NCBI GenBank assembly: GCA_046349035.1
Contig: JAXMDC010000002.1
Coordinates: 237,093 to 301,092, forward strand
Source: Bauldia sp.
GTDB taxonomy: Bacteria > Pseudomonadota > Alphaproteobacteria > Rhizobiales > Kaistiaceae
Length of the DNA: 64,000 bases
Direction of reading: 5' to 3'
Of this stretch, positions 1 to 64,000 are shown piece after piece (position 1 is the first letter of the stretch; every line of letters begins with the position of its first letter). The notes beneath the pieces were generated by a model. The model did no database searches, was not told the origin of the DNA, and was given only the letters and a program-made list of their open reading frames with translations. Both the position numbers and the translations under genes were made by a program.

Positions 1-324
1 CACGTGGAAATCGTTGATCTCGTCGGCGCCGCGGTTGTTGTTGGTCCGCTCGAACGAGAAGTCGCCCTGTACGGACACGCCGCCTGCGGTCATGTAGTTG
101 GCACGCAGATTTCCGCCCCAGTGAGTGAGGTGGTCGTTGTCCGGGTCGACGTTCTCCGTGCCGCTGTTACCGGAGGTGCCGAACCAGCCCTCGGCGACGA
201 CCGCCCAAGGCGAAAGCGCCGACGGCGCCGCCGGCCGGTAGAGCGGATCGGCAGCGGTCGCTGACACCGAGAAGGCCAGGAGGGCCGGAACGGCTACCGC
301 CGCAGTGCGCAGGACATTATTCAA
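1..324 (-). CDS. Outer-membrane beta-barrel/porin-like protein, N-terminal part. The gene runs off the 5' edge of the window. Putative TTG start with GGAG 8 nt upstream.
   Basis: Minus-strand translation reads MNNVLRTAAVAVPALLAFSVSATAA|DPLYRPAAPS...GWFGTSGNSGTENVDPD...DFSFERTNNN. Signal peptide followed by a Gly/Asn-rich beta-barrel-like sequence. Not in the ORF track because it has no in-window stop. Confidence 0.4.
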   Translation of the reverse strand, partial: MNNVLRTAAVAVPALLAFSVSATAADPLYRPAAPSALSPWAVVAEGWFGTSGNSGTENVDPDNDHLTHWGGNLRANYMTAGGVSVQGDFSFERTNNNRGADEINDFHV

Positions 325-506
325 CGAAGCATCTCCCCTTAAGGCATCGGCCGCGACGAAACTCGCGACGCCCTGACGAGCGCCGAAGATAGTCGGCAAT
401 GCCGCTTCGTGGAACGGCGCCACGGCCCCAAATGGGCGATTGCCGGGGAAGGGTGGCGCCGCCGCAACACGCGGCGCCGCCTCCGCCGCAACCGCTGGGC
501 GAAAGG

Positions 507-1169
507 TCAGCGCCCGAGGATGCTGAAGCCGCCGAAGCCGTTGGCGTTCTTGCGGTCGGTCTCGAACAGCGAACCCTGGTCGAGCCGCAGCCGGAAGCCG
601 GCCTTCACCGCGTTGTCGTCGTGCTTCTTGTCGTTCAGCGTCCACTCGCCGTGATTGCCCTGATAGGCGAGGAAGACGCTGACCGGAAGCGTCATCGGCA
701 GCAGCGTCTCGACGCTGGCGCCCCAGCGGAAGCCGTGGATCGTCGCCGCCTCTTCGCGGATGCCGGTGTAGCCGAGCGAACCGCCGAGCATCAGGTTCTC
801 GCCGAGGAAGTAGTGCACTTCGCCGTTGAGGAAGGCGCCGTTGACCTGGTTGGGGTCGAAGCGATCGAGCTGGCCGGTATAGCCGCCCTGGAAGGACAGG
901 CTGACGGCGCCGGTCAGCCACTGCCCCTGCGCGGCGATGCCGCCCGGCTTCGGCTCGCCCATCTCGTTCACCGTCTCCAGCGTTTCCGCCAGATAGGCGT
1001 TGGGGTCGAGTTTGACCTTATGTGCCTTGTAGACGTTGGTCTGCCGACCGAAATCCGTCGCGCCGGCGGGTCCCGCCGCCAGCACCGTCGCCACAATCGC
1101 GGCAGCCGCAATGCCGCAGGCCGCGCCGATTCGCGCAGCCGCCCCCAGACGCGTCTCTACCCCGGTCAA
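507..1169 (-). CDS. Outer-membrane beta-barrel protein (porin/OmpW-like family).
   Basis: 220-aa ORF. N-terminal signal peptide (AAAAIVATVLAAGPAGA|TD), alternating Gly/aromatic beta-strand pattern, C-terminal aromatic residue region (FGGFSILGR). Confidence 0.65.
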   Translation of the reverse strand: MTGVETRLGAAARIGAACGIAAAAIVATVLAAGPAGATDFGRQTNVYKAHKVKLDPNAYLAETLETVNEMGEPKPGGIAAQGQWLTGAVSLSFQGGYTGQLDRFDPNQVNGAFLNGEVHYFLGENLMLGGSLGYTGIREEAATIHGFRWGASVETLLPMTLPVSVFLAYQGNHGEWTLNDKKHDDNAVKAGFRLRLDQGSLFETDRKNANGFGGFSILGR

Positions 1170-1477
1170 GCCCGACTCTCCCGCTAAGGCCCCCCCTAAT
1201 CAGGCCCGATCCGTCTTACGGTTGCGGTTCTACCAAGCGCTCTGGGAGGGAATGCGACATCGCGGCAGGATTCCGGCGATCCGGTGAATTCTGTGGATAA
1301 CTTGCGGCAGGAGGGCGGCGAAACCGCAGCGCCGGGCCGGTCGGCGCCCCTGTCCGAGGGTCGGGCTCGACCCGGCTTTCCGGCTGCCCGCTCCGGGCTT
1401 TGCGGCAACGCCTTGACACATCGCCGCCACTTTCGGATAACCGCATGGTTAGATAACAAAACGGTTATTAAATCGCC

Positions 1478-1888
1478 ATGGCCGTCGCCGCTGCCGTCTC
1501 GCCCACGCCCCTCGATCTCACCTTCGCCGCGCTCGCCGATCCGACGCGCCGCGCCATCCTCGCCCGCCTCGCCCGTGGCGAGGCCTCCGTCGCCGAACTC
1601 GCCGAGCCGTTCGCCATCAGCCAGCCGGCGGTGTCGAAGCACCTCAAGGTGCTGGAGCGCGCCGGCCTCATCGATCGCGGCCGCGACGCGCAGCGCCGCC
1701 CGGCCCGCCTCACCGCCGCGCCGATGGCCGAGGCCAGCGCCTATCTCGACACCTACCGCGCCTTCTGGGCGGCCAACTTCCGCCGCCTCGACGCGTTGCT
1801 GGATGAGTTGAAGGCGGCCGCCGCCGATCCCGGCGCCGCCGGCAAGCGCGCCGGGCGCCGCCCAACCCGCCGGAGGGCAAAGCGATGA
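1478..1888 (+). CDS. ArsR/SmtB-family HTH transcriptional regulator.
   Basis: LADPTRRAILARLARGEASVAELAEPFAISQPAVSKHLKVLERAGLI is the canonical ArsR wHTH. Its stop overlaps the start of the next gene (1885). Confidence 0.85.
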   Translation: MAVAAAVSPTPLDLTFAALADPTRRAILARLARGEASVAELAEPFAISQPAVSKHLKVLERAGLIDRGRDAQRRPARLTAAPMAEASAYLDTYRAFWAANFRRLDALLDELKAAAADPGAAGKRAGRRPTRRRAKR

Positions 1889-2379
1889 TCGCTCCAGGCG
1901 GCAAACTGACTGTCACGACGCCCGGGGAGCATGACATCGTCATGGTCCGGCACTTTGCGGCGCCGCGCCAACTGGTGTTCGAGGCCTTCTTCAAGCCCGA
2001 ACTCGTCCGCCGCTGGCTGCTCGGCCCGCCCGGCTGGACGATGCCGCATTGTGCGATCGATCTCCGCCCCGGTGGCAGCTACGCCTATCGCTGGCGGAGC
2101 GAGGAGACGGGCCAGGAGTTCGGCATGGGCGGCACGTTCCATGTCGTCGAGCCGCCCTCGCGGGTTGTCTCCACCGAGCGCTTCGGCGACGGCGAGGCGG
2201 GTGTCGTCCACCTCTTCGAGACTGCCGGCCGCCAGACGCGCATGACGCTCACCATGACCTTCGCCGATCGCGCCGCGCGCGATGCGGCGGTTGCCACCGG
2301 CATGGCCGACGGTGTCGCCACCAGCTACGACCGCCTCGAGGCGATCTGGTCGGAGGGGACGCCACCGGCCGCCGGCTGA
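1885..2379 (+). CDS. SRPBCC-superfamily protein (AHSA1/Aha1-like domain).
   Basis: 164 aa. The FxAPRxLVFEAFxKPELVRRWL motif is typical of Aha1-domain proteins co-transcribed with ArsR regulators. Confidence 0.8.
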   Translation: MIAPGGKLTVTTPGEHDIVMVRHFAAPRQLVFEAFFKPELVRRWLLGPPGWTMPHCAIDLRPGGSYAYRWRSEETGQEFGMGGTFHVVEPPSRVVSTERFGDGEAGVVHLFETAGRQTRMTLTMTFADRAARDAAVATGMADGVATSYDRLEAIWSEGTPPAAG

Positions 2380-2382
2380 CCC

Positions 2383-2919
2383 TTGGCAGAACAGGACTTC
2401 ACCATGATCCCCCATTCCGGCCTTCTTAAAGTCACCACCAAGGGCGAACGCGAGATCGTCATGACCCGCGTCTTCGACGCGCCCCGCCAGCTCCTTTTCG
2501 ACGCGCTGACCAAGCCCGACCTCGTCCGCCGCTGGCTGCTCGGCCCGGACGGCTGGACCATGCCGGTCTGCGAGATCGACCTCAGGGTCGGCGGCGCCTA
2601 TCGCTACGTCTGGGAGAAGGCGGGGAGCGGCGAGCGCATGGGGATGCGCGGCGTCTACAAGGACATCGCCATTCCCGCCCGCATCGTCTCGACCGAACGC
2701 TTCGACGAGCCGTGGTACCCCGGCGATGCCCTCGGCATGATCGTCCTCACCGAGAACAACGGCAAGACCAAGCTGGTGCAGACCGTCGCCTATCAGTCCG
2801 CCGCCGCGCGGGCGATGGTGCTGAAGACGCCGATGGCCGACGGCGTTTCGGCCGGCTACGACCGCCTGGCGGCGCTGCTGGCGGAGATGGCGAAGGGCGG
2901 AGCCGACAAGAAGCGCTGA
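2383..2919 (+). CDS. SRPBCC-superfamily protein (AHSA1-like); tandem paralog of the preceding gene.
   Basis: 178 aa. Shares VFDAPRQLLFDALTKPDLVRRWLLGPDGWTMPVCEIDLRVGG with the upstream paralog (about 50% identity by eye). Confidence 0.8.
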   Translation: MAEQDFTMIPHSGLLKVTTKGEREIVMTRVFDAPRQLLFDALTKPDLVRRWLLGPDGWTMPVCEIDLRVGGAYRYVWEKAGSGERMGMRGVYKDIAIPARIVSTERFDEPWYPGDALGMIVLTENNGKTKLVQTVAYQSAAARAMVLKTPMADGVSAGYDRLAALLAEMAKGGADKKR

Positions 2920-2928
2920 GGGCCGCGC

Positions 2929-3246
2929 CTACTCCGCCGCCTGGCGCGGTGACGCGGCGGAGGCCTCCTCGCCGATCCACAGGTCGTAGAGGAATTCGTC
3001 CGTGCCCGCCGCCACCACCATGTAGTGGCAGCCGCCGGCCTCGAAGTAGCGGAGCACCATGTCCGGCCGGTTGTGCGCGGCCGGAAGCGGCGCTTCGCGC
3101 AGCGCCGAGATGTGCTTGGGGTTCTTCAGTGCGGCGTGGAACGACACGCGGAGCTTCACTCGGTCGCCGACGCTGAGCGTCGCCCAGCGGTCGCGCGCGG
3201 GTCCGAGCATCCAAAGGGCTGGCAGGCTACCGGCTTCGAACCACAC
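2929..3246 (-). CDS. Hypothetical protein.
   Basis: 105-aa ORF with a non-repetitive, balanced composition (MWFEAGSLPALWMLGP...YFEAGGCHYMVVAAGTDEFLYDLWI). Convergent with the SRPBCC gene. No family recognised. Confidence 0.4.
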   Translation of the reverse strand: MWFEAGSLPALWMLGPARDRWATLSVGDRVKLRVSFHAALKNPKHISALREAPLPAAHNRPDMVLRYFEAGGCHYMVVAAGTDEFLYDLWIGEEASAASPRQAAE

Positions 3247-3454
3247 GCGTCCGCCCCCGATCGACCCGCAGCAGCTGCCGCGGGTGATGCCGCCCCCCTT
3301 AAACCCGGCGACGACTCGGCATCATACGGGGAGTCTTCCACCGGCGGTAGGCCGGATCGCCGGCGCGGCCTGCGGCGCACCGGCACATCCACAGGTTGAT
3401 CGCGCAGCCGGCACTGCATCCGCGCCGCCGTCCATAACCGGCTCCGACCGCAAA

Positions 3455-3661
3455 TCAGCGGCCGACCCGTGCCGCCAGCCACCAGATCAGCAGCCCGATC
3501 AGGAAGAAGCCGACCCCGAACGGCCCGGCGATCGCCCAGCCGTCGCGCTCGGTCAGCCCGAGGAACAGCGTACAGCCGCCCGAGGTCAGCATCACCAGCA
3601 GGCCGAAGCCGGCAAAGAGGGCGCGGAAGAAGCCGAGCGGGCGGCGGGGCGGTGCGTTCAT
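3455..3661 (-). CDS. Small integral membrane protein (2 TM segments). Paralogous to the C-terminal module of the next gene.
   Basis: 68 aa. Two hydrophobic helices. The C-terminus GLLIWWLAARVGR matches FFLTWLSGRVGR at the end of the 3674..4468 protein. Confidence 0.5.
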   Translation of the reverse strand: MNAPPRRPLGFFRALFAGFGLLVMLTSGGCTLFLGLTERDGWAIAGPFGVGFFLIGLLIWWLAARVGR

Positions 3662-3673
3662 GGCGGTTCCCTC

Positions 3674-4468
3674 TCAGCGTCCAACGCGGCCCGAAAGCCA
3701 GGTGAGAAAGAAGCCGATCGCGAAGGGGAGGGCGACCAGCGCGTATTCCTGCCATCCCAGCGTGTCGAGGCCGCTTCGCGGACCGAAGAGCCCGGTCAAA
3801 GCGTAGCCGCAGCCGCCGACAAAGAGGATGAGGAGGCCGCATGCGATGAACAGCGCACCGATGGCGCGGATTGCGTGGCCGAGCGGCGTCCGCTCCGGCA
3901 CGGCGAAGCCGGGCAGGCGGCCGCGCCGTTTTTGCGGCGCCGTGGCGCCGAGGACGAACGCGGCGCCGAAGGCGAACGGCAGCATCACCGCGCTCAGCAT
4001 TTCCTGGAAGCCGCCCGAGGTCCCCGCCGCCCACAGGACGAGGCCGGCGCAGCCGAGCATCAGCAGCCCGCCGAAATTGAGCGCGAGGAGGCGGACGAAG
4101 CCGAGGCGGGCGCGCGTCCCGCCGCCGACCGGTGCGTCGCTATGCGGTGAGGGCGGCGGTGCCGCGCCGGTTTGCTCGCGCGCCCGGCGCGCGGCTCGGA
4201 TCGCCCAAACGAGGCGGGCAATCCCGATCGCGGTGATGGCGATGTAGAGCGGCGTCTCGCTGCTCCAGCCGTAGCCGTAGCTCTGCACCAGCTGCCCGCC
4301 GCCGAGGATGATCAGCGCGACGCCCTGCGCGAAGGGGAGGAGCGGCGGGCGCGGCGGCGGTGGGGGCAGATCTGGGACGGCCATCGCGGGAGGCCTAAAG
4401 CCGGTCAGGGCGGCGCACAAGCCAGCCAGCGCTCGCGGATCGAAGATGCCGCCGCCGATCGGCGTCAC
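3674..4468 (-). CDS. Multi-pass membrane protein of unknown function. Contains a repeated ~65-aa membrane module. GTG start.
   Basis: 264 aa with several TM helices. The C-terminal ~70 aa are homologous to the 68-aa protein downstream. A 12-nt spacer separates it from the neighbouring genes. Confidence 0.5.
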   Translation of the reverse strand: MTPIGGGIFDPRALAGLCAALTGFRPPAMAVPDLPPPPPRPPLLPFAQGVALIILGGGQLVQSYGYGWSSETPLYIAITAIGIARLVWAIRAARRAREQTGAAPPPSPHSDAPVGGGTRARLGFVRLLALNFGGLLMLGCAGLVLWAAGTSGGFQEMLSAVMLPFAFGAAFVLGATAPQKRRGRLPGFAVPERTPLGHAIRAIGALFIACGLLILFVGGCGYALTGLFGPRSGLDTLGWQEYALVALPFAIGFFLTWLSGRVGR

Positions 4469-4480
4469 ACCGCCGTTCGC

Positions 4481-5044
4481 TTAGCGGGTGACCCCCGCAC
4501 AGCCCGGCACAGGCAGATCGAAGGTATAGGTCTCGCCGTCGTAGGGGATGGAGAGGCGGCCGCTCTTGCAGGGATCGACGCCTGCGCTCTCGAAGTAGAA
4601 CCACTTCGTTCCGTCGCCGAAGTGGCCAAGCGCCTGCTTGAAGGCGCCGGTCAGCACGACCGACAGTCCCTGCAGTCTCGGCGGCATGTCGGCGGGAGAA
4701 ATCGCCTTGAGTGCCGGCTGGCTCGAGGTGCTCGCGGTCAACGCGGGGATGGTGTCGAAGGTGGCCTCGCCGCCGGGCGAGACATGCATGTGGGCGACGC
4801 CGACGATTACATACTGGTCGAGGAACTTGCGCGCCGTTTCGTCGGCGTTGGGCGGCATCAAAGGCGAGGCCATCCACATCAGGAGGACGATGTCGTTGGC
4901 GGCGCGGCCGTCGGTGATGATGAGGTAGTCGTTGGCCGCCGCCTGCGGGGTGGTCCGCCACTGGCGCGCCTCGGCGCTCTGGCCTCCGGCCACCGCGAAG
5001 AGCATGGCGGCGAGGCAAAATTGCAGGACGCGGCGAGGATACAT
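4481..5044 (-). CDS. Secreted hypothetical protein.
   Basis: 187 aa. Signal peptide MYPRRVLQFCLAAMLFAVAGGQSAEA, then a soluble domain containing Cys pairs. Part of the same minus-strand gene train. Confidence 0.55.
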   Translation of the reverse strand: MYPRRVLQFCLAAMLFAVAGGQSAEARQWRTTPQAAANDYLIITDGRAANDIVLLMWMASPLMPPNADETARKFLDQYVIVGVAHMHVSPGGEATFDTIPALTASTSSQPALKAISPADMPPRLQGLSVVLTGAFKQALGHFGDGTKWFYFESAGVDPCKSGRLSIPYDGETYTFDLPVPGCAGVTR

Positions 5045-5117
5045 GCGGTCGCTCCCATGGACTTGCGTCGGTTCCGGCGAAAGTAGCAGACCGGTCCGGC
5101 TGGCGGCAGCGTCCGGC

Positions 5118-5498
5118 CTAGCCGCGGTCGGCGCGGCGCACCAGGTAGGAGCCGACCGCGAGGACCGCGACCACGCCGGCGAACCAGACGAACTGGCCGC
5201 CTTGCGTTCGCGGATCGACGACGCAGCCGCCGATCAGCACTGCTGGCGCGCCGACGGCGATGCAGGCGATGCCGAGCCAGCGGAGACCGCGATTGCCGCG
5301 CGAAAGCCGAGGCGCAAACGCCAGGAGCGTCAGCGCTACCCAGGCGCCGATATAGGTGAGCGTCTCGCCGGTAAGGATCGTCGACCGCGGCGTGGTGAGC
5401 GCGATGATGGCGACGATGCCGGCGGCGCCGAGCACCGCGACCAGCGCGATCGTCACCCAGCGCCCGCTGCCGGGCGGCGTCGGTGCGCCCTCGGCCAT
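5118..5498 (-). CDS. Integral membrane protein, hypothetical.
   Basis: 126 aa with 3-4 predicted TM helices (VTIALVAVLGAAGIVAIIAL..., YIGAWVALTLLAF..., VVAVLAVGSYLV). Confidence 0.5.
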   Translation of the reverse strand: MAEGAPTPPGSGRWVTIALVAVLGAAGIVAIIALTTPRSTILTGETLTYIGAWVALTLLAFAPRLSRGNRGLRWLGIACIAVGAPAVLIGGCVVDPRTQGGQFVWFAGVVAVLAVGSYLVRRADRG

Positions 5499-5510
5499 CG
5501 GCCCCCCTCT

Positions 5511-5798
5511 TCAATCGTCCGCGCGACGCCGCTCCCGCCCCGCGACTCGCGACGCCCGGAGGAAACAATAGACGGCGCCGGCGACCGGAGCGATGACCCC
5601 GAGACCCCAGCCCGACCACACCATCGCCGCGCTTTTGCCCTTGGCGGCGGCGGTGGCGACCAGCGTCCCCCCGGTCACCAGCATCAGCGCGGCGATGGCG
5701 GCCATGAACCAGCCGGCCATCCGGAGATACCCGGCACTCGGTCCGTGCGGCGAAGGGACGAGGCGCCGCCGTTCCGGCAACGGGGCGTGCTCGCTCAT
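5511..5798 (-). CDS. Small membrane protein, hypothetical.
   Basis: 95 aa, starting at the internal Met of the 5511..6341 ORF (MSEHAPLPE...). Two TM helices. Its ATGA start/stop overlaps the upstream gene. Confidence 0.4.
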   Translation of the reverse strand: MSEHAPLPERRRLVPSPHGPSAGYLRMAGWFMAAIAALMLVTGGTLVATAAAKGKSAAMVWSGWGLGVIAPVAGAVYCFLRASRVAGRERRRADD

Positions 5799-6955
5799 CG
5801 CGTCGCCGCCAGCCAGAAGGTGAACCAACTGGCGAGCAGCAGCACCGCCGCCGCGGCCGGGCCGGCAAGCATCGCCGTTTTGAGGTAGCCGATCAGCTCG
5901 GCGGCCTTCGGCAGCGCCGTCACCGCCTCCGGCAACGTGCCAGCCGCAACTGTCAGCACGGCGGCGCCAACCGCTCCGAGCACGCCCGCCACCGCTGTGA
6001 GAATAAACAGGCCGCCAACGGCGTAGAGGAAGACACCGACCAAGCGCCGCGCCGGCGGTCCGTCGACGCTTGCCATCGCTTCTCCCGCCGGCAGCAGCGT
6101 CCGCCGGCCGGCAGTGAGCGCCAGCAGGAGCACGATCAGCGCCGCCAGCGCCGCGCCGGCATAAGCGCCGAGCGCCATCGGCAGGAGGCCGGCGGGGAGG
6201 CGGACTGCCTTGCCGGCGACCGGCAGGGTCGCCATCACCGCCGCTGCCAGCGCCAGCGCCATCGCGCCGAAGCTGGCGACGGTCATGCGAAGCGGCCGCA
6301 TCGGCTCGCGGAGCACCGGCGCCTTGCGGCTCGCCATCCACCAGACGAGCAGGCCGAGCGCGAAGAGCGCGGCGATCGCCGGTTGGAGAAGCGCGACCGG
6401 TCCCGCGAAGTCGCCGGGGACGAACAGCGCCGGCGGCCCGCCGCCGCCGAGGGGAAGGGGGACGCCGCCGCCGGCAAGGACCAGGCTCATCGCGCCGGAG
6501 GCCAGCATGACGGCGATGGCGGCCTGGGCGAGCGTGCGCCGGCCGGCACCGATCGGCCGGAGCGCCGGCCGCGCCGCGGCGAGCGCCAGGAACGCGCCGA
6601 GCCCGAACGGCACCGCCGCAAACCGCCAGGCGGCAAGCGCACCGGCGATGCCGCCCGGCATCGCCCCGAGCAACGTCACTGCCAGCGCCAGCAGCATCAG
6701 CAATTGGCCGAGCGCCAGCAGGGCGCGGCGGGCGAGGGGCCGCCGGGTCGGCGTTGCCGCGACAGGGGGAGGCGCGGGCGCCGCCGGCACCTCGGAGACG
6801 GCACGCGGCGTGGGGTCGGCCGGAAGCGTCCCGGCCAGCGCATCGACGGCCGGCTCGACCGACACGGCATCGGGCATCGCGGCGGGAGTGCCCTCCGGAC
6901 GCCCCGGCGCGCCTCCCGCCGTCTCAGCCTTGCCCGCTTCGTTCGCTTCGCCCAT
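5795..6955 (-). CDS. Large multi-pass membrane protein with a Pro/Ala-rich N-terminal region, hypothetical.
   Basis: Start placed at MGEANEAGK to avoid overlapping the LysE gene. At least 8 hydrophobic helices follow a low-complexity periplasmic or cytoplasmic tail. Confidence 0.45.
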   Translation of the reverse strand: MGEANEAGKAETAGGAPGRPEGTPAAMPDAVSVEPAVDALAGTLPADPTPRAVSEVPAAPAPPPVAATPTRRPLARRALLALGQLLMLLALAVTLLGAMPGGIAGALAAWRFAAVPFGLGAFLALAAARPALRPIGAGRRTLAQAAIAVMLASGAMSLVLAGGGVPLPLGGGGPPALFVPGDFAGPVALLQPAIAALFALGLLVWWMASRKAPVLREPMRPLRMTVASFGAMALALAAAVMATLPVAGKAVRLPAGLLPMALGAYAGAALAALIVLLLALTAGRRTLLPAGEAMASVDGPPARRLVGVFLYAVGGLFILTAVAGVLGAVGAAVLTVAAGTLPEAVTALPKAAELIGYLKTAMLAGPAAAAVLLLASWFTFWLAATR

Positions 6956-6971
6956 CGCGCCCGCTCGATAC

Positions 6972-7595
6972 CTAGCGCCCGACGATCTCGACGACAGCCG
7001 GAATCGTCGAGGCGCAAAGGACCGCCGCCATAGCATAATTGAGCCAACGCGCGGCACCGGAGCCGGCAAGAAGCGCACGGAGCGCCGTACCGAAGGCGGT
7101 CCAGGCAAGGACGGCCGGCACGCAGACTGCGGCGAAGACGAGGGCCATCACGGCGATGCTCTCCGGCCGCGCCGGGGCCGGCGCGAAAGCCGAGATCGCG
7201 CCGATCAGCATCGTCCAGCCCTTGGGGTTCACCCACTGGAAGGCGGCGGCGCCGAGAAAGCTCATCGGCCGCCGTGGCGCCTTGCCCTCGCCGCCCGAGC
7301 CGCCCCCTGCCGCGCTTCCCCGGGCGATCTGCCAGGCGAGCCAGAGGAGGTAGAGTGTGCCGGCAATGCGGAGCACCGCGGCAAGCTGCGGCACCAGCGA
7401 GAACACCGCGCCGATGCCGAGGCCGACCGCCAGCACCATCGCCCCGAAGCCGAGGACGACGCCAGCCATGTGCGGCAGCGTCCGCGCAATGCCGAAGCTG
7501 ATGCCGGAGGCGAGCAGCATCATGTTGTTCGGCCCCGGCGTGATCGCCGCCACGAAGGCGTAGGCGGTGAGGGCGAGGAGCGTTTCGACCGGCAT
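6972..7595 (-). CDS. LysE/RhtB-family amino-acid exporter.
   Basis: 207 aa. MPVETLLALTAYAFVAAITPGPNNMMLLASGISFG is the LysE family N-terminal signature. Six TM segments. Confidence 0.8.
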   Translation of the reverse strand: MPVETLLALTAYAFVAAITPGPNNMMLLASGISFGIARTLPHMAGVVLGFGAMVLAVGLGIGAVFSLVPQLAAVLRIAGTLYLLWLAWQIARGSAAGGGSGGEGKAPRRPMSFLGAAAFQWVNPKGWTMLIGAISAFAPAPARPESIAVMALVFAAVCVPAVLAWTAFGTALRALLAGSGAARWLNYAMAAVLCASTIPAVVEIVGR

Positions 7596-7603
7596 CGGCG
7601 ACC

Positions 7604-8083
7604 CTAGACGCCGGCGCCCGGTCGCGCGGCGGGCAGGCGGATGCGCGTCGCGCCGAACCAGACGAGGAGGCCGCTGAGATAACCGAGGGCGATCATGCCA
7701 TGCGCTTCGAGCGCCCAGGCCGCGGCATCGAAGGCGACGCCCTGCGCCGCGAGCAGCGCCTCGGCGGCGAGCCAGGGGGCAGAGCCCTGCCAGGCGAGCC
7801 GCGCCGCGTACCAGAGCGCGCCGAGCATGACGAGAATGCCTGCATAGCCGCCGACGCGGCGGAGCGGGCTGAGCGGCAAGGCCGGCGCCCGCCACGCGGC
7901 GAGGGCGACGGCGAGGCCGAACCCGACTGCCGGCGCCGTCAGCGCCCAGCTCCGCGCCGCGCCGAGCGCGCCGCCGGAGATCGCCTCGGCGAAAGTTGCC
8001 GCAAGGCCGAGCCCCGCCGCCGCCAGGCCGGCATAGGCGCGCGCGCGGCTGCCGGGCGGGAGAGGGTTGGGCGGGATGCGCAT
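7604..8083 (-). CDS. Integral membrane protein, hypothetical.
   Basis: 159 aa, 4 TM helices. 8 nt upstream of the LysE gene on the same strand. Confidence 0.45.
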   Translation of the reverse strand: MRIPPNPLPPGSRARAYAGLAAAGLGLAATFAEAISGGALGAARSWALTAPAVGFGLAVALAAWRAPALPLSPLRRVGGYAGILVMLGALWYAARLAWQGSAPWLAAEALLAAQGVAFDAAAWALEAHGMIALGYLSGLLVWFGATRIRLPAARPGAGV

Positions 8084-8635
8084 CGCGACGCGGTTCTAGC
8101 AGAGAGCGGCCGCCGCGGCGTCGAGTTAGCCTATCCGTCCCGCGGCGGCGGGACCGGAGGGATGACAATAGTTTCGCCAGAGGGGGGAGCGGTCGACACG
8201 GTTGTGGCCCGCGAGCGGGTCTCGGCCATCGGCCGGATCGTCAGACCCTCTGGTGGAGGCGCCTGCGGATAGGCGGTCGGCTCTTCGTCGTCATCGCGCT
8301 TTGGCCGAGTGTCGATCTCGCCGTCACCGCTGACAAACGCACCGAGGACGAAGAGCACCAAGAGGGTGACTCCCACGATGCCCGCGATACCAACCCCCAT
8401 GACGCCCGCGACACTTTCCGCCAAGGCTAGGCCGATAGCTGGACGACATGCAGACAGAAGGCCGGCAAAAACAGGGACCGACGCCAACTGTGCCCCGCGG
8501 AGGGGCCAGCCACGCTGGCCGGATTCGGGCGTGCCGACGGAGGGAACGCGGTGTTGCCGAGGAGCCAACCGAACCTCGCGGGAACATGTGGCCGGAGCAT
8601 AGCGGGAACGGCTGCGCCTGTGGAGCGGGAGCCGC

Positions 8636-8953
8636 TCAGGAAAGACTGGCGGCGCTGTCCGCTGGCGCCTTAACCCGCCGCCAGCACTTGAGCGCCGCAA
8701 TTCCCGCCGCCGCCCAGAGGCCGAGGCTGCCCGCGGTGAGCCAGGCCGACACCACCGGATCGATGAACGGGAGCCGCACGCTCGGCATCAGCAGGAACAG
8801 CGGCACGGCGAGGAACGCGGCGAGGTCGAAGGCGAGCACCCCGCCCGCCGCCATCACCAGCACCCCGCCGGCGACAAGCAGGCGGACGGCCGGCGTTGGG
8901 CGTCGCCCGTTCGGCGTCGCGGGCGCAGGAAGGATGGAGGAGCCGCCATACAT
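8636..8953 (-). CDS. Small membrane protein, hypothetical.
   Basis: 105 aa with 3 hydrophobic segments. Confidence 0.35.
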   Translation of the reverse strand: MYGGSSILPAPATPNGRRPTPAVRLLVAGGVLVMAAGGVLAFDLAAFLAVPLFLLMPSVRLPFIDPVVSAWLTAGSLGLWAAAGIAALKCWRRVKAPADSAASLS

Positions 8954-9031
8954 GGCTCGTCTGTCCGTAGAACCTAATGTTGAACGATGTTCATATATCC
9001 CGTTTAAACGCCTGGCAAGGGCCGCTCCATC

Positions 9032-9547
9032 TCACGCCTCGTCCTCGGTCCGCTTCGCGCCGATCGGGCGTGGCAGGAACCGCGGCACGCGCCTCTGGTA
9101 GTTGGCATACGAGCCGCCGAACCGGCGCAGCAGGCCCGGCTCCTCGACGAGCGGGAGATAGGTCGCGTTGATCGCCACGAAGATCCCCGCCCAGACCGCC
9201 ACCGCCGGCGAGCGGAGGAGCAGCGCCTCGCCGGCGAGCACGAAGATCACGCCGCTGATCATCGGATGGCGGACCACGCGGTAGGGGCCCGATGCGACGA
9301 ACACCCGCGGCGGATCCCAGGGGGCGAGCGTGCCGCGCCCGCGCGTCCAGAAGTGGGCGAGCGACCAGGAGAACAGCGCCAGCCCGACCGCGAGCGACAG
9401 CGCTCCGGCCGCAACCGCCGCCCACGCCGCCGGGCCCTCCGGCATCTGCACGCCGCCGGCGCGGCGGACCAGCCACCACGGAATGAGGCCGGCCGCGGTT
9501 CCCGGCAGCAGCGCCATCGAGAGGAGGTTGCGGAGCGCGTAGATCAT
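9032..9547 (-). CDS. Isoprenylcysteine carboxyl methyltransferase (ICMT)/phospholipid methyltransferase-family membrane protein.
   Basis: 171 aa. ...YRVVRHPMISGVIFVLAGEALLL...YANYQRRVPRFLP is the ICMT/PEMT C-terminal SAM-binding signature. Confidence 0.75.
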   Translation of the reverse strand: MIYALRNLLSMALLPGTAAGLIPWWLVRRAGGVQMPEGPAAWAAVAAGALSLAVGLALFSWSLAHFWTRGRGTLAPWDPPRVFVASGPYRVVRHPMISGVIFVLAGEALLLRSPAVAVWAGIFVAINATYLPLVEEPGLLRRFGGSYANYQRRVPRFLPRPIGAKRTEDEA

Positions 9548-10212
9548 GACGCGGCCCTCGCCATCGTCCTACCGGTAACGGCTGGCTCCTTCGCCTCGTT
9601 GAGGCGGTGGAAAAGGAGAAGATGCACCAGAATGAACAGCGGCACGAAGAAGGTCGGGATAAGACTGACCGGGAAGGCGATCATCGGGCCGGTCGTCGCG
9701 CCGCCGCCGGCAAGCAGCCCAAGCGGACCTTTAGCAAAGAGGACGCCGAGGGCGATCGCCGCCACGAGGTCGAGGAGGCCGAACGCGTTCCAGGCGAGGA
9801 GCCAGCCCCGCGACACCGGGCGTGTCGCCGGGCGCGCGACGATCGCCACGGCGCCGGCGGCGGCGATGATGTCGCCGAGGCCCTCGGGGATTGCGAAACC
9901 GGCGGGGAGGGCGCCCTGCAGCCAGCCGACGAGGAAGCCGAGGCCGACGAAGCGCCAGGCATGGGCGCCGATCAGCCATCGCATGTCGACCTGCCGGACC
10001 AGCGCCCTGAAGGCAGGGCTGGCCGCGAACGCCAGCAGGCCCGTCGCGATCGGCACGACAATAAAGGCGAGGAGCTCGAACGGCGGCCGCTCCGGGCGCT
10101 CCAGGACGCCGGCCGCGCCGGCGGCAAGCGCGGCGATCAGCCAGGCGGCGATGGCAAGGACGGTCGCACCGGCGGCCGCTGTCGTTGGCATGTCGTTGGA
10201 GTTGGCGTTCAT
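9544..10212 (-). CDS. Integral membrane protein, hypothetical. A candidate MarR box lies immediately upstream.
   Basis: Start at MNANSNDM (internal Met of the 381-aa ORF; the upstream part is Arg/Pro junk). Six TM helices. Confidence 0.55.
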   Translation of the reverse strand: MNANSNDMPTTAAAGATVLAIAAWLIAALAAGAAGVLERPERPPFELLAFIVVPIATGLLAFAASPAFRALVRQVDMRWLIGAHAWRFVGLGFLVGWLQGALPAGFAIPEGLGDIIAAAGAVAIVARPATRPVSRGWLLAWNAFGLLDLVAAIALGVLFAKGPLGLLAGGGATTGPMIAFPVSLIPTFFVPLFILVHLLLFHRLNEAKEPAVTGRTMARAAS

Positions 10213-10235
10213 GGCAGACTCCTGTGAATATGCAC
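10213..10235. promoter_or_regulatory. Near-palindromic MarR-type box TGTGAATATGCACACA, immediately upstream of the membrane-protein gene.
   Basis: Imperfect inverted repeat TGTG-N8-CACA around an ATAT core. A related box occurs again upstream of the adjacent marR-family gene. Confidence 0.4.
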
Positions 10236-10277
10236 ACATCATGGCGAACGAAACGCAGGCCGGGCCGCCGGCCCGGT

Positions 10278-10661
10278 CTAGGATCGGCCTTTTCGCGGGG
10301 TCTTGGCGGTGCGTGCGGAATGGCCGAGGCGGGCGAGGGTGGTCCGCAGCTCCGGCTCGCTTTCTTGCAGCAACCGCTCCTGGACGCGCTGCCAGGCGGG
10401 GTAGGCTTCGACCAGGAGCGCCTGGCCGGCGGCGGTCGGATGCAGCTCGTCGCGCCGTCCGCCCTCTTCGCGGCGGATGTCGACCAGGCCTTGCCGCACC
10501 AGCGGGCGGACGTTGCGCAGCATGGTGGTGCGCTCCATGCCGAGCGCCGCGGCGAGTTGCGCCAGCGGCACCGGCCCGCCGGCGGCAGCGGTCAGCAGCG
10601 GCAGCTGCGTGGCGCGGAGGCCGAAGGGCCGGAGTGCCTGGTCGAATTGCTGGGTGACCAC
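10278..10661 (-). CDS. MarR-family transcriptional regulator.
   Basis: 127 aa. LRATQLPLLTAAAGGPVPLAQLAAALGMERTTMLRNVRPLVRQGLV is a MarR wHTH. Confidence 0.8.
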   Translation of the reverse strand: MVTQQFDQALRPFGLRATQLPLLTAAAGGPVPLAQLAAALGMERTTMLRNVRPLVRQGLVDIRREEGGRRDELHPTAAGQALLVEAYPAWQRVQERLLQESEPELRTTLARLGHSARTAKTPRKGRS

Positions 10662-10740
10662 CCGCGTCGTCCGCCGCAGCGCCAGGCACAGGCAGCCCTC
10701 GAGGGCCTGGCGCGTTGGCGCGGCGTCGGCGTCTGGCGGG

Positions 10741-10765
10741 TCATGATGTGAATATACACATAACC
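10741..10765. promoter_or_regulatory. Near-palindromic box ATGTGAATATACACAT in the marR promoter region.
   Basis: Imperfect palindrome ATGTG-a-ATAT-a-CACAT about 80 nt upstream of the marR start. Same core as the 10213 site. Confidence 0.4.
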
Positions 10766-10807
10766 GCCGCGATCGATCAAGCCGGGGCGGGCGGGGGAGC
10801 TCCCCGC

Positions 10808-11239
10808 CTAGGCCCCGATCCGCGACAGCGTCCGCACGAAGGCGGTGCGCGGCGGCGGGAACGCGCGGTTCGGCTCGGCCGAGGCCGGGTGGTGCAGCTT
10901 GGAGGGTTTGCCGGAAGCGGCTAGCCGGCGGTGCGCCTCGGCCCAGTCAAGGCCGGTTCCTTCCTGCTCGTAGTGGCTGGCGAGCGCCTCGTCGGCCCAG
11001 TCCATCAGCCGCGGCATCGCTTTGAGATGGGCGCCGGAGGCGCGGTAGGCGCGCATCGCCGCCTCGTCCTCCCAGATGGACAGCGTCCAGAAGGCGCGGT
11101 TGCGATCCGGCAGCAGCGCCCCGGCGAGGAAGCCGGGCGCGCGGCGCGCCTGCCGGGCGCTGGTCTCGCTGTGCCAGAAGAACGCCGGGAGGAAGCGGAG
11201 GCTGCGGATGCGCAGCCGCGTGACCGAGACGAATGGCAT
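10808..11239 (-). CDS. Hypothetical protein. ABM-fold/DUF3291-like is possible but not certain.
   Basis: Start at the internal MPFVSVTRLRIRSLRFLPAFFWH...WTLSIWEDEAAMRAYRASGAHL. Confidence 0.45.
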   Translation of the reverse strand: MPFVSVTRLRIRSLRFLPAFFWHSETSARQARRAPGFLAGALLPDRNRAFWTLSIWEDEAAMRAYRASGAHLKAMPRLMDWADEALASHYEQEGTGLDWAEAHRRLAASGKPSKLHHPASAEPNRAFPPPRTAFVRTLSRIGA

Positions 11240-11339
11240 TTCCGACCCCGTGCTGTCGCACCGTCCGTTGCCGGACCGCGCCGCCATAGCATTGTGGGTG
11301 GCAGCGCTCAAAGGCCGGGGCGGAGGAACGCCCTGCCGG

Positions 11340-11891
11340 CTACTTCGCCTGTGCGAACAGGCGGGCGCGGTATTCCGCTCCCGCCGGCCCCCAGGTCTGC
11401 CAGTGCAGCTTCACCAGGCGCGGGCGGAGGATCAGGCCGCTCGCCGCCTCGATCGAGACGGCGACGGTGATGTCGTCTTCCGCGCGGTAGGCGAGGATCT
11501 GGCCGTCGACGCCGAAGAAGGCCGCCGCCTTCTCGCCCATCAGGCCGTAGCCGATGTCGCGTGCATCGAACCCGGCCTTGGCCAGCGCGTCGAGATAGAA
11601 GCGGCTGATATCGTCGACGTCCTTGTGGGTGAGGAGGTCGAGGTCGCCGGCGATCGCGCGGCCGGGGTCGGGCAGCCAGTGCGCGGCGCTGACGGTCAGC
11701 GCGCCGGGAAGGTTGGGCACCCAGGCCGGTCGCGGTGCGTCCGGCCCGGAGATCAGCGTCCGCCGCAGGCCGTCGGCCTCGGCGAACACCACCGTATTGG
11801 TGCCGATCGCGCGGAAGATGATCGCCGAAGCGTAGGGGTAGCCCGCAACCAGCGCGATCGCGAGTAGGAGGAAGGGCAGCCAGCGACGCAT
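11340..11891 (-). CDS. Secreted/periplasmic hypothetical protein.
   Basis: 183 aa. Signal peptide MRRWLPFLLLAIALVAGYPYASA, followed by a soluble domain. Confidence 0.5.
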   Translation of the reverse strand: MRRWLPFLLLAIALVAGYPYASAIIFRAIGTNTVVFAEADGLRRTLISGPDAPRPAWVPNLPGALTVSAAHWLPDPGRAIAGDLDLLTHKDVDDISRFYLDALAKAGFDARDIGYGLMGEKAAAFFGVDGQILAYRAEDDITVAVSIEAASGLILRPRLVKLHWQTWGPAGAEYRARLFAQAK

Positions 11892-12077
11892 GGGAGGGGG
11901 TTCCGCGGGGTGGCGACCCTGCCGGCAAGAACCTTTCCCGGACCTTGCGCGGCGAGCGCAAACCCCGCGTTTAGCCGGCGACGTGGTTTACGGGGAGTTA
12001 GGAGGAGGGCACTCCCTTCCCAACCCGGCCGCGCGCGGCTATAGGCCCTCGCGCAAAACTGCCGGGGGGCTCAGCGC

Positions 12078-12575
12078 ATGTCCGACGAAGAGGCCAATGT
12101 CGAGCGGGCCGCTAAGCTGAAGGAGCGCATCTATCTCAGCTTCACCGGCCTCGCGGTGGTGCTGGCGCTCGCCGCGCACGGCGAGACGACTGCCGGGGAG
12201 GCGCTCGTTACCCTCGCCATCACCATGGCCGGGACGCTCCTCGCCATGCTGCTCGCCGACATCGTTTCCCACCTCATCGGCCATTCGCGCCTGATGAGCG
12301 GCGCGGAACTGCGCCATGCGGTTCGGCTCACCGCCGGCGCGATCGCCGCCGTCGCCCTGCCGCTGATCTTCCTCGCCATCGCCGCGATGGGGACTTGGTC
12401 GGCCCGCGGCGCCCTGCGCGCCTCGGCCATCGCCCTCATCGCCTGGCTGGTGGTGATCGGCCTGATCGCCGCGCGCCACGCGCCCCTGCCGGCCTGGCAG
12501 CGGCTGCTAGTCCTTGCCGGCGCGGCGGTCCTCGGCGTCGCGGTGGTCGGGCTGGAACTGTTGGCGCATCGCTAG
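12078..12575 (+). CDS. Integral membrane protein, hypothetical.
   Basis: 165 aa. Charged N-terminus, then 4 TM helices. Confidence 0.5.
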   Translation: MSDEEANVERAAKLKERIYLSFTGLAVVLALAAHGETTAGEALVTLAITMAGTLLAMLLADIVSHLIGHSRLMSGAELRHAVRLTAGAIAAVALPLIFLAIAAMGTWSARGALRASAIALIAWLVVIGLIAARHAPLPAWQRLLVLAGAAVLGVAVVGLELLAHR

Positions 12576-12674
12576 CCGCCCGGCGCCGGGACCGGCCGCC
12601 CCGCACCCCGCGGTTCCCCGCCCTGCCGGGGCCTGATAGAACTCCGCCCGTCGGCTCGGAGGGAGTGTGGTGCC

Positions 12675-13724
12675 ATGCGTATCGGCGGTGTGATTGGGGT
12701 TGCCTTGCCCGCGCTTCTGGCGCTCGCCGCTCCGGCGCTTGCCGACGACCGGACCGATTGCCTCCAGGGCCGCGACCCCGAAGCCGTCATCCGCGGCTGC
12801 TCGGCGCTCATCGCCGCCGGCACCGCACCGGCGTCCGAACTCGCCGACGCCTATGACAGCCGCGGCGCCGCCTACCAGTACAACGGCGCTACCGATCTCG
12901 CCCTCGCCGATTTCACCAAGGCGATCCAGCTGAAGCCCGACGGCTTCCAGGCCTATGTCGACCGCGGCGATACCTACGCCGCCGGCCGCCAACTCGAACT
13001 CGCCGTCGCCGACTACACCCGCGCCATCGCCCTCAACGCCGCCGCCACCGACGCTTATAGCGGCCGCGGCTCGGCGCTGATGAGCCTCGGGCGGACCGAG
13101 GCGGCGATCGCCGACTTCGGCAAGGTGATCGATGCCGACCCGGCCTCGCCCGACGGTTACGTCGCGCGCGGCATTGCGAGGAGCGCTGCCCAGCAATACG
13201 ACCTCGCCATCGCCGACTTCGACGCCGCCCTAAAGCGCGACGACAAGCAGGCCTTCGTCTACGACCTTCGCGGCACCTCCAACTTCGCCAGGAAGAGCTA
13301 CGAGGCCGCCATCGCCGATTTCAGCAAGGCTCTCGCCCTGCAGCCCGGCGAGGTGCAGGTCCATCTCAACCGGGCTCTCGCCTACGACGCGACCGGCCAG
13401 TACGCCCTCGCCATCGCCGACTACGGCAAGGCGGTGCTGAAGATCTCCGCCGACCCGCAGATCTACATCAACCGCGGCACCGACTACATCAAGACCAGCC
13501 AGTGGGACCTCGCCGTCCGCGACTTCAGCCAGACCATCCGTCTCGCCCCCGATCTCGCGCTCGGCTACACCGGCCGCGGCGAGGCCCTGGCCGGCAAGGG
13601 CGACTTCGCCCGCGCGCTCGAGGACTACGAGGCCGGCGCCAAGCTCCTCGCCGCCGGCACCCCCGCCCGCGCCGACGCCGACGCCAAGATCGCCGACCTC
13701 AAGCGGAAGGCGGGAGGGCGGTAG
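12675..13724 (+). CDS. Periplasmic TPR-repeat protein. Paralog of the N-terminal sensor domain of the TPR-caspase protein at 54828.
   Basis: 349 aa. Signal peptide, then a conserved DDRTDCLQGRDPEAVIRGCSALIAAG box, then about 8 TPR units, each with an AIADF/AVADY signature. Confidence 0.8.
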   Translation: MRIGGVIGVALPALLALAAPALADDRTDCLQGRDPEAVIRGCSALIAAGTAPASELADAYDSRGAAYQYNGATDLALADFTKAIQLKPDGFQAYVDRGDTYAAGRQLELAVADYTRAIALNAAATDAYSGRGSALMSLGRTEAAIADFGKVIDADPASPDGYVARGIARSAAQQYDLAIADFDAALKRDDKQAFVYDLRGTSNFARKSYEAAIADFSKALALQPGEVQVHLNRALAYDATGQYALAIADYGKAVLKISADPQIYINRGTDYIKTSQWDLAVRDFSQTIRLAPDLALGYTGRGEALAGKGDFARALEDYEAGAKLLAAGTPARADADAKIADLKRKAGGR

Positions 13725-13730
13725 GTCGGT

Positions 13731-13757
13731 TCCTCCCCCGCGCAGCGGGGGAGGGGG
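13731..13757 (+). terminator. GC-rich hairpin (10-bp perfect stem CCTCCCCCGC / GCGGGGGAGG) after the TPR gene. Candidate intrinsic terminator lacking a U-tract.
   Basis: Perfect inverted repeat seen directly in the sequence, 7 nt after the stop. Confidence 0.35.
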
Positions 13758-13895
13758 ACCATGCGCAGCATGGTGGAGGGGGCGGGGGACGAGCGCCCCC
13801 GCGGGCCTGTAGCCCGGATGAAGCGGAGCGAAGTCCGGGGCCGCGTTAGGGCGGTCGCTCCCGCATTCCGCTGCCGCTCCATGGCGGCTACGGGC

Positions 13896-14078
13896 TCACC
13901 GAGGGACGTTGTTCCATTGCGAGACGCAATCGCCGATGACGAACAGCGGGATGCCGAATATCACGAGAATCAGGCTGATCGCGCTGAAGAGACAGCCCGA
14001 GCCCGCGCCGTAGTTCGGTGGCCGCATAAGCCGGGCGCCGAGCGATTCCTTGGGCGGCTCGGGGGCTGGATCGGTCAT
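13896..14078 (-). CDS. Small hydrophobic protein (60 aa), translationally coupled (ATGA) to the upstream membrane protein. Last gene of the radical-SAM operon.
   Basis: MTDPAPEPPKESLGARLMRPPNYGAGSGCLFSAISLILVIFGIPLFVIGDCVSQWNNVPR: charged N-terminal half, hydrophobic Cys-containing C-terminal half. Confidence 0.35.
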   Translation of the reverse strand: MTDPAPEPPKESLGARLMRPPNYGAGSGCLFSAISLILVIFGIPLFVIGDCVSQWNNVPR

Positions 14079-14500
14079 GCTTGTGCGTCGGTTGGAGGGG
14101 CCGGCGGCGATGCGGCGGGTCTCGGCCGCCAGGGCCAGGCCACCAGAACCGAGCCCGCGAAGAAGAAGCAGGCGATGACGAACGCGCTCCCTGCTGTCAC
14201 CACTATCTCTGCCACCACCTCCAAAGCCGGCCGGCCGGCAAGCGGATTCCAGATAGCCATTGGCGCGAACGCGTAGACGAATGCACCGAACAAGAGGGCA
14301 CTGAATCCGCCGAGGTTGCAAACAACGAGTCCAATCCACCTCGCCACAACAGCGCGAGCCGCTGCCGGTTGCCAAGGCAATGTCCCTGCGAGAGCTAAAA
14401 TCCCGACGAGAAAAAGGAACCCAGTTTCAGGCCGCAGCTGGTGGGTGGCCGATGCGATGCCAAAGGCACCGGAGGCGCCGGAGGCAACCACAATAGCCAT
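14075..14500 (-). CDS. Integral membrane protein (4 TM helices), second gene of the radical-SAM operon.
   Basis: Start at MAIVVASGASGAF... (tail of the 703-aa artefact ORF). 53 nt downstream of the radical-SAM stop. Confidence 0.5.
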   Translation of the reverse strand: MAIVVASGASGAFGIASATHQLRPETGFLFLVGILALAGTLPWQPAAARAVVARWIGLVVCNLGGFSALLFGAFVYAFAPMAIWNPLAGRPALEVVAEIVVTAGSAFVIACFFFAGSVLVAWPWRPRPAASPPAPPTDAQA

Positions 14501-14553
14501 CGCGATAGCGATACCTTTCCACCCGCGATCCGGCTCCTCACGATCCGTTCCGC

Positions 14554-15972
14554 TCACGCCTCCACTCCGCGCCGGAGCCGCTCGCGCATCTCGCCGATGC
14601 GCCCGTTGCGGTAGAACAGGTTGTACGTGTCGAACGGGATGATCTGCCCGGCTGGCGTCAGGAAGTGGACGCAGGAGCGCTTCACCCGGCTGAGGCAGAA
14701 ATTGTGCGCGTCGAGGAATTCGACGACGGCGATGCGGAACATGTTGTCGTAGCCGAGCCCCGCCGGCACCGGCACTTGCGGCAGGCAGCAGAGGAGGGCT
14801 TCGAGCCGCTCCGGCGTGTTGCACTCCTGCGTCGCCAGCGAAAAGAACTCGAACACCTTCTGTCGGAGCGCCGGGTATTTCTCGAACGACACCGCGTTCG
14901 GCAGCGCCTCGATGAGATCGTCCTTGGGGAAGAAGGAGGTGATCGGCGTGATCGCCCGCCCGTTCCTGAGCGCATAGCCGATGGCGATCGATTCCGGATT
15001 GCAGGGGAGGGGGATGATGTCGCTCTCGCCGAAGGCGGTGCCGGCGGCGATGATCGCCCGGCGGACTTCCGAGAGCAGCACGCGGTCGCGCTTCTTGTCG
15101 AAGCCGAGGTTGCGGCCGGCGTCCTGGATCGGCTGGAAGGTGACGCCGCGCACGCATTTCCAATCGAGCGCGTAGTCGACGATCGCGCCGACCTCGTCGT
15201 CGTTGACGCCGCGCTTCAGCGTGACGACGAGGGTCGTCGAGATATTGCGGGCTTCCAGCGCCTCGAGCGCCTGGCGGCGGATGCGGCTGAGGTCGGCGCC
15301 GCGCAGCGTCTTCAGCGCCTCGGGGCGGAGCGAGTCGAACTGGAGATAGACCTCGAAGCCCGGCTTGAAGCCGGCGAGCGCATCGGCGAAGGCGGCGTCC
15401 TCGGCGATGCGAATGCCGTTGGTGTTGATCATCACGTGGCGGATCGGCCGCGCCTTGGCCATGCCGATGATGGTGAGGATATCCGGGTGCAGCGTCGGCT
15501 CGCCGCCGGAGAGCTGCAGAAGGTCCGGCTCGCCCTCGCTGGCGACGAGGGCGTCCATCATGAACTCGATTTCCTTGAGCGGCCGGTGCAGCGTTTTCGC
15601 CGTTCCGCTCTCGGCAAAGCACACCGGGCAGTTGAGGTTGCAGGCTTCGTTGACGTCGATCAGCGCCAGGCACGAGTGCTGCTCGTGATCGGGGCAGAGG
15701 CCGCAATCGTAGGGGCAGCCAAGGTCGGTCCGCGCCTGAAACTCGTGCGGCCGGTCGCCCGGTTTGATGTAGTCGCGGCAGAGCTTGTAATAGGCGGCGT
15801 CGGTCGAGATCAGCGCCTTCTGCACGCCATGCTGCCGGCAGCGCTTCTGGTAGTAGACCTCCTCGCCCTCGATCAGGATCTTGGCCGGCACCAGCGCCAG
15901 GCACACCTCGCAGAGCGAGGTCGTTTGGCCGAGAAACACATAGGGCGCGATCTTGCGGGTCGGGGCGTTCAT
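14554..15972 (-). CDS. Radical SAM enzyme with an extra N-terminal Cys cluster (zinc-ribbon/rubredoxin-like).
   Basis: 472 aa. The canonical CNLNCPVCF (CX3CX2C) motif follows N-terminal CEVC...C and CPYDCGLCPDHEQHSC clusters. Further C-terminal Cys residues (CC...C...C) are present. Confidence 0.85.
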   Translation of the reverse strand: MNAPTRKIAPYVFLGQTTSLCEVCLALVPAKILIEGEEVYYQKRCRQHGVQKALISTDAAYYKLCRDYIKPGDRPHEFQARTDLGCPYDCGLCPDHEQHSCLALIDVNEACNLNCPVCFAESGTAKTLHRPLKEIEFMMDALVASEGEPDLLQLSGGEPTLHPDILTIIGMAKARPIRHVMINTNGIRIAEDAAFADALAGFKPGFEVYLQFDSLRPEALKTLRGADLSRIRRQALEALEARNISTTLVVTLKRGVNDDEVGAIVDYALDWKCVRGVTFQPIQDAGRNLGFDKKRDRVLLSEVRRAIIAAGTAFGESDIIPLPCNPESIAIGYALRNGRAITPITSFFPKDDLIEALPNAVSFEKYPALRQKVFEFFSLATQECNTPERLEALLCCLPQVPVPAGLGYDNMFRIAVVEFLDAHNFCLSRVKRSCVHFLTPAGQIIPFDTYNLFYRNGRIGEMRERLRRGVEA

Positions 15973-16182
15973 GGCGGGGCGTGTCCCGTGGGGGCCTTCT
16001 CCTTAGCGCCGTCGCCGCGCCGGGGCGAGGGGCGCCGCTGCTTCGGTCGCTCGGGCGGATCGACACGATATGAACGACGTTCATACATCGGGCGTGCGTA
16101 ATGTGCAAGGGCCGCATCGGGAGTGTCGCCCGCGCGCCCCGGCGCGATGCCCGCAATCGTTGTCGTGGCGGCCGCGCCCCCC

Positions 16183-16785
16183 TCACTCCCCCGGCAGCGG
16201 CCAGCCGGCGGCGGCGAAGACCTGACGGCGCACGCCCTCGCGCAGTTCCTCGGCAAGGCCGTCATCGTCGACCGCGCGGGCGAGCACCATGCCGCCGACC
16301 GTCATCGCCGCGAGGGCCAAAGCCCGCTCGCGCCGCTCAGCAATGCGGCCGCCGAGGTTCTCCGCGAACACCGCCACCATCATGTCGAGCACCTCGCGGA
16401 ATGCGCCCTTGGTGACGGCGCTGCCGCGCGCGACGTCGCTCGGGAGGCCGATCATCGGGCAGGAGCCGTCGCGGTCGTCGAGATGGTCGCGCGAGAGATA
16501 GGCGTTGACGATCATCGCCGCGAGCGAGCGCCCGCGCGCCGCGGGATCGATGTTCCTCGTCTGCCAGGCCGGCCGGCGCGGGCTGGCGTTGAACTGGCGA
16601 ACCGCGTGCGCGTAGAGATCCTCCTTGGAGGCGAAGTGCTTGTAGAAGCCGCCGCGCGTCAGCCCGGCCTCGGCCATCACCTCGTCGATGCTGACATCGG
16701 AGAAGCCGCGCCGATTGAAGAGCTTGCGCGCGCTGTCGACGATGCGGCGGCGCGTCTCCGCCTTTTGCGCCGGCACATGCGGCAT
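16183..16785 (-). CDS. TetR/AcrR-family transcriptional regulator.
   Basis: TRRRIVDSARKLFNRRGFSDVSIDEVMAEAGLTRGGFYKHFASKEDLY is a classic TetR N-terminal HTH. Divergent from the 16915 gene. Confidence 0.85.
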   Translation of the reverse strand: MPHVPAQKAETRRRIVDSARKLFNRRGFSDVSIDEVMAEAGLTRGGFYKHFASKEDLYAHAVRQFNASPRRPAWQTRNIDPAARGRSLAAMIVNAYLSRDHLDDRDGSCPMIGLPSDVARGSAVTKGAFREVLDMMVAVFAENLGGRIAERRERALALAAMTVGGMVLARAVDDDGLAEELREGVRRQVFAAAGWPLPGE

Positions 16786-16914
16786 GACCGTTTCCCCCAT
16801 TCTCTCGTTTGGCGAGAGGCTAGCGCGGCAAAATCGGATGTTCTTGAACATCCTTTGCGCAGCCGTCAACGTTACGGCGCCGGCGGGTTCCCGGTGGAGC
16901 GGGGGAGAGCGACG

Positions 16915-17280
16915 ATGACTTGGGTGCTGTGGCTGAACACCGTGGCCGAGACGCTGATCGCTGTCGGCATGTTTGCCGTGCCCGATCAGTTCTTTCCCGG
17001 CGCCGCCGGCCTATCCAGCTCGATCGCCCGAGCGTTTGCCTTCGCCATCCTCGCGGTCGCCTTCATCAGCTACCGCGCCACCTGGGCCGGCACCTCGCGC
17101 GAGACGGTCACGGCGATCGTGCTGATCCTCCTCGTCTATCACGCGCTTCAGCTTCTGGCGCAGTTCGTCTGGGCCGGGCTCTCCCCGCCGATGCTGATCC
17201 CGCCGGTGATCATCCACACCGTCGCCTGCGCGCTGCTCGGCCTCTACTTCGCGCGCCTCCGCTCGCCGGCGGCTGCCTAG
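16915..17280 (+). CDS. Small integral membrane protein (4 TM), divergently transcribed from the TetR gene and the likely TetR target.
   Basis: 121 aa, starting at MTWVLWLNTVAETLIAVGMFAV. 129-bp divergent intergenic region. Confidence 0.55.
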   Translation: MTWVLWLNTVAETLIAVGMFAVPDQFFPGAAGLSSSIARAFAFAILAVAFISYRATWAGTSRETVTAIVLILLVYHALQLLAQFVWAGLSPPMLIPPVIIHTVACALLGLYFARLRSPAAA

Positions 17281-17308
17281 TGAAAGGGGAGGGGGCGCCA
17301 GTGCCCCC

Positions 17309-17839
17309 TCAGCCCTCCCACACATACGTCCGCGGCCCGTAGGGCGCATCGTAGCGCGAGAGCATGGTGCCGAAGGCGCCGTTGCCGGGGCGCGGGTGGA
17401 GCGTCTCGTCGAGCGGCAGCAGCACGTCGTCGCTGACCTGCCAGAACGCCGAGAGCCCTTCGGCGGCGGGGCCTTCCAGGCGATAGAGCCTCGCCTCGGG
17501 ATAGCCGGCGATGCCGGTCGCGGCGCTGACCGCGCCCTCGCTGACCAGGCGGTCGTTGCCGGCGGTGCCGACGAGAGCGAGCCAATAGCTCGCCGGCGCG
17601 CCCTCGCTGCCGCCATAAAGCACGAGCTGCACCTTCAGCCGCGCGCAGGCGGCGACCACGCACGGCATCCGCCCCTCATAGACGCCGCGGATCGGCGCCC
17701 CGCCGGCGTTCCGCTCCGGGTAGGGCGGATCGAAGGTGGCGGTGCGAAGGCGCGGCCGCGACGCCTCGGCCTGAACCAGCGCGCCGGCCCCGAAGGCGGC
17801 GGCGATCAGCGCAACGGCGACAAGCTTTCCGGCGGTCAT
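17309..17839 (-). CDS. Periplasmic hypothetical protein.
   Basis: Start at MTAGKLVAVALIAAAFGAGALVQA (signal peptide). Two Cys residues. The longer ORF upstream reads through an lgt-derived remnant in the wrong frame. Confidence 0.5.
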   Translation of the reverse strand: MTAGKLVAVALIAAAFGAGALVQAEASRPRLRTATFDPPYPERNAGGAPIRGVYEGRMPCVVAACARLKVQLVLYGGSEGAPASYWLALVGTAGNDRLVSEGAVSAATGIAGYPEARLYRLEGPAAEGLSAFWQVSDDVLLPLDETLHPRPGNGAFGTMLSRYDAPYGPRTYVWEG

Positions 17840-17865
17840 GGCGTAGTCCTCCCGGCTGCGGCACG

Positions 17866-17945
17866 CCCCTCCCGCCCGCGCGCCAGCATCAGCGTGCCAT
17901 AGACGAGCAGTGTGAGGCAAAGGAGGTGGAAGGTTGAGCGGGTGC
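17866..17945. repeat. About 75-80 bp imperfect direct copy of the 3' end of the lgt-family gene (18886..18965), with a frameshift. A gene remnant or att-like duplication.
   Basis: CGCGCCAGCATCAGCGTGCCATAGACGAGCAGTGTGAGGCAAAGGAGGTGGAAGGTTGAGCGGG aligns with CGCGCCAGCATCAATGTGCCATAGGCGACGAGCGCCAGGCAAAGGAGGTGGAAGAGGTTGAGCGGG at about 85% identity. Confidence 0.6.
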
Positions 17946-17974
17946 GAACAAAGCGCGAGGACTTGGGGGGTGGC

Positions 17975-18691
17975 TCACGCCTTCCTGACCGGCGCAGGAT
18001 CGCGTCGCTCTGCATCGGTCAACAGCAGCCAACCGGCAACGACCACGACTCCAAGCGACATGACGCCAAAACACGCCGAGACGCCGAGCACGGCGGGGCT
18101 TGCGTGGGGGCTGAGAAGGGCCCCAAGGGGCGCAAGGAGACTAATTCCTCCAAGAAAACAAACAAACCGGGGAAGTCGCCTGTTGCGCACCGGTGCCGGA
18201 CAGCCGTCGGCCGGTGACCAGCCGCCCGGAAGGAAGAAGAACAGCAACCCGATACCAAGGACGGCCGCCGGGACGCTGGCGGTGAAAAGCGCGGCGTCGT
18301 TGCGGGCCGCGTCGCTCGTTGGCGGTGGCCAGAACGCGAACTCTGCGAGCTGGATTGAAAAAACCGCCAGCAGGAGCGACCCGTAAAAGAAAGCCATCAA
18401 CCCGTAGGCCTGACCGATAAGGGTCCGGCGCACGTCGATCTCAATGCGGTCGCCGAGCAGCCCCTTGAGCATCGGCGATGAAGACCGCCCGGTGTACATC
18501 GCCACAAGAGGGCGAAGCGACAGGACGCCGAGAATGATTGGAATCTGAACGGAGCCCGCGCCGGGCCGGAGCCAATACAGGGCGCTGGGAGCCACAAACG
18601 CGATTCCGAGCGTGCTACCGATTGCCCGCGCGTGGTAACGGCGTCGATCTCGGGCGCCGGCAAGCGTCTCAGAGGGCCGCGATATCCTCAT
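17975..18691 (-). CDS. Integral membrane protein, hypothetical. Lies within the block bracketed by the lgt-end direct repeats.
   Basis: At least 6 TM helices. Start tentatively at MRISRPSE. Confidence 0.4.
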   Translation of the reverse strand: MRISRPSETLAGARDRRRYHARAIGSTLGIAFVAPSALYWLRPGAGSVQIPIILGVLSLRPLVAMYTGRSSSPMLKGLLGDRIEIDVRRTLIGQAYGLMAFFYGSLLLAVFSIQLAEFAFWPPPTSDAARNDAALFTASVPAAVLGIGLLFFFLPGGWSPADGCPAPVRNRRLPRFVCFLGGISLLAPLGALLSPHASPAVLGVSACFGVMSLGVVVVAGWLLLTDAERRDPAPVRKA

Positions 18692-18872
18692 CGCTCGCCG
18701 CCTCGCCTCGGCGCGCTTGTGCAACGCCCTCCAGGATCGCCGCATGGGCCTTGGCGTCGATCGGCGCGGCGTTGCGGGCGGCGATCGCCATCAGGAGATC
18801 GGCCGCCTCGTCCTGGTCGGCCTCCGGCCATTGCCGAGCCTCGGCGACCGCATCTTCAAAGCGCTTGTTCAT
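18669..18872 (-). CDS. Small acidic protein resembling the 'putative addiction-module component' (TIGR02574-like) antitoxin family.
   Basis: 67 aa: MNKRFEDAVAEARQWPEADQDEAADLLMAIAARNAAP.... Helical, acidic. No cognate RelE/ParE-like toxin ORF was found next to it. Confidence 0.35.
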   Translation of the reverse strand: MNKRFEDAVAEARQWPEADQDEAADLLMAIAARNAAPIDAKAHAAILEGVAQARRGEAASDEDIAAL

Positions 18873-19573
18873 TGCCCGATCCTAGCACCCCGCCCGCGCG
18901 CCAGCATCAATGTGCCATAGGCGACGAGCGCCAGGCAAAGGAGGTGGAAGAGGTTGAGCGGGCCGAGCACCGCCGCGTAGGGCTTCAGGAACTCCCAGAG
19001 GAAGCGCTGCCCGGCATAGACGATGACGAGGAGATAGAAGCCGTTCGCCATGAAGAACGCATCGCGCCGCGCGAAAGCGAGGAGGGCATAGGCGAGGAAG
19101 GCCGCCATCGTCAGGCTCTCGTAGAGCGCCACCGGGTGGCGGGGGATGCCGTCGCCGAAATCCCAACCCCAACTCCCGCCGGTGGCGATCCCATAGGTGT
19201 GGTCGTCGAGGCCGGCGAGCAGGCAGCCGATCCGCCCGACCGCGACCGTCGTCGCAAAGCCGGCGACGAAGAGGAGGCCGGTCGAGCCCTTGATCCCTGC
19301 GATGCGCTTATAGACCTCGACCGTGAAGATCGCCCCGGCGAGCGAGCCGGCGATCGAGCGGCCGATGGCCGGAATTCCGGTGAGTGCGAGATTGGCGGTG
19401 CCGAAACCGTAGGCGCCGACGACCGAGCCGGCGATCAACGCCGCGACATAGGCCGACGAGAGCCGCCGCTCCGGGTCGCGGTCGGTGCCTTTCAGGCGCC
19501 AGAGATACACCCCCGCCGTCACCAGCGCCGACGCCGCCGCGGCGAGAAGGTCGAAGAGCGTGTGGACGGGCAT
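18869..19573 (-). CDS. Prolipoprotein diacylglyceryl transferase (Lgt)-family membrane protein.
   Basis: 234 aa. GSWGWDFGDGIPRHPVALYESL resembles the Lgt signature (G...R(H)P..LYE). Multiple TM helices. Real C-terminal part of the 463-aa ORF. Confidence 0.6.
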   Translation of the reverse strand: MPVHTLFDLLAAAASALVTAGVYLWRLKGTDRDPERRLSSAYVAALIAGSVVGAYGFGTANLALTGIPAIGRSIAGSLAGAIFTVEVYKRIAGIKGSTGLLFVAGFATTVAVGRIGCLLAGLDDHTYGIATGGSWGWDFGDGIPRHPVALYESLTMAAFLAYALLAFARRDAFFMANGFYLLVIVYAGQRFLWEFLKPYAAVLGPLNLFHLLCLALVAYGTLMLARGRGARIGQ

Positions 19574-19593
19574 GGCCTCCCCGCCCCGCCGCC

Positions 19594-20304
19594 CTAGTTC
19601 GCAGCGCCCGGCTGGAACACCACGCGGTCGTTGACGGCGTAGAGGATGCAGCGGGCGCCGGGATTGGCCTGGCAGTCGGCGGCCGCCTGGTCGATGGCGG
19701 CAAAGACCGTGTCGCCGGTCCGCCAGAGCCAGAACTGCGTCGGCGTGATGATGAGGGCCTTCGGCTTCGTCTCGCGTCCGTAGGCGCGGAGCAGCGCCTG
19801 GTCGGCCCGCGACAGGAACGGGATCTGGTCTGCGTCGAAGGCGGCCGCGGGCGCCACCAGCAGCCGCGGCTGCAGCGGCAGCGAACCGTCGGCGAGCCGC
19901 ACTTCCTTGCCGTTGATCGAGACGATCGCGCAGGCGACGGTGGTGTAGAACTCGCAGGCCTGCAGCGCTTGGCGGGCGAGGTCGGCGATCGAGTAGGGCT
20001 CGTTCGGCTTCACGACGAAGCGCGCCGCCCAGGAGTCGGTGCCGAAGGCGGCGGCGAAGACGAAGCCGGCGTTCTTGCCGTCCTGCATCTCCTCGATCGA
20101 CTCCTTGAGAACGCGGCGCGCCGTCTCGCTCAGCCACTCGTACTTGGCGGGGTCGATGTCGCGGCTGCCGATGGCGACGATCGGCTCGGCCGGGCCTTCC
20201 GCCGATGCCGGCGACGAAGCGGCCAGCAGAGCGGCGGCAAGCGCCGCGCCGACGACGCATCCGAAGAACCGCCCGACGGCGGCGAAGGAACGCCCGAACG
20301 CCAT
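19594..20304 (-). CDS. Secreted hypothetical protein.
   Basis: 236 aa. Signal peptide AALAAALLAASSPASA|EGP, then a soluble domain with 4 Cys. Confidence 0.55.
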   Translation of the reverse strand: MAFGRSFAAVGRFFGCVVGAALAAALLAASSPASAEGPAEPIVAIGSRDIDPAKYEWLSETARRVLKESIEEMQDGKNAGFVFAAAFGTDSWAARFVVKPNEPYSIADLARQALQACEFYTTVACAIVSINGKEVRLADGSLPLQPRLLVAPAAAFDADQIPFLSRADQALLRAYGRETKPKALIITPTQFWLWRTGDTVFAAIDQAAADCQANPGARCILYAVNDRVVFQPGAAN

Positions 20305-20499
20305 GACCCGAACCCCTTGCGATGCCGACCCCGGCGGCTCGCTCGCCGCCGGATTTCCCGGCCGGGACAATAGGTTGGCGCGGCCGGAGGGGTCAACGCG
20401 GGGAGGGGGCGGCGCCGCCTCGATCTTGCGCCCGCTCAAGGCGTCGGCCCGCCGCGGCGTCCATCTTCTATTCAAACCCCTACTCCCCGGAGGCCGCCG

Positions 20500-21489
20500 A
20501 TGCCCCGCCGCCGCGTCGTCCTTGCCGCAATCGCCGTGGCGCTTGTTGCCGCCGCCGGCGCCGTCGCCTGGAGCTACAACACCGACCTTGCCCGCGCCCG
20601 CGCCGCGCTTGGCGAAGGCGCGCTGATCGCCGAGACGGCCGCCGGCCGCATCGAGTATGCCGACCGCGGCAGCGGCCCGCCGCTCCTCTCCATCCACGGC
20701 GCCGGCGGCGGCTTCGACCAGGGCCTCGCCAACGCCGCCGACCTCGTCGGCGCCGGCTATCGCGTCATCGCTCCCTCGCGCTTCGGCTATCTCGGCACGG
20801 CGGTGCCGGCCGATCCGCTGCCGGCCCGCCAGGCCGACGCACATGCGGCGCTTTTGGATACGCTCGGCATCGACAGGGCGGTGGTGGTTGGCGTCTCGGC
20901 CGGGGCCCGCTCCGCCCTCGAACTCGCGCTTCGCCATCCGCAGCGCGTGTCGGCGCTGGTGCTGATCGTGCCCGGCACCTATGCGCCGGAGAGCCCGGTG
21001 ATGATCGAGGAGAGCCGCGGCAGCCAGCTCGCCTTCGCGCTCGTCAACGCCGGCGCCGACTTCGCCTGGTGGAGCCTGGAGAAACTCGCGCCCGACGTCC
21101 TCACCCGCTTCCTCGGCGTGCCGCCCGAACTCCTAGCCCGTGTCTCGCCCGCCGAACGCGCCCGCGCCGAGGCGATCCGGGCGAGCGTCCAGCCGCTCTC
21201 GCGCCGCGTCGCCGGCATCAATGTCGACAGCCGGCCCGATCTCGCGCCGCTGCCGCTGGAGAAGATCGCCGCGCCGACGCTGGTGATCTCGGCCCGGGAC
21301 GATCTTTTCAATACCCGCCCGGCTGCCGAGCACGCCGCCGCGGGCATTCCCGGCGCGAGGCTCATCGTCTACGAGAACGGCGGCCATCTCCTGGTCGGCC
21401 GTCAGGCGGAGGCCCGCGCCGCCGTCGCTAGCTTTCTCGCCACGGCCGGCCTTGCGCCGGGAGCCGTCCTCGGCGCCGCGACGCGATAA
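20500..21489 (+). CDS. Alpha/beta-fold hydrolase.
   Basis: 329 aa. N-terminal membrane anchor, HGAGGG oxyanion-hole region, GVSAGA nucleophile elbow (GxSxG), C-terminal His region (GGHLL). Confidence 0.8.
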   Translation: MPRRRVVLAAIAVALVAAAGAVAWSYNTDLARARAALGEGALIAETAAGRIEYADRGSGPPLLSIHGAGGGFDQGLANAADLVGAGYRVIAPSRFGYLGTAVPADPLPARQADAHAALLDTLGIDRAVVVGVSAGARSALELALRHPQRVSALVLIVPGTYAPESPVMIEESRGSQLAFALVNAGADFAWWSLEKLAPDVLTRFLGVPPELLARVSPAERARAEAIRASVQPLSRRVAGINVDSRPDLAPLPLEKIAAPTLVISARDDLFNTRPAAEHAAAGIPGARLIVYENGGHLLVGRQAEARAAVASFLATAGLAPGAVLGAATR

Positions 21490-21568
21490 CGGGAACGCCC
21501 CGTAACCTCCGGCGGCGTCCGGGCGTATTCTCTTCGCCGGGATGCGTCTGGTCGCTGGGAGAGGGGAT

Positions 21569-22591
21569 ATGCGTTCGTTGAGATCGACCGGCAGGGCCCG
21601 CCCGGCGGCCGGCCTCGCCGCCGCCCTTGCCCTTGCAGCGCTAGCGACCGCCGCCCTGCCGGGCCACCCGCTTGCCCAGGCCGCCGCCGACGCCGCCTGC
21701 AGCGGTGGCGTCCTCGCTGCCCTCGGTTCTCCCCCGGCGATCCGCTGCCTCCGCCCGGGCGATGTCTTCCGCGATTGTGCCGAGCCTTGCCCGGAGATGG
21801 TCGTCGTTCCCGCCGGCAGCTTCCTCATGGGCTCGCCCGAGGGCGAGGCCGACCGCAGCGAGGACGAGGGGCCGCTGCATCGCGTCGCCATCGCCGCGCC
21901 CTTCGCCGTTGCCCGCCTGGAAGTGACGCGGGGCGCCTTCGCCGCATTCGTCGCCGAGACCGGCTACGCCCCGCCGCCCGGCTGCCATGTGGCCATTCCC
22001 TCCGGCTTTGCCGACGGGCGCAACAAGACCTTCCGCGATCCCGCCTTCGCGCAGGACGACCGCCATCCGGCGGTCTGCGTCAGCCACGACGACGCCGACG
22101 CCTTTCTCGCCTGGCTCACGCGGCAGGCCGGCACGCCCTACCGGCTGCTCAGCGAGGCGGAGTGGGAATACGCCGCCCGCGCCGGCAACGCGTCGGATTT
22201 CGCCTTCGGCGCGCCCGAGCGCCAATGCGCCGCCGTCAACGCCGCCGACCTCGCCTTCGAAGCGACCTTCGCCGGCTGGGAGGCCGCCGATTGCGACGAT
22301 GGCGCGGTCTACACCGCGCCCGGCGGCAGCTATCCGCCGAACGCCTTCGGCCTCCACGACATGACCGGCAATGTCTGGGAGTGGACGGCCGACTGCTACC
22401 ACGAGGACTACACCGGCGCCCCGGCCGACGGCACGCCCTGGCTCGCCGGCGAGTGCCGCACCCGCGTCTCGCGCGGCGGCTCCTTCGTCGACGCGCCGCG
22501 CTACCTTCGCCCCGCTTACCGCGACGGCAATCCGCCCGACGCCCGCTTCAGCGTGCTCGGCTTCCGCGTCGCGCGGAGCCTGACGCGCTGA
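21569..22591 (+). CDS. Formylglycine-generating enzyme (FGE-sulfatase/SUMF1-type) domain protein, secreted.
   Basis: MVVVPAGSFLMGSP...HRV..., ...YRLLSEAEWEYAARAG..., GNVWEWTADCY, RVSRGGSF: the canonical FGE-sulfatase domain blocks. Confidence 0.8.
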   Translation: MRSLRSTGRARPAAGLAAALALAALATAALPGHPLAQAAADAACSGGVLAALGSPPAIRCLRPGDVFRDCAEPCPEMVVVPAGSFLMGSPEGEADRSEDEGPLHRVAIAAPFAVARLEVTRGAFAAFVAETGYAPPPGCHVAIPSGFADGRNKTFRDPAFAQDDRHPAVCVSHDDADAFLAWLTRQAGTPYRLLSEAEWEYAARAGNASDFAFGAPERQCAAVNAADLAFEATFAGWEAADCDDGAVYTAPGGSYPPNAFGLHDMTGNVWEWTADCYHEDYTGAPADGTPWLAGECRTRVSRGGSFVDAPRYLRPAYRDGNPPDARFSVLGFRVARSLTR

Positions 22592-22723
22592 GCGCTGGCG
22601 CCGAGCGGAATCCGCTGTAACCTTTCCCCCGCCTGCAGCGAATAGAGTGATTAGCCCCGGCCGCTGCGCTGGGGGCGAAGCAGCCATTGAGCGAAACACC
22701 CATTGAGGGGAGCCGCAGTTCCG

Positions 22724-23122
22724 ATGATCACCCGCCGCCATCTCTTCGCCCTGGCCGCCGTCGCCGGCGCCGCCGCCATGCTTCCGATCGCCGCGCCGGC
22801 CGCCGAGACCAAGCCCTATACCGACGGCGCCTTCGACATCGCCCAGAAGGCGGGGAAGTCGATCCTGGTTCAGATCCACGCCACTTGGTGCCCGACCTGC
22901 GCCGCGCAGGCGCCGATCCTCGCCGACCTCGAGCGCGATCCGAAGTTCCAGAACCTCGTCGTCTTCCATGTCGATTTCGACGATCAGAAGGACGCCGTCC
23001 GCCGCTTCGGCGCGCGCATGCAGTCGACGCTGATCACCTTCAAGAACGGCCGCGAGACCGGCCGCTCGGTCGGCGAGACCCGCCGCCCCGAACTCGCCGC
23101 GCTGCTCGCCAAGGCGGTCTGA
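22724..23122 (+). CDS. Periplasmic thioredoxin-family protein (WCPTC active site). Tat/Sec signal.
   Basis: MITRRHLFALAAVAGAAAM signal. HATWCPTCAAQAP thioredoxin CxxC motif. Confidence 0.75.
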   Translation: MITRRHLFALAAVAGAAAMLPIAAPAAETKPYTDGAFDIAQKAGKSILVQIHATWCPTCAAQAPILADLERDPKFQNLVVFHVDFDDQKDAVRRFGARMQSTLITFKNGRETGRSVGETRRPELAALLAKAV

Positions 23123-23211
23123 GCCGCGGCGCGGCCGCCGTCCCCGCGCCCCCCACGGGGACGGTTGGCCGGCGGCGCCCCCGCCCCCGGCCGCCCGGCG
23201 CCTGACGCACC

Positions 23212-23943
23212 ATGTCCCTTGCGACGCTGGCTCTCGCCTTCCTTGCCGGGGCGCTGACCGTTCTTTCGCCGTGCGTCCTGCCGTTATTGCCGATCGTCCT
23301 CGCCAGCGCGGCCGGCGGTCGTCGCTTCGGCCCCCTGGCGCTCGCCGCCGGTCTGGCGACCTCCTTCGTCGCTGTCGGCCTTTTCCTCGCGACCGCCGGC
23401 TTCGCCCTCGGCATCGACGACCGCGCCTTTCGCACGTTCGGCGCCGTCGCGATGATCGCCGTCGGCGCGCTGCTGACCGTGCCCGCCCTGCAGACGCGGC
23501 TTGCCGCCGCCGGCGCCCCGCTCGCCCGCTGGGCCGACGCTCGCATCGCCGGCATCGGCGGCGGGGAGGGGACGGGGCCGCTCGGCCAATTCCTGATCGG
23601 CCTCCTCCTCGGCGCGGTGTGGAGTCCCTGCGTCGGGCCGACGCTCGGGGCGGCCTCGGTGCTGGCGGCGCAGGGCGAAGCGCTCGGCGAGGTGGCGCTG
23701 ACGATGCTTCTCTTCGGTTTCGGCGCCGCCGCGCCGCTGGTCGCGATCGGCCTTGCCTCGCGCGAGGTGTTGACGCGCTGGCGGAGCCGCCTGCTGCATG
23801 GCGGCCGGGCGCTTAAGATGGCGATGGGCGCGGTGTTTCTGGTCCTCGGCCTTGCCGTGCTCACCGGCCTCGACAAGCGCATCGAGACCGCCCTGGTCGA
23901 ACTTTCGCCGGACTGGCTGACCGCCCTGACGACGCGCTTCTGA
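23212..23943 (+). CDS. ccdA: Cytochrome c biogenesis/thiol-disulfide transporter CcdA (DsbD beta-domain family).
   Basis: 243 aa. Two conserved Cys in TM helices (LSPCVLPLLP and WSPCVGPTLG), diagnostic of CcdA/DsbD. Confidence 0.8.
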   Translation: MSLATLALAFLAGALTVLSPCVLPLLPIVLASAAGGRRFGPLALAAGLATSFVAVGLFLATAGFALGIDDRAFRTFGAVAMIAVGALLTVPALQTRLAAAGAPLARWADARIAGIGGGEGTGPLGQFLIGLLLGAVWSPCVGPTLGAASVLAAQGEALGEVALTMLLFGFGAAAPLVAIGLASREVLTRWRSRLLHGGRALKMAMGAVFLVLGLAVLTGLDKRIETALVELSPDWLTALTTRF

Positions 23944-23995
23944 TACCGCGGGTCGGCCTACCGCGCGGCCGGCGCGGCCCGCTCTCCCGCAACAA

Positions 23996-24072
23996 AAGGG
24001 CGGCGCCCTGCCGCCGCCCTTCTTGCTTGCGGGCCCGGCCGCAGGGACGGCCGGGCCCGCTTGCTCTTCTGC
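23996..24072. terminator. Two tandem GC-rich hairpins after ccdA; the second is bidirectional for the convergent gene.
   Basis: Hairpin 1: AGGGCGGCG-ccctg-CCGCCGCCCT, followed by CTTGCTTG. Hairpin 2: GCGGGCCCGGCC-gcagggac-GGCCGGGCCCGC (12-bp perfect stem), followed by TTGCTCTTCTGC. Confidence 0.5.
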
Positions 24073-24078
24073 TCCCGG

Positions 24079-24303
24079 CTAGTCGCCGGTGACGACCTGC
24101 CACTCCGCTGCGCCTTCGCGCACGGCGCGGCCGGCAAGCCCGCCGAGAAACGCCATAAGCTTGGCTCCGCCATCCGGCGTCAGCGCGAAATGGCAGCGGC
24201 TTCCGTTGGCGGTCACAACTGTCACTCCAATCATTTGGCCATTGTCGATCAATTGCCCCTCAAACGCGCTTGCCACCGGCAGCGCGCCCTCTTCCTCCTC
24301 CAT
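24079..24303 (-). CDS. Small hypothetical protein (74 aa).
   Basis: MEEEEGALPVASAFEGQLIDNGQMIGVTVVTANGSRCHFALTPDGGAKLMAFLGGLAG... Plausible globular composition. Low certainty. Confidence 0.3.
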   Translation of the reverse strand: MEEEEGALPVASAFEGQLIDNGQMIGVTVVTANGSRCHFALTPDGGAKLMAFLGGLAGRAVREGAAEWQVVTGD

Positions 24304-24563
24304 TCTCAACTCCAACGTGCTAGAAAACTCCCGGCGAAATGGCCGACTCCGCACGCGCCTACATTGCGACAAATCAAAAACGCGCGGCAAGGGTGCCGGC
24401 CTCCCCGGTAACAAAAACAACGCTCGGGCTGGAGGGTGGTTCCCGGCAAGGCGCTGCAGCCGCCCCGGCGGCGGCGGCAGCAGACAGGTTCGCGTGCGCG
24501 ATCGCCGGCAGCGAGGCGGAAGCGCTGGGAACGAGGGGCTATTGGCGGGGGGAAGCGCTCAGC

Positions 24564-25115
24564 TCAGCGCCGCGTGGCGCTCGCCGGCAGCTCGATGCGG
24601 CTGAGGCGCCAGCTGCCGCTCCACGTCCAATGCGTGGTGACGACCGGGCTCTTCTCCGAGCTGGCAAGATCGAGGCGGAAGCTGATCGGCCCGCTGAAGA
24701 ACGCCCAGCGGACATTGCCGAGGCCGAAGCGCTGCGTGCTCGACCCGCCGGAGGCCGGTGCGGTCGCGCCTTGCCCGGCGGGGGCCGCCGGTGCGGCATT
24801 GCCGCCGGAGCCCGGCCGCACGCCGGAGAGCAGCGAGACGATCCCCGCCGGCGTCAGATACTGCTGCAGCGCCGCGTCGATGAACGGCCGCCCGAACGCG
24901 CCGAGGATGGCGTTCTGCTGTTGGTTGCGGGCAAGGCCGGCGGAGAGTTCGTCGGCGAGGCTGGCGCGAAGCGCCGGCCAGTCGACCGCCGCGTCGATCC
25001 CCGCCGCGTCGCGCGCTTCGAGCGCCCGGGCAAAGAGATAGATCGAGACATAGGGCCAACCCGCCCAGCCAAGGACGACAACCCCAAGCGCAATCAGAAC
25101 CAGGCGGCGCCGCAT
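24564..25115 (-). CDS. Membrane-anchored hypothetical protein.
   Basis: Start at MRRRLVLIALGVVVLGWAGWPYVSIYLF (N-terminal anchor), then a soluble domain. Confidence 0.5.
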   Translation of the reverse strand: MRRRLVLIALGVVVLGWAGWPYVSIYLFARALEARDAAGIDAAVDWPALRASLADELSAGLARNQQQNAILGAFGRPFIDAALQQYLTPAGIVSLLSGVRPGSGGNAAPAAPAGQGATAPASGGSSTQRFGLGNVRWAFFSGPISFRLDLASSEKSPVVTTHWTWSGSWRLSRIELPASATRR

Positions 25116-25466
25116 GGCGTCAGACTCGGCCAATCCGCGCCCCGGAGCAAGGGGGAGGGGGCGTTAGTCGCGGCGCCGAACGCAGGTCGCCGCATATGCG
25201 GTCGCGATAAGCAGCACGCCGATGGCTTCGGTCTCGTGTCCATCAAGCGCGTAAAGGACGGCGACGATGCAGTGAGCGACGGCGATGGCAGCGTGGCGAA
25301 GATCGATGGTCACGCGGAGTGCCTCCGGTTGAGAGGCCTCCCATTCACAGCATGTCGAAGGTGCCGGCAACGCACAGGCTATGAGACGGCCGGAAGCGAG
25401 GCGGTTGCTGCTCGCCCCCGCTCGATCTGCCTGTCACATGCGTGACGAGCGTGACCGATCGCGCCC

Positions 25467-25823
25467 CTAACTCCCCGTGCGCTTCAGCAGTGCTTCGGCG
25501 ACGCGGCTGACTTGGGCGCGTTCTTCGGGCGTGGCGCGCTTCAGATTGTCGAGGATCGACCAGAGCGCGTCGGTGTCGAGCGGGTTGCGGTTGATGAGGT
25601 CGGTGTCCTCGCAGCCGAGCGCCCAGGAGAGCGATTCGATGATCGGCTGCGTATAGGGCTGCTTGCCGTTTTCCAGGCGGCTTAGGGTCGACTTGGAGAA
25701 GCCCTCCAGGCGGTCGCGCACGCGCTCCACCAGACGGTCCTGCGACAGCTCGCGATGGAGCCGCCACTCGCGGATGAAAGTCCGGCGCAAGGGCGCCAGA
25801 CGCGATGAAACGCGCTTCGGCAT
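25467..25823 (-). CDS. XRE-family helix-turn-helix transcriptional regulator (phage-repressor-like).
   Basis: 118 aa. LSQDRLVERVRDRLEGFSKSTLSRLENGKQPYTQPIIESLSWALGC is an HTH_XRE domain. Confidence 0.7.
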   Translation of the reverse strand: MPKRVSSRLAPLRRTFIREWRLHRELSQDRLVERVRDRLEGFSKSTLSRLENGKQPYTQPIIESLSWALGCEDTDLINRNPLDTDALWSILDNLKRATPEERAQVSRVAEALLKRTGS

Positions 25824-25915
25824 TATTCCCTCTTACGGAACAATGCCTTAGGAGTCGTTACGGCTAGCAGCAACAAAACCGCTTGACAGTTATTCCATGA
25901 GAAGGAATATTCCTT
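25818..25915. promoter_or_regulatory. AT-rich promoter region upstream of the XRE gene with two related palindromic operator-like sites.
   Basis: First site: GGCATTATTCCCTCTTACGGAACAATGCC, overlapping the start codon. Second site: a 32-nt near-perfect palindrome TTCCATGAGAAGGAATATTCCTTCTTATGGAA. Half-site is TTCCnTnAGAAGGAATA. Confidence 0.5.
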
Positions 25916-26083
25916 CTTATGGAACGCCTGGAAGCGCCCGTAGAAGGGGTAAAACCCTCTCCCCACCTCAGGGTCCCCGTTGCCGAGAGCCGCGCTCGCC
26001 CAAGGGGCGCCAGGCCGGCAGGGGCGCTTGCCCGCGTTCCAAGGAGCGGCCCGCTGTCCTCCCCAGCCCTGCCGCATCCCGGG

Positions 26084-26212
26084 GCGGCGCCTTTTGGCGT
26101 CGCCCCGCTTTTCCCTTGGAAGAATTGGGCGGCGCCTTCTGGCGTCGTCCCGCTTGTCCCTCGGAAGAACTGCGCGGCGCCTTGCGGCGTCGCCCCGCTT
26201 TCCCCTTCGGTA
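26084..26212. repeat. About 2.8 copies of a 45-bp tandem direct repeat in the intergenic space.
   Basis: Unit GGCGGCGCCTTYTGGCGTCGYCCCGCTTNTCCCTYGGAAGAAYTG, repeated head-to-tail (26084-26128, 26129-26173, then a partial copy). Confidence 0.7.
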
Positions 26213-26236
26213 CCCGCAGCCGCCGCGGCGCCCCGC

Positions 26237-26770
26237 CTAGTCGCCGGCGTAGAGTGCCGGCGGGGTGGGGGCAGGTGCCTCGCTCCCGGCGAATGTCTTG
26301 GCGATCCGGCCGAGCGCGGCGAGGAATGCGCTGCGCGGGAAGACCAGCCGCGCCACGATCACCCGCTCCGTCGCCCGCCCATGCGGCCGGTCGGCATAGC
26401 AGGTGATGCGCACGTGATCGCCGTGATCCTCCGGCGGCATCACGCCGGTGACGAAACTGTCCAGCACCAGCGCCGGCTCGATCGGCACCGGCTCGCGCTC
26501 GCGCCGCGCGCTCCGTCCGCCGAGCGGCAGCGCCTTGGCGGCGGCCATCGCCGCGATCTCTGCCGGCCGCTCCTCGGCAAGGCCTCCGGGCGCCGCCGCC
26601 GCGCCGTCCGCGGCGGCCTTCAATCCCGTCCTCTGCGCCTCTGTAGCTTCGCTTGTGCCGGCCCCCGTCGGCTGTTCGATCGGCTGGGCGCCCTTCTCGC
26701 CCGCCTTGCCCAACTCCGGCGGAACGGGCGCGCCTCCGGCGCCCTCCACCAGTTTCATGCGTCCCATCAA
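26237..26770 (-). CDS. Hypothetical protein (C-terminal real part of a long Arg-rich artefact ORF).
   Basis: From MKLVEGAGG... to ...LVLDSFVTGVMPPEDHGDHVRITCYADRPHGRATERVIVARLVFPRSAFLAALGRIAKTF. Balanced composition. Confidence 0.35.
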   Translation of the reverse strand: MMGRMKLVEGAGGAPVPPELGKAGEKGAQPIEQPTGAGTSEATEAQRTGLKAAADGAAAAPGGLAEERPAEIAAMAAAKALPLGGRSARREREPVPIEPALVLDSFVTGVMPPEDHGDHVRITCYADRPHGRATERVIVARLVFPRSAFLAALGRIAKTFAGSEAPAPTPPALYAGD

Positions 26771-27224
26771 GACCTCCGCATCGCGGACCGCACCCCCTGC
26801 CGACACAGCACGGAAAGATTGTACAGGCGTTCCCGTTTTGTCCGAGATCACGACTGCGTGACAGTGCGACCCGGCCCCAAAGAGGCGGCCAAAGCGTGAG
26901 CAGCGCGGCGTTTCTGGTCCTGCCGATGGCCGCGATAGCGGCGCTGGCAAAGGCGGCGCTCCACGTCGAAATGCGTCTCGCGGCATCGGAGAAGACGAGT
27001 AGCTGCAGAGGCATACGCCAGGTCGGCGCGCCGCTCCGGCCGCTGCCGCGGCGTCGGCGCGAGCCGGCATTACCGCCGGACGGGGAGGGGACCGGCATCG
27101 GCTCGCCGCTCGTTCCCCTCGCCGCGTCGCGATCCGGCTGCGCCCGTCGCGAACGTACAATCTTCCACCATAACGGGAACGGCCCTCCCACTTCCGCTCC
27201 GCCGGTGCCGGCGAATGCCGCCAA

Positions 27225-27857
27225 GTGGGCGCCCCCGCCGCTCCTGCCGACGCTCCGCGGAGGGTGGCGGTGAGGCGCCCGGCGCGGGGCGGCCTGCCGC
27301 TGGTGCGCTCGCCGCGTCTCCTCACCGGCGTCGAGATCCAGCGCCTCGCCGACGACCTCGGCGAACTGAAGCGCCGCGTCGCCGGCCTCAGCGGCGAGGT
27401 CGGCAAGCTGCGCGATCGCCTCCGGCCGCCGCAGGGCGTAGAGGCGCTCCACGCCAAGGCGCGGCCGGCGATCGGCACCATCCAGCGGGTGGTGGCCGCC
27501 CATTACGGCATCGACCCGCTGGAGTTCGTGTCGCAGCGGCGGGGCCGGATGACGGCGATGGCGCGCCGCATCGCCATCTACCTGGCGCGGCACATGACCG
27601 TCGCCTCGCTGCCCGAGATCGGCCGCGCCTTCGGCGGCCGCGACCACTCGAGCGTCTTCCATGCCATCCGGCGCCTGGAGAGGCTGATGCTCGCCGACCC
27701 CGCGCTCGCCGTCGAGGTCTCCGAGCTTCGCCAAGCGGTGATCGCCAGGGCCGGCGACGCGGTCTATTTCTCCTCGGTCGGTAAAGGCGAGGCGCCGCTC
27801 CCGACGTCGGCGCCGAACGAGCCGACCGGAACGGCCGAGCCGGAGGCCGGGCGATGA
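27225..27857 (+). CDS. DnaA C-terminal (HTH) domain protein, a phage/GTA-associated stand-alone DnaA_C. The true start is probably the internal GTG at about 27272.
   Basis: VVAAHYGIDPLEFVSQRRGRMTAMARRIAIYLARHMTVASLPEIGRAFGGRDHSSVFHAIRRLERLM matches the DnaA domain IV DNA-binding fold. No AAA+ domain. Confidence 0.7.
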   Translation: MGAPAAPADAPRRVAVRRPARGGLPLVRSPRLLTGVEIQRLADDLGELKRRVAGLSGEVGKLRDRLRPPQGVEALHAKARPAIGTIQRVVAAHYGIDPLEFVSQRRGRMTAMARRIAIYLARHMTVASLPEIGRAFGGRDHSSVFHAIRRLERLMLADPALAVEVSELRQAVIARAGDAVYFSSVGKGEAPLPTSAPNEPTGTAEPEAGR

Positions 27858-29227
27858 CGGCTCTCCCCGTGCCGCCGACGCCGGCCTCGACCGACCTCCG
27901 CGACCTGCCGTTCATGCCGCTCGATGTCGGGCGTCTGCGCGACAGCGAACTCGCCGGCATCGCCAGCGCCGAGGCGTTCCGCGCCTGCGTCCTCTCCTGG
28001 TGCGTCGCCTGGCACCAGGTGCCGGCCGGCAGCCTCCCCGACGACGACGCGGTGCTGGCCCGCCTCCTCGGCTTCGGCCGCAACGTCAAAAGCTGGCGGC
28101 GGGTGCGCGCCGCCGGCGGCCTGCACGGCTGGTTCCGTTGCAGCGACGGCCGCCTCTATCACCCCATCGTCGCCGAGAAGGTCGCCTATGCCGAACGCCG
28201 CCGCGAGGCCGCGCGCGAGCGGACGCAAAGCGCCCGCGCCGTGGCGCTCGCCCGCCGCCGTCCGGGGGAGGGTGCCGTTCCCGCCGTTGCCGCCGCCCTG
28301 CCGCCGCAGGCCGCGCCGGCCTTCCCGCCGCTCCCGCCGGATGACCGCGCGGCTGCCGCCGCCGCGGCCCGCGCCGAGGTCGAGACCGTCGACGCCGCTT
28401 CGCCGCAACCCTCTGTGACAGACCTTGCGACAGAGCCCATAGGAAGAGAAGGAGAAGAAGAGAAGGAAGAGCCAAGCGCAACCGGCGAGCACCGCCCGCC
28501 CGTCGCCGGGGGCGACGGATCGGGCCCGCCGCTGGCGCCGGAACTGCTGCGCCGCGCTGCGCTGGTTTTGCCTTCGGCAGAGCTGCCCTCGGGCGATTGG
28601 CGGCCACCGGCTGCCGACCTCGCGCTCCTCCGCGCCCGCCTCCTCGCCGCCGCCGCACCGCCCGACGACTGGCCGCTCGCCGCTGCCGCCAGCCTCGCTC
28701 CGCTGCCGCAGCTTCTCGCCGAGGGCTGCGACCTCGGCCGCGACGTCCTGCCGACCGTCGCCGCCGTCGCCGACGCTGCCCGGAGCGCCGCTCCGCCGCG
28801 CACCATCGCCGCCTGGAGCTACTTCGCCCCGGCGATCCGCGAGGCCCATCGCGCCCGCCTCGCCGCCGGCGACTCCGCCGCGCCGGCTGCGCTCGCCGCC
28901 GAGGGCGGGGAGGGGGCCGCCGCCGCAGCGCCCCGCGTCTTCGTCCCGCTGAACGACCGCCGCTTCTCCGCCCTCCGCAAACGCTGGCGGACCGAGCGCC
29001 ATCGCGAGCCGCCGACCGTCGCCGGCAGGGGCGGCAGCGGCTGGTACTTCGATGCCAGTTGGCTGGAGGGCGAGGCCGCCGACGCTCTCCCGTCATCTGC
29101 TGGCGGCGGGGAAGGCGCTGCGGGGGGCGGTGCCAAGGAGCACCCCGTCGGTGAGGATGGACCCCGACCCGCCGAGCCGCCCGCAGCCGCCCCGCCGCCC
29201 GCCGGAGGCGCCGATGCCGCGCGCTAA
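27854..29227 (+). CDS. DUF1376 (YdaU-like) domain protein, an alphaproteobacterial prophage replication-associated protein.
   Basis: The N-terminus LPFMPLDVGRLRDSELAGIASAEAFRACVLSWCVAWHQVPAGSLPDDDAVLARLLGF...YHPIVAEKV is the DUF1376 signature. Long Ala/Pro-rich C-terminal tail. 4-nt overlap with the DnaA_C gene. Confidence 0.7.
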   Translation: MTALPVPPTPASTDLRDLPFMPLDVGRLRDSELAGIASAEAFRACVLSWCVAWHQVPAGSLPDDDAVLARLLGFGRNVKSWRRVRAAGGLHGWFRCSDGRLYHPIVAEKVAYAERRREAARERTQSARAVALARRRPGEGAVPAVAAALPPQAAPAFPPLPPDDRAAAAAAARAEVETVDAASPQPSVTDLATEPIGREGEEEKEEPSATGEHRPPVAGGDGSGPPLAPELLRRAALVLPSAELPSGDWRPPAADLALLRARLLAAAAPPDDWPLAAAASLAPLPQLLAEGCDLGRDVLPTVAAVADAARSAAPPRTIAAWSYFAPAIREAHRARLAAGDSAAPAALAAEGGEGAAAAAPRVFVPLNDRRFSALRKRWRTERHREPPTVAGRGGSGWYFDASWLEGEAADALPSSAGGGEGAAGGGAKEHPVGEDGPRPAEPPAAAPPPAGGADAAR

Positions 29228-29350
29228 GGCCCGCCGCACGGGATCGGCCAACGAGGCGGCGCGCCCGCCCGCCAGCTCGCCGAGCGCGAGAAGCGCGGGC
29301 TCGGCGCCTCGACGCCGGAGCGCCTCTGCCACTCCGGCGCGCCGCTCGCG

Positions 29351-29806
29351 GTGATCGCCGGCACGCGCACGCAGCGCATCTCCGTCGCCCCGCTCGACCG
29401 CCTGGCGGGGAAGCGCATCAAGGGCCGGCCGCTGCTGACGCGCCGGCAATACGAGGCGGGGGAGAGGCTGCGCGACGACGGCTACCTCGCCGGCTTCATG
29501 CGGAGCCCCGGCATGACGCTCGAAGTCATCGACCGCGGCTTCCAGGCGAACGGCCCGGCCTTCGCCGACAGCGAGCGCGCCGCCGCCGCGATGCGGCGCC
29601 TGCGCCGTGCCAAGGCGGCGCTCGGCCGCCCGCTGGCGGTGGTGCTGGAAGCGGTGATCTGGCCCGAAGACGACATCCACACGATGAGCGCCATCGGCAA
29701 GAAGCTCTTCAACCGCGCCGACGCCACCGCCGCCGAAGCCGCCGCGATCGAGGCCGTCAAGCTAGCGCTGGAAACGCTGGCCGACCACTACGAGGGGCGG
29801 GGGTGA
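29351..29806 (+). CDS. Hypothetical protein (prophage-module associated).
   Basis: 151 aa, balanced composition. Sits directly downstream of the DUF1376 gene. Confidence 0.45.
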   Translation: MIAGTRTQRISVAPLDRLAGKRIKGRPLLTRRQYEAGERLRDDGYLAGFMRSPGMTLEVIDRGFQANGPAFADSERAAAAMRRLRRAKAALGRPLAVVLEAVIWPEDDIHTMSAIGKKLFNRADATAAEAAAIEAVKLALETLADHYEGRG

Positions 29807-29813
29807 GGGGGGC

Positions 29814-30077
29814 CTAACCCCCCACCACGCCCGCGGCGAAATGCGCGCCGAGGTAATACGGCCAGAGGATGATGCCGACGACGCCGTCCCAGAACGTCAG
29901 CTTCAAGTAGCCGATGGTGAAGAGCCAGGCGGCGAACCAGAGGCCGCCGAGATTGGCGTGCTGCTCGATCTTGATGCGCTGGCCGCTCCGGAAGACCTGC
30001 GTCTTGCCGTTGGTGGTGACGGCGACTTCCTCGCCTTCGCCCTTGCGGGTGTTGATCTCGATCGTTGCCTGACCCAT
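29814..30077 (-). CDS. Small membrane protein; paralog of the 30283..30471 protein.
   Basis: 87 aa. LGGLWFAAWLFTIGYLKLTFWDGVVGIILWPYYLGAHFA aligns with LAGMVWFAAWLFSIGYLRLSFGQGILALLLWPYYLGRAFA. Confidence 0.5.
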   Translation of the reverse strand: MGQATIEINTRKGEGEEVAVTTNGKTQVFRSGQRIKIEQHANLGGLWFAAWLFTIGYLKLTFWDGVVGIILWPYYLGAHFAAGVVGG

Positions 30078-30282
30078 GGCATCGCCCTCCTGAAACTGCG
30101 GGCGCCGGCCGGCCCTTGGCCGTAACGGCCCCTAAGGCGCGGCGCTTTGCGGCGCCGCTGTGCTGGACTGGGGCGGTTATCTCGCCCCGCCGCGCCAAAC
30201 CGGCTCGACCTTACGATTCACATGGGGCGCCTCGGCCGCCCCGACAACTCCGTAGCCTGCCGGAGCGCCGGTGCCGGCGGCC

Positions 30283-30471
30283 TCAGGGCGCGCCGCGGAG
30301 CCGCCCGGCAAACGCCCGGCCGAGATAGTAGGGCCACAGCAGCAGCGCCAGGATGCCTTGACCGAACGAGAGGCGGAGATAGCCGATCGAGAACAGCCAG
30401 GCGGCGAACCAGACCATCCCGGCGAGATTGCTGGCGGTGTTGACGACGAGGGCAAAGCCTTCCTGCGGCAT
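30283..30471 (-). CDS. Small membrane protein (62 aa); paralog of the 29814..30077 protein.
   Basis: Start at the internal MPQEGFALVVNTASNLAGMVWFAAWLF.... The upstream part of the ORF is Arg/Pro junk. Confidence 0.45.
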   Translation of the reverse strand: MPQEGFALVVNTASNLAGMVWFAAWLFSIGYLRLSFGQGILALLLWPYYLGRAFAGRLRGAP

Positions 30472-31216
30472 GGTGCAACCCTCCGGGCCGCCTCCGCGCG
30501 GCCCCGTTGGAACTCGGCCTCCCCGAGAATGGCGCCCCTTATCGGCGTCCGTTTGGCGCCGGCCGCCTGACGGCGACGCCGAAGCAGCGCTGGGGCAAGG
30601 CCGGGCGGGACGGGACGGCCCAGGCAGACCGTCGATCCGTTCCCGCGGCGGCCCAGCCCCGCGTGCGTCGTTCAGCTCCCGGCCGGACAAGAGGCCCGAC
30701 CCTCAAAACCGCTTCCTCACCAGCGGCAACTCGGCTCGGCCGCCGCCACGCAGCCGCCGAAGGAGCCCCGCGCGGGGGAGCGGAAGCGGGCCGCACCCCC
30801 GTCGCCCGTCCGCCAGCACACGGCGCCTCCCGAGGGGAGGCCCGCCCGGCGGCGGGTTGTGGCGGACGGAGAAGGGCTCGTTGGCGACGATAGCTACCCT
30901 TCTCCGACCGCATGTCGAGGCCAAGGCCCCGACCCACGTGCCGATCCCACCGCCATTATGGCTGCCGGGAGAGAGCCCGCCCCTCACGCCGGCGCTGGTA
31001 GCCGGATCAGCGTTTGCACCATGCCTCGGCACTGCCGCCGCGGCCTTGATCCAAAGCAAGGCACGGGGGGTGTGCACGGCTCGCCGGCGGCCCGTCAGGG
31101 CGCAGCCGGCCGCCGCCGCGGAGCAGGCGAGGCGAGGCCCGGCGCCCGCGCGCTTTTCCCGCTTTTTTCCCGCCGCCTTCTATATGCTGCCGGCAAGCCC
31201 TATATCCGGAACCCCT

Positions 31217-32785
31217 ATGCCCACCGACGAAGACGACGACAGCGGCAAGCCCGGCGGCACCCCGCCGGAAGGCTCCGGCCCGCCGAAAGGCCCGCGCAAG
31301 AACCGCGCTTCCGGCGGCGGGAGCGGCAAGGACGAGGGTTCCCCGCGCCCGCCCGCCGCGCGCGGCACGCCTTCGCGCGAGGAGGAAGACGAAAGCCCCT
31401 GGTCGAGCGGACCCTGGGGCGAAGGGCCACGCGAGCGCGGCCGCGGCAAGGGGCCGTTCGGCGGCGGCCCGTTCGGCAGCAACGGTCCCTTCGGCGGCAA
31501 CGGTCCCTTCGGCAATGGCGGCTTCGGCAGCGGTCCCAGGCGGAACCGCCCCGGCGGCGAGCGCCCGGCGGCCGACTTTACCGCGGCCCTCAGGGATGCC
31601 GGTGCCCGCCTCGGCGAGGCGCTCCGCGGCGGCCGGTTCGGCGGCCCCGGCGGGCGTTCGCCGCGTGGCGCGCGGATTGCCGTCAGCGCCGCGGCGCTGG
31701 TCCTGCTCGGCCTCTTCCTGTTCAGCCGCTTCACTTTCGCCGTCGGCCCCGACGAGGCCGGCGTGGTGCTCCGCTTCGGCGGCCTCAATCGCGAGGTCGG
31801 CTCCGGGCTGCACCTGCGCTGGCCGTACCCGATCGAGGATGTGCGGCTGCCCAAGGTGACGCGCATCTATCGCATCGCCGTCGGCTTCGCCGCCAACGAT
31901 CGCAACCCGACCGGCGGCGCCGACGTGCCGCGCGAGAGCCTGATGCTGACGGGCGATGAGAACATCGTCGACCTCGACTTCACCGTGTTCTGGTCGGTGC
32001 GCGACGCCAAGTCCTATCTCTTCGCCATCGAGGACGCCGAGGGAACGGTGAAGGCGGTTGCCGAAAGCGCGATGCGCGAGGCAGTCGGCAAGGCGCAGAT
32101 CCTGACCCTCCTCACCGGCGCGCGGAGCGAGATCGAGGTGAGCGCCAAGAGCATCCTGCAGGCGACCCTCGACCGTTACGGTGCCGGCATCGACATCCGC
32201 GACGTGCAACTCCTGAAAGTCGATCCGCCGGCGCCGGTCATCGCCGCCTTCCGCGACGTCCAGGCGGCGCAGGCCGACAACGCCCGCTCGGTCAACGTCG
32301 CCGCCGCCTATCTCAACCGCGTCGTCCCGGCGGCGCGCGGCCAGGCGGCGACCATCCTTGCCGGCGCCAACGCCTATCGCGACCGCATCGTCGCCGAGGC
32401 CACCGGCCAGGCCGACCGCTTCGCCAAGATCGAGGCCGCCTATCGCCTGGCGCCGGATGTCACGCGCATGCGCATCTATCTGGAGACGCTGGAAGCGCTT
32501 TTCGCCGGCATGCAGAAGGTTGTCGTCGACGCCCCCGGCCGCCTGGGGAGCTTCATCCCGTTCCTTGGCCTCGGCGATCTGCCGAACAGCCAGCCGCCGG
32601 CCGCCGGCGTCAGCGCGCCCGCCTCGGCGGCCCCGGCCGCTCCCACCGTCGGCGCCGCCGCTCCGGCGCAGCGCCCGCCGAATTTCGTCGCCGCCCCCGA
32701 CAACACCGCCCCCCGCCAGGCCGCGCCCCCCGCCGCCGCCCAGCGCCCGGCGCAGAACACCGGCCAGCGCCTCCTCGGGCGCTGA
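31217..32785 (+). CDS. hflK: HflK-like SPFH/band-7 membrane protein (FtsH modulator family).
   Basis: Gly-rich N-terminus (GPFGGGPFGSNGPFGGNGPFGNGGFGSGP), then a TM segment, then an SPFH domain with the typical HflK motifs (LHLRWPYPIEDV...VTRIY, ...MLTGDENIVDLDFTVFW...). Pro/Ala-rich C-terminal tail. No hflC follows. Confidence 0.8.
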   Translation: MPTDEDDDSGKPGGTPPEGSGPPKGPRKNRASGGGSGKDEGSPRPPAARGTPSREEEDESPWSSGPWGEGPRERGRGKGPFGGGPFGSNGPFGGNGPFGNGGFGSGPRRNRPGGERPAADFTAALRDAGARLGEALRGGRFGGPGGRSPRGARIAVSAAALVLLGLFLFSRFTFAVGPDEAGVVLRFGGLNREVGSGLHLRWPYPIEDVRLPKVTRIYRIAVGFAANDRNPTGGADVPRESLMLTGDENIVDLDFTVFWSVRDAKSYLFAIEDAEGTVKAVAESAMREAVGKAQILTLLTGARSEIEVSAKSILQATLDRYGAGIDIRDVQLLKVDPPAPVIAAFRDVQAAQADNARSVNVAAAYLNRVVPAARGQAATILAGANAYRDRIVAEATGQADRFAKIEAAYRLAPDVTRMRIYLETLEALFAGMQKVVVDAPGRLGSFIPFLGLGDLPNSQPPAAGVSAPASAAPAAPTVGAAAPAQRPPNFVAAPDNTAPRQAAPPAAAQRPAQNTGQRLLGR

Positions 32786-32942
32786 GCGCAGGCGCGGCGG
32801 CTTCCCTGCGGCCCTTCTGCCACAGTGATTCGGAAACGCACGTTTGACGGACGATTCGCCCTGTAGCCGCCGACCGTGAGGTGTAAATCTTAACGCAGCA
32901 GAGTGCCGACCCGGCGAGCGCGAGCCGGGAAGGGGGGTAACA

Positions 32943-33605
32943 ATGTTGCGTCGATTGTTTATGTCCGCCGCCGGCATGCTGGCCTTGACCGTGGCGGCCA
33001 GCGCCGCCGACCGGGTGACGGTGCGGCCCGCACCACCTCTGCCGGCGCCTTTCAGCTGGGCCGGCATCTACACCGGTGCCGAAGTCGGCTACGGCTGGGG
33101 CAAGGCGACCTTCGTCACCAGCGGTTTTGAGTTCGGCAATCCCGACCTGACCGGTTTCCTCGGCGGCGTTTATGTCGGCGGCAACTTTGCCGCCACCGGG
33201 CTGGCCGTGGTCGGCGTTGAGCTGAACGCCGACTTCGCCAACCTCTCCGGGCACTTCTCCGACATCAACACCGGCGACGCCGAACAGCAGTGGGAGAGCG
33301 CGCTCCGCCTCCGCCTCGGCATCCCGGTCGGCAATGCGCTTCTTTACGGGGCCGTGGGCGTGGTGGTCGGTGGCTTCGAGTACCACGCCAACGGCGGTGG
33401 CGTCGCTGTTTTCGGCTACCATCGCTATGCCGCCGGCGGCACGGTCGGGGCCGGCGTCGAATACGCGCTCGACAGCCACCTGATCAGCCGCATCGAGGTT
33501 CGCTACAACGACTTCCTCGACATTCACGGCGCGTTGCCGGGCTTCGTTCTTCATAACGATGCCTGGACGGCGCAGGTGCGCGGCGGCGTCGCATACAAAT
33601 ATTGA
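32943..33605 (+). CDS. Outer-membrane beta-barrel protein (Omp25/Omp31/RopB-like family).
   Basis: 220 aa. Signal peptide, WAGIYTGAEVGYGWGKA start, ...VEYALDSHLISRIEVRY..., and C-terminal GGVAYKY ending with an aromatic residue. Confidence 0.8.
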   Translation: MLRRLFMSAAGMLALTVAASAADRVTVRPAPPLPAPFSWAGIYTGAEVGYGWGKATFVTSGFEFGNPDLTGFLGGVYVGGNFAATGLAVVGVELNADFANLSGHFSDINTGDAEQQWESALRLRLGIPVGNALLYGAVGVVVGGFEYHANGGGVAVFGYHRYAAGGTVGAGVEYALDSHLISRIEVRYNDFLDIHGALPGFVLHNDAWTAQVRGGVAYKY

Positions 33606-33660
33606 CAGGTCATCGGCTGGCGCCCCGGCGCCGTCCAGAGTTAGTGGGGGAGTTAGGGCC

Positions 33661-35289
33661 GTGACAACCAAGATTAGCCGTTCAGCGCTCGCCGGAGCTT
33701 CGTTGCTCGCGCTGGCCGGAGCGGCCGGGGAGGCAAATGCACAGGCCCGCGCTCTCGGCAACTGGAGCGGCGCCTATCTCGGCGCCGAAATCGGCGGCCA
33801 GTGGGGCACCACCACCTTCAGCGATCCGTTCGGTCCGTCGATCTTCGGCGACGACGTCCGCACGCCGGGCTTCCTGCTCGGCCTCGTCGGTGGCTACAAC
33901 TGGCAGGCACCCGGCTCCGCCATGGTGCTCGGCATCGAGGGCACGATTGATGCTCTCGACTCCAACGGGCAGAACACCTGCTTTGCCTATTCGCCGACGT
34001 ACTTCTCCGCGAACTGCGAAGTCCGGCCTCGGGCGTCAGCGACGTTGACGGGACGCCTCGGCCTGGCCACTGGTCCGGTCCTTCTCTACGCCAAGGGCGG
34101 TCTCGCCTGGATCGACGACGACATCACCATCACCACCAATGGTGTGTTCGGCGTGCCGGGCGGCCCAGTGAAGGTCCATGCAACCCCGTTCGGCTGGACG
34201 GTCGGTTTCGGTGCCGAATACGCGCTGAACAACGCGCTTTCCGTGAAGGTCGAATACGACTACCTCGCCTTCACCGGCGTCGGCGTGTCGTCCTCCCTCA
34301 GCTCCAACAACTTCGACACCCTCAACGTGCCCCGCACACCGGCCGATGCCGACCAGAACGTCAGCCAAGTCAAGCTCGGCCTGAACTACAGTCTCGGCGG
34401 CCAACTGCCGGCGGCCCCGCTGCCGCCCTTCGTGGTGCCGCCCGGCGCCGTCGGCTGGACCGCGACCATCGGCGCCCGCTACGTCTACGATACCGGCTCC
34501 TTCCAGAAGGGGCTCTACCCGCCGAGTCAAATCTCGCAGCTGACCTACGACGACATCCGCGTCCACAACGGCGAGATCATCGCCCGGGTCGACACCCCGC
34601 AGGGCATCTTCGCCAAGGGCGCCATCGGCTGGGGCAGGACCGCCGGCGGCAACATGACCGACGAGGACTGGATACTCTCCGGTAACATTGGCTACTCCAA
34701 CACCAACTCGGCCAAGGTCGACGGCAATTCGATCTACGGCCACATCGACCTCGGCTACAACCTCATCGACCGGCCGGACGCTCGGTTCGGTTTCTTCGCC
34801 GGCTACAGCCATCTGCGCGAAGAGATGAACCCCTTCGGCTGTGCGCAACGCGCTTCGACGGTCGGCGGCATCTGCGTGCCCACCATCCCGACGTCCGTTC
34901 TCCTCATCACCGAGACCGACACCTGGCAGTCCGTGCGGGTCGGCGCCAACGCCAAGTTCGCGCTCGGCAACCGCTTTAACCTGGAAGCCGACGCCGCGTA
35001 CCTCCCTTATGTCCACTTCAACGGCGTCGACCACCACTGGCTGCGCGACCCGTATCCGCTGAACTTCCTGCAGACGGGGGAAGGAACGGGCACGGAGATC
35101 GAGGCGGTGCTGTCCTACGACGTGACCAACGCTCTCAGCCTTGGCCTCGGCGGCAAGTACTCGGCGCTGTGGACAAAGGACGGGTCTTACACGGCACCAC
35201 AGCTCGGCTTCGGGCCGGCTCCGGCGGTCGCCCACACCGACAATTGGGGCGCCTTCGTCCAGGCGACCTACAAGGTCGGCGGCCCGTAG
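33661..35289 (+). CDS. Large outer-membrane beta-barrel/porin-family protein. GTG start.
   Basis: Signal peptide (AGASLLALAGAAGEANA), Omp25-like first strands (WSGAYLGAEIGGQWG), a long Gly/Tyr/Asn-rich barrel, and a C-terminal aromatic. Confidence 0.7.
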   Translation: MTTKISRSALAGASLLALAGAAGEANAQARALGNWSGAYLGAEIGGQWGTTTFSDPFGPSIFGDDVRTPGFLLGLVGGYNWQAPGSAMVLGIEGTIDALDSNGQNTCFAYSPTYFSANCEVRPRASATLTGRLGLATGPVLLYAKGGLAWIDDDITITTNGVFGVPGGPVKVHATPFGWTVGFGAEYALNNALSVKVEYDYLAFTGVGVSSSLSSNNFDTLNVPRTPADADQNVSQVKLGLNYSLGGQLPAAPLPPFVVPPGAVGWTATIGARYVYDTGSFQKGLYPPSQISQLTYDDIRVHNGEIIARVDTPQGIFAKGAIGWGRTAGGNMTDEDWILSGNIGYSNTNSAKVDGNSIYGHIDLGYNLIDRPDARFGFFAGYSHLREEMNPFGCAQRASTVGGICVPTIPTSVLLITETDTWQSVRVGANAKFALGNRFNLEADAAYLPYVHFNGVDHHWLRDPYPLNFLQTGEGTGTEIEAVLSYDVTNALSLGLGGKYSALWTKDGSYTAPQLGFGPAPAVAHTDNWGAFVQATYKVGGP

Positions 35290-35313
35290 CGGCTCGCATC
35301 CGCGCGGAATAGG

Positions 35314-35342
35314 AAACGCCGGCCTACTGGCCGGCGTTTTCG
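35314..35342. terminator. Rho-independent terminator (bidirectional) between the convergent porin and BA14K genes.
   Basis: AAACGCCGGCC-tact-GGCCGGCGTTTT: a 10-bp stem flanked by A-run and T-run. Confidence 0.6.
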
Positions 35343-35368
35343 CTTGGGCAGCGTTCCGTACTTTCTTC

Positions 35369-35695
35369 TCAGCGCCGCGGCAGCGGTGGCGAGACGCAGC
35401 GATGGCGCCGTCCGTCGGCGCCGAAATAACTGTCGCTCGCCGCGTCGTAGTTCCAATAGGTCGCCGCGCACCAGGCGCGGTGATAGGCAGGATAGTCCGA
35501 GGGTGGTTGCGGCGGCGGGGTCGCCGGCCATCCCTTTTCGTAGGGACTGACAAACCAAGGGGGAAAGTCGCCGCCGCCCACGACTGCGGCTGCGGCGGGA
35601 ACAGCGCCGACCGGCCCGAGTAGGGCCGCCATCGCCACCGCTCGCGCAGCGGCCAAGTGCGGGACGGCACGACGTTTGGCAAACAGTCTGATCAT
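35369..35695 (-). CDS. BA14K-family secreted protein.
   Basis: Signal peptide, then the C-terminal AWCAATYWNYDAASDSYFGADGRRHRC, characteristic of the BA14K family. Confidence 0.6.
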   Translation of the reverse strand: MIRLFAKRRAVPHLAAARAVAMAALLGPVGAVPAAAAVVGGGDFPPWFVSPYEKGWPATPPPQPPSDYPAYHRAWCAATYWNYDAASDSYFGADGRRHRCVSPPLPRR

Positions 35696-35797
35696 TTCAC
35701 CTAAAGCTAAGTGCGCGGCAGGTCGCAATCAACGCCCCCCTGCGGGCGCGAAAGATAAAGGGCGCCCCGATGGGGGCGCCCGGTCGCGGCTGGTGCT

Positions 35798-36064
35798 TTA
35801 GCGGCGGTTGTCGGCGGCGATGCCGGCCTGCACTTCGGCGATGGCGTTGCGCGTGGCGGCGATCGCCTTGACGCGGTGGCCGGCCTTGTCGGCGGTGGCG
35901 AGCTGAAGGTCGGCGAGCGCCTTGTTGAGGTTGCCGAGCGCCGACGCCATCATCGGCTGCGGTTCGGCTGCCGCCGGTGTCGCCGCAAGCGCCGCGGCCC
36001 CCGCAACGATTCCCCCTGCCATCGCCAGCGCCGCCTCGCGGCGGTTGAGCACGTCCTTGGTCAT
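35798..36064 (-). CDS. Small periplasmic protein (Tat-like signal), hypothetical.
   Basis: MTKDVLNRREAALAMAGGIVAGAAALAATPAAA, then a helical Ala-rich domain. Confidence 0.45.
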   Translation of the reverse strand: MTKDVLNRREAALAMAGGIVAGAAALAATPAAAEPQPMMASALGNLNKALADLQLATADKAGHRVKAIAATRNAIAEVQAGIAADNRR

Positions 36065-36284
36065 TCTAGTCCTCGTGATTGAGACATGACGAAATCGGCG
36101 CCACGCCACCCGGTTCCCCCTGACGGCTCGCCGCGGCACTGTTCTTAGCTCGCGCCGCGCGGAGCGCCAAGGCAGCATGGGTTGTGCGGCAACGGCGCAG
36201 CGGCGGCCGTGGCGGAGTGCGCACTCCGCTTGCGAAGCGGGGGAGGGAATTGCGATCCGTCCCGCGAGGGGGCGGATCGCCGGC

Positions 36285-37325
36285 CTAGCCCGGCCAGTCC
36301 TCGACCATCTCCGGCGAGAGCGGTGCCGGCGGCGCGGCGGGCGGGGGAGGGGCGACGACCAGGCGGTAGAGATGCCAGGTGGCGTGGCCGAGGAGCGGCA
36401 GCGTCAGCGCCAGGCCGAGGAAGAACGGCAGCGACCCGGCGACCAGCAGCGTGGCGACGATCAGCCCCCAGGAGGCCATCACCACCGGGTTGGTCCGTAC
36501 CACTTGGACCGAGGTCTGCACCGCCGTGTCGAGATCGACATGGCGGTCGATCAGCAGCGGGAAGGCGATGACGCTGACCGTCAGCACCACCGCGGCGAAG
36601 GCGAGGCCGACTAGGCTCCCGACGATGAGCAACGCCCAGCCGGCGGGGGTGGCGAGAAGGCCGGAGAGGAACTCGCCGAGGCGCTGCGGCTCGCTGTCGC
36701 CGAGCACCAGCCACGACATCGTCTGCGCCGTCGCCAGCCACAGCAGGAAGATGAGGATGAGTTCCAGGCCGAGCGCCAGGATCGGCCGGATCGCCGGCGA
36801 GCGGAAAACGCTGAGCGCCCGCCGCCAGGAGACCGCCATGCCGCGCTCGCGGCGGCGGCTGACCTCATAGAGCGCCAAGACGGCGAAATGGCCGACCAGG
36901 GCGAAGCCGGCGAGGAGCGGGAACAGCAGGCTCCAGATGTGGTAGCCGCCGATCAGGCGGGCGAGGAGCAGGCCGGCGATCGGGTAGAGGGCGGTGAGAA
37001 AGATGACGTGGCTCGGCATCGCCTTGAAATCGGCAAGCCCCTTGCGGAGGGCGGTCTCAAGATCGGCTAAGGCGATGGTGTTGACCTGCGGCGCCGCCGC
37101 CGCGTGGGTGCGCTCCGACCAGATGCCGGGGCGGCTGCGGCCGCCGAGCGCGTAGCGCAGGCCCGGCCGCGCCCCGAGCTTGCCGGCCAGGCCGAGCCGC
37201 GCGCCGAGCTGCACCGGGTCGAACGCCCGAGCGCCGCCCGGCTGTTCGCCGGCCGCGATCGGTCCCGCTCCGAGCGTTCCGCCATGCAAGCGATCGATTT
37301 GAGCGACATCGGTTTGAGCGACCAT
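36285..37325 (-). CDS. DUF2189-family integral membrane protein. Start uncertain; an internal GTG around 37214 is possible.
   Basis: NTIALADLETALRKGLADFKAMPSHVIFLTALYPIAGLLLA is the DUF2189 N-terminal signature. At least 5 TM helices. Confidence 0.6.
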   Translation of the reverse strand: MVAQTDVAQIDRLHGGTLGAGPIAAGEQPGGARAFDPVQLGARLGLAGKLGARPGLRYALGGRSRPGIWSERTHAAAAPQVNTIALADLETALRKGLADFKAMPSHVIFLTALYPIAGLLLARLIGGYHIWSLLFPLLAGFALVGHFAVLALYEVSRRRERGMAVSWRRALSVFRSPAIRPILALGLELILIFLLWLATAQTMSWLVLGDSEPQRLGEFLSGLLATPAGWALLIVGSLVGLAFAAVVLTVSVIAFPLLIDRHVDLDTAVQTSVQVVRTNPVVMASWGLIVATLLVAGSLPFFLGLALTLPLLGHATWHLYRLVVAPPPPAAPPAPLSPEMVEDWPG

Positions 37326-38156
37326 GTCCCTGCCCTCCGGTCATCTCGCTGAATGAAACGTTACTACCGAAAACTACGGGCCTACAAGCCGACTGGTAAC
37401 TTTCACTACTTTGCGGCACTGCACTTCAAAGAAAGCCGCAATGTTTTCAAGCGATTGCCGGTTAACTTTGTCGCCGACTTCGCGATGCAACATCTTTCGC
37501 ATCTGCAGCAAAAGCTGTCGCCGGTCATCGGCGCGGCGTTTCCTCAGCGAGTAGACCGGCGGCGCTCCGAAGGGCGGCTGCGGGTGGCTGGCTGAGCGCG
37601 GGGAGGGCCAAGTGATGTGCCGTGTCGTTCCCGCTTGTGCCGAGCATCTTCGCAGTCGCACCGTCCGGAGCGCCGCCTGCCATCCGGCGGGGCGCTTGGC
37701 CGCTCGCGCCGGCCTCCCTTGCCTCCGCGCGCGGTCCCTCGCAGGCGACCGCAAACGGAGGCGGGCGTTGGCGCCGAGCCGCATTGGCCCAGTGGCCAGG
37801 GCCGTGCTGGCAATGCCGCGAACGAGCGCTTGCCGCTCTCGGTTTGCATCGTCCGCCCCGCCGCTCTCGCCTTGCCTCTTCTGCCGTTGCGCGACGGCAG
37901 CGCGGCGCGCGACCGAGTGGTCGACCGCCTCCCTTCGGCGAAACGCCTCCGCCGCCGCGATAGCCGGCCAACTATCGCCTACTTCAACAGAACTTTGCTT
38001 GGAGCTTAGAGGAGGGGATCATTGTGACATTATCAGGGCCGAAGTAGAGGATTCGGAAAATATCGTCGCGTACGCGAGCCTCCCGAACGCGGCGCGGCTC
38101 GGCGGTCCGAACGGAATGCGAACTTTTTCCTTCCGAAATTTCAGTCGGCGCCACCC

Positions 38157-38185
38157 CTTGAACGCGCTTTGCGGCTGCCTATCTG
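38157..38185 (+). promoter_or_regulatory. Sigma32 (RpoH)-type heat-shock promoter candidate upstream of hsp20.
   Basis: CTTGAA, 15-nt spacer, CCTATCT. Matches the alphaproteobacterial RpoH consensus CTTG-N17-CYTATnT, about 85 nt upstream of the ATG. Confidence 0.4.
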
Positions 38186-38191
38186 GATCAA

Positions 38192-38269
38192 CGCCGGGCG
38201 CCGAAGAGACCCGGCGGGACGCCGCCCGGCGGCGTCCGCATATCCATGTTGCTCAAGGAGAATGTGGCT
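38192..38269 (+). ncRNA. ROSE-like RNA-thermometer 5'UTR of hsp20 (candidate).
   Basis: About 78-nt leader with stacked hairpins, including a perfect one: GGACGCCG-cccg-CGGCGTCC. The 3' end UUGCUCAAGGAGAAUGUGGCUAUG resembles the ROSE SD hairpin (UUGCU... GGAG... GGCUAUG). Confidence 0.4.
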
Positions 38270-38758
38270 ATGACGACCTTCGATCTTACTCCGCTGTGGC
38301 GTTCCACCGTGGGCTTCGAACGGCTCTTCGACCTCGTCGATAAGGGCCTGTTCGATGACGAGCAGAAGTACCCGCCCTACGACATCGTCCGCACCGGCGA
38401 GGACCGCTTTCGCATCACCCTCGCGCTCGCCGGCTGGCAGCCCGAGGACGTGACCGTCACCGAACACCAGAACGTGTTGACGGTGGCCGGCCAGCGGAAC
38501 GGCGCGGCCCGCGCCGACGAGGGCCGCGACTATCTCTATCGTGGCATCGCCTCCCGCGCCTTCGAGCGGCGCTTCACGCTCTCCGACTATGTCGTGGTCA
38601 AAGGCGCCACTTTCGACAACGGCATGCTGCACATCGACCTCGAGCGCCAGGTGCCCGAGGCGATGAAGCCGCGTCGCGTCGAGATCGGGCGCCAGGGCAC
38701 CACTCTGGCGGCGCCGCCCGGCAAGGCGGCCAAGCTGGAGCACGTCAGGGCCGCCTGA
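38270..38758 (+). CDS. Small heat-shock protein (Hsp20/alpha-crystallin family).
   Basis: MTTFDLTPLWRSTVGFERLFDLVD...YPPYDIVRTGEDRFRITLALAGW...GMLHIDLER: IbpA/HspA-like. Strong AAGGAGA SD 8 nt upstream. Confidence 0.85.
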   Translation: MTTFDLTPLWRSTVGFERLFDLVDKGLFDDEQKYPPYDIVRTGEDRFRITLALAGWQPEDVTVTEHQNVLTVAGQRNGAARADEGRDYLYRGIASRAFERRFTLSDYVVVKGATFDNGMLHIDLERQVPEAMKPRRVEIGRQGTTLAAPPGKAAKLEHVRAA

Positions 38759-39400
38759 CCGCGAGGCCTCGGCGCTCGCCGCGGTCTCCTCGCTTCAACC
38801 CATTGCACATCCAACACCCGCGTCGGCGGCCGGACGGCCGCCGGCACCGGGCGCGATTTATCGGAGCACTTTGCAAGCCATGCCACGCTCTACGTCTGTC
38901 ACCGCGTCTGGGCCGCGCACCCAGCGCACGCTGGTCGATCTTGCCCTTGGCCTTGTCGCCATCGGCGCCGCGCTCGGCCTTCTTGCCCTGCCGGCGGCCA
39001 CCGCCCCGGCCCTCGGCGCGCCGCTCGGCATCGAAGCGGCGCTTTCCTCCGGCCTCGTCGGGCCGGCGGGAGCGGGAACCCCGCCATGCTAGAGCGGGCC
39101 GAGGCCGCCGGCTCCGCCCCGGCGGCCGCACTCGGCGGCTTCGGCAGCGCTTCGCTGCCGCTCGCCGCCCCGCAGATTCTCTTCGAGCGGATGGCGGCGC
39201 TCGCCGCCTCGCGGCCGCCGCCGCGCCGCCCCGCCGAGGCCTCCGGCCTGACGGCCGGTACGGCGCGGGGCGCCTGATCCATCGCCGCCGCAGCCGGTCA
39301 TGCGGCCGGATCGTGCGGCGGCACAGCGACATTTGATCTGCCGCGGCGGGAACGTCCGACGCTTTCGGCGGTTGCCGCGCCAGAGACCCTTAGGAGTGCC

Positions 39401-40927
39401 ATGACCATGCCGACGAATGTTCCGACCCGTCTCCGCCCCCGGCCGACCCGCGCCGCAGCGCTCCTGGCCCTGGGCCTGATCGCCGGCACCGCGCCCCTTG
39501 CGCTGCCGCCGGGCTCCGCCGTCGCCGCCGCCGTGGCGGTCGACCCGGTCGCCGTGCCGAGCTTTGCCGACCTCGCCGAGAAGGTCGCGCCTGCCGTCGT
39601 CAGCGTGCGCGCCCGCGAGGCCGCCCGCACCGCCGACGCCACCGGCAATTTCTTCTTCTTCGGTCCGGGTGGCGGCAACCCCGGCGCCGGCCCCTTCGGC
39701 AATCTGCCGGAGAATTCCCCGCTCCGCAGATTCTTCGACGGACCGAACGGCCAGCCGCCGGCCGCCCGCCAGCGCACCGCCCTCGGTTCCGGCTTCTTCA
39801 TCTCCGAGGACGGCTATGTCGTCACCAACAACCACGTCGTCGCCGACGCGAGCGGCCTCACCGTCACCACCAGCGACGGCACCGAGTATCCGGCCCGCCT
39901 GATCGGCCGCGACGACAAGACCGACGTCGCGCTGATCAAGGTCGATGCGCAGACGCCGTTCGCCTACGTCAACTGGGCGGCCGAGGCGCCGCGCGTCGGC
40001 GACTGGGTCGTGGCGGTCGGCAATCCCTTCGGCCTCGGCGGCACCGTCACCGCCGGCATCGTCTCGGCGCGCGGCCGCAACATCGGCAGCGGCCCCTATG
40101 ACGACTACCTGCAGATCGACGCGCCGGTGAACCGCGGCAATTCCGGCGGCCCGACCTTCAACACTCGCGGCGAGGTGGTCGGCATCAACACCGCCATCTA
40201 TTCGCCCTCGGGCGGCAGCGTTGGCGTCGCCTTCGACGTCCCCGCCACCACCGCGCAGGCGATCGTCGCCTCGCTGAAGGAGACCGGCACCGTGGTGCGC
40301 GGCTGGCTCGGCGTGCAGATCCAGCCGGTGACGCAGCCGATCGCCGACAGCCTTCGCCTTGCCGGCGGCGCCAAGGGCGCTCTGATCGCCGAGCCGCAGC
40401 CCGGCGGACCGGCCGAGGCCGCCGGCATCCGCGCCGGCGACGTGGTGACGGCGGTGGACGGCAAGCCGATCTCCAATCCGACCGACCTCGCCCGCGCCGT
40501 CGCCTCCTACCGGCCGGACGCCAGCGTCACCCTCTCGCTTTGGCGCGACGGGGCGGCGCAGCAGTTGACCGTGCGACTCGGCACGCAGCCGGCTGACCGC
40601 GCCGCCGCCGCGAGCCCGCAGAATCGCGGCACCGCGCAGCGCCCGGCGCCGGCCGCCGCCGGCATCGTCGGCGATCTCGGCCTCAGCGTCATGCCGAGCC
40701 GCGACGGTCGTGGCCTCGCCGTGGTCGAGGTCGATCCCGACGGCAAGGCCGATACCGCCGGCCTCAATCCCGGCGACGTCATCCTGATGGCCGGCGGCAC
40801 CGGCGTCTCTACCGCCGCCGATCTCGAGAAGGCGCTCGCCGCCGCCCGCCAGGACGGCCTTCGTGCCGTGCTCCTACAGGTCCGCACCAGCCAGAGCACC
40901 GGCTTCGTCGCCGTTCCGGTCGGCTAG
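39401..40927 (+). CDS. degP: DegP/HtrA periplasmic serine endoprotease (Do family; trypsin domain plus two PDZ domains).
   Basis: Catalytic blocks TNNHVV (His), DVALIKV (Asp) and GNSGGP (Ser), followed by two PDZ-like regions. Signal peptide. Confidence 0.9.
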   Translation: MTMPTNVPTRLRPRPTRAAALLALGLIAGTAPLALPPGSAVAAAVAVDPVAVPSFADLAEKVAPAVVSVRAREAARTADATGNFFFFGPGGGNPGAGPFGNLPENSPLRRFFDGPNGQPPAARQRTALGSGFFISEDGYVVTNNHVVADASGLTVTTSDGTEYPARLIGRDDKTDVALIKVDAQTPFAYVNWAAEAPRVGDWVVAVGNPFGLGGTVTAGIVSARGRNIGSGPYDDYLQIDAPVNRGNSGGPTFNTRGEVVGINTAIYSPSGGSVGVAFDVPATTAQAIVASLKETGTVVRGWLGVQIQPVTQPIADSLRLAGGAKGALIAEPQPGGPAEAAGIRAGDVVTAVDGKPISNPTDLARAVASYRPDASVTLSLWRDGAAQQLTVRLGTQPADRAAAASPQNRGTAQRPAPAAAGIVGDLGLSVMPSRDGRGLAVVEVDPDGKADTAGLNPGDVILMAGGTGVSTAADLEKALAAARQDGLRAVLLQVRTSQSTGFVAVPVG

Positions 40928-41111
40928 GCGCGGCGACGGCGCGGCTCGACCGCCCCCACCGGCGAGCCGCGCTTCCCTCGGCCCGCGCGAGGCGAAGAAC
41001 CGCCGTGCCCGCCCCGCCAGGTTTCCGCGCTCGACCGGTGTTGACTGGGACGCGGAGACCGACGACCTACCCCAAGCCTCGGCGCCATCGGCCGGGGCAC
41101 TGGAGGCTCGC

Positions 41112-41792
41112 GTGGCGCTGACCCTTTACATCCACCCGCTGGCGTCCTTCTGCCACAAGGTGCTGATCGGCCTTTACGAGAACGGCACCGACTTCACCGC
41201 CGAGATCGTCGACTTCGCCGATCCCGGCTCGGCCGCCGCGCATGTCGCCCGCTGGCCGGTCGGCAAGATCCCGGTGCTCTACGACAGCGCCACCGACCGC
41301 ACCGTGCCGGAGACCAGTATCATCCTGGAATACCTGCAGGACCTCTATCCCGGTCCGGTCCGCCTTCTGCCGGACGACCCTGGGGCGCAGCTCGAAGTCC
41401 GCCTCTGGGACCGCTTCTACGATCTCTATGTCAGCGTGCCGATGCAGAAGATCGTCACCGACCGCATCCGCCCGCCGGGCGCCGACGACGCGCATGGGGT
41501 CGCCGAAGCGCGGGCGATGCTGGATCAAGCCTATGCCATGATCGAGGACCATCTCGACGGCAAGACCTGGGCGACCGGCAACCATTTCACGCTGGCCGAT
41601 TGCTCGGCTCTGCCGGCGCTGTTCTTCGCCTCGATCGTCCACCCCTTCGCCGGCCGCCAGCGCCGCCTCGCCGCCTATCTCGAACGGCTGCTGCAGCGCC
41701 GCTCGGTCCAGCGGGTGATCGCCGAAGCGCGCCCCTATTTCGCGATGTTCCCCTACCGCGAAGCGATGCCGGCGCGGTATCTCGCGGGGTAA
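41112..41792 (+). CDS. Glutathione S-transferase family protein. GTG start.
   Basis: LTLYIHPLASFCHKVLIGLYENG... is a GST N-terminal thioredoxin-like fold. ...TLADCSALPALFFASIV is the C-terminal helical domain. Confidence 0.7.
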   Translation: MALTLYIHPLASFCHKVLIGLYENGTDFTAEIVDFADPGSAAAHVARWPVGKIPVLYDSATDRTVPETSIILEYLQDLYPGPVRLLPDDPGAQLEVRLWDRFYDLYVSVPMQKIVTDRIRPPGADDAHGVAEARAMLDQAYAMIEDHLDGKTWATGNHFTLADCSALPALFFASIVHPFAGRQRRLAAYLERLLQRRSVQRVIAEARPYFAMFPYREAMPARYLAG

Positions 41793-41915
41793 CGAGATCA
41801 CAGACGCCGGGAGCGGAAGGCGGGAAGACGGCCGCCCCCCCGCCTCCCGCCAACGGCCCGCCGCGGGTGGAAGACCCGAGCCAACTTGATAGCGCGTCGG
41901 CCGCAATGCTAGCTT

Positions 41916-42272
41916 TTGCACCAGATGAGGGGCTCGAGACCGAGGCCGGTTGGCAGCGTCGGGGGAAAAGTCGTGGTTAGATCATTGGTTGGGGCGACTT
42001 TGGGCCTCTTGGCCTCGGTGTCGCTGGCGCTCGCGCAGGGCGGTACGGTGCAGCGCGTCAAATTGCGCGCTCTGCTGGCCGACGGCTATGAACTGAAGAA
42101 CATTGTCTTCATTCCCAACGACGCGTCGAGCCGCATCGCTGCGACCGCCGACAAGGACGCGCTCCTGCTCTCGCTGCAAAAAGGGCAGCAGATCGCTACC
42201 TGCTTTCTCTCGGCGGTGGACTATTTGACCGGCGCGGCGCTCGATATCGAGTGGTGCATCCCGCACAAATAG
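41916..42272 (+). CDS. Small secreted protein (2 Cys), hypothetical. Real start probably the internal GTG near 41970. Paralog of the 42338 gene.
   Basis: Signal peptide (LVGATLGLLASVSLALAQG), ...DGYELKN..., ...LQKGQQIATCFLS...EWCIP. Confidence 0.4.
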   Translation: MHQMRGSRPRPVGSVGGKVVVRSLVGATLGLLASVSLALAQGGTVQRVKLRALLADGYELKNIVFIPNDASSRIAATADKDALLLSLQKGQQIATCFLSAVDYLTGAALDIEWCIPHK

Positions 42273-42337
42273 TTGCCTATCGCCGCGCCGATCGAGCGCG
42301 TCGCGAGAGTCTGAAGTCCTTTTGGGAGTGAGAGAAA

Positions 42338-42643
42338 ATGGGCAGGTTGATCGGCGCTCTCGCAATCTTGGCGGCGTTCGCCGGCACCTCTGCGTGGGCC
42401 CAGCCGGCGCCCGCGGCGGTGACGCAGAAAGCCTTCACGGTCCTGATTGGCCTTGGCTATGACATCAAGGCCACCGCCACCGCGCCGGGCAAGGATAGCG
42501 CAGGCAAGGATATCACGACCGTCTTCGTGACCTTGCAGCTCGGAAAGTCGGTGGCCGTTTGCACGTTCTCGACGGGCGTCTGGTCCAACATGACCGACAC
42601 CGAAATGGAGAACCCCCGCTTCTGCGACGTCCGCTCGTACTGA
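42338..42643 (+). CDS. Small secreted protein (2 Cys), hypothetical. Paralog of the 41916 gene.
   Basis: Signal peptide (AILAAFAGTSAWAQP), ...LGYDIKA..., ...LQLGKSVAVCTFS...PRFCD. Local GC dip with an AAAATGGGC start context. Confidence 0.45.
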   Translation: MGRLIGALAILAAFAGTSAWAQPAPAAVTQKAFTVLIGLGYDIKATATAPGKDSAGKDITTVFVTLQLGKSVAVCTFSTGVWSNMTDTEMENPRFCDVRSY

Positions 42644-42737
42644 CGACGTGACCTTGACCCTGCCTGCCATCGCAGCGGGCAGGTGATCGGAGCTTGCCGC
42701 AGCTTCCGGTGGATTGTACGCCGCCTCGCTCCGCCGC

Positions 42738-44351
42738 CTACTCCGCCGCGGCCGGGGCCGGCGCGACCTGTCGCGCTCCGACCGGCGGGCGTTGCGGCCG
42801 GCGCAGCAGCAGCAGCATCGGCATCGTCGCCAGCGTCACGATCAGCATCAGCTTGAAGTCGTCGAGATAGGCGATGAAGGCCGACTGCTGCGAGACGAGG
42901 CCGTTCAGCTGGGTCAGCAGGCGGGGGTCGCCTGCCGCCAGCGCCGCTTCGGCGATCGGGCTCGTCGCCGGCATCTGGCGGAACGGCGTCAGCCGCTCGC
43001 CCAGCTCGGCGTGGTTGACCTGGATCGAATTGGCGAGGGTCGAGACCATGATCGAGATGCCGATCGCCGAGCCGATGTTCCTGACCAGGCTGAACACCGA
43101 GGCGCCGAGCGTGCGCAGCTGTGCCGGCAGCGTGGCGAAGGCGAGCATGTTGAGCGGCATGAACACGAAGCCGAAGCCGAAGCCCTGGATGATGCCGGTG
43201 GTAATGAACGGCATCTCGGTCATCACCGGCGCGAAGGCAGTCATCTGCCACACCGAGATGGCGACGCAGATGCTGCCGAACAGCATCAGCAGCCGCGCAT
43301 CGATCTTGTTCATCAGCCGCCCGACCACCACCATCGCCGCCATCGTTCCGAAGCCGCGCGGCGCCAAGAGCAGGCCGACCGAGATCGTCGAATAGCCGTA
43401 GAGCTGCTGCATCATCGGCGGCAGCAGCGCCATCGTCGCGAACAGCGTGGTGCTGATCAGGAAGATGAAGAGGAGGGCCGAGACGAAGTTGCGGTCGCGG
43501 AACACCTCAAGGTCGATGAACGGCTCCTTGGCCGAAAGGCTATGGACCAGGAAGATCCACAGCGCCGAAGCGGCGATGCCGGCCTCGATCAGGATTTCCG
43601 GCGAGGAGAACCAGTCGAGCTGACGGCCGCGATCCAGCAGCAGCTGCGCCGCGCCAAGGGCGATCGACAGCCAGGCGAAACCGAAAAGGTCGAACGGCCG
43701 CGCCCGCCGCTTGGTGTCGGGCAGATAGAGGAACATGCCGAGGAAGGCGAGGATGCCGACCGGGAGGTTCACGTAGAACGCCCAGCGCCACGACGCGACC
43801 TCGGTCAGCCAGCCGCCGAGCGTCGGCCCGAGGATCGGACCGACCATCACCCCGGCGCCCCACAGCGCCATCGCCCCGCCGCGCCGCTCCGGCGGGTTCA
43901 AGTCGAACAGCGTCGCCTGGCTGAGCGGCACCAGCGCCGCGCCGAACGCGCCCTGCAGGACGCGGAACAGCACCATCTCTTCCAGGCTCTGCGCCGCGCC
44001 GCAGAGGGCCGAGGCGGCAACGAAGCCGGCGACGGTGGCCAGGAACAGCTGCCGCCGGCCGAAGCGCTCGGCGAGCCAGGCGGTGAGCGGCGTGGCGATC
44101 GCCGAGGCGACGATATAGGAGGTGAGCACCCAGGAGATGGTGTCCTGCGCCGCGCCGAGGCTGTTCTGCATCGACGGCAGCGCGACATTGGCGATCGTCA
44201 TGTCGAGGATCTGCATCACCATCGCCAGCATCACCGAGAGGGTGATGAGGCCGCGATGCGGCACCTCGACGAACGGCTGCGCCGCAGCAGGTGCCGCGGC
44301 AGCCGGGGAGGGGGCTCGGGCCGCAGCCGGTGCGGCGGCGGTGGCGCTCAT
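42738..44351 (-). CDS. emrB: DHA2-family MFS multidrug efflux transporter (EmrB/QacA-like, 14 TMS).
   Basis: 537 aa. MAMVMQILDMTIANVALPSMQNSLGA..., LAERFGRRQLF... and related blocks are EmrB motifs. ATGA overlap with emrA. Confidence 0.9.
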   Translation of the reverse strand: MSATAAAPAAARAPSPAAAAPAAAQPFVEVPHRGLITLSVMLAMVMQILDMTIANVALPSMQNSLGAAQDTISWVLTSYIVASAIATPLTAWLAERFGRRQLFLATVAGFVAASALCGAAQSLEEMVLFRVLQGAFGAALVPLSQATLFDLNPPERRGGAMALWGAGVMVGPILGPTLGGWLTEVASWRWAFYVNLPVGILAFLGMFLYLPDTKRRARPFDLFGFAWLSIALGAAQLLLDRGRQLDWFSSPEILIEAGIAASALWIFLVHSLSAKEPFIDLEVFRDRNFVSALLFIFLISTTLFATMALLPPMMQQLYGYSTISVGLLLAPRGFGTMAAMVVVGRLMNKIDARLLMLFGSICVAISVWQMTAFAPVMTEMPFITTGIIQGFGFGFVFMPLNMLAFATLPAQLRTLGASVFSLVRNIGSAIGISIMVSTLANSIQVNHAELGERLTPFRQMPATSPIAEAALAAGDPRLLTQLNGLVSQQSAFIAYLDDFKLMLIVTLATMPMLLLLRRPQRPPVGARQVAPAPAAAE

Positions 44352-45541
44352 CGCGCGCCGGCGGCGAAGGCCGAGCCGGTCAGCGAGAGGCCGAACAGCG
44401 AGCGGACATGGCCGGTGTCGACGGCGACGCTGGCGCTGAGGCCGGCGATCAGCGGCACGCCCTCGGTCGCTCCGGAGAAGGCGAGGCGGACCGGCACGCG
44501 CTGCACCACCTTGATCCAGTTGCCGGTGGCGTTCTGCGGCGGGATGACGGCGAACTGCGCGCCGGTGCCGGCGCCGATGCTGGCGACCGTGGCTTCGAGC
44601 GGCCGGTCGGGATAGGCGTCGAGGGTGACGCTGACCTTCTGCCCGACCGCCATGTGGAGGAGGTCGGTCTCCTTGAAGTTCGCCTCGATCCAGGCGCGGC
44701 CGGTCTCCATCAGGCTGAAGACGGCGGTGGCCGGGGTCACGTACTGCCCGACCTGCAAGTGATCGGCCTGGGTGACGATGCCGTCGGCCGGCGCTTTGAC
44801 CGTGGTGTTGGCGAGGTCGAAGGCCGCCTTCTTGGCCGAGGCAAGCGCCTGCAGCACCAGCGGGTGGGCGTCGGTGGCGATGGTGGCGTCGCCGCCGAGC
44901 GCGGCAACCGCGCCCTGCACCTTCTCCTGCGCCTGGGTCAGCCGCTGCGTGGCGGCGAGATAGTCGTTCTGCGCCTGCTCGAAGGTCGAAGTCGAGGCGA
45001 CGCCGGACTTGAGGAGGTCCTGCTGGCGCTGAAACTTCTTCTGCTGGAACTCGGTGGCGTCCTGCGCCACCTGAAGGTCGACGGTCGCCTGCTTGTGCGC
45101 GGCTCGGAGCTGCTCGACCTGCAGCCGCGCCGCCGCGACCGCCGCCTGCGTCTGCGCCTGGGCGATCTCGAACGGCTCGCGGTCGAGGCTGAAGAGCGTG
45201 TCGCCGGCCTTGACGCGGTCGTTCTCGCGCACCGCCACGCTGGCGACGCGGCCGGAGATCACCGGCGCGATCGTCACCTTGTCCTGCTGCACATAGGCGT
45301 TGTCGGTGGCGGCGTAGCGGCCGCCGGAGAGGTACCACCAGCCGCCACCGCCGGCGAGCGCCAGCGGCACCACCAGCATGGCGATGGTGCGCTTGATCGG
45401 GAAGCGGCGGCGTGCCGGCGCGGCAGCGGTCGCGGCACCGCCGCTGGCGCTGTTGGCGGCGGCGGGTGGCGTCGCGGCCGGCGCTTCGGCGGCGGGGAGG
45501 GGGCGGGCGCTGCCCGTGTTGGTTCTGGCGTCGGCGTTCAT
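44348..45541 (-). CDS. emrA: HlyD/EmrA-family membrane fusion protein.
   Basis: 397 aa. N-terminal anchor, long coiled-coil (QVEQLRAAHKQATVDLQVAQ...), lipoyl/beta-barrel motifs (VKAPADGIVTQ). Overlaps emrR and emrB by ATGA. Confidence 0.85.
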   Translation of the reverse strand: MNADARTNTGSARPLPAAEAPAATPPAAANSASGGAATAAAPARRRFPIKRTIAMLVVPLALAGGGGWWYLSGGRYAATDNAYVQQDKVTIAPVISGRVASVAVRENDRVKAGDTLFSLDREPFEIAQAQTQAAVAAARLQVEQLRAAHKQATVDLQVAQDATEFQQKKFQRQQDLLKSGVASTSTFEQAQNDYLAATQRLTQAQEKVQGAVAALGGDATIATDAHPLVLQALASAKKAAFDLANTTVKAPADGIVTQADHLQVGQYVTPATAVFSLMETGRAWIEANFKETDLLHMAVGQKVSVTLDAYPDRPLEATVASIGAGTGAQFAVIPPQNATGNWIKVVQRVPVRLAFSGATEGVPLIAGLSASVAVDTGHVRSLFGLSLTGSAFAAGAR

Positions 45542-46101
45542 GGCGTAAGACCGTTTCGGGAGTGGCGTTGATTGCGGCGTTCGCGGAGGCGCTGGCCGGC
45601 TTCACCGAGGAGGCGGCGGCGGCGCGTGCGCGGGCTTTCCTCCTCGCCGCTGGCCTCGGCCGCAGGCGGCGCGGCGGCGAGGTTGGCGCGCATGCGCGTC
45701 AGCGCGGCGACGAGAATCTCGATCTCGGCCTCGCTAACCCCGGCATGCGCCAGACAGGAAACGTCGCCGGCCATCGCCCGCATCTGCTTCAGCACTGGCT
45801 CGGCCTCTGGTCCGAGGTAGAGGCGATAGGCGCGGCGGTCGTCCGGATCGGCGCGGCGCTCGACGAGTCCGGCCCGCTCCAGGCGATCGACCTGACGCGA
45901 CAAGGTGATCGGCTCGACCTCGATCAGATCGGCGATCTGCGACTGCTTCAGCCCCTCGTGGCTCTTCAGGACAGCCAGCACGTGCCATTGCGCGCGGGTG
46001 AAGCCGACCAGCGCCGCACGCCGGTCGACGGCACGCTTCAGCAGGCGGGCGACGTCGTGGATGAGGAAATTGATGTTGCGGCTAGGCAGCGTGGCATCCA
46101 T
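45538..46101 (-). CDS. emrR: MarR-family regulator (EmrR/MprA-like) heading the emrRAB operon.
   Basis: Start at MDATLPSRNINFLIHDVARLLKRAVDRR...LTRAQWHVLAVL...QSQIADLIEVEPITLSRQVDRLERAGLVER: a MarR wHTH. Confidence 0.8.
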   Translation of the reverse strand: MDATLPSRNINFLIHDVARLLKRAVDRRAALVGFTRAQWHVLAVLKSHEGLKQSQIADLIEVEPITLSRQVDRLERAGLVERRADPDDRRAYRLYLGPEAEPVLKQMRAMAGDVSCLAHAGVSEAEIEILVAALTRMRANLAAAPPAAEASGEEESPRTRRRRLLGEAGQRLRERRNQRHSRNGLTP

Positions 46102-46105
46102 AAGC

Positions 46106-46160
46106 CGCAATATAATAAGCGCGCTCATAATATGCAAGCTTCTAGTAAGCGCGCTTCCTT
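46106..46160. promoter_or_regulatory. AT-rich promoter of emrR with two copies of the palindrome TAAGCGCGCT (AGCGCGCT is self-complementary). Putative EmrR operator.
   Basis: The AATAAGCGCGCTCATAATATGCAAGCTTCTAGTAAGCGCGCTTCC sequence is seen directly. GC content is sharply lower than the surroundings. Confidence 0.4.
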
Positions 46161-46244
46161 TCCCGCCGTTCCGGGTCGCTTGGCGACTGCGGACGGCTGC
46201 TGCGCGATGCCGCGCCGGCCGCCCTTGTAGGCCGCCACAATGCT

Positions 46245-47273
46245 GTGATCCTTCGCCGAACCGTGGCGGAAAAACTGACAGTCGCGATCTGCACCCACAA
46301 TCGCGCGGCGATCCTCGATGAGACGCTGGCGGCGCTGGCTGCTGCCGAGCCGCCGCGAGCGGCGGCGCTCGAAGTGCTGATCGTCCTCAACGCCTGCAGC
46401 GACGACAGCCCGGCCGTGGTCGAGCGCTGGCGCGGCCGGCTGCCGATTGCGGTGGCCGAGGAACCGCGCCCCGGCGTGTCGCATGCCCGCAACGCCGCGA
46501 TTGACGCCGCGACCGGATCGCTGATCCTCTGGATCGACGATGACGCGACGCCGCTGCCGGGTTGGCTGCGCGCTTACGAAGCCGCCGCGGCGCGCTGGCC
46601 CGACACCGCCTTCTTCGGCGGCACCATTCGCCCGCGTTTTCTCGGCACGCCGCCGCGCTGGCTGCTGGAGGCGCTTCCGGCCATCGCCGCGGCCTTCGGC
46701 GACCACCCCGGCGGCGCCGACGGCGAAGCCGTGCGCCCGGGCGCAACGCCCTTCGCCGGCAACCTTGCCGTCCGCGTGGCGGTGCAGCGCCGCCGCCGCT
46801 TCGATACCGGCCTTGGCCGGGCCCCGGTCGGCTGGGTGCGCGGCGGCGAGGAGGCTGCATTCCTCGAAACCCTGCTTCTGGAAGGCGCGAACGGGCGCTG
46901 GGTGACGGGCGCCGAGGTCGAACATCGCATCGGTCCCGAGAAGCAGACGCGGCGCTTCGTGCGCGAGAGCTACTACGGCTATGGCCGCGACCGCGGCCTT
47001 GCCGCGCGGCGCCTGGCCGAGCGCAATGCCGCCCTGGCGCGCGGCGCCGCCGACCCGGCCATCGATTGGGCCGCCCCGCCGGAGGTTCTGGCGCGGGTCT
47101 ATCCCCGGCGGCGCGAGACCGGGCCGCTCGGCGATGCGCTGGGCCTAGCCTGGGTGGAACTGCGCACACTCTATTCCCGCTTCTTCCGTCCGCCGCGCTC
47201 CTGGGCCGCCCACCGCTCGCATGCCAGCGCCCTTGCCGGCTATTGGCGGAGCCGCTACGGCCGGTCGTCCTGA
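46245..47273 (+). CDS. Family-2 glycosyltransferase.
   Basis: LTVAICTHNRAAILDETLAAL...ALEVLIVLNACSDDSPAVV...WIDDDATPLPGWL is a GT2 (GT-A fold, DxD) N-terminal domain. Confidence 0.75.
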   Translation: MILRRTVAEKLTVAICTHNRAAILDETLAALAAAEPPRAAALEVLIVLNACSDDSPAVVERWRGRLPIAVAEEPRPGVSHARNAAIDAATGSLILWIDDDATPLPGWLRAYEAAAARWPDTAFFGGTIRPRFLGTPPRWLLEALPAIAAAFGDHPGGADGEAVRPGATPFAGNLAVRVAVQRRRRFDTGLGRAPVGWVRGGEEAAFLETLLLEGANGRWVTGAEVEHRIGPEKQTRRFVRESYYGYGRDRGLAARRLAERNAALARGAADPAIDWAAPPEVLARVYPRRRETGPLGDALGLAWVELRTLYSRFFRPPRSWAAHRSHASALAGYWRSRYGRSS

Positions 47274-47433
47274 GCCTTCCGCGGGAAAGTGGCCGGCGGC
47301 TCTGCCTTGCCAGCGCCTTTTTCGTCAGCCCGTTATCCACCGCCCCGCGTTGCACCGCCTGGCAGCAGGCCGCATACTTCCGGCCAGATGCCGCAGCAGC
47401 AGCTGCGCCAGCCTGATTCGTTTTGGAGGGACC

Positions 47434-48780
47434 ATGGCCGAGGACTGGGCCGCCGACGTGAAGAAATACGTGCCGCAGGCCGAGGACGCGGTCATTGCCG
47501 GCATCGTGCGCTATTGCGGCATTGCCTTGCAGAAGCGCGATTCCTCGCTGGTTTCCTACAGCGAGCCGGAGGAACTCGACCGCGTCCGCAACAATTTCCT
47601 GAAGAAGAAGCTGGGCCTGACCGCCTCCGACCAGGAACTGAACGACGCCATCGCCGCGGTCGGGCAGCGCATGGCCGGCGTCAACGCCCGTCACCGCGTG
47701 ACCGTCTACTATTTGCTGGCCGAGCGTTTCGGGAAACTCGCCATGTTCAGCAGCGGCGGCAAGTCCGGTGGCAAGTCCGCCGGGGCGAACGCGGCTGCCA
47801 AGGCGGCTCCCGCCTCGCCGCCGAGCCCGTCGCCGGCCGCGGCCGCTCCGCCGCCTCCGGCAAAGCCGGCCGAACCGGCCGCGCCCGCCGCTGTCGCCCC
47901 GGCGGCAAAGCCCGCAGCTCCGGCCATGGCCGCCCCAGTGTCGCCGTCGCCTGCAGCTGCATCGCCCGCCCCGCCGAAGCCGGCGCAGCCGGCCCCAGCC
48001 GCTCCGGCGGCTCCCGTCATGGCCGCCGCAGCCTCGCCGTCGCCCAGCATGGCATCGCCAGCGCCGCCCAAGCCGGCGCAGCCGGCCCCACCGGCGGCAA
48101 GCATGGCTCCGTCGTCGCCCGCCAAGCCGGCGGCGCCCGCCGCGCCAGCCGCCGCCATGGCCCATGAGCCGAAGCCTGCGGCGGCTGCCGCCCCTGCGGC
48201 AAAACCAACCCCGGCGGCGGCTGCCGCCCCTGAGGCAAAACCAACCCCGGCGGCTGCGGCCCCTGCCGCCCCTGCGGCAAAACCAACCCCGGCGGCGGCT
48301 GCCGCCCCTGCGGCAAAACCAACAATGACGCCGACGCCGATGGGCGGTATATCCGGCGGCGGCGCGCCGATGTCGGCCGCCCCGGCAAAGCCGGCCGCTC
48401 CGCCGCCTCCTGCGGCGTCCGCCATGCCGATGCATGGCGGCGCCTCGCATGGGGCGCCTGCGGCTGCTCCGGCCATGAACGGCAAGGCGCCGAACGGGGC
48501 GTCGGCCGGCAGCGGCCATGCAGCTTCGGGTCAGGGAGCAAGGCCGGCGGCGCCGATGCCGATGGCAGCAGCATCCGCCGCTGGTGCGGCGAAGACAGGT
48601 GGAGGGCACGGAATGGCGCAGGGGCACGGTCACGGCGGGGGCGCAACCGCCGACGCGGGCATGGTCATGGGCATGGAGGAGCGGAACCTCACCTATCGCC
48701 GCTTCCTCAACCTCTTCAAGGTCGGTGCCATCGGCTGCATCATCCTGCTGATCTTCCTGTTCTTCCACTTCAAGGGCTAG
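47434..48780 (+). CDS. Fusion protein: DUF2853 N-terminal domain, about 300 aa of Pro/Ala/Lys-rich tandem repeats, and a C-terminal single TM resembling aa3-type cytochrome oxidase subunit IV (COX4_pro_2).
   Basis: MAEDWAADVKKYVPQAEDAVIAGIVRYCGIALQKRDSSLVSYSEPEELDRVRNNFLKKKLGL is DUF2853. Repeats of AAAAPAAKPTP are encoded by about 4 copies of a 33-nt DNA unit at about 48180-48330. C-terminus: LTYRRFLNLFKVGAIGCIILLIFLFFHF. Confidence 0.65.
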   Translation: MAEDWAADVKKYVPQAEDAVIAGIVRYCGIALQKRDSSLVSYSEPEELDRVRNNFLKKKLGLTASDQELNDAIAAVGQRMAGVNARHRVTVYYLLAERFGKLAMFSSGGKSGGKSAGANAAAKAAPASPPSPSPAAAAPPPPAKPAEPAAPAAVAPAAKPAAPAMAAPVSPSPAAASPAPPKPAQPAPAAPAAPVMAAAASPSPSMASPAPPKPAQPAPPAASMAPSSPAKPAAPAAPAAAMAHEPKPAAAAAPAAKPTPAAAAAPEAKPTPAAAAPAAPAAKPTPAAAAAPAAKPTMTPTPMGGISGGGAPMSAAPAKPAAPPPPAASAMPMHGGASHGAPAAAPAMNGKAPNGASAGSGHAASGQGARPAAPMPMAAASAAGAAKTGGGHGMAQGHGHGGGATADAGMVMGMEERNLTYRRFLNLFKVGAIGCIILLIFLFFHFKG

Positions 48781-48912
48781 CCGCGCTCATCCCCGCGGAC
48801 TGACGGCCGCCGCGCCCCCGCGCGGCGGCTTTTGGCGCTTGCGGCGCCGGAGTGGGGCAGGGCAGCCGGCCGCCGTTGCGCCGCGTGGCTGACCCCGCCA
48901 CAATCGCGCCCG

Positions 48913-49530
48913 ATGCGTTCTCGCGCGCTTTGGGCGCTGGTCGCGGCGGCCAATGTCGCGATCTACCTCCTCATGGTGGCCTCGACCGGCCGCACCGAAT
49001 TCACCTCGCGCCAGGCGCTCGCCTGGGGCGCCGATTTCGGGCCGCTGACGGTCGGCGAGGGCGAGTGGTGGCGGCTGCTGACCGCGACCTATCTCCACGG
49101 CAGCTTCAGCCACCTTCTCGGCAACATGATCTGCCTGTGGGCCTGGGGCCGCTTCGTCGAGATGCGCCTCGGCGCGCCGCGCTTCCTCCTCGCCTACACC
49201 GCCTGCGGCCTCGTCGCGAGCTTCGCCAGCGTCTCGTTCAACCCCGACGTCGTCAGCCTCGGCGCCTCCGGGGCGATCCTCGGCATGCTCGGCGTGATGG
49301 GAGGCCTGCGCCTCAAGGGTGACGCCAGCGTGCCGGCCAATGTCGTCTTCATCAACGCCATCTACTCGATCCCACTCGCCGTGCTGTCGCCGCAAGTCGA
49401 CTGGGTCGCCCACGCCGCCGGCTTTGCCGCCGGCATCCTCGCCGGGATGGTGCTCGGCCGCGCCACGCCGACCTACGCCCCGCCGCCCGAGGAGGAGGAG
49501 CCCACGGCGCCGTCGGGGCCGTGGGGGTAG
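48913..49530 (+). CDS. Rhomboid-family intramembrane serine protease.
   Basis: EWWRLLTATYLHGSFSHLLGNM..., GASGAILGMLG (GxSG catalytic Ser), AHAAGFAAG (catalytic His helix). Confidence 0.75.
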   Translation: MRSRALWALVAAANVAIYLLMVASTGRTEFTSRQALAWGADFGPLTVGEGEWWRLLTATYLHGSFSHLLGNMICLWAWGRFVEMRLGAPRFLLAYTACGLVASFASVSFNPDVVSLGASGAILGMLGVMGGLRLKGDASVPANVVFINAIYSIPLAVLSPQVDWVAHAAGFAAGILAGMVLGRATPTYAPPPEEEEPTAPSGPWG

Positions 49531-49571
49531 GGGGGCCGGTTGCCCGGCGCCCCGAATCGCCTAACGTCGGC

Positions 49572-50732
49572 GCCATGCGCACCACACTTGCCGCGTCTCC
49601 CACCCGCCGCGCCGTCCTTGCCGGAGCCGCCGCTCTTGCGCTGGCGCCGCGCCTCGCCGCGGCCCAGGTGCCCGACGCCAGCGCCGCCTTCGCGCTGCTG
49701 CCGCGCACTGCCGCGGCGGGCCTGACCGGCCTCCCGTCTGCCGCGCCGAAGGGTGCCGCCGCCGCCGAGGCGGCGCGGGCGCAGATGGCCGCCTATGCCC
49801 TCCGCTCGGCGCGGCGCTGGATCGACCGCGCGCCGCAGCCGATGCCGGTCGTCCACACCGAGGGGACGCTGCCGCATCAGGGCATCTACGACCAGTCGGT
49901 CGAGGCCAAGAAGGACTGGCAGGCGACGCGCGATCTGGCGCTCGGCTCGCGGCTTGCCGGCGACGGCGCGATGGCCGGCAAGACCGTGGCGCTGATCAAG
50001 GCCTGGCTCGGCGTCTACAAACCGAGCTTCAACCCGATCGACGAGACCGATCTCGACCGCCTGATGACAGCCTTCGACCTCCTCGAAGGCTCCGCCCGCG
50101 CGCCGGTCGCCGCCGACTACGGCAAGTTCCTCGCCGCGCTCGCCTCCGGCTATCTCGACCGCATGCCGACGCTGAAAGGCGGCACCGCCACCAACAACTG
50201 GCAAAGCCACCGCGTGAAGCTGGCAACCCTCGCCGCCTATGGCGCCGGCGACAAGGCGCTGATCGAGCGCGCCCGCGCCGCCTATAAGAAGCAGCTCGCC
50301 GACAATTTGCGGGCGGACGGCAGCGTCCTCGATTTCGCCGAGCGCGACGCCCTCCACTACGTCACCTACGATCTGGAGCCGCTGCTGATGGCGGCCCTTG
50401 CCGCCAAGACGCATGGCGAGGACTGGTACGGCGAGAAGAACGCCGCCGGCGTCGGCCTCAAGGAGGCGCTGCTGTGGCTCGCCCCCTACGCCGAGGGAAA
50501 GAAGACGCACCAGGAATTCGTCCGCTCGACCGTCGCCTTCGACGCCGCCCGCGCCAAGGCGGGCCTGCCGGGCTTTGCCGGCCTCTGGAACAAGGAGGAA
50601 GGGGAGGAGGTCTTCACCCTCGCCGCCCGCCTCGACGCAGCGTTCGCCCCGCTCGCCGCCGCACTTACCCCCGGCTTCACCGGCGACAAGCGCCCCCGCT
50701 CGCCCTGGCTTCACCTCACGCTGCCGGTGTGA
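49572..50732 (+). CDS. Tat-secreted polysaccharide-lyase family protein (alginate lyase/heparinase II/III-like alpha-toroid domain).
   Basis: Tat signal SPTRRAVLAGAAALALA. ...NNWQSHRVKL..., ...RDALHYVTYDLEPL..., resembling the N/H/Y catalytic blocks of Alginate_lyase (PF05426)-type proteins. Confidence 0.5.
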   Translation, partial: AMRTTLAASPTRRAVLAGAAALALAPRLAAAQVPDASAAFALLPRTAAAGLTGLPSAAPKGAAAAEAARAQMAAYALRSARRWIDRAPQPMPVVHTEGTLPHQGIYDQSVEAKKDWQATRDLALGSRLAGDGAMAGKTVALIKAWLGVYKPSFNPIDETDLDRLMTAFDLLEGSARAPVAADYGKFLAALASGYLDRMPTLKGGTATNNWQSHRVKLATLAAYGAGDKALIERARAAYKKQLADNLRADGSVLDFAERDALHYVTYDLEPLLMAALAAKTHGEDWYGEKNAAGVGLKEALLWLAPYAEGKKTHQEFVRSTVAFDAARAKAGLPGFAGLWNKEEGEEVFTLAARLDAAFAPLAAALTPGFTGDKRPRSPWLHLTLPV

Positions 50733-50908
50733 GCCCGCCCGAGCCGAAGCCCCCCGCGGCCGAGGGCGAATGGCGGCGCCTTGAGCCTCGGAGCCCGAGG
50801 TCCCCGGTAGCGATTAGCAACGCCTATCGCGTCCATTGAGTTACGCCGGAGTGCTGCCGGCCCATGCTTGTTCCCCTCGAAGTGAGACCAAAATCGGGAG
50901 GGAGCATC

Positions 50909-51457
50909 ATGTCGATCGACAGAACGGCAGGCATCGTTGCGGGTGGGCTCGTCGCGCTCGCGATATCAGGCGCGGCGTTCGCGCAGCAGCAGGCACCGGC
51001 CCAAGGCGGCGCAGCCCCGCGTCCGCCGCAGGTATCGGGCCAGATCGGCACCGGCGCGCCCGAGGAGGTCTTTCTCAACATGAAGATGGCAGCCGACGGG
51101 GTGGTTAGCCTGTCGTCGAGCGCAATCAAGCTCGCCTGGGGCGGATACTACCGGTTCAACTTTGTCTGCCCGCCGGGCATGGCGGATGGAATGGGTGTCG
51201 TCATGTACGCCCCGGAATTGTGGGAGAACTCGCACATCCGGATCATCAGCGTCGCCGACACGACAAAGCCGATCGAAGACCCGCAGGCCAATTTCTATAT
51301 GCAGGGCCGGAACATATCGAAACTGGAGTGCGAGGGCCTGGACCTGACCCTGCGGGTTAGCTTCCATCCGATGCGCAAGGGCACTTACCCCTTCAGGGTC
51401 GTGAACGAGCGGACCAATCCGCCTAAGGAGGTCAAAGGCCAGTTCATAGTTGAGTGA
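50909..51457 (+). CDS. Secreted hypothetical protein.
   Basis: Start at MSIDRTAGIVAGGLVALAISGAAFAQQ (signal peptide; GGGAGG SD upstream). Cys-containing soluble domain. Lower GC than the surroundings. Confidence 0.5.
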   Translation: MSIDRTAGIVAGGLVALAISGAAFAQQQAPAQGGAAPRPPQVSGQIGTGAPEEVFLNMKMAADGVVSLSSSAIKLAWGGYYRFNFVCPPGMADGMGVVMYAPELWENSHIRIISVADTTKPIEDPQANFYMQGRNISKLECEGLDLTLRVSFHPMRKGTYPFRVVNERTNPPKEVKGQFIVE

Positions 51458-51515
51458 GTCCGTGGCATAGCGGCTTTCGGTTCGCCATCGGCAAAGAGGG
51501 CAATTCCACCGGATT

Positions 51516-51556
51516 GGCGGCCTGAGGCTCGAGGAACCGGCCGCCTCAGGCCGCCG
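51516..51556. other. Strong GC hairpin (12-bp perfect stem GGCGGCCTGAGG/CCTCAGGCCGCC) downstream of the 50909 gene. Terminator or REP-like element.
   Basis: Perfect inverted repeat seen directly. No U-tract. Confidence 0.35.
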
Positions 51557-51674
51557 CTGCCGTGACCGTCGGCGTTGCGGATTGAGACCAGCCGGGCGAA
51601 GATGCCTCGGCGTGAAACGGCGGCGGGGCGGGGGCCGCCGCCGCTGCCGGAACCGTTGGAGCGGGGAGGGACAA

Positions 51675-52058
51675 ATGCGCTTTCGCGGCGGCTTCCGGCA
51701 CCTCCTTCTGGCGCTTGCGGCCTTCGCGCCGGCGTTTGCCGATGCGCAAACCCTGACGCTGCCGACCAGCGGCTTCATCTCCGGGCGGGCGGCGGTCGAG
51801 AAGGACATCGCCGACGGCAATGCCATCTTCGCGGCGCGGGTCCGCGGCGTCTATGTCGGCGCGCCGCTGCCCATCGCCATCCCCCAATTCGCCTATCTGA
51901 CGCGCGACGGCGCCAAGACCCTCGTCGTCGTGGTCCAGGCCGAGGTGGCGAACGGGACGGTTCTCATCGGCGTCCGCGACACCCGTGGCAAGGACGCCGT
52001 CGCCACCGGCAATGAGATCGAACTCCTCGGCATCGACTCGCCGATCCCGATGAACTGA
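51675..52058 (+). CDS. Secreted hypothetical protein.
   Basis: Start at MRFRGGFRHLLLALAAFAPAFADA (signal peptide; GGAGCGGGGAGGG SD region), then a beta-rich soluble domain. Confidence 0.5.
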   Translation: MRFRGGFRHLLLALAAFAPAFADAQTLTLPTSGFISGRAAVEKDIADGNAIFAARVRGVYVGAPLPIAIPQFAYLTRDGAKTLVVVVQAEVANGTVLIGVRDTRGKDAVATGNEIELLGIDSPIPMN

Positions 52059-52091
52059 AGCGCCAGCGCCGGCCGCAGCCGCGCCGCCCTG

Positions 52092-53348
52092 TCAGCGCTC
52101 GAGGAAGCGGAGCTGCTGGTTGCTCAGCCGGTCGTCCGGGTCGATTGCCTGCGCCTTGCGGAAATCGGCGATCGCTTGTGGGCGCAGGCCGAGCGCCGCA
52201 TAGGAGAGGCCGCGATTGCCGTAAGCCTCGACATAGGTCGGATGGAACTCGATCGCCTGGGTGAAGTCGGCGATGGCGCGCTCGCTGTCGCGCTTGGCCA
52301 CATAGGCCTTGCCGCGGGAATTGAGGGCGTTGAAGTCCTTGGGGTTGATGGCAATCGCCCGGTCGTAGTCGGCGATCGCCTCGTCGATGCCGCCGAGCGC
52401 CTGAAGCGCGTTGCCGCGATTCCAATAGGCGACGCCGTTCTTTGGATTGATGGCGATCGAGAAATCGTAATCGGCGATCGCTTTGCGGTAGTTGCGCAGG
52501 CCTTCGTAAGCGGCGCCGCGACAGTTGTAGCCGATGAAGTTTCCGGGATCGCGCCTGATGACCTCGCTGCAGTCGGCAACGGCGCGGTCGTACTGGCGAT
52601 TGTTGCTATAGGCGACGCCGCGCGAGCTGTAGAGCCACAGGAGGTTGGGATCGAGCCGGATCGCCTCGCTGTAGTCGGCGATGGCCGCCTCCCATCCGCC
52701 CTTCTTGGTGATCAGCCGTTGACGGAAATGGGCGTGCCCCCGCTGGCCGAAGGCGAACGCGGAAGAGGGGTCGAGGGTCACCGCCGCGGTGAGGTCGGCG
52801 ATCGCCTTGTCGAACGCGCCCTTTTCCGTCCACGCCATGCCGCGCCGGGCATGGGCCAGTCCGTCCCTGGCATCGATCTCGATCGCCGCTGAATGATCGG
52901 CAAGTGCCGCGTCGTAGTCGCGAAGGCCGAAGTGAGCGATGCCGCGATGGTCGTAGGCCGGGCCGTGCCTGGGATCGATCGCGATCGCTTGGCTGCAGTC
53001 GGCGATAGCCGCCGCGTGGTCCTCCTTGCTTTCATACGCCTCGCAGCGTTGCGCCAAGGCAGCGGCGCTCGCCGGGTCGAGCCGAATCGCCTCGCTATAG
53101 TCGGCAATGGCGCGTTCGTAGTCCTTTCGGTTGAACCACCCCCGGCCGCGGTTCCTGAAGGCTTCGGCGCGCACGCTTGCCGTTTCGCTTGCGTCCTCGG
53201 CGATCCGTCCGCAGGCGGCGTTGGCGGCCTCCGGCTTCCCGGCGCTGGCGGCGCACTCGGCCCGGTCGGCCGGTGTCGCGGCCGCTGCCGGCGTCGCGAG
53301 CAGGACGCTGAGACCGAGAAGCAGGACGCTCGATCCGCGCGCCGGCAT
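52092..53348 (-). CDS. Periplasmic TPR-repeat protein.
   Basis: 418 aa. Signal peptide, then about 10 TPR units each containing AIADY/AIADF/AVADC. Confidence 0.8.
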   Translation of the reverse strand: MPARGSSVLLLGLSVLLATPAAAATPADRAECAASAGKPEAANAACGRIAEDASETASVRAEAFRNRGRGWFNRKDYERAIADYSEAIRLDPASAAALAQRCEAYESKEDHAAAIADCSQAIAIDPRHGPAYDHRGIAHFGLRDYDAALADHSAAIEIDARDGLAHARRGMAWTEKGAFDKAIADLTAAVTLDPSSAFAFGQRGHAHFRQRLITKKGGWEAAIADYSEAIRLDPNLLWLYSSRGVAYSNNRQYDRAVADCSEVIRRDPGNFIGYNCRGAAYEGLRNYRKAIADYDFSIAINPKNGVAYWNRGNALQALGGIDEAIADYDRAIAINPKDFNALNSRGKAYVAKRDSERAIADFTQAIEFHPTYVEAYGNRGLSYAALGLRPQAIADFRKAQAIDPDDRLSNQQLRFLER

Positions 53349-53360
53349 GGCGATCCAAGC

Positions 53361-53945
53361 CTATTTCGGCTCGACGCCGCCAGCCCGCCGCCGCGCGGCG
53401 AGGGGCTTCATCACCCGCAGGTGCAGCAGCGTCGCGCTGGTGGCGAGCAGCACGGCGATGCAGAGGAACCACTTCGACGCCGGCTCCATCGCCCCCTCGA
53501 TCTGCACCGCATGCACCACCGTCGCCACCACCACGATCATCGCCACGCCGTTGTGGACGAGCCGCCAGGCCGAGTAGTCGAGACCGAGCCGGCGTCGGAG
53601 GACGACCAGGATCGCCGTCAGCACGACGCCCCACATCGCCGTCACGCCGTAGACCGAAAACGGCGTCGGCGCGACGAGGAGCAGTGCATCGCGCACGTCC
53701 TCAGGGCTGGCCAGATAGAGGCCGGCGACATGCAGCGCCACGCAGGCGAGGATGGCGACGCCGATGCGGCGATGCCAGAGCCGCTGCTGCAGCGGGCTGA
53801 GGCCCGGCAGGTACCGCGACCCGAGCAGCGGCTGGATCAGCAGCAGCGCCAGGCACACGATCCCGGCGGTGCCGCCAGCGATATAGACCGCCTCGCGATA
53901 GCCGAGCAGAGGGCTCGCCGCGGCGATCGCGACGGGCACCAGCAT
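53361..53945 (-). CDS. Ferric-reductase-like transmembrane component (YedZ/MsrQ-type heme-binding TM domain) family protein. Start approximate.
   Basis: Multiple TM helices with conserved His in helices (RLWHRRIGVAILACVALHVAGLY..., ...LVHNGVAMIVVVATVVHAV). Co-directional with the upstream Tat-secreted protein. Confidence 0.5.
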   Translation of the reverse strand: MLVPVAIAAASPLLGYREAVYIAGGTAGIVCLALLLIQPLLGSRYLPGLSPLQQRLWHRRIGVAILACVALHVAGLYLASPEDVRDALLLVAPTPFSVYGVTAMWGVVLTAILVVLRRRLGLDYSAWRLVHNGVAMIVVVATVVHAVQIEGAMEPASKWFLCIAVLLATSATLLHLRVMKPLAARRRAGGVEPK

Positions 53946-54024
53946 GGTGGCCAGAAGGGCGGACCAGACGATCAGCGCGACGGCGCGTCCTTGCCCCGCC
54001 GCGCGGCCCGGCTCCGACAATGGC

Positions 54025-54522
54025 TCAGGCCGGGGCGAGCACGAAATCGACGCTGAGCGAGGTGTCGGTCGCCTTGCCGAGCAGCGGCCGCAGGAACACG
54101 GTCTTAAACGCCTTGTCGTCGTAGGCGAGGTGCGCGTGCGGCTGACCAAGGCTCGGCACGATCTGGGGCATTTCCAGCCGGAAGGTGCCATCGGCGGCGG
54201 TGAGCACGCTGCCGTGGTTGCGCGGGTCGGGTTCGCTGCCGACGGTGGTTGCCGCCCAGATCTGGATGCGCTGGCCCTTGAGCGGCGTGCCGTCGCCGGC
54301 TTTGAGCACCCGCCCGGAGACCACGAAGCCGGTTCCGAGGCGCTCGACCAGCGGCGCGCCGGGCCGGTAGTTGTTGGCGCCGCCCGGCATCGTCTCGGTC
54401 GGCGCGAAGGCGCCCGCCGCCAGCAGCGGCGAAATCGACATCAGCGGTCCGCCGACGAGGGCCGCGCCGGCCGAACCGGCGCCGAGGAGGAAGGAACGGC
54501 GGTCGTAGAAGCGAAGGCTCAT
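54025..54522 (-). CDS. Tat-secreted small periplasmic protein with an intradiol-dioxygenase-like/Ig-like beta-sandwich domain.
   Basis: Tat signal MSLRFYDRRSFLLGAGSAGAALVG. VSGRVLKAGDGTPLKGQRIQIWAATTVG...SVLTAADGTFRL resembles the dioxygenase/carboxypeptidase-regulatory fold. Confidence 0.45.
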   Translation of the reverse strand: MSLRFYDRRSFLLGAGSAGAALVGGPLMSISPLLAAGAFAPTETMPGGANNYRPGAPLVERLGTGFVVSGRVLKAGDGTPLKGQRIQIWAATTVGSEPDPRNHGSVLTAADGTFRLEMPQIVPSLGQPHAHLAYDDKAFKTVFLRPLLGKATDTSLSVDFVLAPA

Positions 54523-54827
54523 CGGGAGGTCTCCATTCTTCCAGCTGTTTCGTCTGGCAGCTGCTTCGTCTGGCTGCCGGTTCGTCCCGCCCTGCGGCTC
54601 GGCACCGTTTAACGAATGGGGGCCAAACCCGTTGACGGAATCCAGCCACAAACTCTCGCCGAGGTCCATCGAAAATGTCAGCGGCCCCGTCAACGCGCAA
54701 CGCTCACGACGGTTTCCCGCACCGCTGTCCGCCCGCCCTCCGGGCGCCCCGCCGCCCCCGCCGCTTCATCTGGCGTTCAGGTTGCGCGGTGTTACACTCG
54801 CTCAACCCAGCCGCTTGGGAGGGTCGC

Positions 54828-56615
54828 ATGGTGGGGATCGCGCGCCGCGTTGTCGTTGCCCTGTCGCTGGCCGCCGCGTTGCTCGCGGCGCCGGCCTTCG
54901 CCGACGACAAGACCGATTGCGACCGCGGCTCGCCGGATGCCCGCATCAAGAGCTGCACCGTCCTCATCACCATGGGGCTGCTGAAGGGGCACGACCTCGC
55001 CTCGATCTTCCTCAACCGCGGCACCGCCTACGGCCAGACCAATCGGCACGACGCGGCGCTCGCCGACTTCAACCGCGCCCTTCAGCTCTGGCCGGATTGG
55101 TGGGTCGCCCAGTCGGCTCGCGGCTACGTTTATTCGATGAAGGGGCAATACGACCTCGCCATCGCCGACTTTGGCCGCGTGATCCAGACCCAGCCGCGCG
55201 AGGCCGACGCCTATCTCGGCCGGGCCGATGCCTATCGCGGCAAGGGCCAGGCGGACCTCGCCATCGCCGATTTCACCAAGGCGATCGCGCTGAAGCCCGA
55301 CGCGGTGTTCGCCTTCGCCGGCCGTGCCGCGGCCTATCACAGCCTCAAGTCCTACGATCTCGCCATCGCCGATCTGACGCGGGCGATCCGCCTCAACCCG
55401 GATGTCGCGGCGTTCTTCGTTCGTCGCGGCGATGCCTACCGCGAGAAGTCGCAGACCGATCTCGCCCTTGCCGACTATGGCCAGGCGATCCGCCTCGCTC
55501 CGACCAGCGAGACCGCCTTGGCGAGCCGCGCCAGCCTCTACCGCGCCAAGGGCGATCACGACCGCGCCATCGCCGATTACGATGCGGCGATCGCGCTGAA
55601 GGCGGACTTCGGCACTGCGTTCCTTGGGCGCGGCCTCTCCTACGAGGCCAAGGGCGACCAGGCCAACGCTCTGGCGGACCTGGTCAATGCCGAGAAACTG
55701 CTTCCCGCCGACAGCCCGTTCCGCGCCGACGCCGCAAATCGCGTCGCCGCCCTGCGGGTCGCCGGCGCCGATGCGGCGCGCCTTGCCGCGCTGCAGGCTG
55801 CCGGCGCCGCTCCGCCTCCGGTCGCGGTCGCCGCCGCGCCCGCCGCTGTCGCCGCCGCTCCGGCCGCAGGGCCGCCTCCGGCCGCGGCGCCGATCCCGCT
55901 CGGGCGGCGCGTCGCCCTCGTCGTCGGCAATGGCGCCTATACCGGCGTGCCGGCGCTGCCCAACCCGACCGGCGATGCCGGCCTCGTCGCCGCCTCGCTG
56001 AAGGCGGTCGGCTTCGACGTCCGCGTCGTCAACAATGCCGGCCGCGACGACTTCCTGAAGGCGCTCCACGCCTTCCAGGGTCAGGCCGATGGCGCCGACT
56101 GGGCGGTGGTCTATTTCGCCGGCCACGGCATCGAAATGGGCGGCACCAACTTCCTCGTCCCGGTCGATGCCAAGCTCGCCGAGGACCGCGACGTTCCCGA
56201 CGAGACGGTGTCGCTCGACCGCGTGCTTGCTGCCGTCGACGGCGCGCGCGGCCTGAAGATGGTGGTGCTCGACGCCTGCCGTAACAACCCGTTCGTCGCC
56301 TCGATGAAGCGGAGCGGCGCATCGAGCCGCGCCGTCGGGCGGGGCCTCGCCCTGGTCGAGCCGGCGCAGGCAACCCTTGTCGCCTACGCCGCCAAGGCCG
56401 GCAGCGTCGCCTCCGACGGCGATGCCGGCAACAGCCCCTTCGCCAAGGCCTTCGCCCAGCGCGTCGGCGAGCCGGGCGTCGAAATCGGCAAGATGTTCCG
56501 CCTCGTCCGCGACGACGTCCTTGCCGCGACCGGCCAGAAGCAGGAGCCCTTCGTCTACGGCTCGCTCCCCGGCACCGACTTCTTCTTCAAGCCGCCGACC
56601 GTCGGCCAGCGCTAG
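54828..56615 (+). CDS. TPR-repeat / caspase-family (peptidase C14, orthocaspase) two-domain periplasmic protein.
   Basis: Signal peptide, then a TPR sensor domain homologous to the 12675 protein (DDKTDCDRGSPDARIKSCTVLITMG, AIADF repeats). Then an Ala/Pro linker. Then a caspase domain carrying the His-Cys dyad: YFAGHGIEMGGTNFLVPVDA and MVVLDACRNNPF. Confidence 0.8.
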   Translation: MVGIARRVVVALSLAAALLAAPAFADDKTDCDRGSPDARIKSCTVLITMGLLKGHDLASIFLNRGTAYGQTNRHDAALADFNRALQLWPDWWVAQSARGYVYSMKGQYDLAIADFGRVIQTQPREADAYLGRADAYRGKGQADLAIADFTKAIALKPDAVFAFAGRAAAYHSLKSYDLAIADLTRAIRLNPDVAAFFVRRGDAYREKSQTDLALADYGQAIRLAPTSETALASRASLYRAKGDHDRAIADYDAAIALKADFGTAFLGRGLSYEAKGDQANALADLVNAEKLLPADSPFRADAANRVAALRVAGADAARLAALQAAGAAPPPVAVAAAPAAVAAAPAAGPPPAAAPIPLGRRVALVVGNGAYTGVPALPNPTGDAGLVAASLKAVGFDVRVVNNAGRDDFLKALHAFQGQADGADWAVVYFAGHGIEMGGTNFLVPVDAKLAEDRDVPDETVSLDRVLAAVDGARGLKMVVLDACRNNPFVASMKRSGASSRAVGRGLALVEPAQATLVAYAAKAGSVASDGDAGNSPFAKAFAQRVGEPGVEIGKMFRLVRDDVLAATGQKQEPFVYGSLPGTDFFFKPPTVGQR

Positions 56616-56715
56616 CGAGCCGCGCTCGATCCCCAAGCCGTGCGCGCCGCCCTCTTGCGTCGCGGCGGCGGCTGCGCTTCTGATAGGCGCGGGGGTATTG
56701 GGGCTCGTGTTCTAA

Positions 56716-57621
56716 ATGCGGAGAAGTCTTGCGGCGCTCGGCGGCGCCGTCGTGGCGTTGTGGGCAGGCGGAGCCGAGGCGCAGCGCGCCGCCCCAGCGG
56801 CGCGGACGCCCGCCGCCGTAACCTGGAAGGGCGAAGCGGTTCAACAGGGGCGGACCGGCACCTTTCGCGTCGAGGTGACGCTGATGGGGACGGGCGGCAT
56901 CACCCGCTATCCCGAACAGTCCTGCACCGGCACGCTGAAGCGGATCGGCGTCAGCGGCGCCTATTCGTTCTTCGCCGAGGAGATCACGCAAGGGCGTTAC
57001 GACGCCGCCACCAATGCCGGTTGCTTCGACGGCACGGTGACGCTGAACGAGACTGGCGGCAAGCTGCACTATGGCTGGTTCGGCGTTACCTCCGGCGAGA
57101 CGGTGATCGCCGGTGCGGTGCTGACGAAAGACGGTGCGACTTCGGCCGGCACGCCGGTCGCCGCGGCAACCGTCGATGCGCCGCCCACCGCCGCGGCCCC
57201 GCCCACCCCGCCGGCGGCACCGGCAAGGGCGCCCCAGGCTCCGGCCGCGACGCCGGCAGGCCGCGGCAACGCTGCCACCGGCAATGCCGCCGCGACCGGC
57301 GCCGTCGCACCGGCCCCGCTGGCCGCGGGCGGTGGCGCGAAGCTGCAACCGGACGAGATCCAGTTGATCTTCGGCCCCGGCTCGCCGATCGCCGCGCTCG
57401 ACCCTGCCGGACGGAAATCGACCTTGGTCTTCCGCGGCGATGGCACCGCCAGCGCGTCGCCCGCCTCCGGCCCGGCGCTGACCGGCACTTGGCGCTTCTC
57501 CGCCGACGGCTACTGCTCCAAATGGAGCGGCGCCGGCGAGCGCTGCTTCACCGTCCGCCGCGCCGCCGCCGGCTTCGACGTCCTCGACGCCGACAACCGG
57601 CTGATCGCCCACTGGGAGTAG
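56716..57621 (+). CDS. Secreted hypothetical protein immediately downstream of the TPR-caspase gene.
   Basis: 301 aa. Signal peptide (AVVALWAGGAEAQ), two Cys-containing globular segments separated by a Pro/Ala linker. Confidence 0.55.
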   Translation: MRRSLAALGGAVVALWAGGAEAQRAAPAARTPAAVTWKGEAVQQGRTGTFRVEVTLMGTGGITRYPEQSCTGTLKRIGVSGAYSFFAEEITQGRYDAATNAGCFDGTVTLNETGGKLHYGWFGVTSGETVIAGAVLTKDGATSAGTPVAAATVDAPPTAAAPPTPPAAPARAPQAPAATPAGRGNAATGNAAATGAVAPAPLAAGGGAKLQPDEIQLIFGPGSPIAALDPAGRKSTLVFRGDGTASASPASGPALTGTWRFSADGYCSKWSGAGERCFTVRRAAAGFDVLDADNRLIAHWE

Positions 57622-57767
57622 GGGGGGCGTCCTGTGCGAAGCGGCGGCGCGATTTCCAATTTGCGCGCGACCGCGATCACGCGACCATAAGCAACAAGCG
57701 GCCCGCGATTGGCGCCGACTTACCTTGGCGGCGCCGAAGGGGAGAGGCCGGGCCGGCCCCCTTCGAC

Positions 57768-58637
57768 CTACTCCCCGCGGCCGATGGCGCGGGCGCTCTC
57801 GATGACGCCGTGCGCGTCGTGCCCGGTCTTCAGCCAGAAGAGCAGCAGCGCCGGCAGGCCGGCGGCGAGGATCAGCGCCTGCAGCATCAGCCCGACGAGG
57901 CCGGTGAGGGCGAGGAGGGCCAGCTGAACCGCGCCGAAGGCGAGGGAGACGAGGAGCGGCGAGAGCACCACCGATGCCGCGGCGACGAAGGTCCACTTCA
58001 GCGGGTTCGTCTCGCCGGAGCCGAAGATCGTGCCGACGATGCCGAAGAGGCTGAGGGCGACGAACAGCACCATCAGCAGGAAGCCGAAGGTGTCGCCGCC
58101 GGTGAGGCGCTCTTCGAGCACCGCGAAGATCGCGTCAGGCAGGCGCGGCAGGATCTGCAGCCCGGCGATCGGCGCGAGCAGGATCGCCGGCCCTTCCGTG
58201 GTGCCGGGGCAGAGGAGGACGATGTCGCACGCCTCCGCCCAGCGCTTGCAGATCGGCCCGAAGCCGGCCGAGGCCAGCATGGCGTCGCTGAGCCCGCCCA
58301 TCGCCGGCCGCGACGCGAATTCCACGCAGCCGCTATTGGCCGCCCGCGGCTCGCAGACGACGAGGTTGCTGTAGGTGCAGGATTCGAAGCGCTTCATGAA
58401 GGCGTCGGAGAGGCCGGCAATCGACACCGAGCCGATGGCGCTCGCTGCCGCCTCGTCGGCCGCCTTTATTCGGGAGAACACCTCTTTATGCTCCGAGGCG
58501 ATCAGCACCAGCGTGGTCGCGAACAGGAGAAACGGCAGAATCCAGCGGCGGAACAGGCCGCCGCCCGGCATCCGGCCATGCAGCGCCGGTCCGCCAAGCG
58601 AAAGGCCGCCATCGGCGGTCGCAGGAATGTCGCTCAT
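57768..58637 (-). CDS. Integral membrane protein, hypothetical.
   Basis: 289 aa. N-terminal TM, Cys-rich central soluble part, 4 C-terminal TM helices. Confidence 0.5.
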   Translation of the reverse strand: MSDIPATADGGLSLGGPALHGRMPGGGLFRRWILPFLLFATTLVLIASEHKEVFSRIKAADEAAASAIGSVSIAGLSDAFMKRFESCTYSNLVVCEPRAANSGCVEFASRPAMGGLSDAMLASAGFGPICKRWAEACDIVLLCPGTTEGPAILLAPIAGLQILPRLPDAIFAVLEERLTGGDTFGFLLMVLFVALSLFGIVGTIFGSGETNPLKWTFVAAASVVLSPLLVSLAFGAVQLALLALTGLVGLMLQALILAAGLPALLLFWLKTGHDAHGVIESARAIGRGE

Positions 58638-58762
58638 CGCTTCCTCCCGAAAGGTAGAGGTGTCGAACTTGGCGGGGAGGATGGCAGGCGGCGCTTGAAG
58701 CGGGCCTGAAGGCCGCCGTTATCGGCGGTTCATCATTGTGGCGGCAAAGCCGGGCCGGGGGC

Positions 58763-59683
58763 CTAGCTTGGGCCGGCCGGCGGCTGATGCGCCAGTGCCG
58801 CGGTGACGATGTCGTTGATCGGCGCGGTCAGGCCGGTCGGCTTGACGACTAGTGGGGTCGGGCGCGTCACGCTCGCGGCAAGGCGGTTGACGAACCACAG
58901 CGGGCCTTGCGGCATCGCTGCCCGGCGGCCGGTCTTGAGCGCCACCGCCAAGCCGCCGCCCTGCGCCCGCGACACCTGCGCCGTGGCGGCGATGGCGTCC
59001 CAGGGGATACGTGCCTTGCTCAGACGCGCGTCGAAGATGCCGTCGCCGTCGATGGCGACCACCGTCGACGTGTCGCGGCTCGCAAGCGCATAGGTGAACG
59101 CCGCGAAAACGAAGACGAGGCCGAAGGCGGCGAACATGGCCGCGAGCAGCACGCGGCCGAACGGCGCCATGTCGCCGAAGCCCCGGAGGGCAATGGCGGT
59201 GGCGAGCCACAGCGAGAGCGCCGCCATGACCAGCGCGGCGGGCGCCGCGATGAGCGTCCAGTTCCGGTTCCAGCCTGCGGCGAAGGCGGGCGGCGCGGCC
59301 GGCTCATGCGTCAAGGCGAACTCCGCCCCGAGTTCGGCGCGAAGCGCCGCGGCGAGCGCCGCGACATCGGCGGCGTAGGCGGTCGCCGCCTCGGGATAGC
59401 CGAACAGCGCCGGCGGCTCCTTTTTTTTGGAGGTCTTGCGGAGTTGGCCGGCGGTCGCCTCCTCGTAGCGCTCGATCAGCGCCGCCGCCTGCGCCTTCAC
59501 CGCACCGGACAGCGGCAGCTGCTTGAGCCCGACCGCGTAGCCGAAGCGCCGCCGCGCCGCCTCGTTCTCCGCCCACAGGCAAACGCCGCCCTCGGCGGCA
59601 AGCGCCAGGCGCAGGGCATAGGTCGGAGCGGGAGAGGCGGCCATCGCCGGGGGGAGTAGCCGGACGGCGGGGGAGTTGTCCAA
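58763..59683 (-). CDS. Hypothetical membrane-associated protein. Contains a T8 homopolymer (59420-59427) encoding KKK.
   Basis: 306 aa. Soluble N-terminal domain, then 2-3 TM helices, then a C-terminal soluble region. Confidence 0.45.
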   Translation of the reverse strand: MDNSPAVRLLPPAMAASPAPTYALRLALAAEGGVCLWAENEAARRRFGYAVGLKQLPLSGAVKAQAAALIERYEEATAGQLRKTSKKKEPPALFGYPEAATAYAADVAALAAALRAELGAEFALTHEPAAPPAFAAGWNRNWTLIAAPAALVMAALSLWLATAIALRGFGDMAPFGRVLLAAMFAAFGLVFVFAAFTYALASRDTSTVVAIDGDGIFDARLSKARIPWDAIAATAQVSRAQGGGLAVALKTGRRAAMPQGPLWFVNRLAASVTRPTPLVVKPTGLTAPINDIVTAALAHQPPAGPS

Positions 59684-59766
59684 TCGGCTCTGGTGAACCG
59701 ATCCTTCCGGCGCGCCGGGGACGGGGACCGAAACCCGGGCGTCACGCGCCGCGGCCTAAGCCGGCG

Positions 59767-60138
59767 TTAGTCCTTAGCCGCAAGCCAAAACAGGAACCAT
59801 GCGATCGCGAAAGGCACACTGTTTGCGACACCCGCCATGGCCAGCGGCAAAAGGGAGCCGGCGATGAATGCCCGCGGGGCCGACGCGAAGATCAGCAGTC
59901 CGTAGAACGCACCGACAAGCAAGACGAAGAAGCCAACAAGGTACAGAGGGAGCCTACCAAGACGCCGCAACAGCGGTGCACGCTCTGCACCGACTTCGCC
60001 CTCCAACGCCTTCTCGTCATCCGACTGGTTCCGCCGCTTAGCGAAGAGGGAGAGCAGCGCAATTGCGCAGGCGAGCCCGATCCATGTCGCGTGGCGCGAG
60101 GCGTCGAGCGGGACGAACCGTCTCCCCGGAACCGACAT
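59767..60138 (-). CDS. Membrane protein, hypothetical. Lower-GC patch; start uncertain.
   Basis: Start placed at MSVPGRRF to avoid a 66-nt overlap with the upstream gene. 3 TM helices. Local GC drop at 59767-60060. Confidence 0.35.
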   Translation of the reverse strand: MSVPGRRFVPLDASRHATWIGLACAIALLSLFAKRRNQSDDEKALEGEVGAERAPLLRRLGRLPLYLVGFFVLLVGAFYGLLIFASAPRAFIAGSLLPLAMAGVANSVPFAIAWFLFWLAAKD

Positions 60139-60227
60139 GGCGGCCGCGCGTAGGTCTACTAGAACGGCTGCCACGCCGAACGCGGCGAGCGCCCGCCGCA
60201 GCGGGCTGAGCGCTCGCCAGCGTTGGA

Positions 60228-61544
60228 TCACCCCGCTTCCCCCGCCGCGATCCAGGTCAGCACCGCCTCGGAGAAGCCGTTGACGCGGCGCCACGCGCCG
60301 TGTCCGACGCCGTGCTGGTAGGAGGCGACGTTGATGACGATGCCGTTGCCTTTCGGCGCCGGCACGTCGTCATGCGCCTGCTCGTCGGTGAAGACGATGA
60401 GGCGCGTCCTGGCCTTGTCGACCTCGCCGACCGCCTTGCCGAGATAGGTGCCGCCATGCGGCTGGCTGGCGACGATTGCATCGCGGAGGGCAAAGCCGCG
60501 CCGCGGCGGCACCTTCTTCACCTTGTCGGAGAAGGTGAACACCTCGACGCTCTCGCACACCTCGCGGGCGAGGATGGCGAGGCCACACGCGGCTTCGAGC
60601 CGCGTCATCTCCGACTTCGCCGAGAGCGGCGAGTCCATCGAGCCGGAGACGTCGATGAGGAGCCGCGTCGGCCCGGCCAGGCGCTCCTGGCCGGCCAGCG
60701 ACTTCAGCATCGCCGCCTCAAGTTCGCTTTCGAAGTCCGGCGCGTAGCGTGCCGCTGTGATGAAGCGGTAGGGCAGGACCCGTTCGCTTTTCATCGCCGC
60801 GATCGCTTCGGCGATCGTCTCGCGCGGCACTTCCGCCGCCTGCATCAGGCGAAGGTTGCGCAGCAGCGCAAGGCCGCCGAGCTTCTTCTCGGCGATCAGC
60901 CGCTCGAAGGTGGCGCGCTTGTCCTTGCCGCCGGAGAGCGCCACTTCCCAGGTATCGGGCGGCGGCAGCGTGCCGTCGACGAGCTGCTTCCAGATCGCCT
61001 CCTGCGCCTTGTCCTTCGGCTTGGCGTGGACCAGGAACAGCACGTCCTTGAGGCGCACCGCCCCGTCGCGGTCGTACTTGGCAAGCTGATAGGCGTCGAA
61101 CTTGGCGAGCGCCTTGGCAAGGCCCTTCTTGACCTGCGCCGACACCGGCTGGCGCTTGCGCTGCTGCATCGGCCCGAGCGCCTCCGCCCAGTAGATGGCG
61201 AGGAACTCGGTCAGTTCGTCCGGCCGCTGGATCACTTTCTCCAGCGCTTCGGCGACAAGGCCGCGATGGGTCGCATGCCGCGCCATCTCGCGCACCACCA
61301 GCAGCGGCGCGTGTCGGAGCTTCATCGCCTCGCGCGCCTCGACGGCGAGCGCCAGGCACACCTCCGGCTCGACCTGCGGCACCAGCGCGGCGATCCGCTC
61401 GGCGATGGCGACGCCGTCTTCGTAGAACTGATCCTCCCAAAGGAGACAGTTCATCAGCGTCCGCTTGAGCTCGTCCGCCGGCGCGAAGCCGCGAGCGCGC
61501 CCGCCCTCATGCGTCCGCGGGCGAAGGAGCTTGTTGAGGCTGAC
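60228..61544 (-). CDS. TROVE-domain / von Willebrand A (MIDAS) protein, a Ro60/Rsr-like RNA-binding protein candidate.
   Basis: The N-terminus (THEGGRARGFAPADELKRTLMNCLLWEDQFYEDG...LRHAPLLVVREMA) follows the Ro60 TROVE pattern. C-terminal vWA with DxSxS MIDAS (LIDVSGSMDS) and ...RLIVFTDEQ. CAGGAGA SD upstream of MVSL. Confidence 0.6.
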   Translation of the reverse strand, partial: VSLNKLLRPRTHEGGRARGFAPADELKRTLMNCLLWEDQFYEDGVAIAERIAALVPQVEPEVCLALAVEAREAMKLRHAPLLVVREMARHATHRGLVAEALEKVIQRPDELTEFLAIYWAEALGPMQQRKRQPVSAQVKKGLAKALAKFDAYQLAKYDRDGAVRLKDVLFLVHAKPKDKAQEAIWKQLVDGTLPPPDTWEVALSGGKDKRATFERLIAEKKLGGLALLRNLRLMQAAEVPRETIAEAIAAMKSERVLPYRFITAARYAPDFESELEAAMLKSLAGQERLAGPTRLLIDVSGSMDSPLSAKSEMTRLEAACGLAILAREVCESVEVFTFSDKVKKVPPRRGFALRDAIVASQPHGGTYLGKAVGEVDKARTRLIVFTDEQAHDDVPAPKGNGIVINVASYQHGVGHGAWRRVNGFSEAVLTWIAAGEAG

Positions 61545-61886
61545 CATGGCGGTCTCCTGTTCTGTCGGGATGGAGGATAGGGGAAAACGGCGCGCGCGGG
61601 AGGGCGGCGGCGAAGGGCGGGTGTCGCGCGGCGCCGGCCGCGTGGCGTAGCGGCCTTTCCCGACACCGAGGAACCTGGCTGCTCCTTCGCGGGTACGCGG
61701 GTCTGGCGCGGGACGCGCAAACGCCAACCGACCGGCTGCCATGCCCCCCTCTGACTTGCGTCAAGGCCGCCGGGCTGGCTCTCCTTCTTGAAACGGTAAG
61801 CGAATCGTCGGTTGGTCCGGTTCGCCGGCGGCGCGACGCGCCGGTCGGCGGTTGGAACCAAACACCGCGAAGGGAGCTGTCAAGGA

Positions 61887-63689
61887 GTGGAACTCGCCAA
61901 CGGCGCCGCCGCCTTTGCCTATAAGGACCTGCTGCTGTTTCTTGCCACCGCCGCGGTGATCGTGCCGCTGGTCGGGCGGCTGAAGGTGCCGCCGCAGCTG
62001 GGGTTCCTGGTCGGGGGCCTGGCGCTCGGCCCCTTCGGCCTCGGCGCGCTCGCCAGACAAGTGCCGTGGCTCTCGGCCGTCGCCATCATCGACCTCGACG
62101 AAATCGCCCCGCTTGCCGAGTTTGGCGTCGCCTTCCTTCTGTTCGTCATCGGCCTCGAACTCTCGCTCGAGCGCTTGCAGCGCATGCGGAAACTCGTTTT
62201 CGGCATGGGCAGCCTGCAGGTGGTCGTCACATCGGCTGCCCTCGGCCTGATCGCCCTGCTGCTTGGCCAGTCGCCGGCGTCGGCTGCGGTGCTGGGGAGC
62301 GCCCTGGCGATGTCCTCGACCGCGCTGGTGCTGCCCTCGCTCGCCGAAGGACGGCGCGTCAACTCGGCGACCGGCCGCGCCAGCTTTGCCGTGCTGCTGT
62401 TCCAGGATCTTGCCGTCGCGCCGCTTCTGTTCATGGTGTCGCTCCTCGGCACCACCGAAGGCGCCGGGCTCGGCACCGGCATCCTCTACGCCCTGGCGCC
62501 GGCGGTGATCGCGCTCGTCGTGCTGGTGGTCGCCGGGCGGCTTGTCCTGCGCCCGCTGTTCCAACTCGCCGCCGCCACCAAGCGCAACGAGGTCTTCGTC
62601 GCCGCCTGCCTCCTCGTCGCCATCGGCACCGGCCTTCTCGTCGCCGCCGCCGGCCAGCCGATGGAACTCGGCGCCTTCATCGCCGGCCTGCTGCTCGCCG
62701 AGACCGAGTACCGCCGCCAGGTCGAGGTGACGATCCAGCCCTTCCAGGGTCTGCTGCTCGGCCTCTTTTTCGTCTCGGTCGGTGCCAGCCTGGACCTTTC
62801 GCTGCTGATCCGCGAGCCGCTGACGATCCTGGCGATCCTCGCCGGTTTCCTCGCGGTGAAGGCGGCGATCGCCTATCCGCTCGGTCTCGCCTTCCGCCTC
62901 TCGCGCTCGACCGCCGGCGAGGTGGCGCTGATGCTGGCGCCATCCGGCGAATTCGCGCTGGTGCTGATCGGCGCCGCCCTGGCGGTCAAAGTGGTGCCGG
63001 CCGGCCTCGGCTCGCTCGTCCTTGTCGCGGTCACGGTGTCGATGTTCGCCGTGCCGGTGATCGCCCGCCTGACCGAAGAATATGTCCGCCGCCCGGCCTA
63101 CGACGAAGCCGCGCTCGCCGGCCTCGCGCCGGCGCCGCATGACGGCCCGGCGCGGGTGATCGTCGTCGGCTTCGGCCGCGTCGGCGAACTGGTCGGGCAG
63201 ATGCTGAGCATGCACGGCATCCCCTATCTCGTCGTCGACGCCAATCCCGCGGTGGTCACCGCCAAGCGCGACGGCGGCATCCGCGCTTTCTACGGCGATG
63301 CCACGCAAGTCGAGCTGCTGCGGATCTGCGGCATCGCCAACGCCCTCGCACTCGCCGTCACCATGGACGACCCGGCAGCCACCGAATTGGTCGTCACTGC
63401 CGCCCGGGCCGAGCGGCCTGACATCCCGATCATCGCCCGCGCCCGCGACGCCTCGCACGCGCAAAAGCTCTACGGTCTCAGCGTCACCGACGCCGTGCCG
63501 GAAAACATCGAGGCGAGCCTCCAGCTGTCCGAGGCGCTGCTTGCCGGCATTGGCGTGCCGATGGGCAAGGTCATCGCCTCGGTGCACGAGAAGCGGGCCG
63601 AACTCCGCGGCCTCCTCAAGGCGCCGCCGGGCAGTCCGGAACGCCGCGCCGTCCGCCCTGCCACCCGCCCGCCAGGGGGTGCGGCCTAG
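61887..63689 (+). CDS. kefB: CPA2-family monovalent cation/H+ antiporter with C-terminal RCK/TrkA-N domain (KefB/KefC-like). GTG start.
   Basis: 12 TM helices with Na_H_Exchanger motifs (FGVAFLLFVIGLELSLERL, GEFALVLIG), then the Rossmann VIVVGFGRVGELVGQML...PYLVVD. AAGGAG SD before the GTG. Confidence 0.85.
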   Translation: MELANGAAAFAYKDLLLFLATAAVIVPLVGRLKVPPQLGFLVGGLALGPFGLGALARQVPWLSAVAIIDLDEIAPLAEFGVAFLLFVIGLELSLERLQRMRKLVFGMGSLQVVVTSAALGLIALLLGQSPASAAVLGSALAMSSTALVLPSLAEGRRVNSATGRASFAVLLFQDLAVAPLLFMVSLLGTTEGAGLGTGILYALAPAVIALVVLVVAGRLVLRPLFQLAAATKRNEVFVAACLLVAIGTGLLVAAAGQPMELGAFIAGLLLAETEYRRQVEVTIQPFQGLLLGLFFVSVGASLDLSLLIREPLTILAILAGFLAVKAAIAYPLGLAFRLSRSTAGEVALMLAPSGEFALVLIGAALAVKVVPAGLGSLVLVAVTVSMFAVPVIARLTEEYVRRPAYDEAALAGLAPAPHDGPARVIVVGFGRVGELVGQMLSMHGIPYLVVDANPAVVTAKRDGGIRAFYGDATQVELLRICGIANALALAVTMDDPAATELVVTAARAERPDIPIIARARDASHAQKLYGLSVTDAVPENIEASLQLSEALLAGIGVPMGKVIASVHEKRAELRGLLKAPPGSPERRAVRPATRPPGGAA

Positions 63690-63749
63690 GCGTCCCTTGC
63701 CAGCGCCCGGCGCTGCGGCGAGTGTCGGGGCAGCCGGGGAGGATCGCCC

Positions 63750-64000
63750 ATGACCATCGTCGACGCCTTCACCTATCGGGGCCTCGCCAACGCTTCGGCC
63801 GCGGTTGCGCTGAGCGGCGACCGCTTCGCCGTCGCCGACGACGAGCGGAGCGTGCTCACCGTGTTCCGCCGCGGCGTCGCCGAGGCGGTGGCAAGCCTGC
63901 CGCTCGGCGAGTTCCTCGGGCTCGGCGACCGCACCGAGAGCGACCTTGAAGGCGCTGCGGCGATCGACGGCTCCGTCTATTGGATTACCTCGCACGGTCT
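63750..64000 (+). CDS. Hypothetical protein, 5' part. The gene continues beyond the window.
   Basis: MTIVDAFTYRGLANASAAVALSGDRFAVADDERSVLTVFRRGVAEAV...AIDGSVYWITSHG. Open to the window end. GGGGAGG SD upstream. Confidence 0.4.
   Translation, partial: MTIVDAFTYRGLANASAAVALSGDRFAVADDERSVLTVFRRGVAEAVASLPLGEFLGLGDRTESDLEGAAAIDGSVYWITSHG

What the first reader, a model, noticed from the sequence alone, without database searches (positions are those of the whole stretch)
54025..57621. Periplasmic TPR-caspase (orthocaspase) with a secreted downstream partner; a stand-alone paralog of its TPR sensor domain lies 42 kb away
The 54828..56615 protein joins a signal peptide and TPR array to a peptidase-C14 caspase domain with an intact His/Cys dyad (GHG...DACRN). 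Its first ~330 aa are clearly paralogous to the separately encoded TPR protein at 12675..13724. Both share the same Cys-containing N-terminal box DD(R/K)TDC..G.PDA.I..C and the same AIADF repeat signature. A third TPR protein with the same repeat flavour lies at 52092..53348. A secreted Cys-containing protein of unknown function is encoded 100 nt downstream. Immediately upstream sit a Tat-secreted beta-sandwich protein and a heme-type ferric-reductase TM protein. Secreted or periplasmic bacterial caspases with substrate-recruiting repeat domains are poorly characterised. The domain-sharing paralog suggests a decoy/sensor relationship.
Basis: partly seen in the sequence, partly recalled or inferred. 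Interest (0 to 1): 0.6.

Follow-up and report, generated by a model that had tools for sequence, protein, structure and literature searches.

The report
Exported TPR-caspase protease, common family member
The gene is a real, apparently active, exported caspase-like protease with a TPR protein-binding arm. It belongs to a very large, already catalogued family of soil alphaproteobacteria, and neither the proposed "partner" gene nor the proposed "decoy" paralog relationship holds up.

Summary
The sequence features are all present. ORF 54828..56615 encodes, in order: a Sec signal peptide, a two-Cys N-terminal box, about 8 TPRs, an Ala/Pro linker, and a Peptidase_C14 domain. The domain has an intact His433/Cys484 dyad and three conserved acidic S1 residues. 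The window comes from a Bauldia sp. MAG.

The architecture is not unusual.
- All 120 best database homologs carry TPR plus C14.
- At least 594 relatives of the caspase domain occur in species-representative genomes (Bradyrhizobium, Labrys, Roseiarcus and others).
- TPR was listed as a leading accessory domain of prokaryotic caspase homologs in 2012.

The Cys box and the "AIADF" repeat flavour are family-wide: 117 of 120 homologs have the box. The stand-alone TPR protein at 12675 is not a specific paralog. Dozens of foreign TPR-caspases are closer to each protein than the two are to each other.

The downstream 301-aa protein is a secreted tandem of two small 8-stranded beta-barrels from two families that have no Pfam entry. 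Neither barrel occurs within ±10 kb of any of 80 related caspase loci. One metagenomic protein does fuse the N-barrel to a caspase.

Verdict: a new member of a known kind, most likely a periplasmic Arg/Lys-specific processing protease. Its biochemical role is untested. Interest is low.

The parts
54828..54902 (+). Sec-type signal peptide of the TPR-caspase (MVGIARRVVVALSLAAALLAAPAFA, AFA|DD cleavage site)
   Evidence: Read from the sequence. GGGAGG Shine-Dalgarno 5 nt upstream of the ATG. 116 of 120 homologs have an N-terminal hydrophobic segment, against 1 of 120 in an internal control region. No lipobox and no Tat motif.
54903..54965 (+). N-terminal two-Cys box (DDKTDCDRGSPDARIKSC; Cys31, Cys43), a cap before the first TPR
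   Evidence: These are the only Cys residues besides the catalytic one. A C-x(10-19)-C box, mostly x11-13, is present in 117 of 120 homologs. A disulfide is inferred, not shown.
54966..55727 (+). TPR array, about 8 repeats
   Evidence: Pfam TPR_1 E 2e-43, TPR_11, TPR_8 and TPR_2. The A-x-A-D-[FYL] motif recurs at residues 76, 110, 144, 178, 212, 247 and 281, a 34-35-residue period.
55728..55904 (+). End of the TPR arm followed by an Ala/Pro-rich flexible linker
   Evidence: Low-complexity AAPPPVAVAAAPAAVAAAPAAGPPPAAAP sequence. No Pfam match.
55905..56597 (+). Peptidase_C14 (caspase-fold) catalytic domain
   Evidence: PF00656 E 5e-32, 111.8 bits against cut-off 21.4. 57-62% identical to the caspase domains of homologs, with 75 invariant columns. 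Closest solved relatives are MALT1 paracaspase chains, E 7e-8.
56124..56126 (+). Catalytic His433 (YFAGHG)
   Evidence: Aligned to the MALT1 YYAGHG motif, which holds His415 by my count along the MALT1 sequence. Invariant in A3. Coordinates.
56277..56279 (+). Catalytic Cys484 (LDACRN). The S1 acidic residues are Asp383 (55974..55976), Asp482 (56271..56273) and Asp530 (56415..56417).
   Evidence: Aligned to the MALT1 LLDMCRK motif (Cys464, with Asp462 two residues before) and to the Asp of 'PLVD' (Asp365) (residue numbers are my own count). All three Asp are invariant in A3. Asp530 matching MALT1 Glu500 comes from my manual extension of the alignment (inference).
56716..57621 (+). Downstream secreted protein (301 aa): signal peptide, N-barrel (56815..57135), Ala/Pro linker, C-barrel (57331..57618)
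12675..13724 (+). Stand-alone secreted Cys-box TPR protein (349 aa) of the same broad family
   Evidence: TPR_1 E 6e-43. 34% identity and E 1e-44 to the caspase's TPR arm. Not its closest relative.
52092..53348 (-). Second stand-alone secreted Cys-box TPR protein (418 aa). Its start lies 12 nt after the stop of the Ferric_reduct gene.
   Evidence: TPR_1 E 5e-69. 36% identity and E 1e-33 to the caspase's TPR arm. The caspase is its worst match of 122.
54025..54522 (-). Tat-signal protein (165 aa as called) with a sub-threshold Dioxygenase_C-like match, divergent from the caspase gene.
   Evidence: MSLRFYDRRSFLLGAG motif. Dioxygenase_C E 1.3e-4, below the cut-off, and TAT_signal E 0.008. Gene call.
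53361..53945 (-). Ferric_reduct-family membrane protein (194 aa as called)
   Evidence: PF01794, 39.7 bits against cut-off 28. Gene call.

Best explanation
ORF 54828..56615 is an ordinary member of a very large family of exported caspase-fold (MEROPS C14, orthocaspase/metacaspase-like) cysteine proteases of Hyphomicrobiales.

Proposed sequence of events:
1. The protein is exported by Sec and its signal peptide is cut after AFA.
2. The two N-terminal cysteines form a disulfide that caps the first TPR helix.
3. The ~8-repeat TPR solenoid binds a protein partner or substrate.
4. A ~45-residue Ala/Pro tether lets the C-terminal C14 domain reach the bound protein and cleave after Arg or Lys, using His433/Cys484 and the acidic S1 pocket Asp383/Asp482/Asp530.

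The most likely role is processing or turnover of periplasmic or envelope proteins. This mirrors the logic of other periplasmic TPR-plus-protease pairs such as BepA and NlpI-Prc.

The TPR-only genes at 12675 and 52092 are independent members of the same module family. The downstream two-barrel protein is most likely a neighbour and not a dedicated partner.

Shown here: domain composition, catalytic residues, export signal, and the size and layout diversity of the family.

Inferred: the disulfide, P1 specificity, periplasmic (as opposed to extracellular) residence, TPR-mediated substrate recruitment, and the physiological role.
For: - Domains and scores.
- Dyad and two S1 Asp aligned to MALT1; these and Asp530 are invariant across homolog caspase domains.
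- Start codon and Shine-Dalgarno.
- Only three Cys in the protein, namely the box pair and the catalytic Cys.
- Export is a family trait: 116 of 120 homologs have an N-terminal hydrophobic segment, against 1 of 120 in the internal control.
- Every one of the 67 main caspase proteins listed from the related genomic loci begins with an N-terminal region containing a hydrophobic segment.
- Family size: all 120 top hits carry TPR plus PF00656, and at least 594 caspase-domain relatives occur in species genomes.
- The same caspase subfamily is fused to WD40, TPR, Peripla_BP_6, PG_binding_1 or FGE-sulfatase. This fits a common protease head with interchangeable binding modules.
- The TPR, WD40, Sel1 and FGE-sulfatase architectures and the N-terminal helix/signal peptide were already catalogued in PMC3501461.
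- Basic P1 specificity is the rule for non-caspase C14 enzymes (PMC5756287).
Against: - No experiment exists for any member of this exported alphaproteobacterial subfamily, so activity, specificity and substrates are all inferred.
- The signal peptide was judged by eye and by a hydropathy heuristic, not by a trained predictor.
- The neighbourhood gives no functional clue. Contexts differ among homologs: multi-caspase/DUF4384/OmpA clusters in two loci and unrelated genes in two others.
- The BepA and NlpI-Prc analogy rests on my own knowledge and on architecture only.
Confidence: 0.7

Rival explanations
1. The caspase and the downstream two-barrel protein form a dedicated pair. The secreted barrel protein would act as a periplasmic inhibitor, a substrate, or a substrate adaptor of the protease, co-transcribed across the 100-nt gap.
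For: - Same strand, 100-nt gap, and no terminator-like site between them.
- Both are exported.
- The N-barrel is fused to a caspase domain of the same subfamily in one metagenomic protein, P0198.
Against: - 0 of 80 related caspase loci (±10 kb) encode either barrel.
- No relative of the 301-aa protein was confirmed in species-representative genomes.
- Stand-alone N-barrel genes inspected on contigs have no caspase nearby.
- Only 1 of about 116 N-barrel proteins is a caspase fusion. The others are fused to TIR, a kinase-like domain or M23.
- The Shine-Dalgarno of the downstream gene is weak.
Confidence: 0.12
2. The stand-alone TPR proteins (12675, 52092) are decoys or competitors that share the caspase's sensor domain and regulate it by competing for the same ligand.
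For: All three share a signal peptide, the Cys box and the AIADF-type TPRs, at 34-36% identity.
Against: - The similarity is not specific. The caspase ranks 58th of 122 for the 12675 protein, that protein ranks 75th of 122 for the caspase arm, and the 52092 protein ranks 120th.
- The box and the repeat flavour are family-wide.
- The 52092 gene sits in its own operon-like arrangement with the Tat-signal and Ferric_reduct genes.
- The 12675 gene is 42 kb away.
Confidence: 0.04
3. It is a cell-death or anti-phage executor, like cytoplasmic orthocaspase/CHAT systems or the type III-E TPR-CHAT 'Craspase'.
For: - TPR plus caspase-fold composition.
- A weak CHAT-family signal in some homologs.
- A generic hit to the PADLOC 'caspase' model, E 2e-8.
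Against: - The signal peptide places the protease outside the cytoplasm.
- No defence, Cas, NACHT or toxin genes appear among the called neighbours.
- The family is chromosomal and multi-copy in free-living soil bacteria, with binding modules typical of the periplasm such as PG_binding and Peripla_BP.
Confidence: 0.05
4. It is a non-catalytic scaffold (pseudo-protease) that uses the caspase fold only for binding.
For: Pseudo-orthocaspases with substituted dyads are common in bacteria (PMC6426788 abstract; PMC5756287).
Against: His433, Cys484 and all three S1 Asp are present here and invariant across the aligned homologs.
Confidence: 0.03

Closest known systems
Prokaryotic C14 caspase homologs (orthocaspases / 'bacterial metacaspases') with TPR accessory domains, as catalogued by Asplund-Samuelsson et al. 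2012 (PMC3501461)
   Same: - Peptidase_C14 domain with a His/Cys dyad.
- TPR_1 and TPR_2 are among the four commonest accessory domains.
- Abundant in Alphaproteobacteria, especially rhizobia.
- An N-terminal helix that is likely a signal peptide.
   Different: - A review says accessory domains are commonly C-terminal to the p20 domain. Here the TPR arm is N-terminal.
- No member of this exported subfamily has been studied biochemically.
MaOC1 of Microcystis aeruginosa, named by a 2017 review as the only biochemically characterised orthocaspase at that time (PMC5756287; PMC7935541)
   Same: Prokaryotic C14 enzyme with a His-Cys dyad. Basic (Arg/Lys) P1 specificity is expected from the acidic pocket.
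   Different: - MaOC1 is cyanobacterial and cleaves the antitoxin of a toxin-antitoxin module encoded next to its gene (PMC7935541 abstract), which implies a cytoplasmic enzyme. No TPR arm is described for it.
- The window protein is exported and TPR-tethered.
- Sequence relatedness between the two was not tested here.
MALT1 paracaspase (closest solved structures by sequence; 3v4o, 3v55, 3uo8 and others)
   Same: 35.8 bits, E 7e-8 over the p20 core. The catalytic His and Cys and two S1 Asp align.
   Different: MALT1 is a eukaryotic cytosolic signalling protease with death and Ig domains. Only the N-terminal ~130 residues of the domain align. There is no orthology.
Periplasmic TPR-plus-protease systems: BepA (M48 protease with a TPR domain) and NlpI-Prc (TPR adaptor plus tail-specific protease)
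   Same: - Working logic: a TPR solenoid in the periplasm positions a protease on envelope substrates.
- Weak NCBIfam TPR-level similarity to NlpI in all three TPR proteins and to BepA in the two stand-alone TPR proteins, far below the cut-offs.
   Different: The catalytic classes differ (metallo and serine against cysteine C14). There is no homology beyond generic TPR. The analogy comes from my own knowledge and was not tested.
Type III-E CRISPR 'Craspase' TPR-CHAT (Csx29)
   Same: A TPR array fused to a caspase-fold protease.
   Different: Craspase is cytoplasmic, bound to gRAMP/Cas7-11, and RNA-activated. The window protein has a signal peptide, and no cas gene families appear among the called neighbours.

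Membership tests
Peptidase_C14 (caspase fold; MEROPS clan CD, family C14) | Significant match to the family profile over the whole catalytic domain | tested here: met
   PF00656 E 5.3e-32, 111.8 bits against gathering 21.4, profile positions 1-227 of 233.
Peptidase_C14 (caspase fold; MEROPS clan CD, family C14) | Catalytic His-Cys dyad in the conserved motifs | tested here: met
   His433 in YFAGHG and Cys484 in LDACRN align to the MALT1 YYAGHG and LLDMCRK motifs, which hold His415 and Cys464 by my count. Both are invariant in 9 homolog domains.
Metacaspase/paracaspase/orthocaspase branch (basic P1 specificity) | Acidic S1 pocket | tested here: met
   Asp383 and Asp482 align to MALT1 Asp365 and Asp462. 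Asp530 is invariant, and I aligned it manually to Glu500 (inference).
Metacaspase/paracaspase/orthocaspase branch (basic P1 specificity) | Actual cleavage after Arg/Lys; autoprocessing | not testable with these tools
   Needs an enzyme assay with the mature protein and a C484A control.
Orthocaspase (prokaryotic, p20 only, no metacaspase-type p10 with a Ca-binding loop) | Absence of a canonical p10 domain | tested here: inconclusive
   The domain is compact at ~240 aa. The Pfam profile, which spans p20 plus p10, is matched to position 227 of 233, but the MALT1 alignment covers only the first ~130 residues. No structure was predicted for this domain.
TPR repeat proteins | Tandem 34-residue repeats matching TPR profiles | tested here: met
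   TPR_1, TPR_2, TPR_8 and TPR_11 at E 1e-29 to 1e-43. Motif period of 34-35 residues, seven times.
Sec-exported (periplasmic or secreted) proteins | N-terminal n-h-c signal peptide with an AXA cleavage site | tested here: met
   MVGIARR-VVVALSLAAALLAA-PAFA|DD. Hydropathy test gives 116 of 120 homologs positive against 1 of 120 in the internal control. No dedicated predictor was available, and final localisation is untested.
   The N-barrel and C-barrel HMMs hit 0 of 80 loci (±10 kb) carrying caspase relatives. The HMMs were built from their own families.
Specific paralogy of the caspase TPR arm and the 12675 protein | Each is the other's closest relative compared with homologs from other organisms | tested here: not met
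   Ranks 75 of 122 and 58 of 122 by BLASTP bit score against 120 foreign TPR-caspases.
Type III-E Craspase (TPR-CHAT/Csx29) | Cytoplasmic protein encoded next to gRAMP/Cas7-11 | tested here: not met
   A signal peptide is present. The called neighbours within about ±6 kb show no Cas families. PADLOC gives only a generic caspase hit.

The most novel reading that the evidence does not exclude
The downstream secreted protein is a dedicated trans-acting regulator of the exported caspase, either an inhibitor or a substrate adaptor. Its N-terminal barrel would represent a previously unnamed extracytoplasmic module. Bacteria would attach that module, in cis or in trans, to caspase, TIR, kinase-like and M23 effector domains as a sensor or targeting unit.
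Probability: 0.1. Interest if true: 0.5.

Novelty: new member of a known kind. Interest (0 to 1): 0.2.

Why it matters
Exported caspase-fold proteases are numerous in soil and symbiotic alphaproteobacteria, often several per genome, and none has a known substrate. A clean description of one member (export signal, disulfide-capped TPR arm, tether, intact Arg/Lys-type active site) gives a ready construct design for the first biochemical study of this class.

This locus does not itself reveal a new system. The architecture has been catalogued since 2012, and the two more exciting ideas, the decoy paralog and the dedicated partner, fail the comparative tests.

One minor by-product is that the downstream gene defines two small beta-barrel families that are absent from Pfam.

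Tried and rejected
1. A word-indexed search with the 301-aa protein found only itself. The full HMMER scan of representatives was needed to find relatives.
2. A profile search with the N-barrel alignment for an architecture census returned only 27 small proteins with no Pfam annotation, so no census of fusions was possible.
3. The search for related loci with the N-barrel alignments A1 and A2 failed because no stretch was conserved enough. The same tool with the single 301-aa protein found no confirmed relative in species genomes.
4. I compared the downstream protein with the OmpA-domain protein that follows TPR-caspases in Labrys. There is no similarity.
5. I clustered all flanking genes of the 80 loci to look for a recurrent partner. 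The only clusters found in 19 or more loci lie antisense within or close to the caspase genes and look like spurious ORFs. The remaining clusters occur in at most 13 loci each and probably reflect local synteny among related genomes; their composition was not checked.
6. A terminator/promoter scan and an RNA fold of the 100-nt gap were uninformative, with z = -0.21 for the fold.
7. A joint alignment of the full-length downstream protein misaligned the C-barrel homologs, so the two barrels were modelled separately.
8. The afdb50 fold library was unavailable.
9. Pfam scans of all members of both barrel families gave nothing above threshold. DUF4859 appeared in 3 of 32 members at best E 0.0012.
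10. An Rfam search for a Y RNA next to the TROVE gene found nothing.


Full report
**Source and gene models.** The 595-aa product of 54828..56615 (+) is identical to a protein annotated "MAG: tetratricopeptide repeat protein [Bauldia sp.]" on a 1.13-Mb contig. The window is 70.6% G+C. GC3 of 0.84-0.92 supports the following gene calls:
- the caspase gene;
- the downstream gene 56716..57621;
- the TPR genes 12675..13724 and 52092..53348 (-);
- the two minus-strand genes upstream.

The long overlapping ORFs in other frames have GC3 of 0.64-0.67 and are spurious. The caspase start at 54828 is preceded by GGGAGG at a 5-nt spacing. The possible 51-codon extension back to 54675 has non-coding-like composition.

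**Checking the observation.** Pfam finds TPR_1 (E 2e-43, six stretches) and Peptidase_C14 (residues 360-579, E 5e-32, 111.8 bits against a cut-off of 21.4) in the protein.
- The N-terminus, MVGIARRVVVALSLAAALLAAPAFA|DD, is a classical Sec signal peptide.
- The mature protein has only three cysteines: Cys31 and Cys43 in the N-terminal box, and Cys484.
- The A-x-A-D-[FYL] signature recurs seven times with a 34-35-residue period.
- The closest solved relatives by sequence are MALT1 paracaspase chains (E 7e-8). YFAGHG aligns with MALT1 YYAGHG and LDACRN with LLDMCRK, the motifs that hold the catalytic His415 and Cys464 (residue numbers by my own count along the MALT1 sequence).
- Asp383 and Asp482 align with the S1 residues Asp365 and Asp462.
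- These residues and Asp530 are invariant in an alignment of nine homolog caspase domains. I aligned Asp530 to MALT1 Glu500 by hand.

The dyad claim is therefore correct, and the enzyme is predicted to be active with basic P1 preference. That preference is the rule for non-caspase C14 enzymes (PMC5756287). The similarities to the 12675 protein (34% identity, E 1e-44, N-box included) and to the 52092 protein (36%, E 1e-33) are real. The window holds only one caspase domain.

**How common the architecture is.** All 120 best database hits (33-62% identity in the best local alignment) carry both TPR families and PF00656. Named sources include Labrys, Lichenifustis, Pseudorhodoplanes and Xanthobacteraceae.

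The best 80 are 49-61% identical in the caspase domain. They come mostly from Bradyrhizobium, with Labrys, Roseiarcus, Mesorhizobium, Rhizobium, Tardiphaga, Afipia and Rhodopseudomonas also represented.

In these loci the same caspase head appears in two layouts, both behind an N-terminal region with a hydrophobic segment. In one, an N-terminal accessory module precedes the caspase. In the other, the caspase comes first and is followed by a C-terminal extension of roughly 130-650 residues. Sampled accessory modules are WD40, TPR, Peripla_BP_6, PG_binding_1 and FGE-sulfatase.

This repertoire was already described in the 2012 census of prokaryotic caspase homologs. There, TPR_1 (7%) and TPR_2 (5.8%) were among the four commonest accessory domains, Alphaproteobacteria were among the richest groups, and N-terminal helices were interpreted as probable signal peptides (PMC3501461). 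A crude hydropathy test finds an N-terminal hydrophobic segment in 116 of 120 homologs against 1 of 120 in an internal control region. Export is therefore a family trait.

**The "paralog / decoy" idea.** The N-terminal box is not private to this genome. A C-x(10-19)-C box, mostly x11-13, follows the signal peptide in 117 of 120 homologs, typically as ADD..C....D..I.AC(T/S)R.I. In a BLASTP ranking against the 120 foreign TPR-caspases plus the window's own proteins:
- the caspase is only the 58th-best match of the 12675 protein;
- the 12675 protein is the 75th-best match of the caspase's TPR arm;
- the 52092 protein ranks 120th.

The three genes are thus independent members of a large module family (signal peptide, Cys box, AIADY-type TPRs). 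They are not the product of a recent domain-sharing event. The 52092 gene starts 12 nt after the stop of the Ferric_reduct gene, which follows the Tat-signal gene on the minus strand. That suggests it serves a different system.

**The downstream "partner".** The 301-aa protein has no Pfam, NCBIfam or PADLOC match. A full HMMER scan of 1.84 billion representatives gave 297 hits. These resolve into two families:
- proteins matching residues ~25-138 (N-barrel);
- proteins matching residues ~196-300 (C-barrel).

Most are stand-alone secreted proteins of 120-190 aa. Only one other protein, P0122 (257 aa, 40% identity), has both domains. AlphaFold2 models are confident (pLDDT 93.9 and 90.6) and each shows an 8-stranded up-and-down barrel.

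Each barrel has an invariant Cys pair. No member of either family reaches a Pfam threshold.

Four N-barrel proteins are fusions:
- P0170, to a TIR domain;
- P0123, to a kinase-like domain;
- P0259, to a Peptidase_M23 domain;
- P0198, to a caspase domain of the same subfamily.

In the TIR and kinase-like fusions the barrel lies after a predicted membrane helix, so it is an extracytoplasmic module. The P0198 fusion gene lies inside its contig.

Against a dedicated partnership:
- HMMs of both barrels hit none of the 80 related caspase loci with ±10-kb flanks.
- The four homolog neighbourhoods inspected show either multi-caspase/DUF4384/OmpA clusters, one also carrying a serpin gene, or unrelated metabolic genes.
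- Stand-alone N-barrel genes on longer contigs have no caspase nearby.
- Clustering of all flanking genes found no recurrent partner.
- The 100-nt gap has no terminator-like site and no significant structure, so co-transcription is possible but unproven.

**Mechanism.** The best-supported reading is an exported, TPR-tethered, Arg/Lys-directed cysteine protease acting on periplasmic or envelope proteins, with the TPR arm providing partner or substrate selection.
- Shown: domain order, catalytic and S1 residues, export signal, and the modularity of the family.
- Inferred: the Cys31-Cys43 disulfide, specificity, residence in the periplasm as opposed to release outside the cell, TPR-mediated recruitment, and the physiological role.
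- The analogy to BepA and NlpI-Prc is architectural and rests on my own knowledge.
- A cytoplasmic cell-death or defence role of the Craspase or orthocaspase-TA type is disfavoured by the signal peptide and by the absence of defence genes nearby.
- A pseudo-protease role is disfavoured by the intact, invariant active site.

**Novelty and verdict.** This is a new member of a known kind. The gap in knowledge is real. The orthocaspase papers retrieved from the searched literature deal with cyanobacterial enzymes, and none describes an exported alphaproteobacterial caspase. But the gap applies equally to thousands of homologs, and nothing about this locus makes it more tractable. The one reading with some novelty left is that the two-barrel protein is a trans-acting regulator. 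It rests on a single fusion protein and fails the co-occurrence test, so I give it about 10%.

Noticed in passing
window ~60228..61547 (-) (L003 11935..13254): A TROVE-domain (Ro60/Rsr-like) gene lies about 3.6 kb downstream of the caspase locus. Bacterial Ro orthologs usually sit next to Y-RNA-like genes (my own knowledge), but Rfam found nothing in 59500..63000 even at E <= 1.
   Followed up: partly
window 38194..38276 (+): A ROSE thermoregulator element (RF00435, 52.9 bits against gathering 45) is the only Rfam hit in the window. It presumably lies upstream of a small heat-shock gene.
   Followed up: no
window 52092..54522 (-): An operon-like trio: a Tat-signal protein with a sub-threshold Dioxygenase_C-like match, a Ferric_reduct-family membrane protein, and a Cys-box TPR protein starting 12 nt after the Ferric_reduct stop. 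This may be a periplasmic redox module with a TPR adaptor. Its conservation elsewhere was not checked.
   Followed up: partly
window 56815..57135 (N-barrel) and 57331..57618 (C-barrel): Two small secreted 8-stranded beta-barrel families absent from Pfam, each with an invariant Cys pair. The N-barrel is also found fused to TIR, kinase-like, M23 and caspase domains, after a predicted membrane helix in the TIR and kinase-like fusions (P0170, P0123, P0259, P0198). That pattern suggests an extracytoplasmic sensor or targeting module.
   Followed up: partly
L001 (Labrys okinawensis) 1..7977 and L002 (JGI metagenome) 1335..10463: In two relatives the TPR-caspase lies in a cluster with further Peptidase_C14 genes, DUF4384 proteins and an OmpA-domain protein. 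L002 also has a serpin gene. This recurrent multi-caspase island is absent from the window.
   Followed up: partly
window 49521..50732 (+) and upstream: An Alginate_lyase-family gene (E 1e-33) is preceded by a rhomboid-family gene. Two small genes with no family match lie between the lyase gene and the TPR gene.
   Followed up: no
window 57768..58637 (-) and 58763..59644 (-): Two genes of 289 and 293 aa downstream of the locus have no significant family match in Pfam or NCBIfam (Pfam was run only on the first) and none in PADLOC. Their hydrophobic sequences suggest membrane proteins.
   Followed up: no

What the first reader, a model, noticed from the sequence alone, without database searches (positions are those of the whole stretch)
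60139..61886. Ro60/Rsr-like TROVE+vWA protein whose flanking DNA should be searched for a Y-RNA
The 438-aa protein follows the Ro60 TROVE N-terminal pattern and has a C-terminal vWA with a MIDAS motif. In Deinococcus, Salmonella and Mycobacterium, rsr is adjacent to one or more Y-RNA genes (YrlA-type, tRNA-like module). Here there are about 340 nt of untranslated sequence upstream (61545-61886, rich in hairpins such as CCGGCGG...CCGCCGG) and a ~90-nt gap downstream (60139-60227). An alphaproteobacterial Y-RNA/Rsr pair would be noteworthy.
Basis: partly seen in the sequence, partly recalled or inferred. Interest (0 to 1): 0.55.

Follow-up and report, generated by a model that had tools for sequence, protein, structure and literature searches.

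The report
Ro60-like gene without its Y RNAs
The gene really encodes a bacterial Ro60/Rsr ring protein. The small Y RNAs that sit just upstream of this gene in every relative examined are absent here, so it is an ordinary known gene with one mildly curious gap.

Summary
Window 60228-61547 (-) encodes an intact 439-aa Ro60/Rsr-type protein. Pfam TROVE scores E 2e-17. The vWA domain has a complete MIDAS site. The predicted fold matches every solved Ro60, and the closest is phiRo60 of Thermus phage phiLo. The predicted Y RNA is not there. Rfam finds no YrlA or Y_RNA in either flank. I built two covariance models from 110 Y-RNA units that lie upstream of the same gene in relatives. True units score 32-130 bits; the best hit in the whole 64-kb window is 16 bits, antisense to a plausible small ORF (not checked by homology). 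Profile HMMs also find nothing, nor do searches of other assemblies that reach 4.6 kb upstream. All 80 species-representative relatives (68-78% identity) carry 1-8 tandem YrlA-like units on the same strand upstream, and 33 carry rtcB downstream. Three closer relatives (81-82%) carry arrays too. Only the window and its nearest relative (about 88%) lack them. The protein is still under purifying selection: 220 of 225 family-invariant positions are kept, and dN/dS is 0.19. The upstream spacer folds no better than shuffled sequence. Alphaproteobacterial Rsr/YrlA pairs were already published in 2014. Verdict: a new member of a known family, an rsr gene uncoupled from its Y-RNA array. Low to moderate interest.

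The parts
60228..61547 (-). rsr-like gene: 439-aa Ro60/TROVE protein, intact ORF (ATG 61547-61545, TGA 60230-60228)
   Evidence: ORF and sequence. Pfam TROVE E 2e-17. 100% identical to an NCBI Bauldia sp. TROVE protein. PDB phiRo60 9KOP/9L5Y E 2.4e-25 over residues 11-435. Foldseek top 13 hits are all Ro60.
60684..61517 (-). HEAT-repeat (TROVE) ring part, about residues 11-288
   Evidence: Pfam TROVE match. All-helical in the AlphaFold model, helices H23-283. Aligned to the HEAT domain of phiRo60.
60267..60680 (-). vWA domain, about residues 290-427. MIDAS residues: D299/S301/S303 (60639-60653), T367 (60447-60449), D388 (60384-60386).
   Evidence: VWA_2 24.2 bits and vWA_Ro60 19.2 bits, both just under their cut-offs. 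Alternating strands and helices in the model. MIDAS residues are invariant in 38 homologues and align with the phiRo60 Ca2+ ligands D322/S324/T391/D416.
61548..61886 (-). Upstream spacer shared with the divergent antiporter gene. It holds the Shine-Dalgarno AGGAGA (61553-61558), a CU-rich leader motif CTATCCTCCA and a TTGAC box (61760-61764), all three also present in the nearest relative. It holds no Y RNA.
   Evidence: No Rfam hit. No hit with R1 or R2, filters off. nhmmer finds nothing even at E<=1000 on the first 264 nt of the spacer searched alone (61548-61811); the whole-window nhmmer run at E<=10 covers the remaining 61812-61886 and also finds nothing. Folding z +0.29 and -0.54. Alignment with L084.
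60177..60226 (-). Strong imperfect hairpin directly after the rsr stop codon. It may be a transcript-end or stabiliser hairpin, or it may lie inside the next ORF. It is not a Y RNA.
   Evidence: MFE -50.6 kcal/mol, z -2.42. R2 scores this stretch 6.3 bits. Only a chance-level Rfam hit, Scr6925 E 6.7. It is not repeated in the window.
59767..60233 (-). Next ORF on the same strand, a small hydrophobic protein with no family. It starts either at GTG 60233 (4-nt overlap with the rsr stop) or at ATG 60138.
   Evidence: the ORF listing. Gene calls of 154 aa in L081/L082 and 123 aa in L083. No Pfam hit. Not found beside rsr in any relative.
61812..63689 (+). Divergently transcribed KefB-type cation/proton antiporter gene (Na_H_Exchanger + TrkA_N). 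This is the upstream neighbour, occupying the place where relatives have the Y-RNA array.
   Evidence: Pfam E 2.4e-48 and 2.1e-24. The same arrangement appears in another assembly that continues into yidD and rnpA.

Best explanation
This is an intact gene for a Ro60/Rsr ring protein: a HEAT-repeat TROVE ring closed by a vWA domain with a metal site. It belongs to a compact (about 440 aa) alphaproteobacterial subfamily whose nearest solved relative is phiRo60 of Thermus phage phiLo.

In that subfamily the gene normally sits in a cassette made of an array of 1-8 YrlA-like Y RNAs, then rsr, then often rtcB. In this Bauldia genome, and in its closest relative, only the rsr ORF and a leader of roughly 45-60 nt remain. 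The gene lies between a divergent KefB-type antiporter gene and unrelated small membrane-protein ORFs. There is no Y RNA in either flank and no rtcB.

Shown here: the protein family, the fold, the absence of Y-RNA-like sequence in about 66 kb, and purifying selection on the protein.

Inferred: the protein still works as an RNA-binding ring in RNA quality control. In other Ro60 proteins, single-stranded 3' ends of misfolded RNAs enter the central hole, and in D. radiodurans and phage phiLo PNPase acts as a partner. Its Y RNAs, if it uses any, would be encoded elsewhere in the genome and act in trans.
For: Protein identity: Pfam TROVE E 2e-17. phiRo60 E 2.4e-25 over the full length. AlphaFold model pLDDT 79 whose 13 best PDB matches are all Ro60. 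MIDAS residues invariant.

Absence of Y RNA:
- Rfam at gathering score over 64 kb finds only a ROSE element.
- Rfam at E<=10 over 59600-62200 finds no YrlA or Y_RNA.
- ARAGORN finds no tRNA-like gene.
- Models R1 and R2 score true units 32-130 bits. Their best window hits are 13.6 and 16.2 bits, far from the gene; the 16.2-bit hit is antisense to a small ORF.
- nhmmer profiles for the 5' half, the 3' half and the whole unit give 0 hits at E<=10.
- No hit in L081-L083, which carry the same gene in three other assemblies and reach 4.6 kb upstream.

Contrast with relatives: 80 of 80 carry same-strand upstream units, with a median of 55 nt between the last unit and the ATG. Relatives at 81-82% identity carry 2-6 units. 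The nearest relative, at about 88%, also lacks them and has different neighbours.

rtcB is present in 33 of 80 relatives and absent from the window.

Selection: 220 of 225 positions that are >=95% conserved in the family are retained. dN/dS is 0.19 between the two array-less genes.
Against: Only about 66 kb of a genome of more than 1 Mb could be searched, so unlinked Y RNAs or a second rsr copy with its own array cannot be seen.

No expression data exist, and no sigma-70-like promoter was found by the simple scan.

NCBIfam's Rsr equivalog model is far from met (28.7 against 900 bits), so orthology with Salmonella or Deinococcus Rsr in the strict sense is not established.

The structure model has only moderate global confidence (pTM 0.53, TM 0.5-0.6 to solved Ro60).
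Confidence: 0.8

Rival explanations
1. A Y RNA is encoded in one of the flanks but is too divergent for the models used. The candidates are the 339-nt upstream spacer and the hairpin after the stop codon.
For: The upstream spacer is long for a bacterial 5' region, and gene callers leave it uncalled. The downstream hairpin folds better than shuffles, z -2.4. A loose resemblance exists between GCGCCGTTTTCCCC at about -42 and the 3' strand consensus TCGCCnGTTCCCC.
Against: The protein keeps 220 of 225 family-invariant residues. Its cognate RNA should therefore keep the invariant GGUGGUGAAG / GUUCCCC helix, which is identical in 89 of 89 aligned tRNA-like units. That helix is absent here. nhmmer on the first 264 nt of the spacer alone finds nothing at E<=1000. 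The spacer folds no better than shuffles. Apart from the last ~45 nt before the ATG and a few short islands, the spacer shows only about 50% identity with the nearest relative's. The hairpin has no bulged helix or tRNA-like arm and may be coding.
Confidence: 0.06
2. The protein now works without any Y RNA. The array was lost and the Ro ring acts alone on misfolded RNAs.
For: No Y RNA in about 66 kb. The nearest relative also lacks an array, and the pair show dN/dS 0.19, so the array-less state looks stable and selected. From published work: Ro60 binds misfolded RNAs through its central cavity independently of Y RNA (structures 2I91 and 9NEP listed). Chen et al. 2014 found no YrlA near rsr in 49 of 303 species (PMC4201824).
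Against: Near-complete retention of family-invariant residues is most simply explained if the Y-RNA-binding surface is still in use. The rest of the genome was not searched.
Confidence: 0.25
3. The gene is a decaying or recently transferred remnant with no function in this host.
For: It lacks both usual partners, the Y-RNA array and rtcB. None of its neighbours is shared with any relative. No promoter-like site was found.
Against: The ORF is full length. The same protein sequence occurs in four assemblies from different samples. dN/dS is 0.19, 220 of 225 invariant residues are kept, and a good Shine-Dalgarno is conserved with the nearest relative. The upstream context beyond the antiporter gene includes the housekeeping genes yidD and rnpA, and no Pfam-recognisable mobile-element gene was called in the ~11 kb of L081 or ~4.6 kb of L082 around rsr, though several neighbouring ORFs have no family assignment.
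Confidence: 0.04

Closest known systems
phiRo60 of Thermus phage phiLo with Yrl1/Yrl2 (PDB 9KOP, 9L5Y; PMC12135203)
   Same: It is the best sequence and fold match: E 2.4e-25 over the full length, Foldseek E 6e-18, 25-26% identity. It has the same split HEAT ring with an inserted vWA domain, the same metal ligands and a C-terminal helix returning to the ring.
   Different: phiRo60 is about 60 residues longer, is phage-encoded, and has its Y-like RNAs in the same genome. Here the gene sits beside chromosomal housekeeping genes, and no Y-like RNA lies within about 66 kb.
Salmonella Typhimurium rsr-yrlBA-rtcBA RNA repair operon (Chen 2013/2014; PMC7790460)
   Same: It combines a Ro60 orthologue, YrlA-type tRNA-like Y RNAs and the RtcB ligase in one cassette. 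That is the arrangement seen in 33 of 80 relatives of the window gene.
   Different: In the window neither YrlA nor rtcB is present. No sigma-54 promoter was found. In relatives the Y RNAs lie upstream of rsr in arrays of up to 8, not two downstream. The NCBIfam Rsr equivalog score is not met.
YrlA RNA family (Rfam RF02553; Chen et al. 2014, PMC4201824)
   Same: The upstream units of relatives have the YrlA design. A Ro-binding helix closes a permuted tRNA-like domain made of a T arm, an acceptor-like stem and a D arm. They lie on the same strand within 4 kb of rsr.
   Different: They reach only 30-48 bits against RF02553 (gathering score 69) in locus L040, and only over the tRNA-like part. 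No unit reaches the gathering score in 22 loci. Their helix motif is GGUGAAG rather than GNCGAA(N)G. About half of the units lack a complete tRNA-like domain. None is present in the window.
Deinococcus radiodurans Rsr-Yrn1-PNPase (RYPER); structure 2NVO
   Same: Same ring-plus-vWA fold (Foldseek E 6e-13). Its role in structured-RNA decay is the role inferred here.
   Different: Sequence similarity is marginal (E 0.005 over 130 residues). Yrn1 is encoded next to rsr there, and nothing equivalent is found here.

Membership tests
Ro60/Rsr (TROVE) protein | TROVE (HEAT-repeat) domain recognised by the family HMM | tested here: met
   PF05731, 63.9 bits against a cut-off of 23, E 2e-17.
Ro60/Rsr (TROVE) protein | C-terminal vWA domain with a MIDAS metal site | tested here: met
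   D299-x-S301-x-S303, T367 and D388 are invariant in 38 homologues. They align with the phiRo60 Ca2+ ligands. The Pfam vWA models are just under their cut-offs (24.2 against 27; 19.2 against 27.7).
Ro60/Rsr (TROVE) protein | Closed ring ('doughnut') fold | tested here: met
   AlphaFold model pLDDT 79, pTM 0.53. The 13 best PDB matches are all Ro60, with probability 1.00 and TM 0.49-0.59. Ring closure itself was not measured.
Ro60/Rsr (TROVE) protein | NCBIfam equivalog NF041674 'RNA-binding protein Rsr' | tested here: not met
   28.7 bits against a cut-off of 900, with only residues 73-197 aligned. It is a distinct subfamily and not an equivalog of the curated Rsr set.
Ro60/Rsr (TROVE) protein | Binds Y RNA and misfolded RNA | not testable with these tools
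   Needs RIP-seq or EMSA.
Rsr-Y RNA gene pair (criterion of Chen et al. 2014) | YrlA-like RNA on the same strand within 4 kb of rsr | tested here: not met
   No hit with Rfam, R1/R2 with filters off or nhmmer. The search covered 4.6 kb upstream and 60 kb downstream. The criterion is met in 80 of 80 relatives.
YrlA RNA (RF02553) in the window | tRNA-like T arm, acceptor-like stem and D arm | tested here: not met
   ARAGORN finds 0 genes in the window. No Rfam tRNA or YrlA hit.
YrlA RNA (RF02553) in the window | Conserved Ro-binding helix (here GGUGGUGAAG / GUUCCCC) | tested here: not met
   The motif-pair scan gave only two chance pairs, 17-28 kb from rsr. The half-site HMMs gave no hit.
rsr-Y RNA-rtcB RNA repair cassette | rtcB next to rsr | tested here: not met
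   tblastn with a relative's RtcB finds nothing better than E 0.34 in 64 kb. rtcB is present in 33 of 80 relatives.
rsr-Y RNA-rtcB RNA repair cassette | Sigma-54 promoter / RtcR control | tested here: not met
   No TGGCAC-N5-TTGCW-like site with the conserved GG dinucleotide and a TG or GC at the -12 position, at up to 3 mismatches, in the spacer. Only 2 single-mismatch sites occur in 80 relatives' upstream regions. An rtcR gene was not searched for.

The most novel reading that the evidence does not exclude
This Bauldia lineage could be a natural case of a Ro60 orthologue kept under purifying selection after losing every Y RNA, in a subfamily where all other members examined carry multi-copy Y-RNA arrays. 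That would show that the bacterial Ro ring has a selectable Y-RNA-independent function. It would also offer a matched pair of lineages, with and without arrays, for asking what Y RNAs add.
Probability: 0.2. Interest if true: 0.45.

Novelty: new member of a known kind. Interest (0 to 1): 0.25.

Why it matters
The gene itself is an already annotated TROVE/Ro60 family member, so its identity adds little.

What has some value is the contrast. In 83 relatives the gene is physically coupled to arrays of YrlA-like RNAs, while here and in one close relative it is uncoupled yet still conserved. If the whole genome proves to lack Y RNAs, this would be a natural experiment on Y-RNA-independent Ro function. 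If Y RNAs lie elsewhere, it shows that the usual rule of looking within 4 kb can fail.

As a by-product, the alphaproteobacterial Y-RNA arrays found in the relatives are missed by Rfam's YrlA threshold. The alignments made here could be used to annotate them.

Tried and rejected
- Rfam. At gathering score over the window the only hit is ROSE at 38194. At E<=10 over 59600-62200 there are only chance miRNA, sRNA and lncRNA hits.
- ARAGORN on the window: no tRNA-like gene.
- Neighbour conservation. None of the window's five neighbouring proteins occurs beside rsr in any of 80 loci, so context gives no functional hint.
- Motif-pair scan (GGTGGTGAAGA followed by TGTTCCCC within 50-300 nt). It gave two chance pairs, 17-28 kb from rsr.
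- Best R2 hit, 30003-30085 (+), 16.2 bits. Rejected: it is on the opposite strand, 30 kb away, with a poor match to the invariant bases, and antisense to a plausible 87-aa membrane-protein ORF.
- 'Relic' idea, that GCGCCGTTTTCCCC at about -42 is the leftover 3' strand of a deleted last unit. It is unsupported: the 3'-half HMM finds nothing in the spacer even at E<=1000, while true sites score 16-21 bits.
- Sigma-54 promoter as in Salmonella rtc: none. Sigma-70 consensus scan: none.
- The downstream hairpin as a repeated (REP-like) element: it is not repeated in the window.
- The 504-aa extended ORF from ATG 61742. Rejected because all homologues start at the MVSLNK position.
- Checking whether Chen et al. 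2014 listed Bradyrhizobium or Bauldia: the supplementary tables are not held.

Full report
**The observation**

The minus strand carries an ORF that ends at 60228. All homologues begin at the MVSLNK... methionine (ATG 61547-61545), so the protein is 439 aa. It is 100% identical to a GenBank entry named 'TROVE domain-containing protein [Bauldia sp.]'.

- Pfam assigns the N-terminal part to TROVE (PF05731, 63.9 bits, E 2e-17). The C-terminal part gets vWA models just below their cut-offs.
- The MIDAS residues D299-x-S301-x-S303, T367 and D388 are invariant in 38 homologues. They align with the Ca2+ ligands D322/S324/T391/D416 of phiRo60.
- Sequence search of the PDB gives phiRo60 of Thermus phage phiLo (9KOP/9L5Y) at E 2.4e-25 over residues 11-435. 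D. radiodurans Rsr (2NVO) appears only at E 0.005.
- An AlphaFold model (pLDDT 79, pTM 0.53) has the solved Ro60 proteins as its 13 best PDB matches: phage, Deinococcus, Xenopus and human, all with probability 1.00.
- NCBIfam's Rsr equivalog is not met (28.7 against 900 bits).

The protein is therefore a Ro60-fold TROVE/vWA protein of a compact, phiRo60-like subfamily, not a strict equivalog of the curated Rsr set.

**The flanks**

Upstream, 339 nt (61548-61886) separate the ATG from a divergent KefB-type antiporter gene. This stretch folds no better than dinucleotide shuffles: z +0.29 for 264 nt and -0.54 for 339 nt.

Downstream, two of three gene calls start the next ORF at GTG 60233, overlapping the stop codon, so the 89-nt gap may be coding. 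It contains one strong hairpin at 60177-60226 (z -2.4). The hairpin is not repeated elsewhere and has no Y-RNA features.

**What relatives look like**

A scan of one genome per species returned 80 loci encoding proteins 68-78% identical. They come from Bradyrhizobium, Rhizomicrobium, Roseiarcus, Hyphomonadaceae, Caulobacterales and two Bauldia. None shares a neighbouring gene with the window.

Their upstream regions are similar to each other and internally repeated. The repeats are Y-RNA-like units:

- A helix is formed by an invariant 5' GGUGGUGAAG... and a 3' ...GUUCCCC.
- In about half the units this helix encloses a permuted tRNA-like domain (T arm GGTTCGAATCC, acceptor-like stem, D arm GTAGCTCAGTGGTAGAGC).
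- In locus L040, Rfam's YrlA model matches the tRNA-like part at 30-48 bits (E down to 2e-9), below its gathering score of 69. Rfam's tRNA model (there) and ARAGORN (in L001) also respond.
- RNAalifold supports the outer helix, T arm and acceptor-like stem, with compensatory changes at 15 of 21 pairs.
- A motif scan found 263 units.
- By nhmmer, 80 of 80 loci have at least one same-strand upstream unit (1-6 per locus, up to 8 by motif). The median distance from the last unit to the ATG is 55 nt.
- RtcB (PF01139, E 1e-66) follows the gene in 33 of 80 loci.

The subfamily's normal cassette is thus a Y-RNA array, then rsr, then often rtcB. This is a variant of the published Salmonella rsr-yrlBA-rtcBA arrangement.

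**The window lacks all of this**

I built covariance models R1 (21 short units) and R2 (89 tRNA-like units).

- True units score 32-130 bits with R2 and 19-69 bits with R1, including those of the two Bauldia relatives, whose units lie 1.0-1.5 kb upstream.
- With filters off over all 64 kb and both strands, the best hits are 13.6 bits (R1) and 16.2 bits (R2).
- The R2 hit, at 30003-30085 (+), is antisense to a plausible small membrane-protein ORF and 30 kb away.
- nhmmer profiles of the 5' half, the 3' half and the whole unit give no hit at E<=10. They give no hit even at E<=1000 on the first 264 nt of the spacer alone.
- The identical protein occurs in three other assemblies. One reaches 4.6 kb upstream, through the antiporter gene to yidD and rnpA, and there is no hit there either. 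Assembly collapse of a repeat array is therefore unlikely.
- No rtcB is present in the window, and no sigma-54 site lies in the spacer.

**When the array was lost**

Relatives at 81-82% identity (P0003, P0004, P0083) carry 2, 6 and 6 units, and two of them have rtcB. The nearest relative (P0002, about 88%) has no unit in 2.2 kb upstream and has different neighbours.

The two array-less genes share clearly only the last ~45 nt of leader, which holds a CU-rich CTATCCTCCA motif and the Shine-Dalgarno. Further upstream they share only a TTGAC box and a few short islands.

The protein has not decayed. It keeps 220 of the 225 positions that are >=95% conserved in 80 relatives. The five differences are A65L, T101A, D122E, R253K and D255E, and four of them are shared with P0002. 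dN/dS between the two is 0.19.

**Interpretation**

Shown:
- a Ro60-fold protein gene;
- no YrlA-type RNA within about 66 kb, although the family otherwise always has them;
- continued purifying selection.

Inferred: the protein still functions as an RNA-binding ring. The retention of essentially all invariant residues favours Y RNAs supplied from an unlinked locus or from a second cassette. Loss of Y RNAs altogether is the main alternative. A hidden divergent Y RNA in the flanks, or a dead gene, are both unlikely.

**Comparison with the literature**

Chen et al. 2014 (PMC4201824) found YrlA within 4 kb and on the same strand in 254 of 303 TROVE-containing species, including the alphaproteobacterium Rhizobium etli. 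An alphaproteobacterial pair is therefore not new, and an rsr without a detectable neighbour is not unprecedented: about one in six in that survey. phiRo60 (PMC12135203) shows that this compact type forms the canonical ring, binds Y-like RNAs and engages PNPase.

**Verdict**

The gene is a new member of a known family with an unusual uncoupled context. Interest is low to moderate.

Noticed in passing
L001-L080, L086, L088, L089 (for example L040:3076-3802, L006:3265-3962, L086:401-1290): Every relative of the window gene carries a tandem array of 1-8 YrlA-like units directly upstream on the same strand. A motif scan found 263 units in 79 of the 80 genome-scan loci (L001-L080). The arrays span a median of 650 nt and are probably processed from the rsr leader transcript.
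   Followed up: partly
22 related loci: None of these units reaches Rfam's YrlA (RF02553) gathering score. In the one locus examined below threshold (L040), the match covers only the tRNA-like part (model positions 23-89, at most 48 bits). Standard Rfam annotation therefore misses this alphaproteobacterial Y-RNA subfamily. Alignments A1 and A2 could seed a better model.
   Followed up: partly
Units listed: The units are heterogeneous. 126 of 263 have both T and D arms. 22 are short (about 85 nt): the Ro-binding helix plus a small stem-loop. About 115 have other inserts, for example about 185-nt units with a T arm only plus a long extra hairpin. Different unit types recur at fixed positions in Bradyrhizobium arrays.
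   Followed up: no
L040:3156-3298; L001:2347-2442; L074:3839-3909: Rfam's tRNA model (44.9 bits) joins the D arm of one unit to the T arm of the next across a 75-nt insert. ARAGORN calls a 'tRNA-???' with a 4-base anticodon inside a unit. L074 has a standard-length 71-nt match to Rfam's tRNA model (56.5 bits) between the last unit and rsr.
   Followed up: no
L034:375-696 and L039:2819-2989: In the two Bauldia relatives the units lie 1.0-1.5 kb upstream of rsr. An NlpC/P60 + SH3 gene sits on the opposite strand in between in L034. Linkage is thus already looser in this genus than in Bradyrhizobium.
   Followed up: partly
window 61574-61583 and 61553-61558; L084:2152-2190: The leader motif CTATCCTCCA, 15-25 nt upstream of the Shine-Dalgarno AGGAGA, is conserved between the two array-less genes. 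Its UCCU can pair with AGGA of the Shine-Dalgarno in the predicted fold. This could be a translational control element or mere shared ancestry.
   Followed up: no
window 38194-38276 (+): ROSE thermoregulator element (RF00435, 52.9 bits against a gathering score of 45), presumably in front of a small heat-shock gene.
   Followed up: no
window 29814-30077 (-) and 30283-30690 (-): Two neighbouring ORFs encode proteins sharing the hydrophobic motif WFAAWLF(T/S)IGYL(K/R)L(T/S)F...LWPYYLG. They look like paralogous small membrane proteins. No family was assigned.
   Followed up: no
window 54828-56615 (+): A 595-aa protein combining TPR repeats with a caspase-like Peptidase_C14 domain, according to the precomputed Pfam hits for the same gene in L081.
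   Followed up: no
window 61812-63824 (+): The antiporter ORF ends at 63689 in the window (625 aa from TTG 61812). The same gene is called as 645 aa in assembly L082, equivalent to 61887-63824. The two assemblies must differ near the 3' end of this gene.
   Followed up: no
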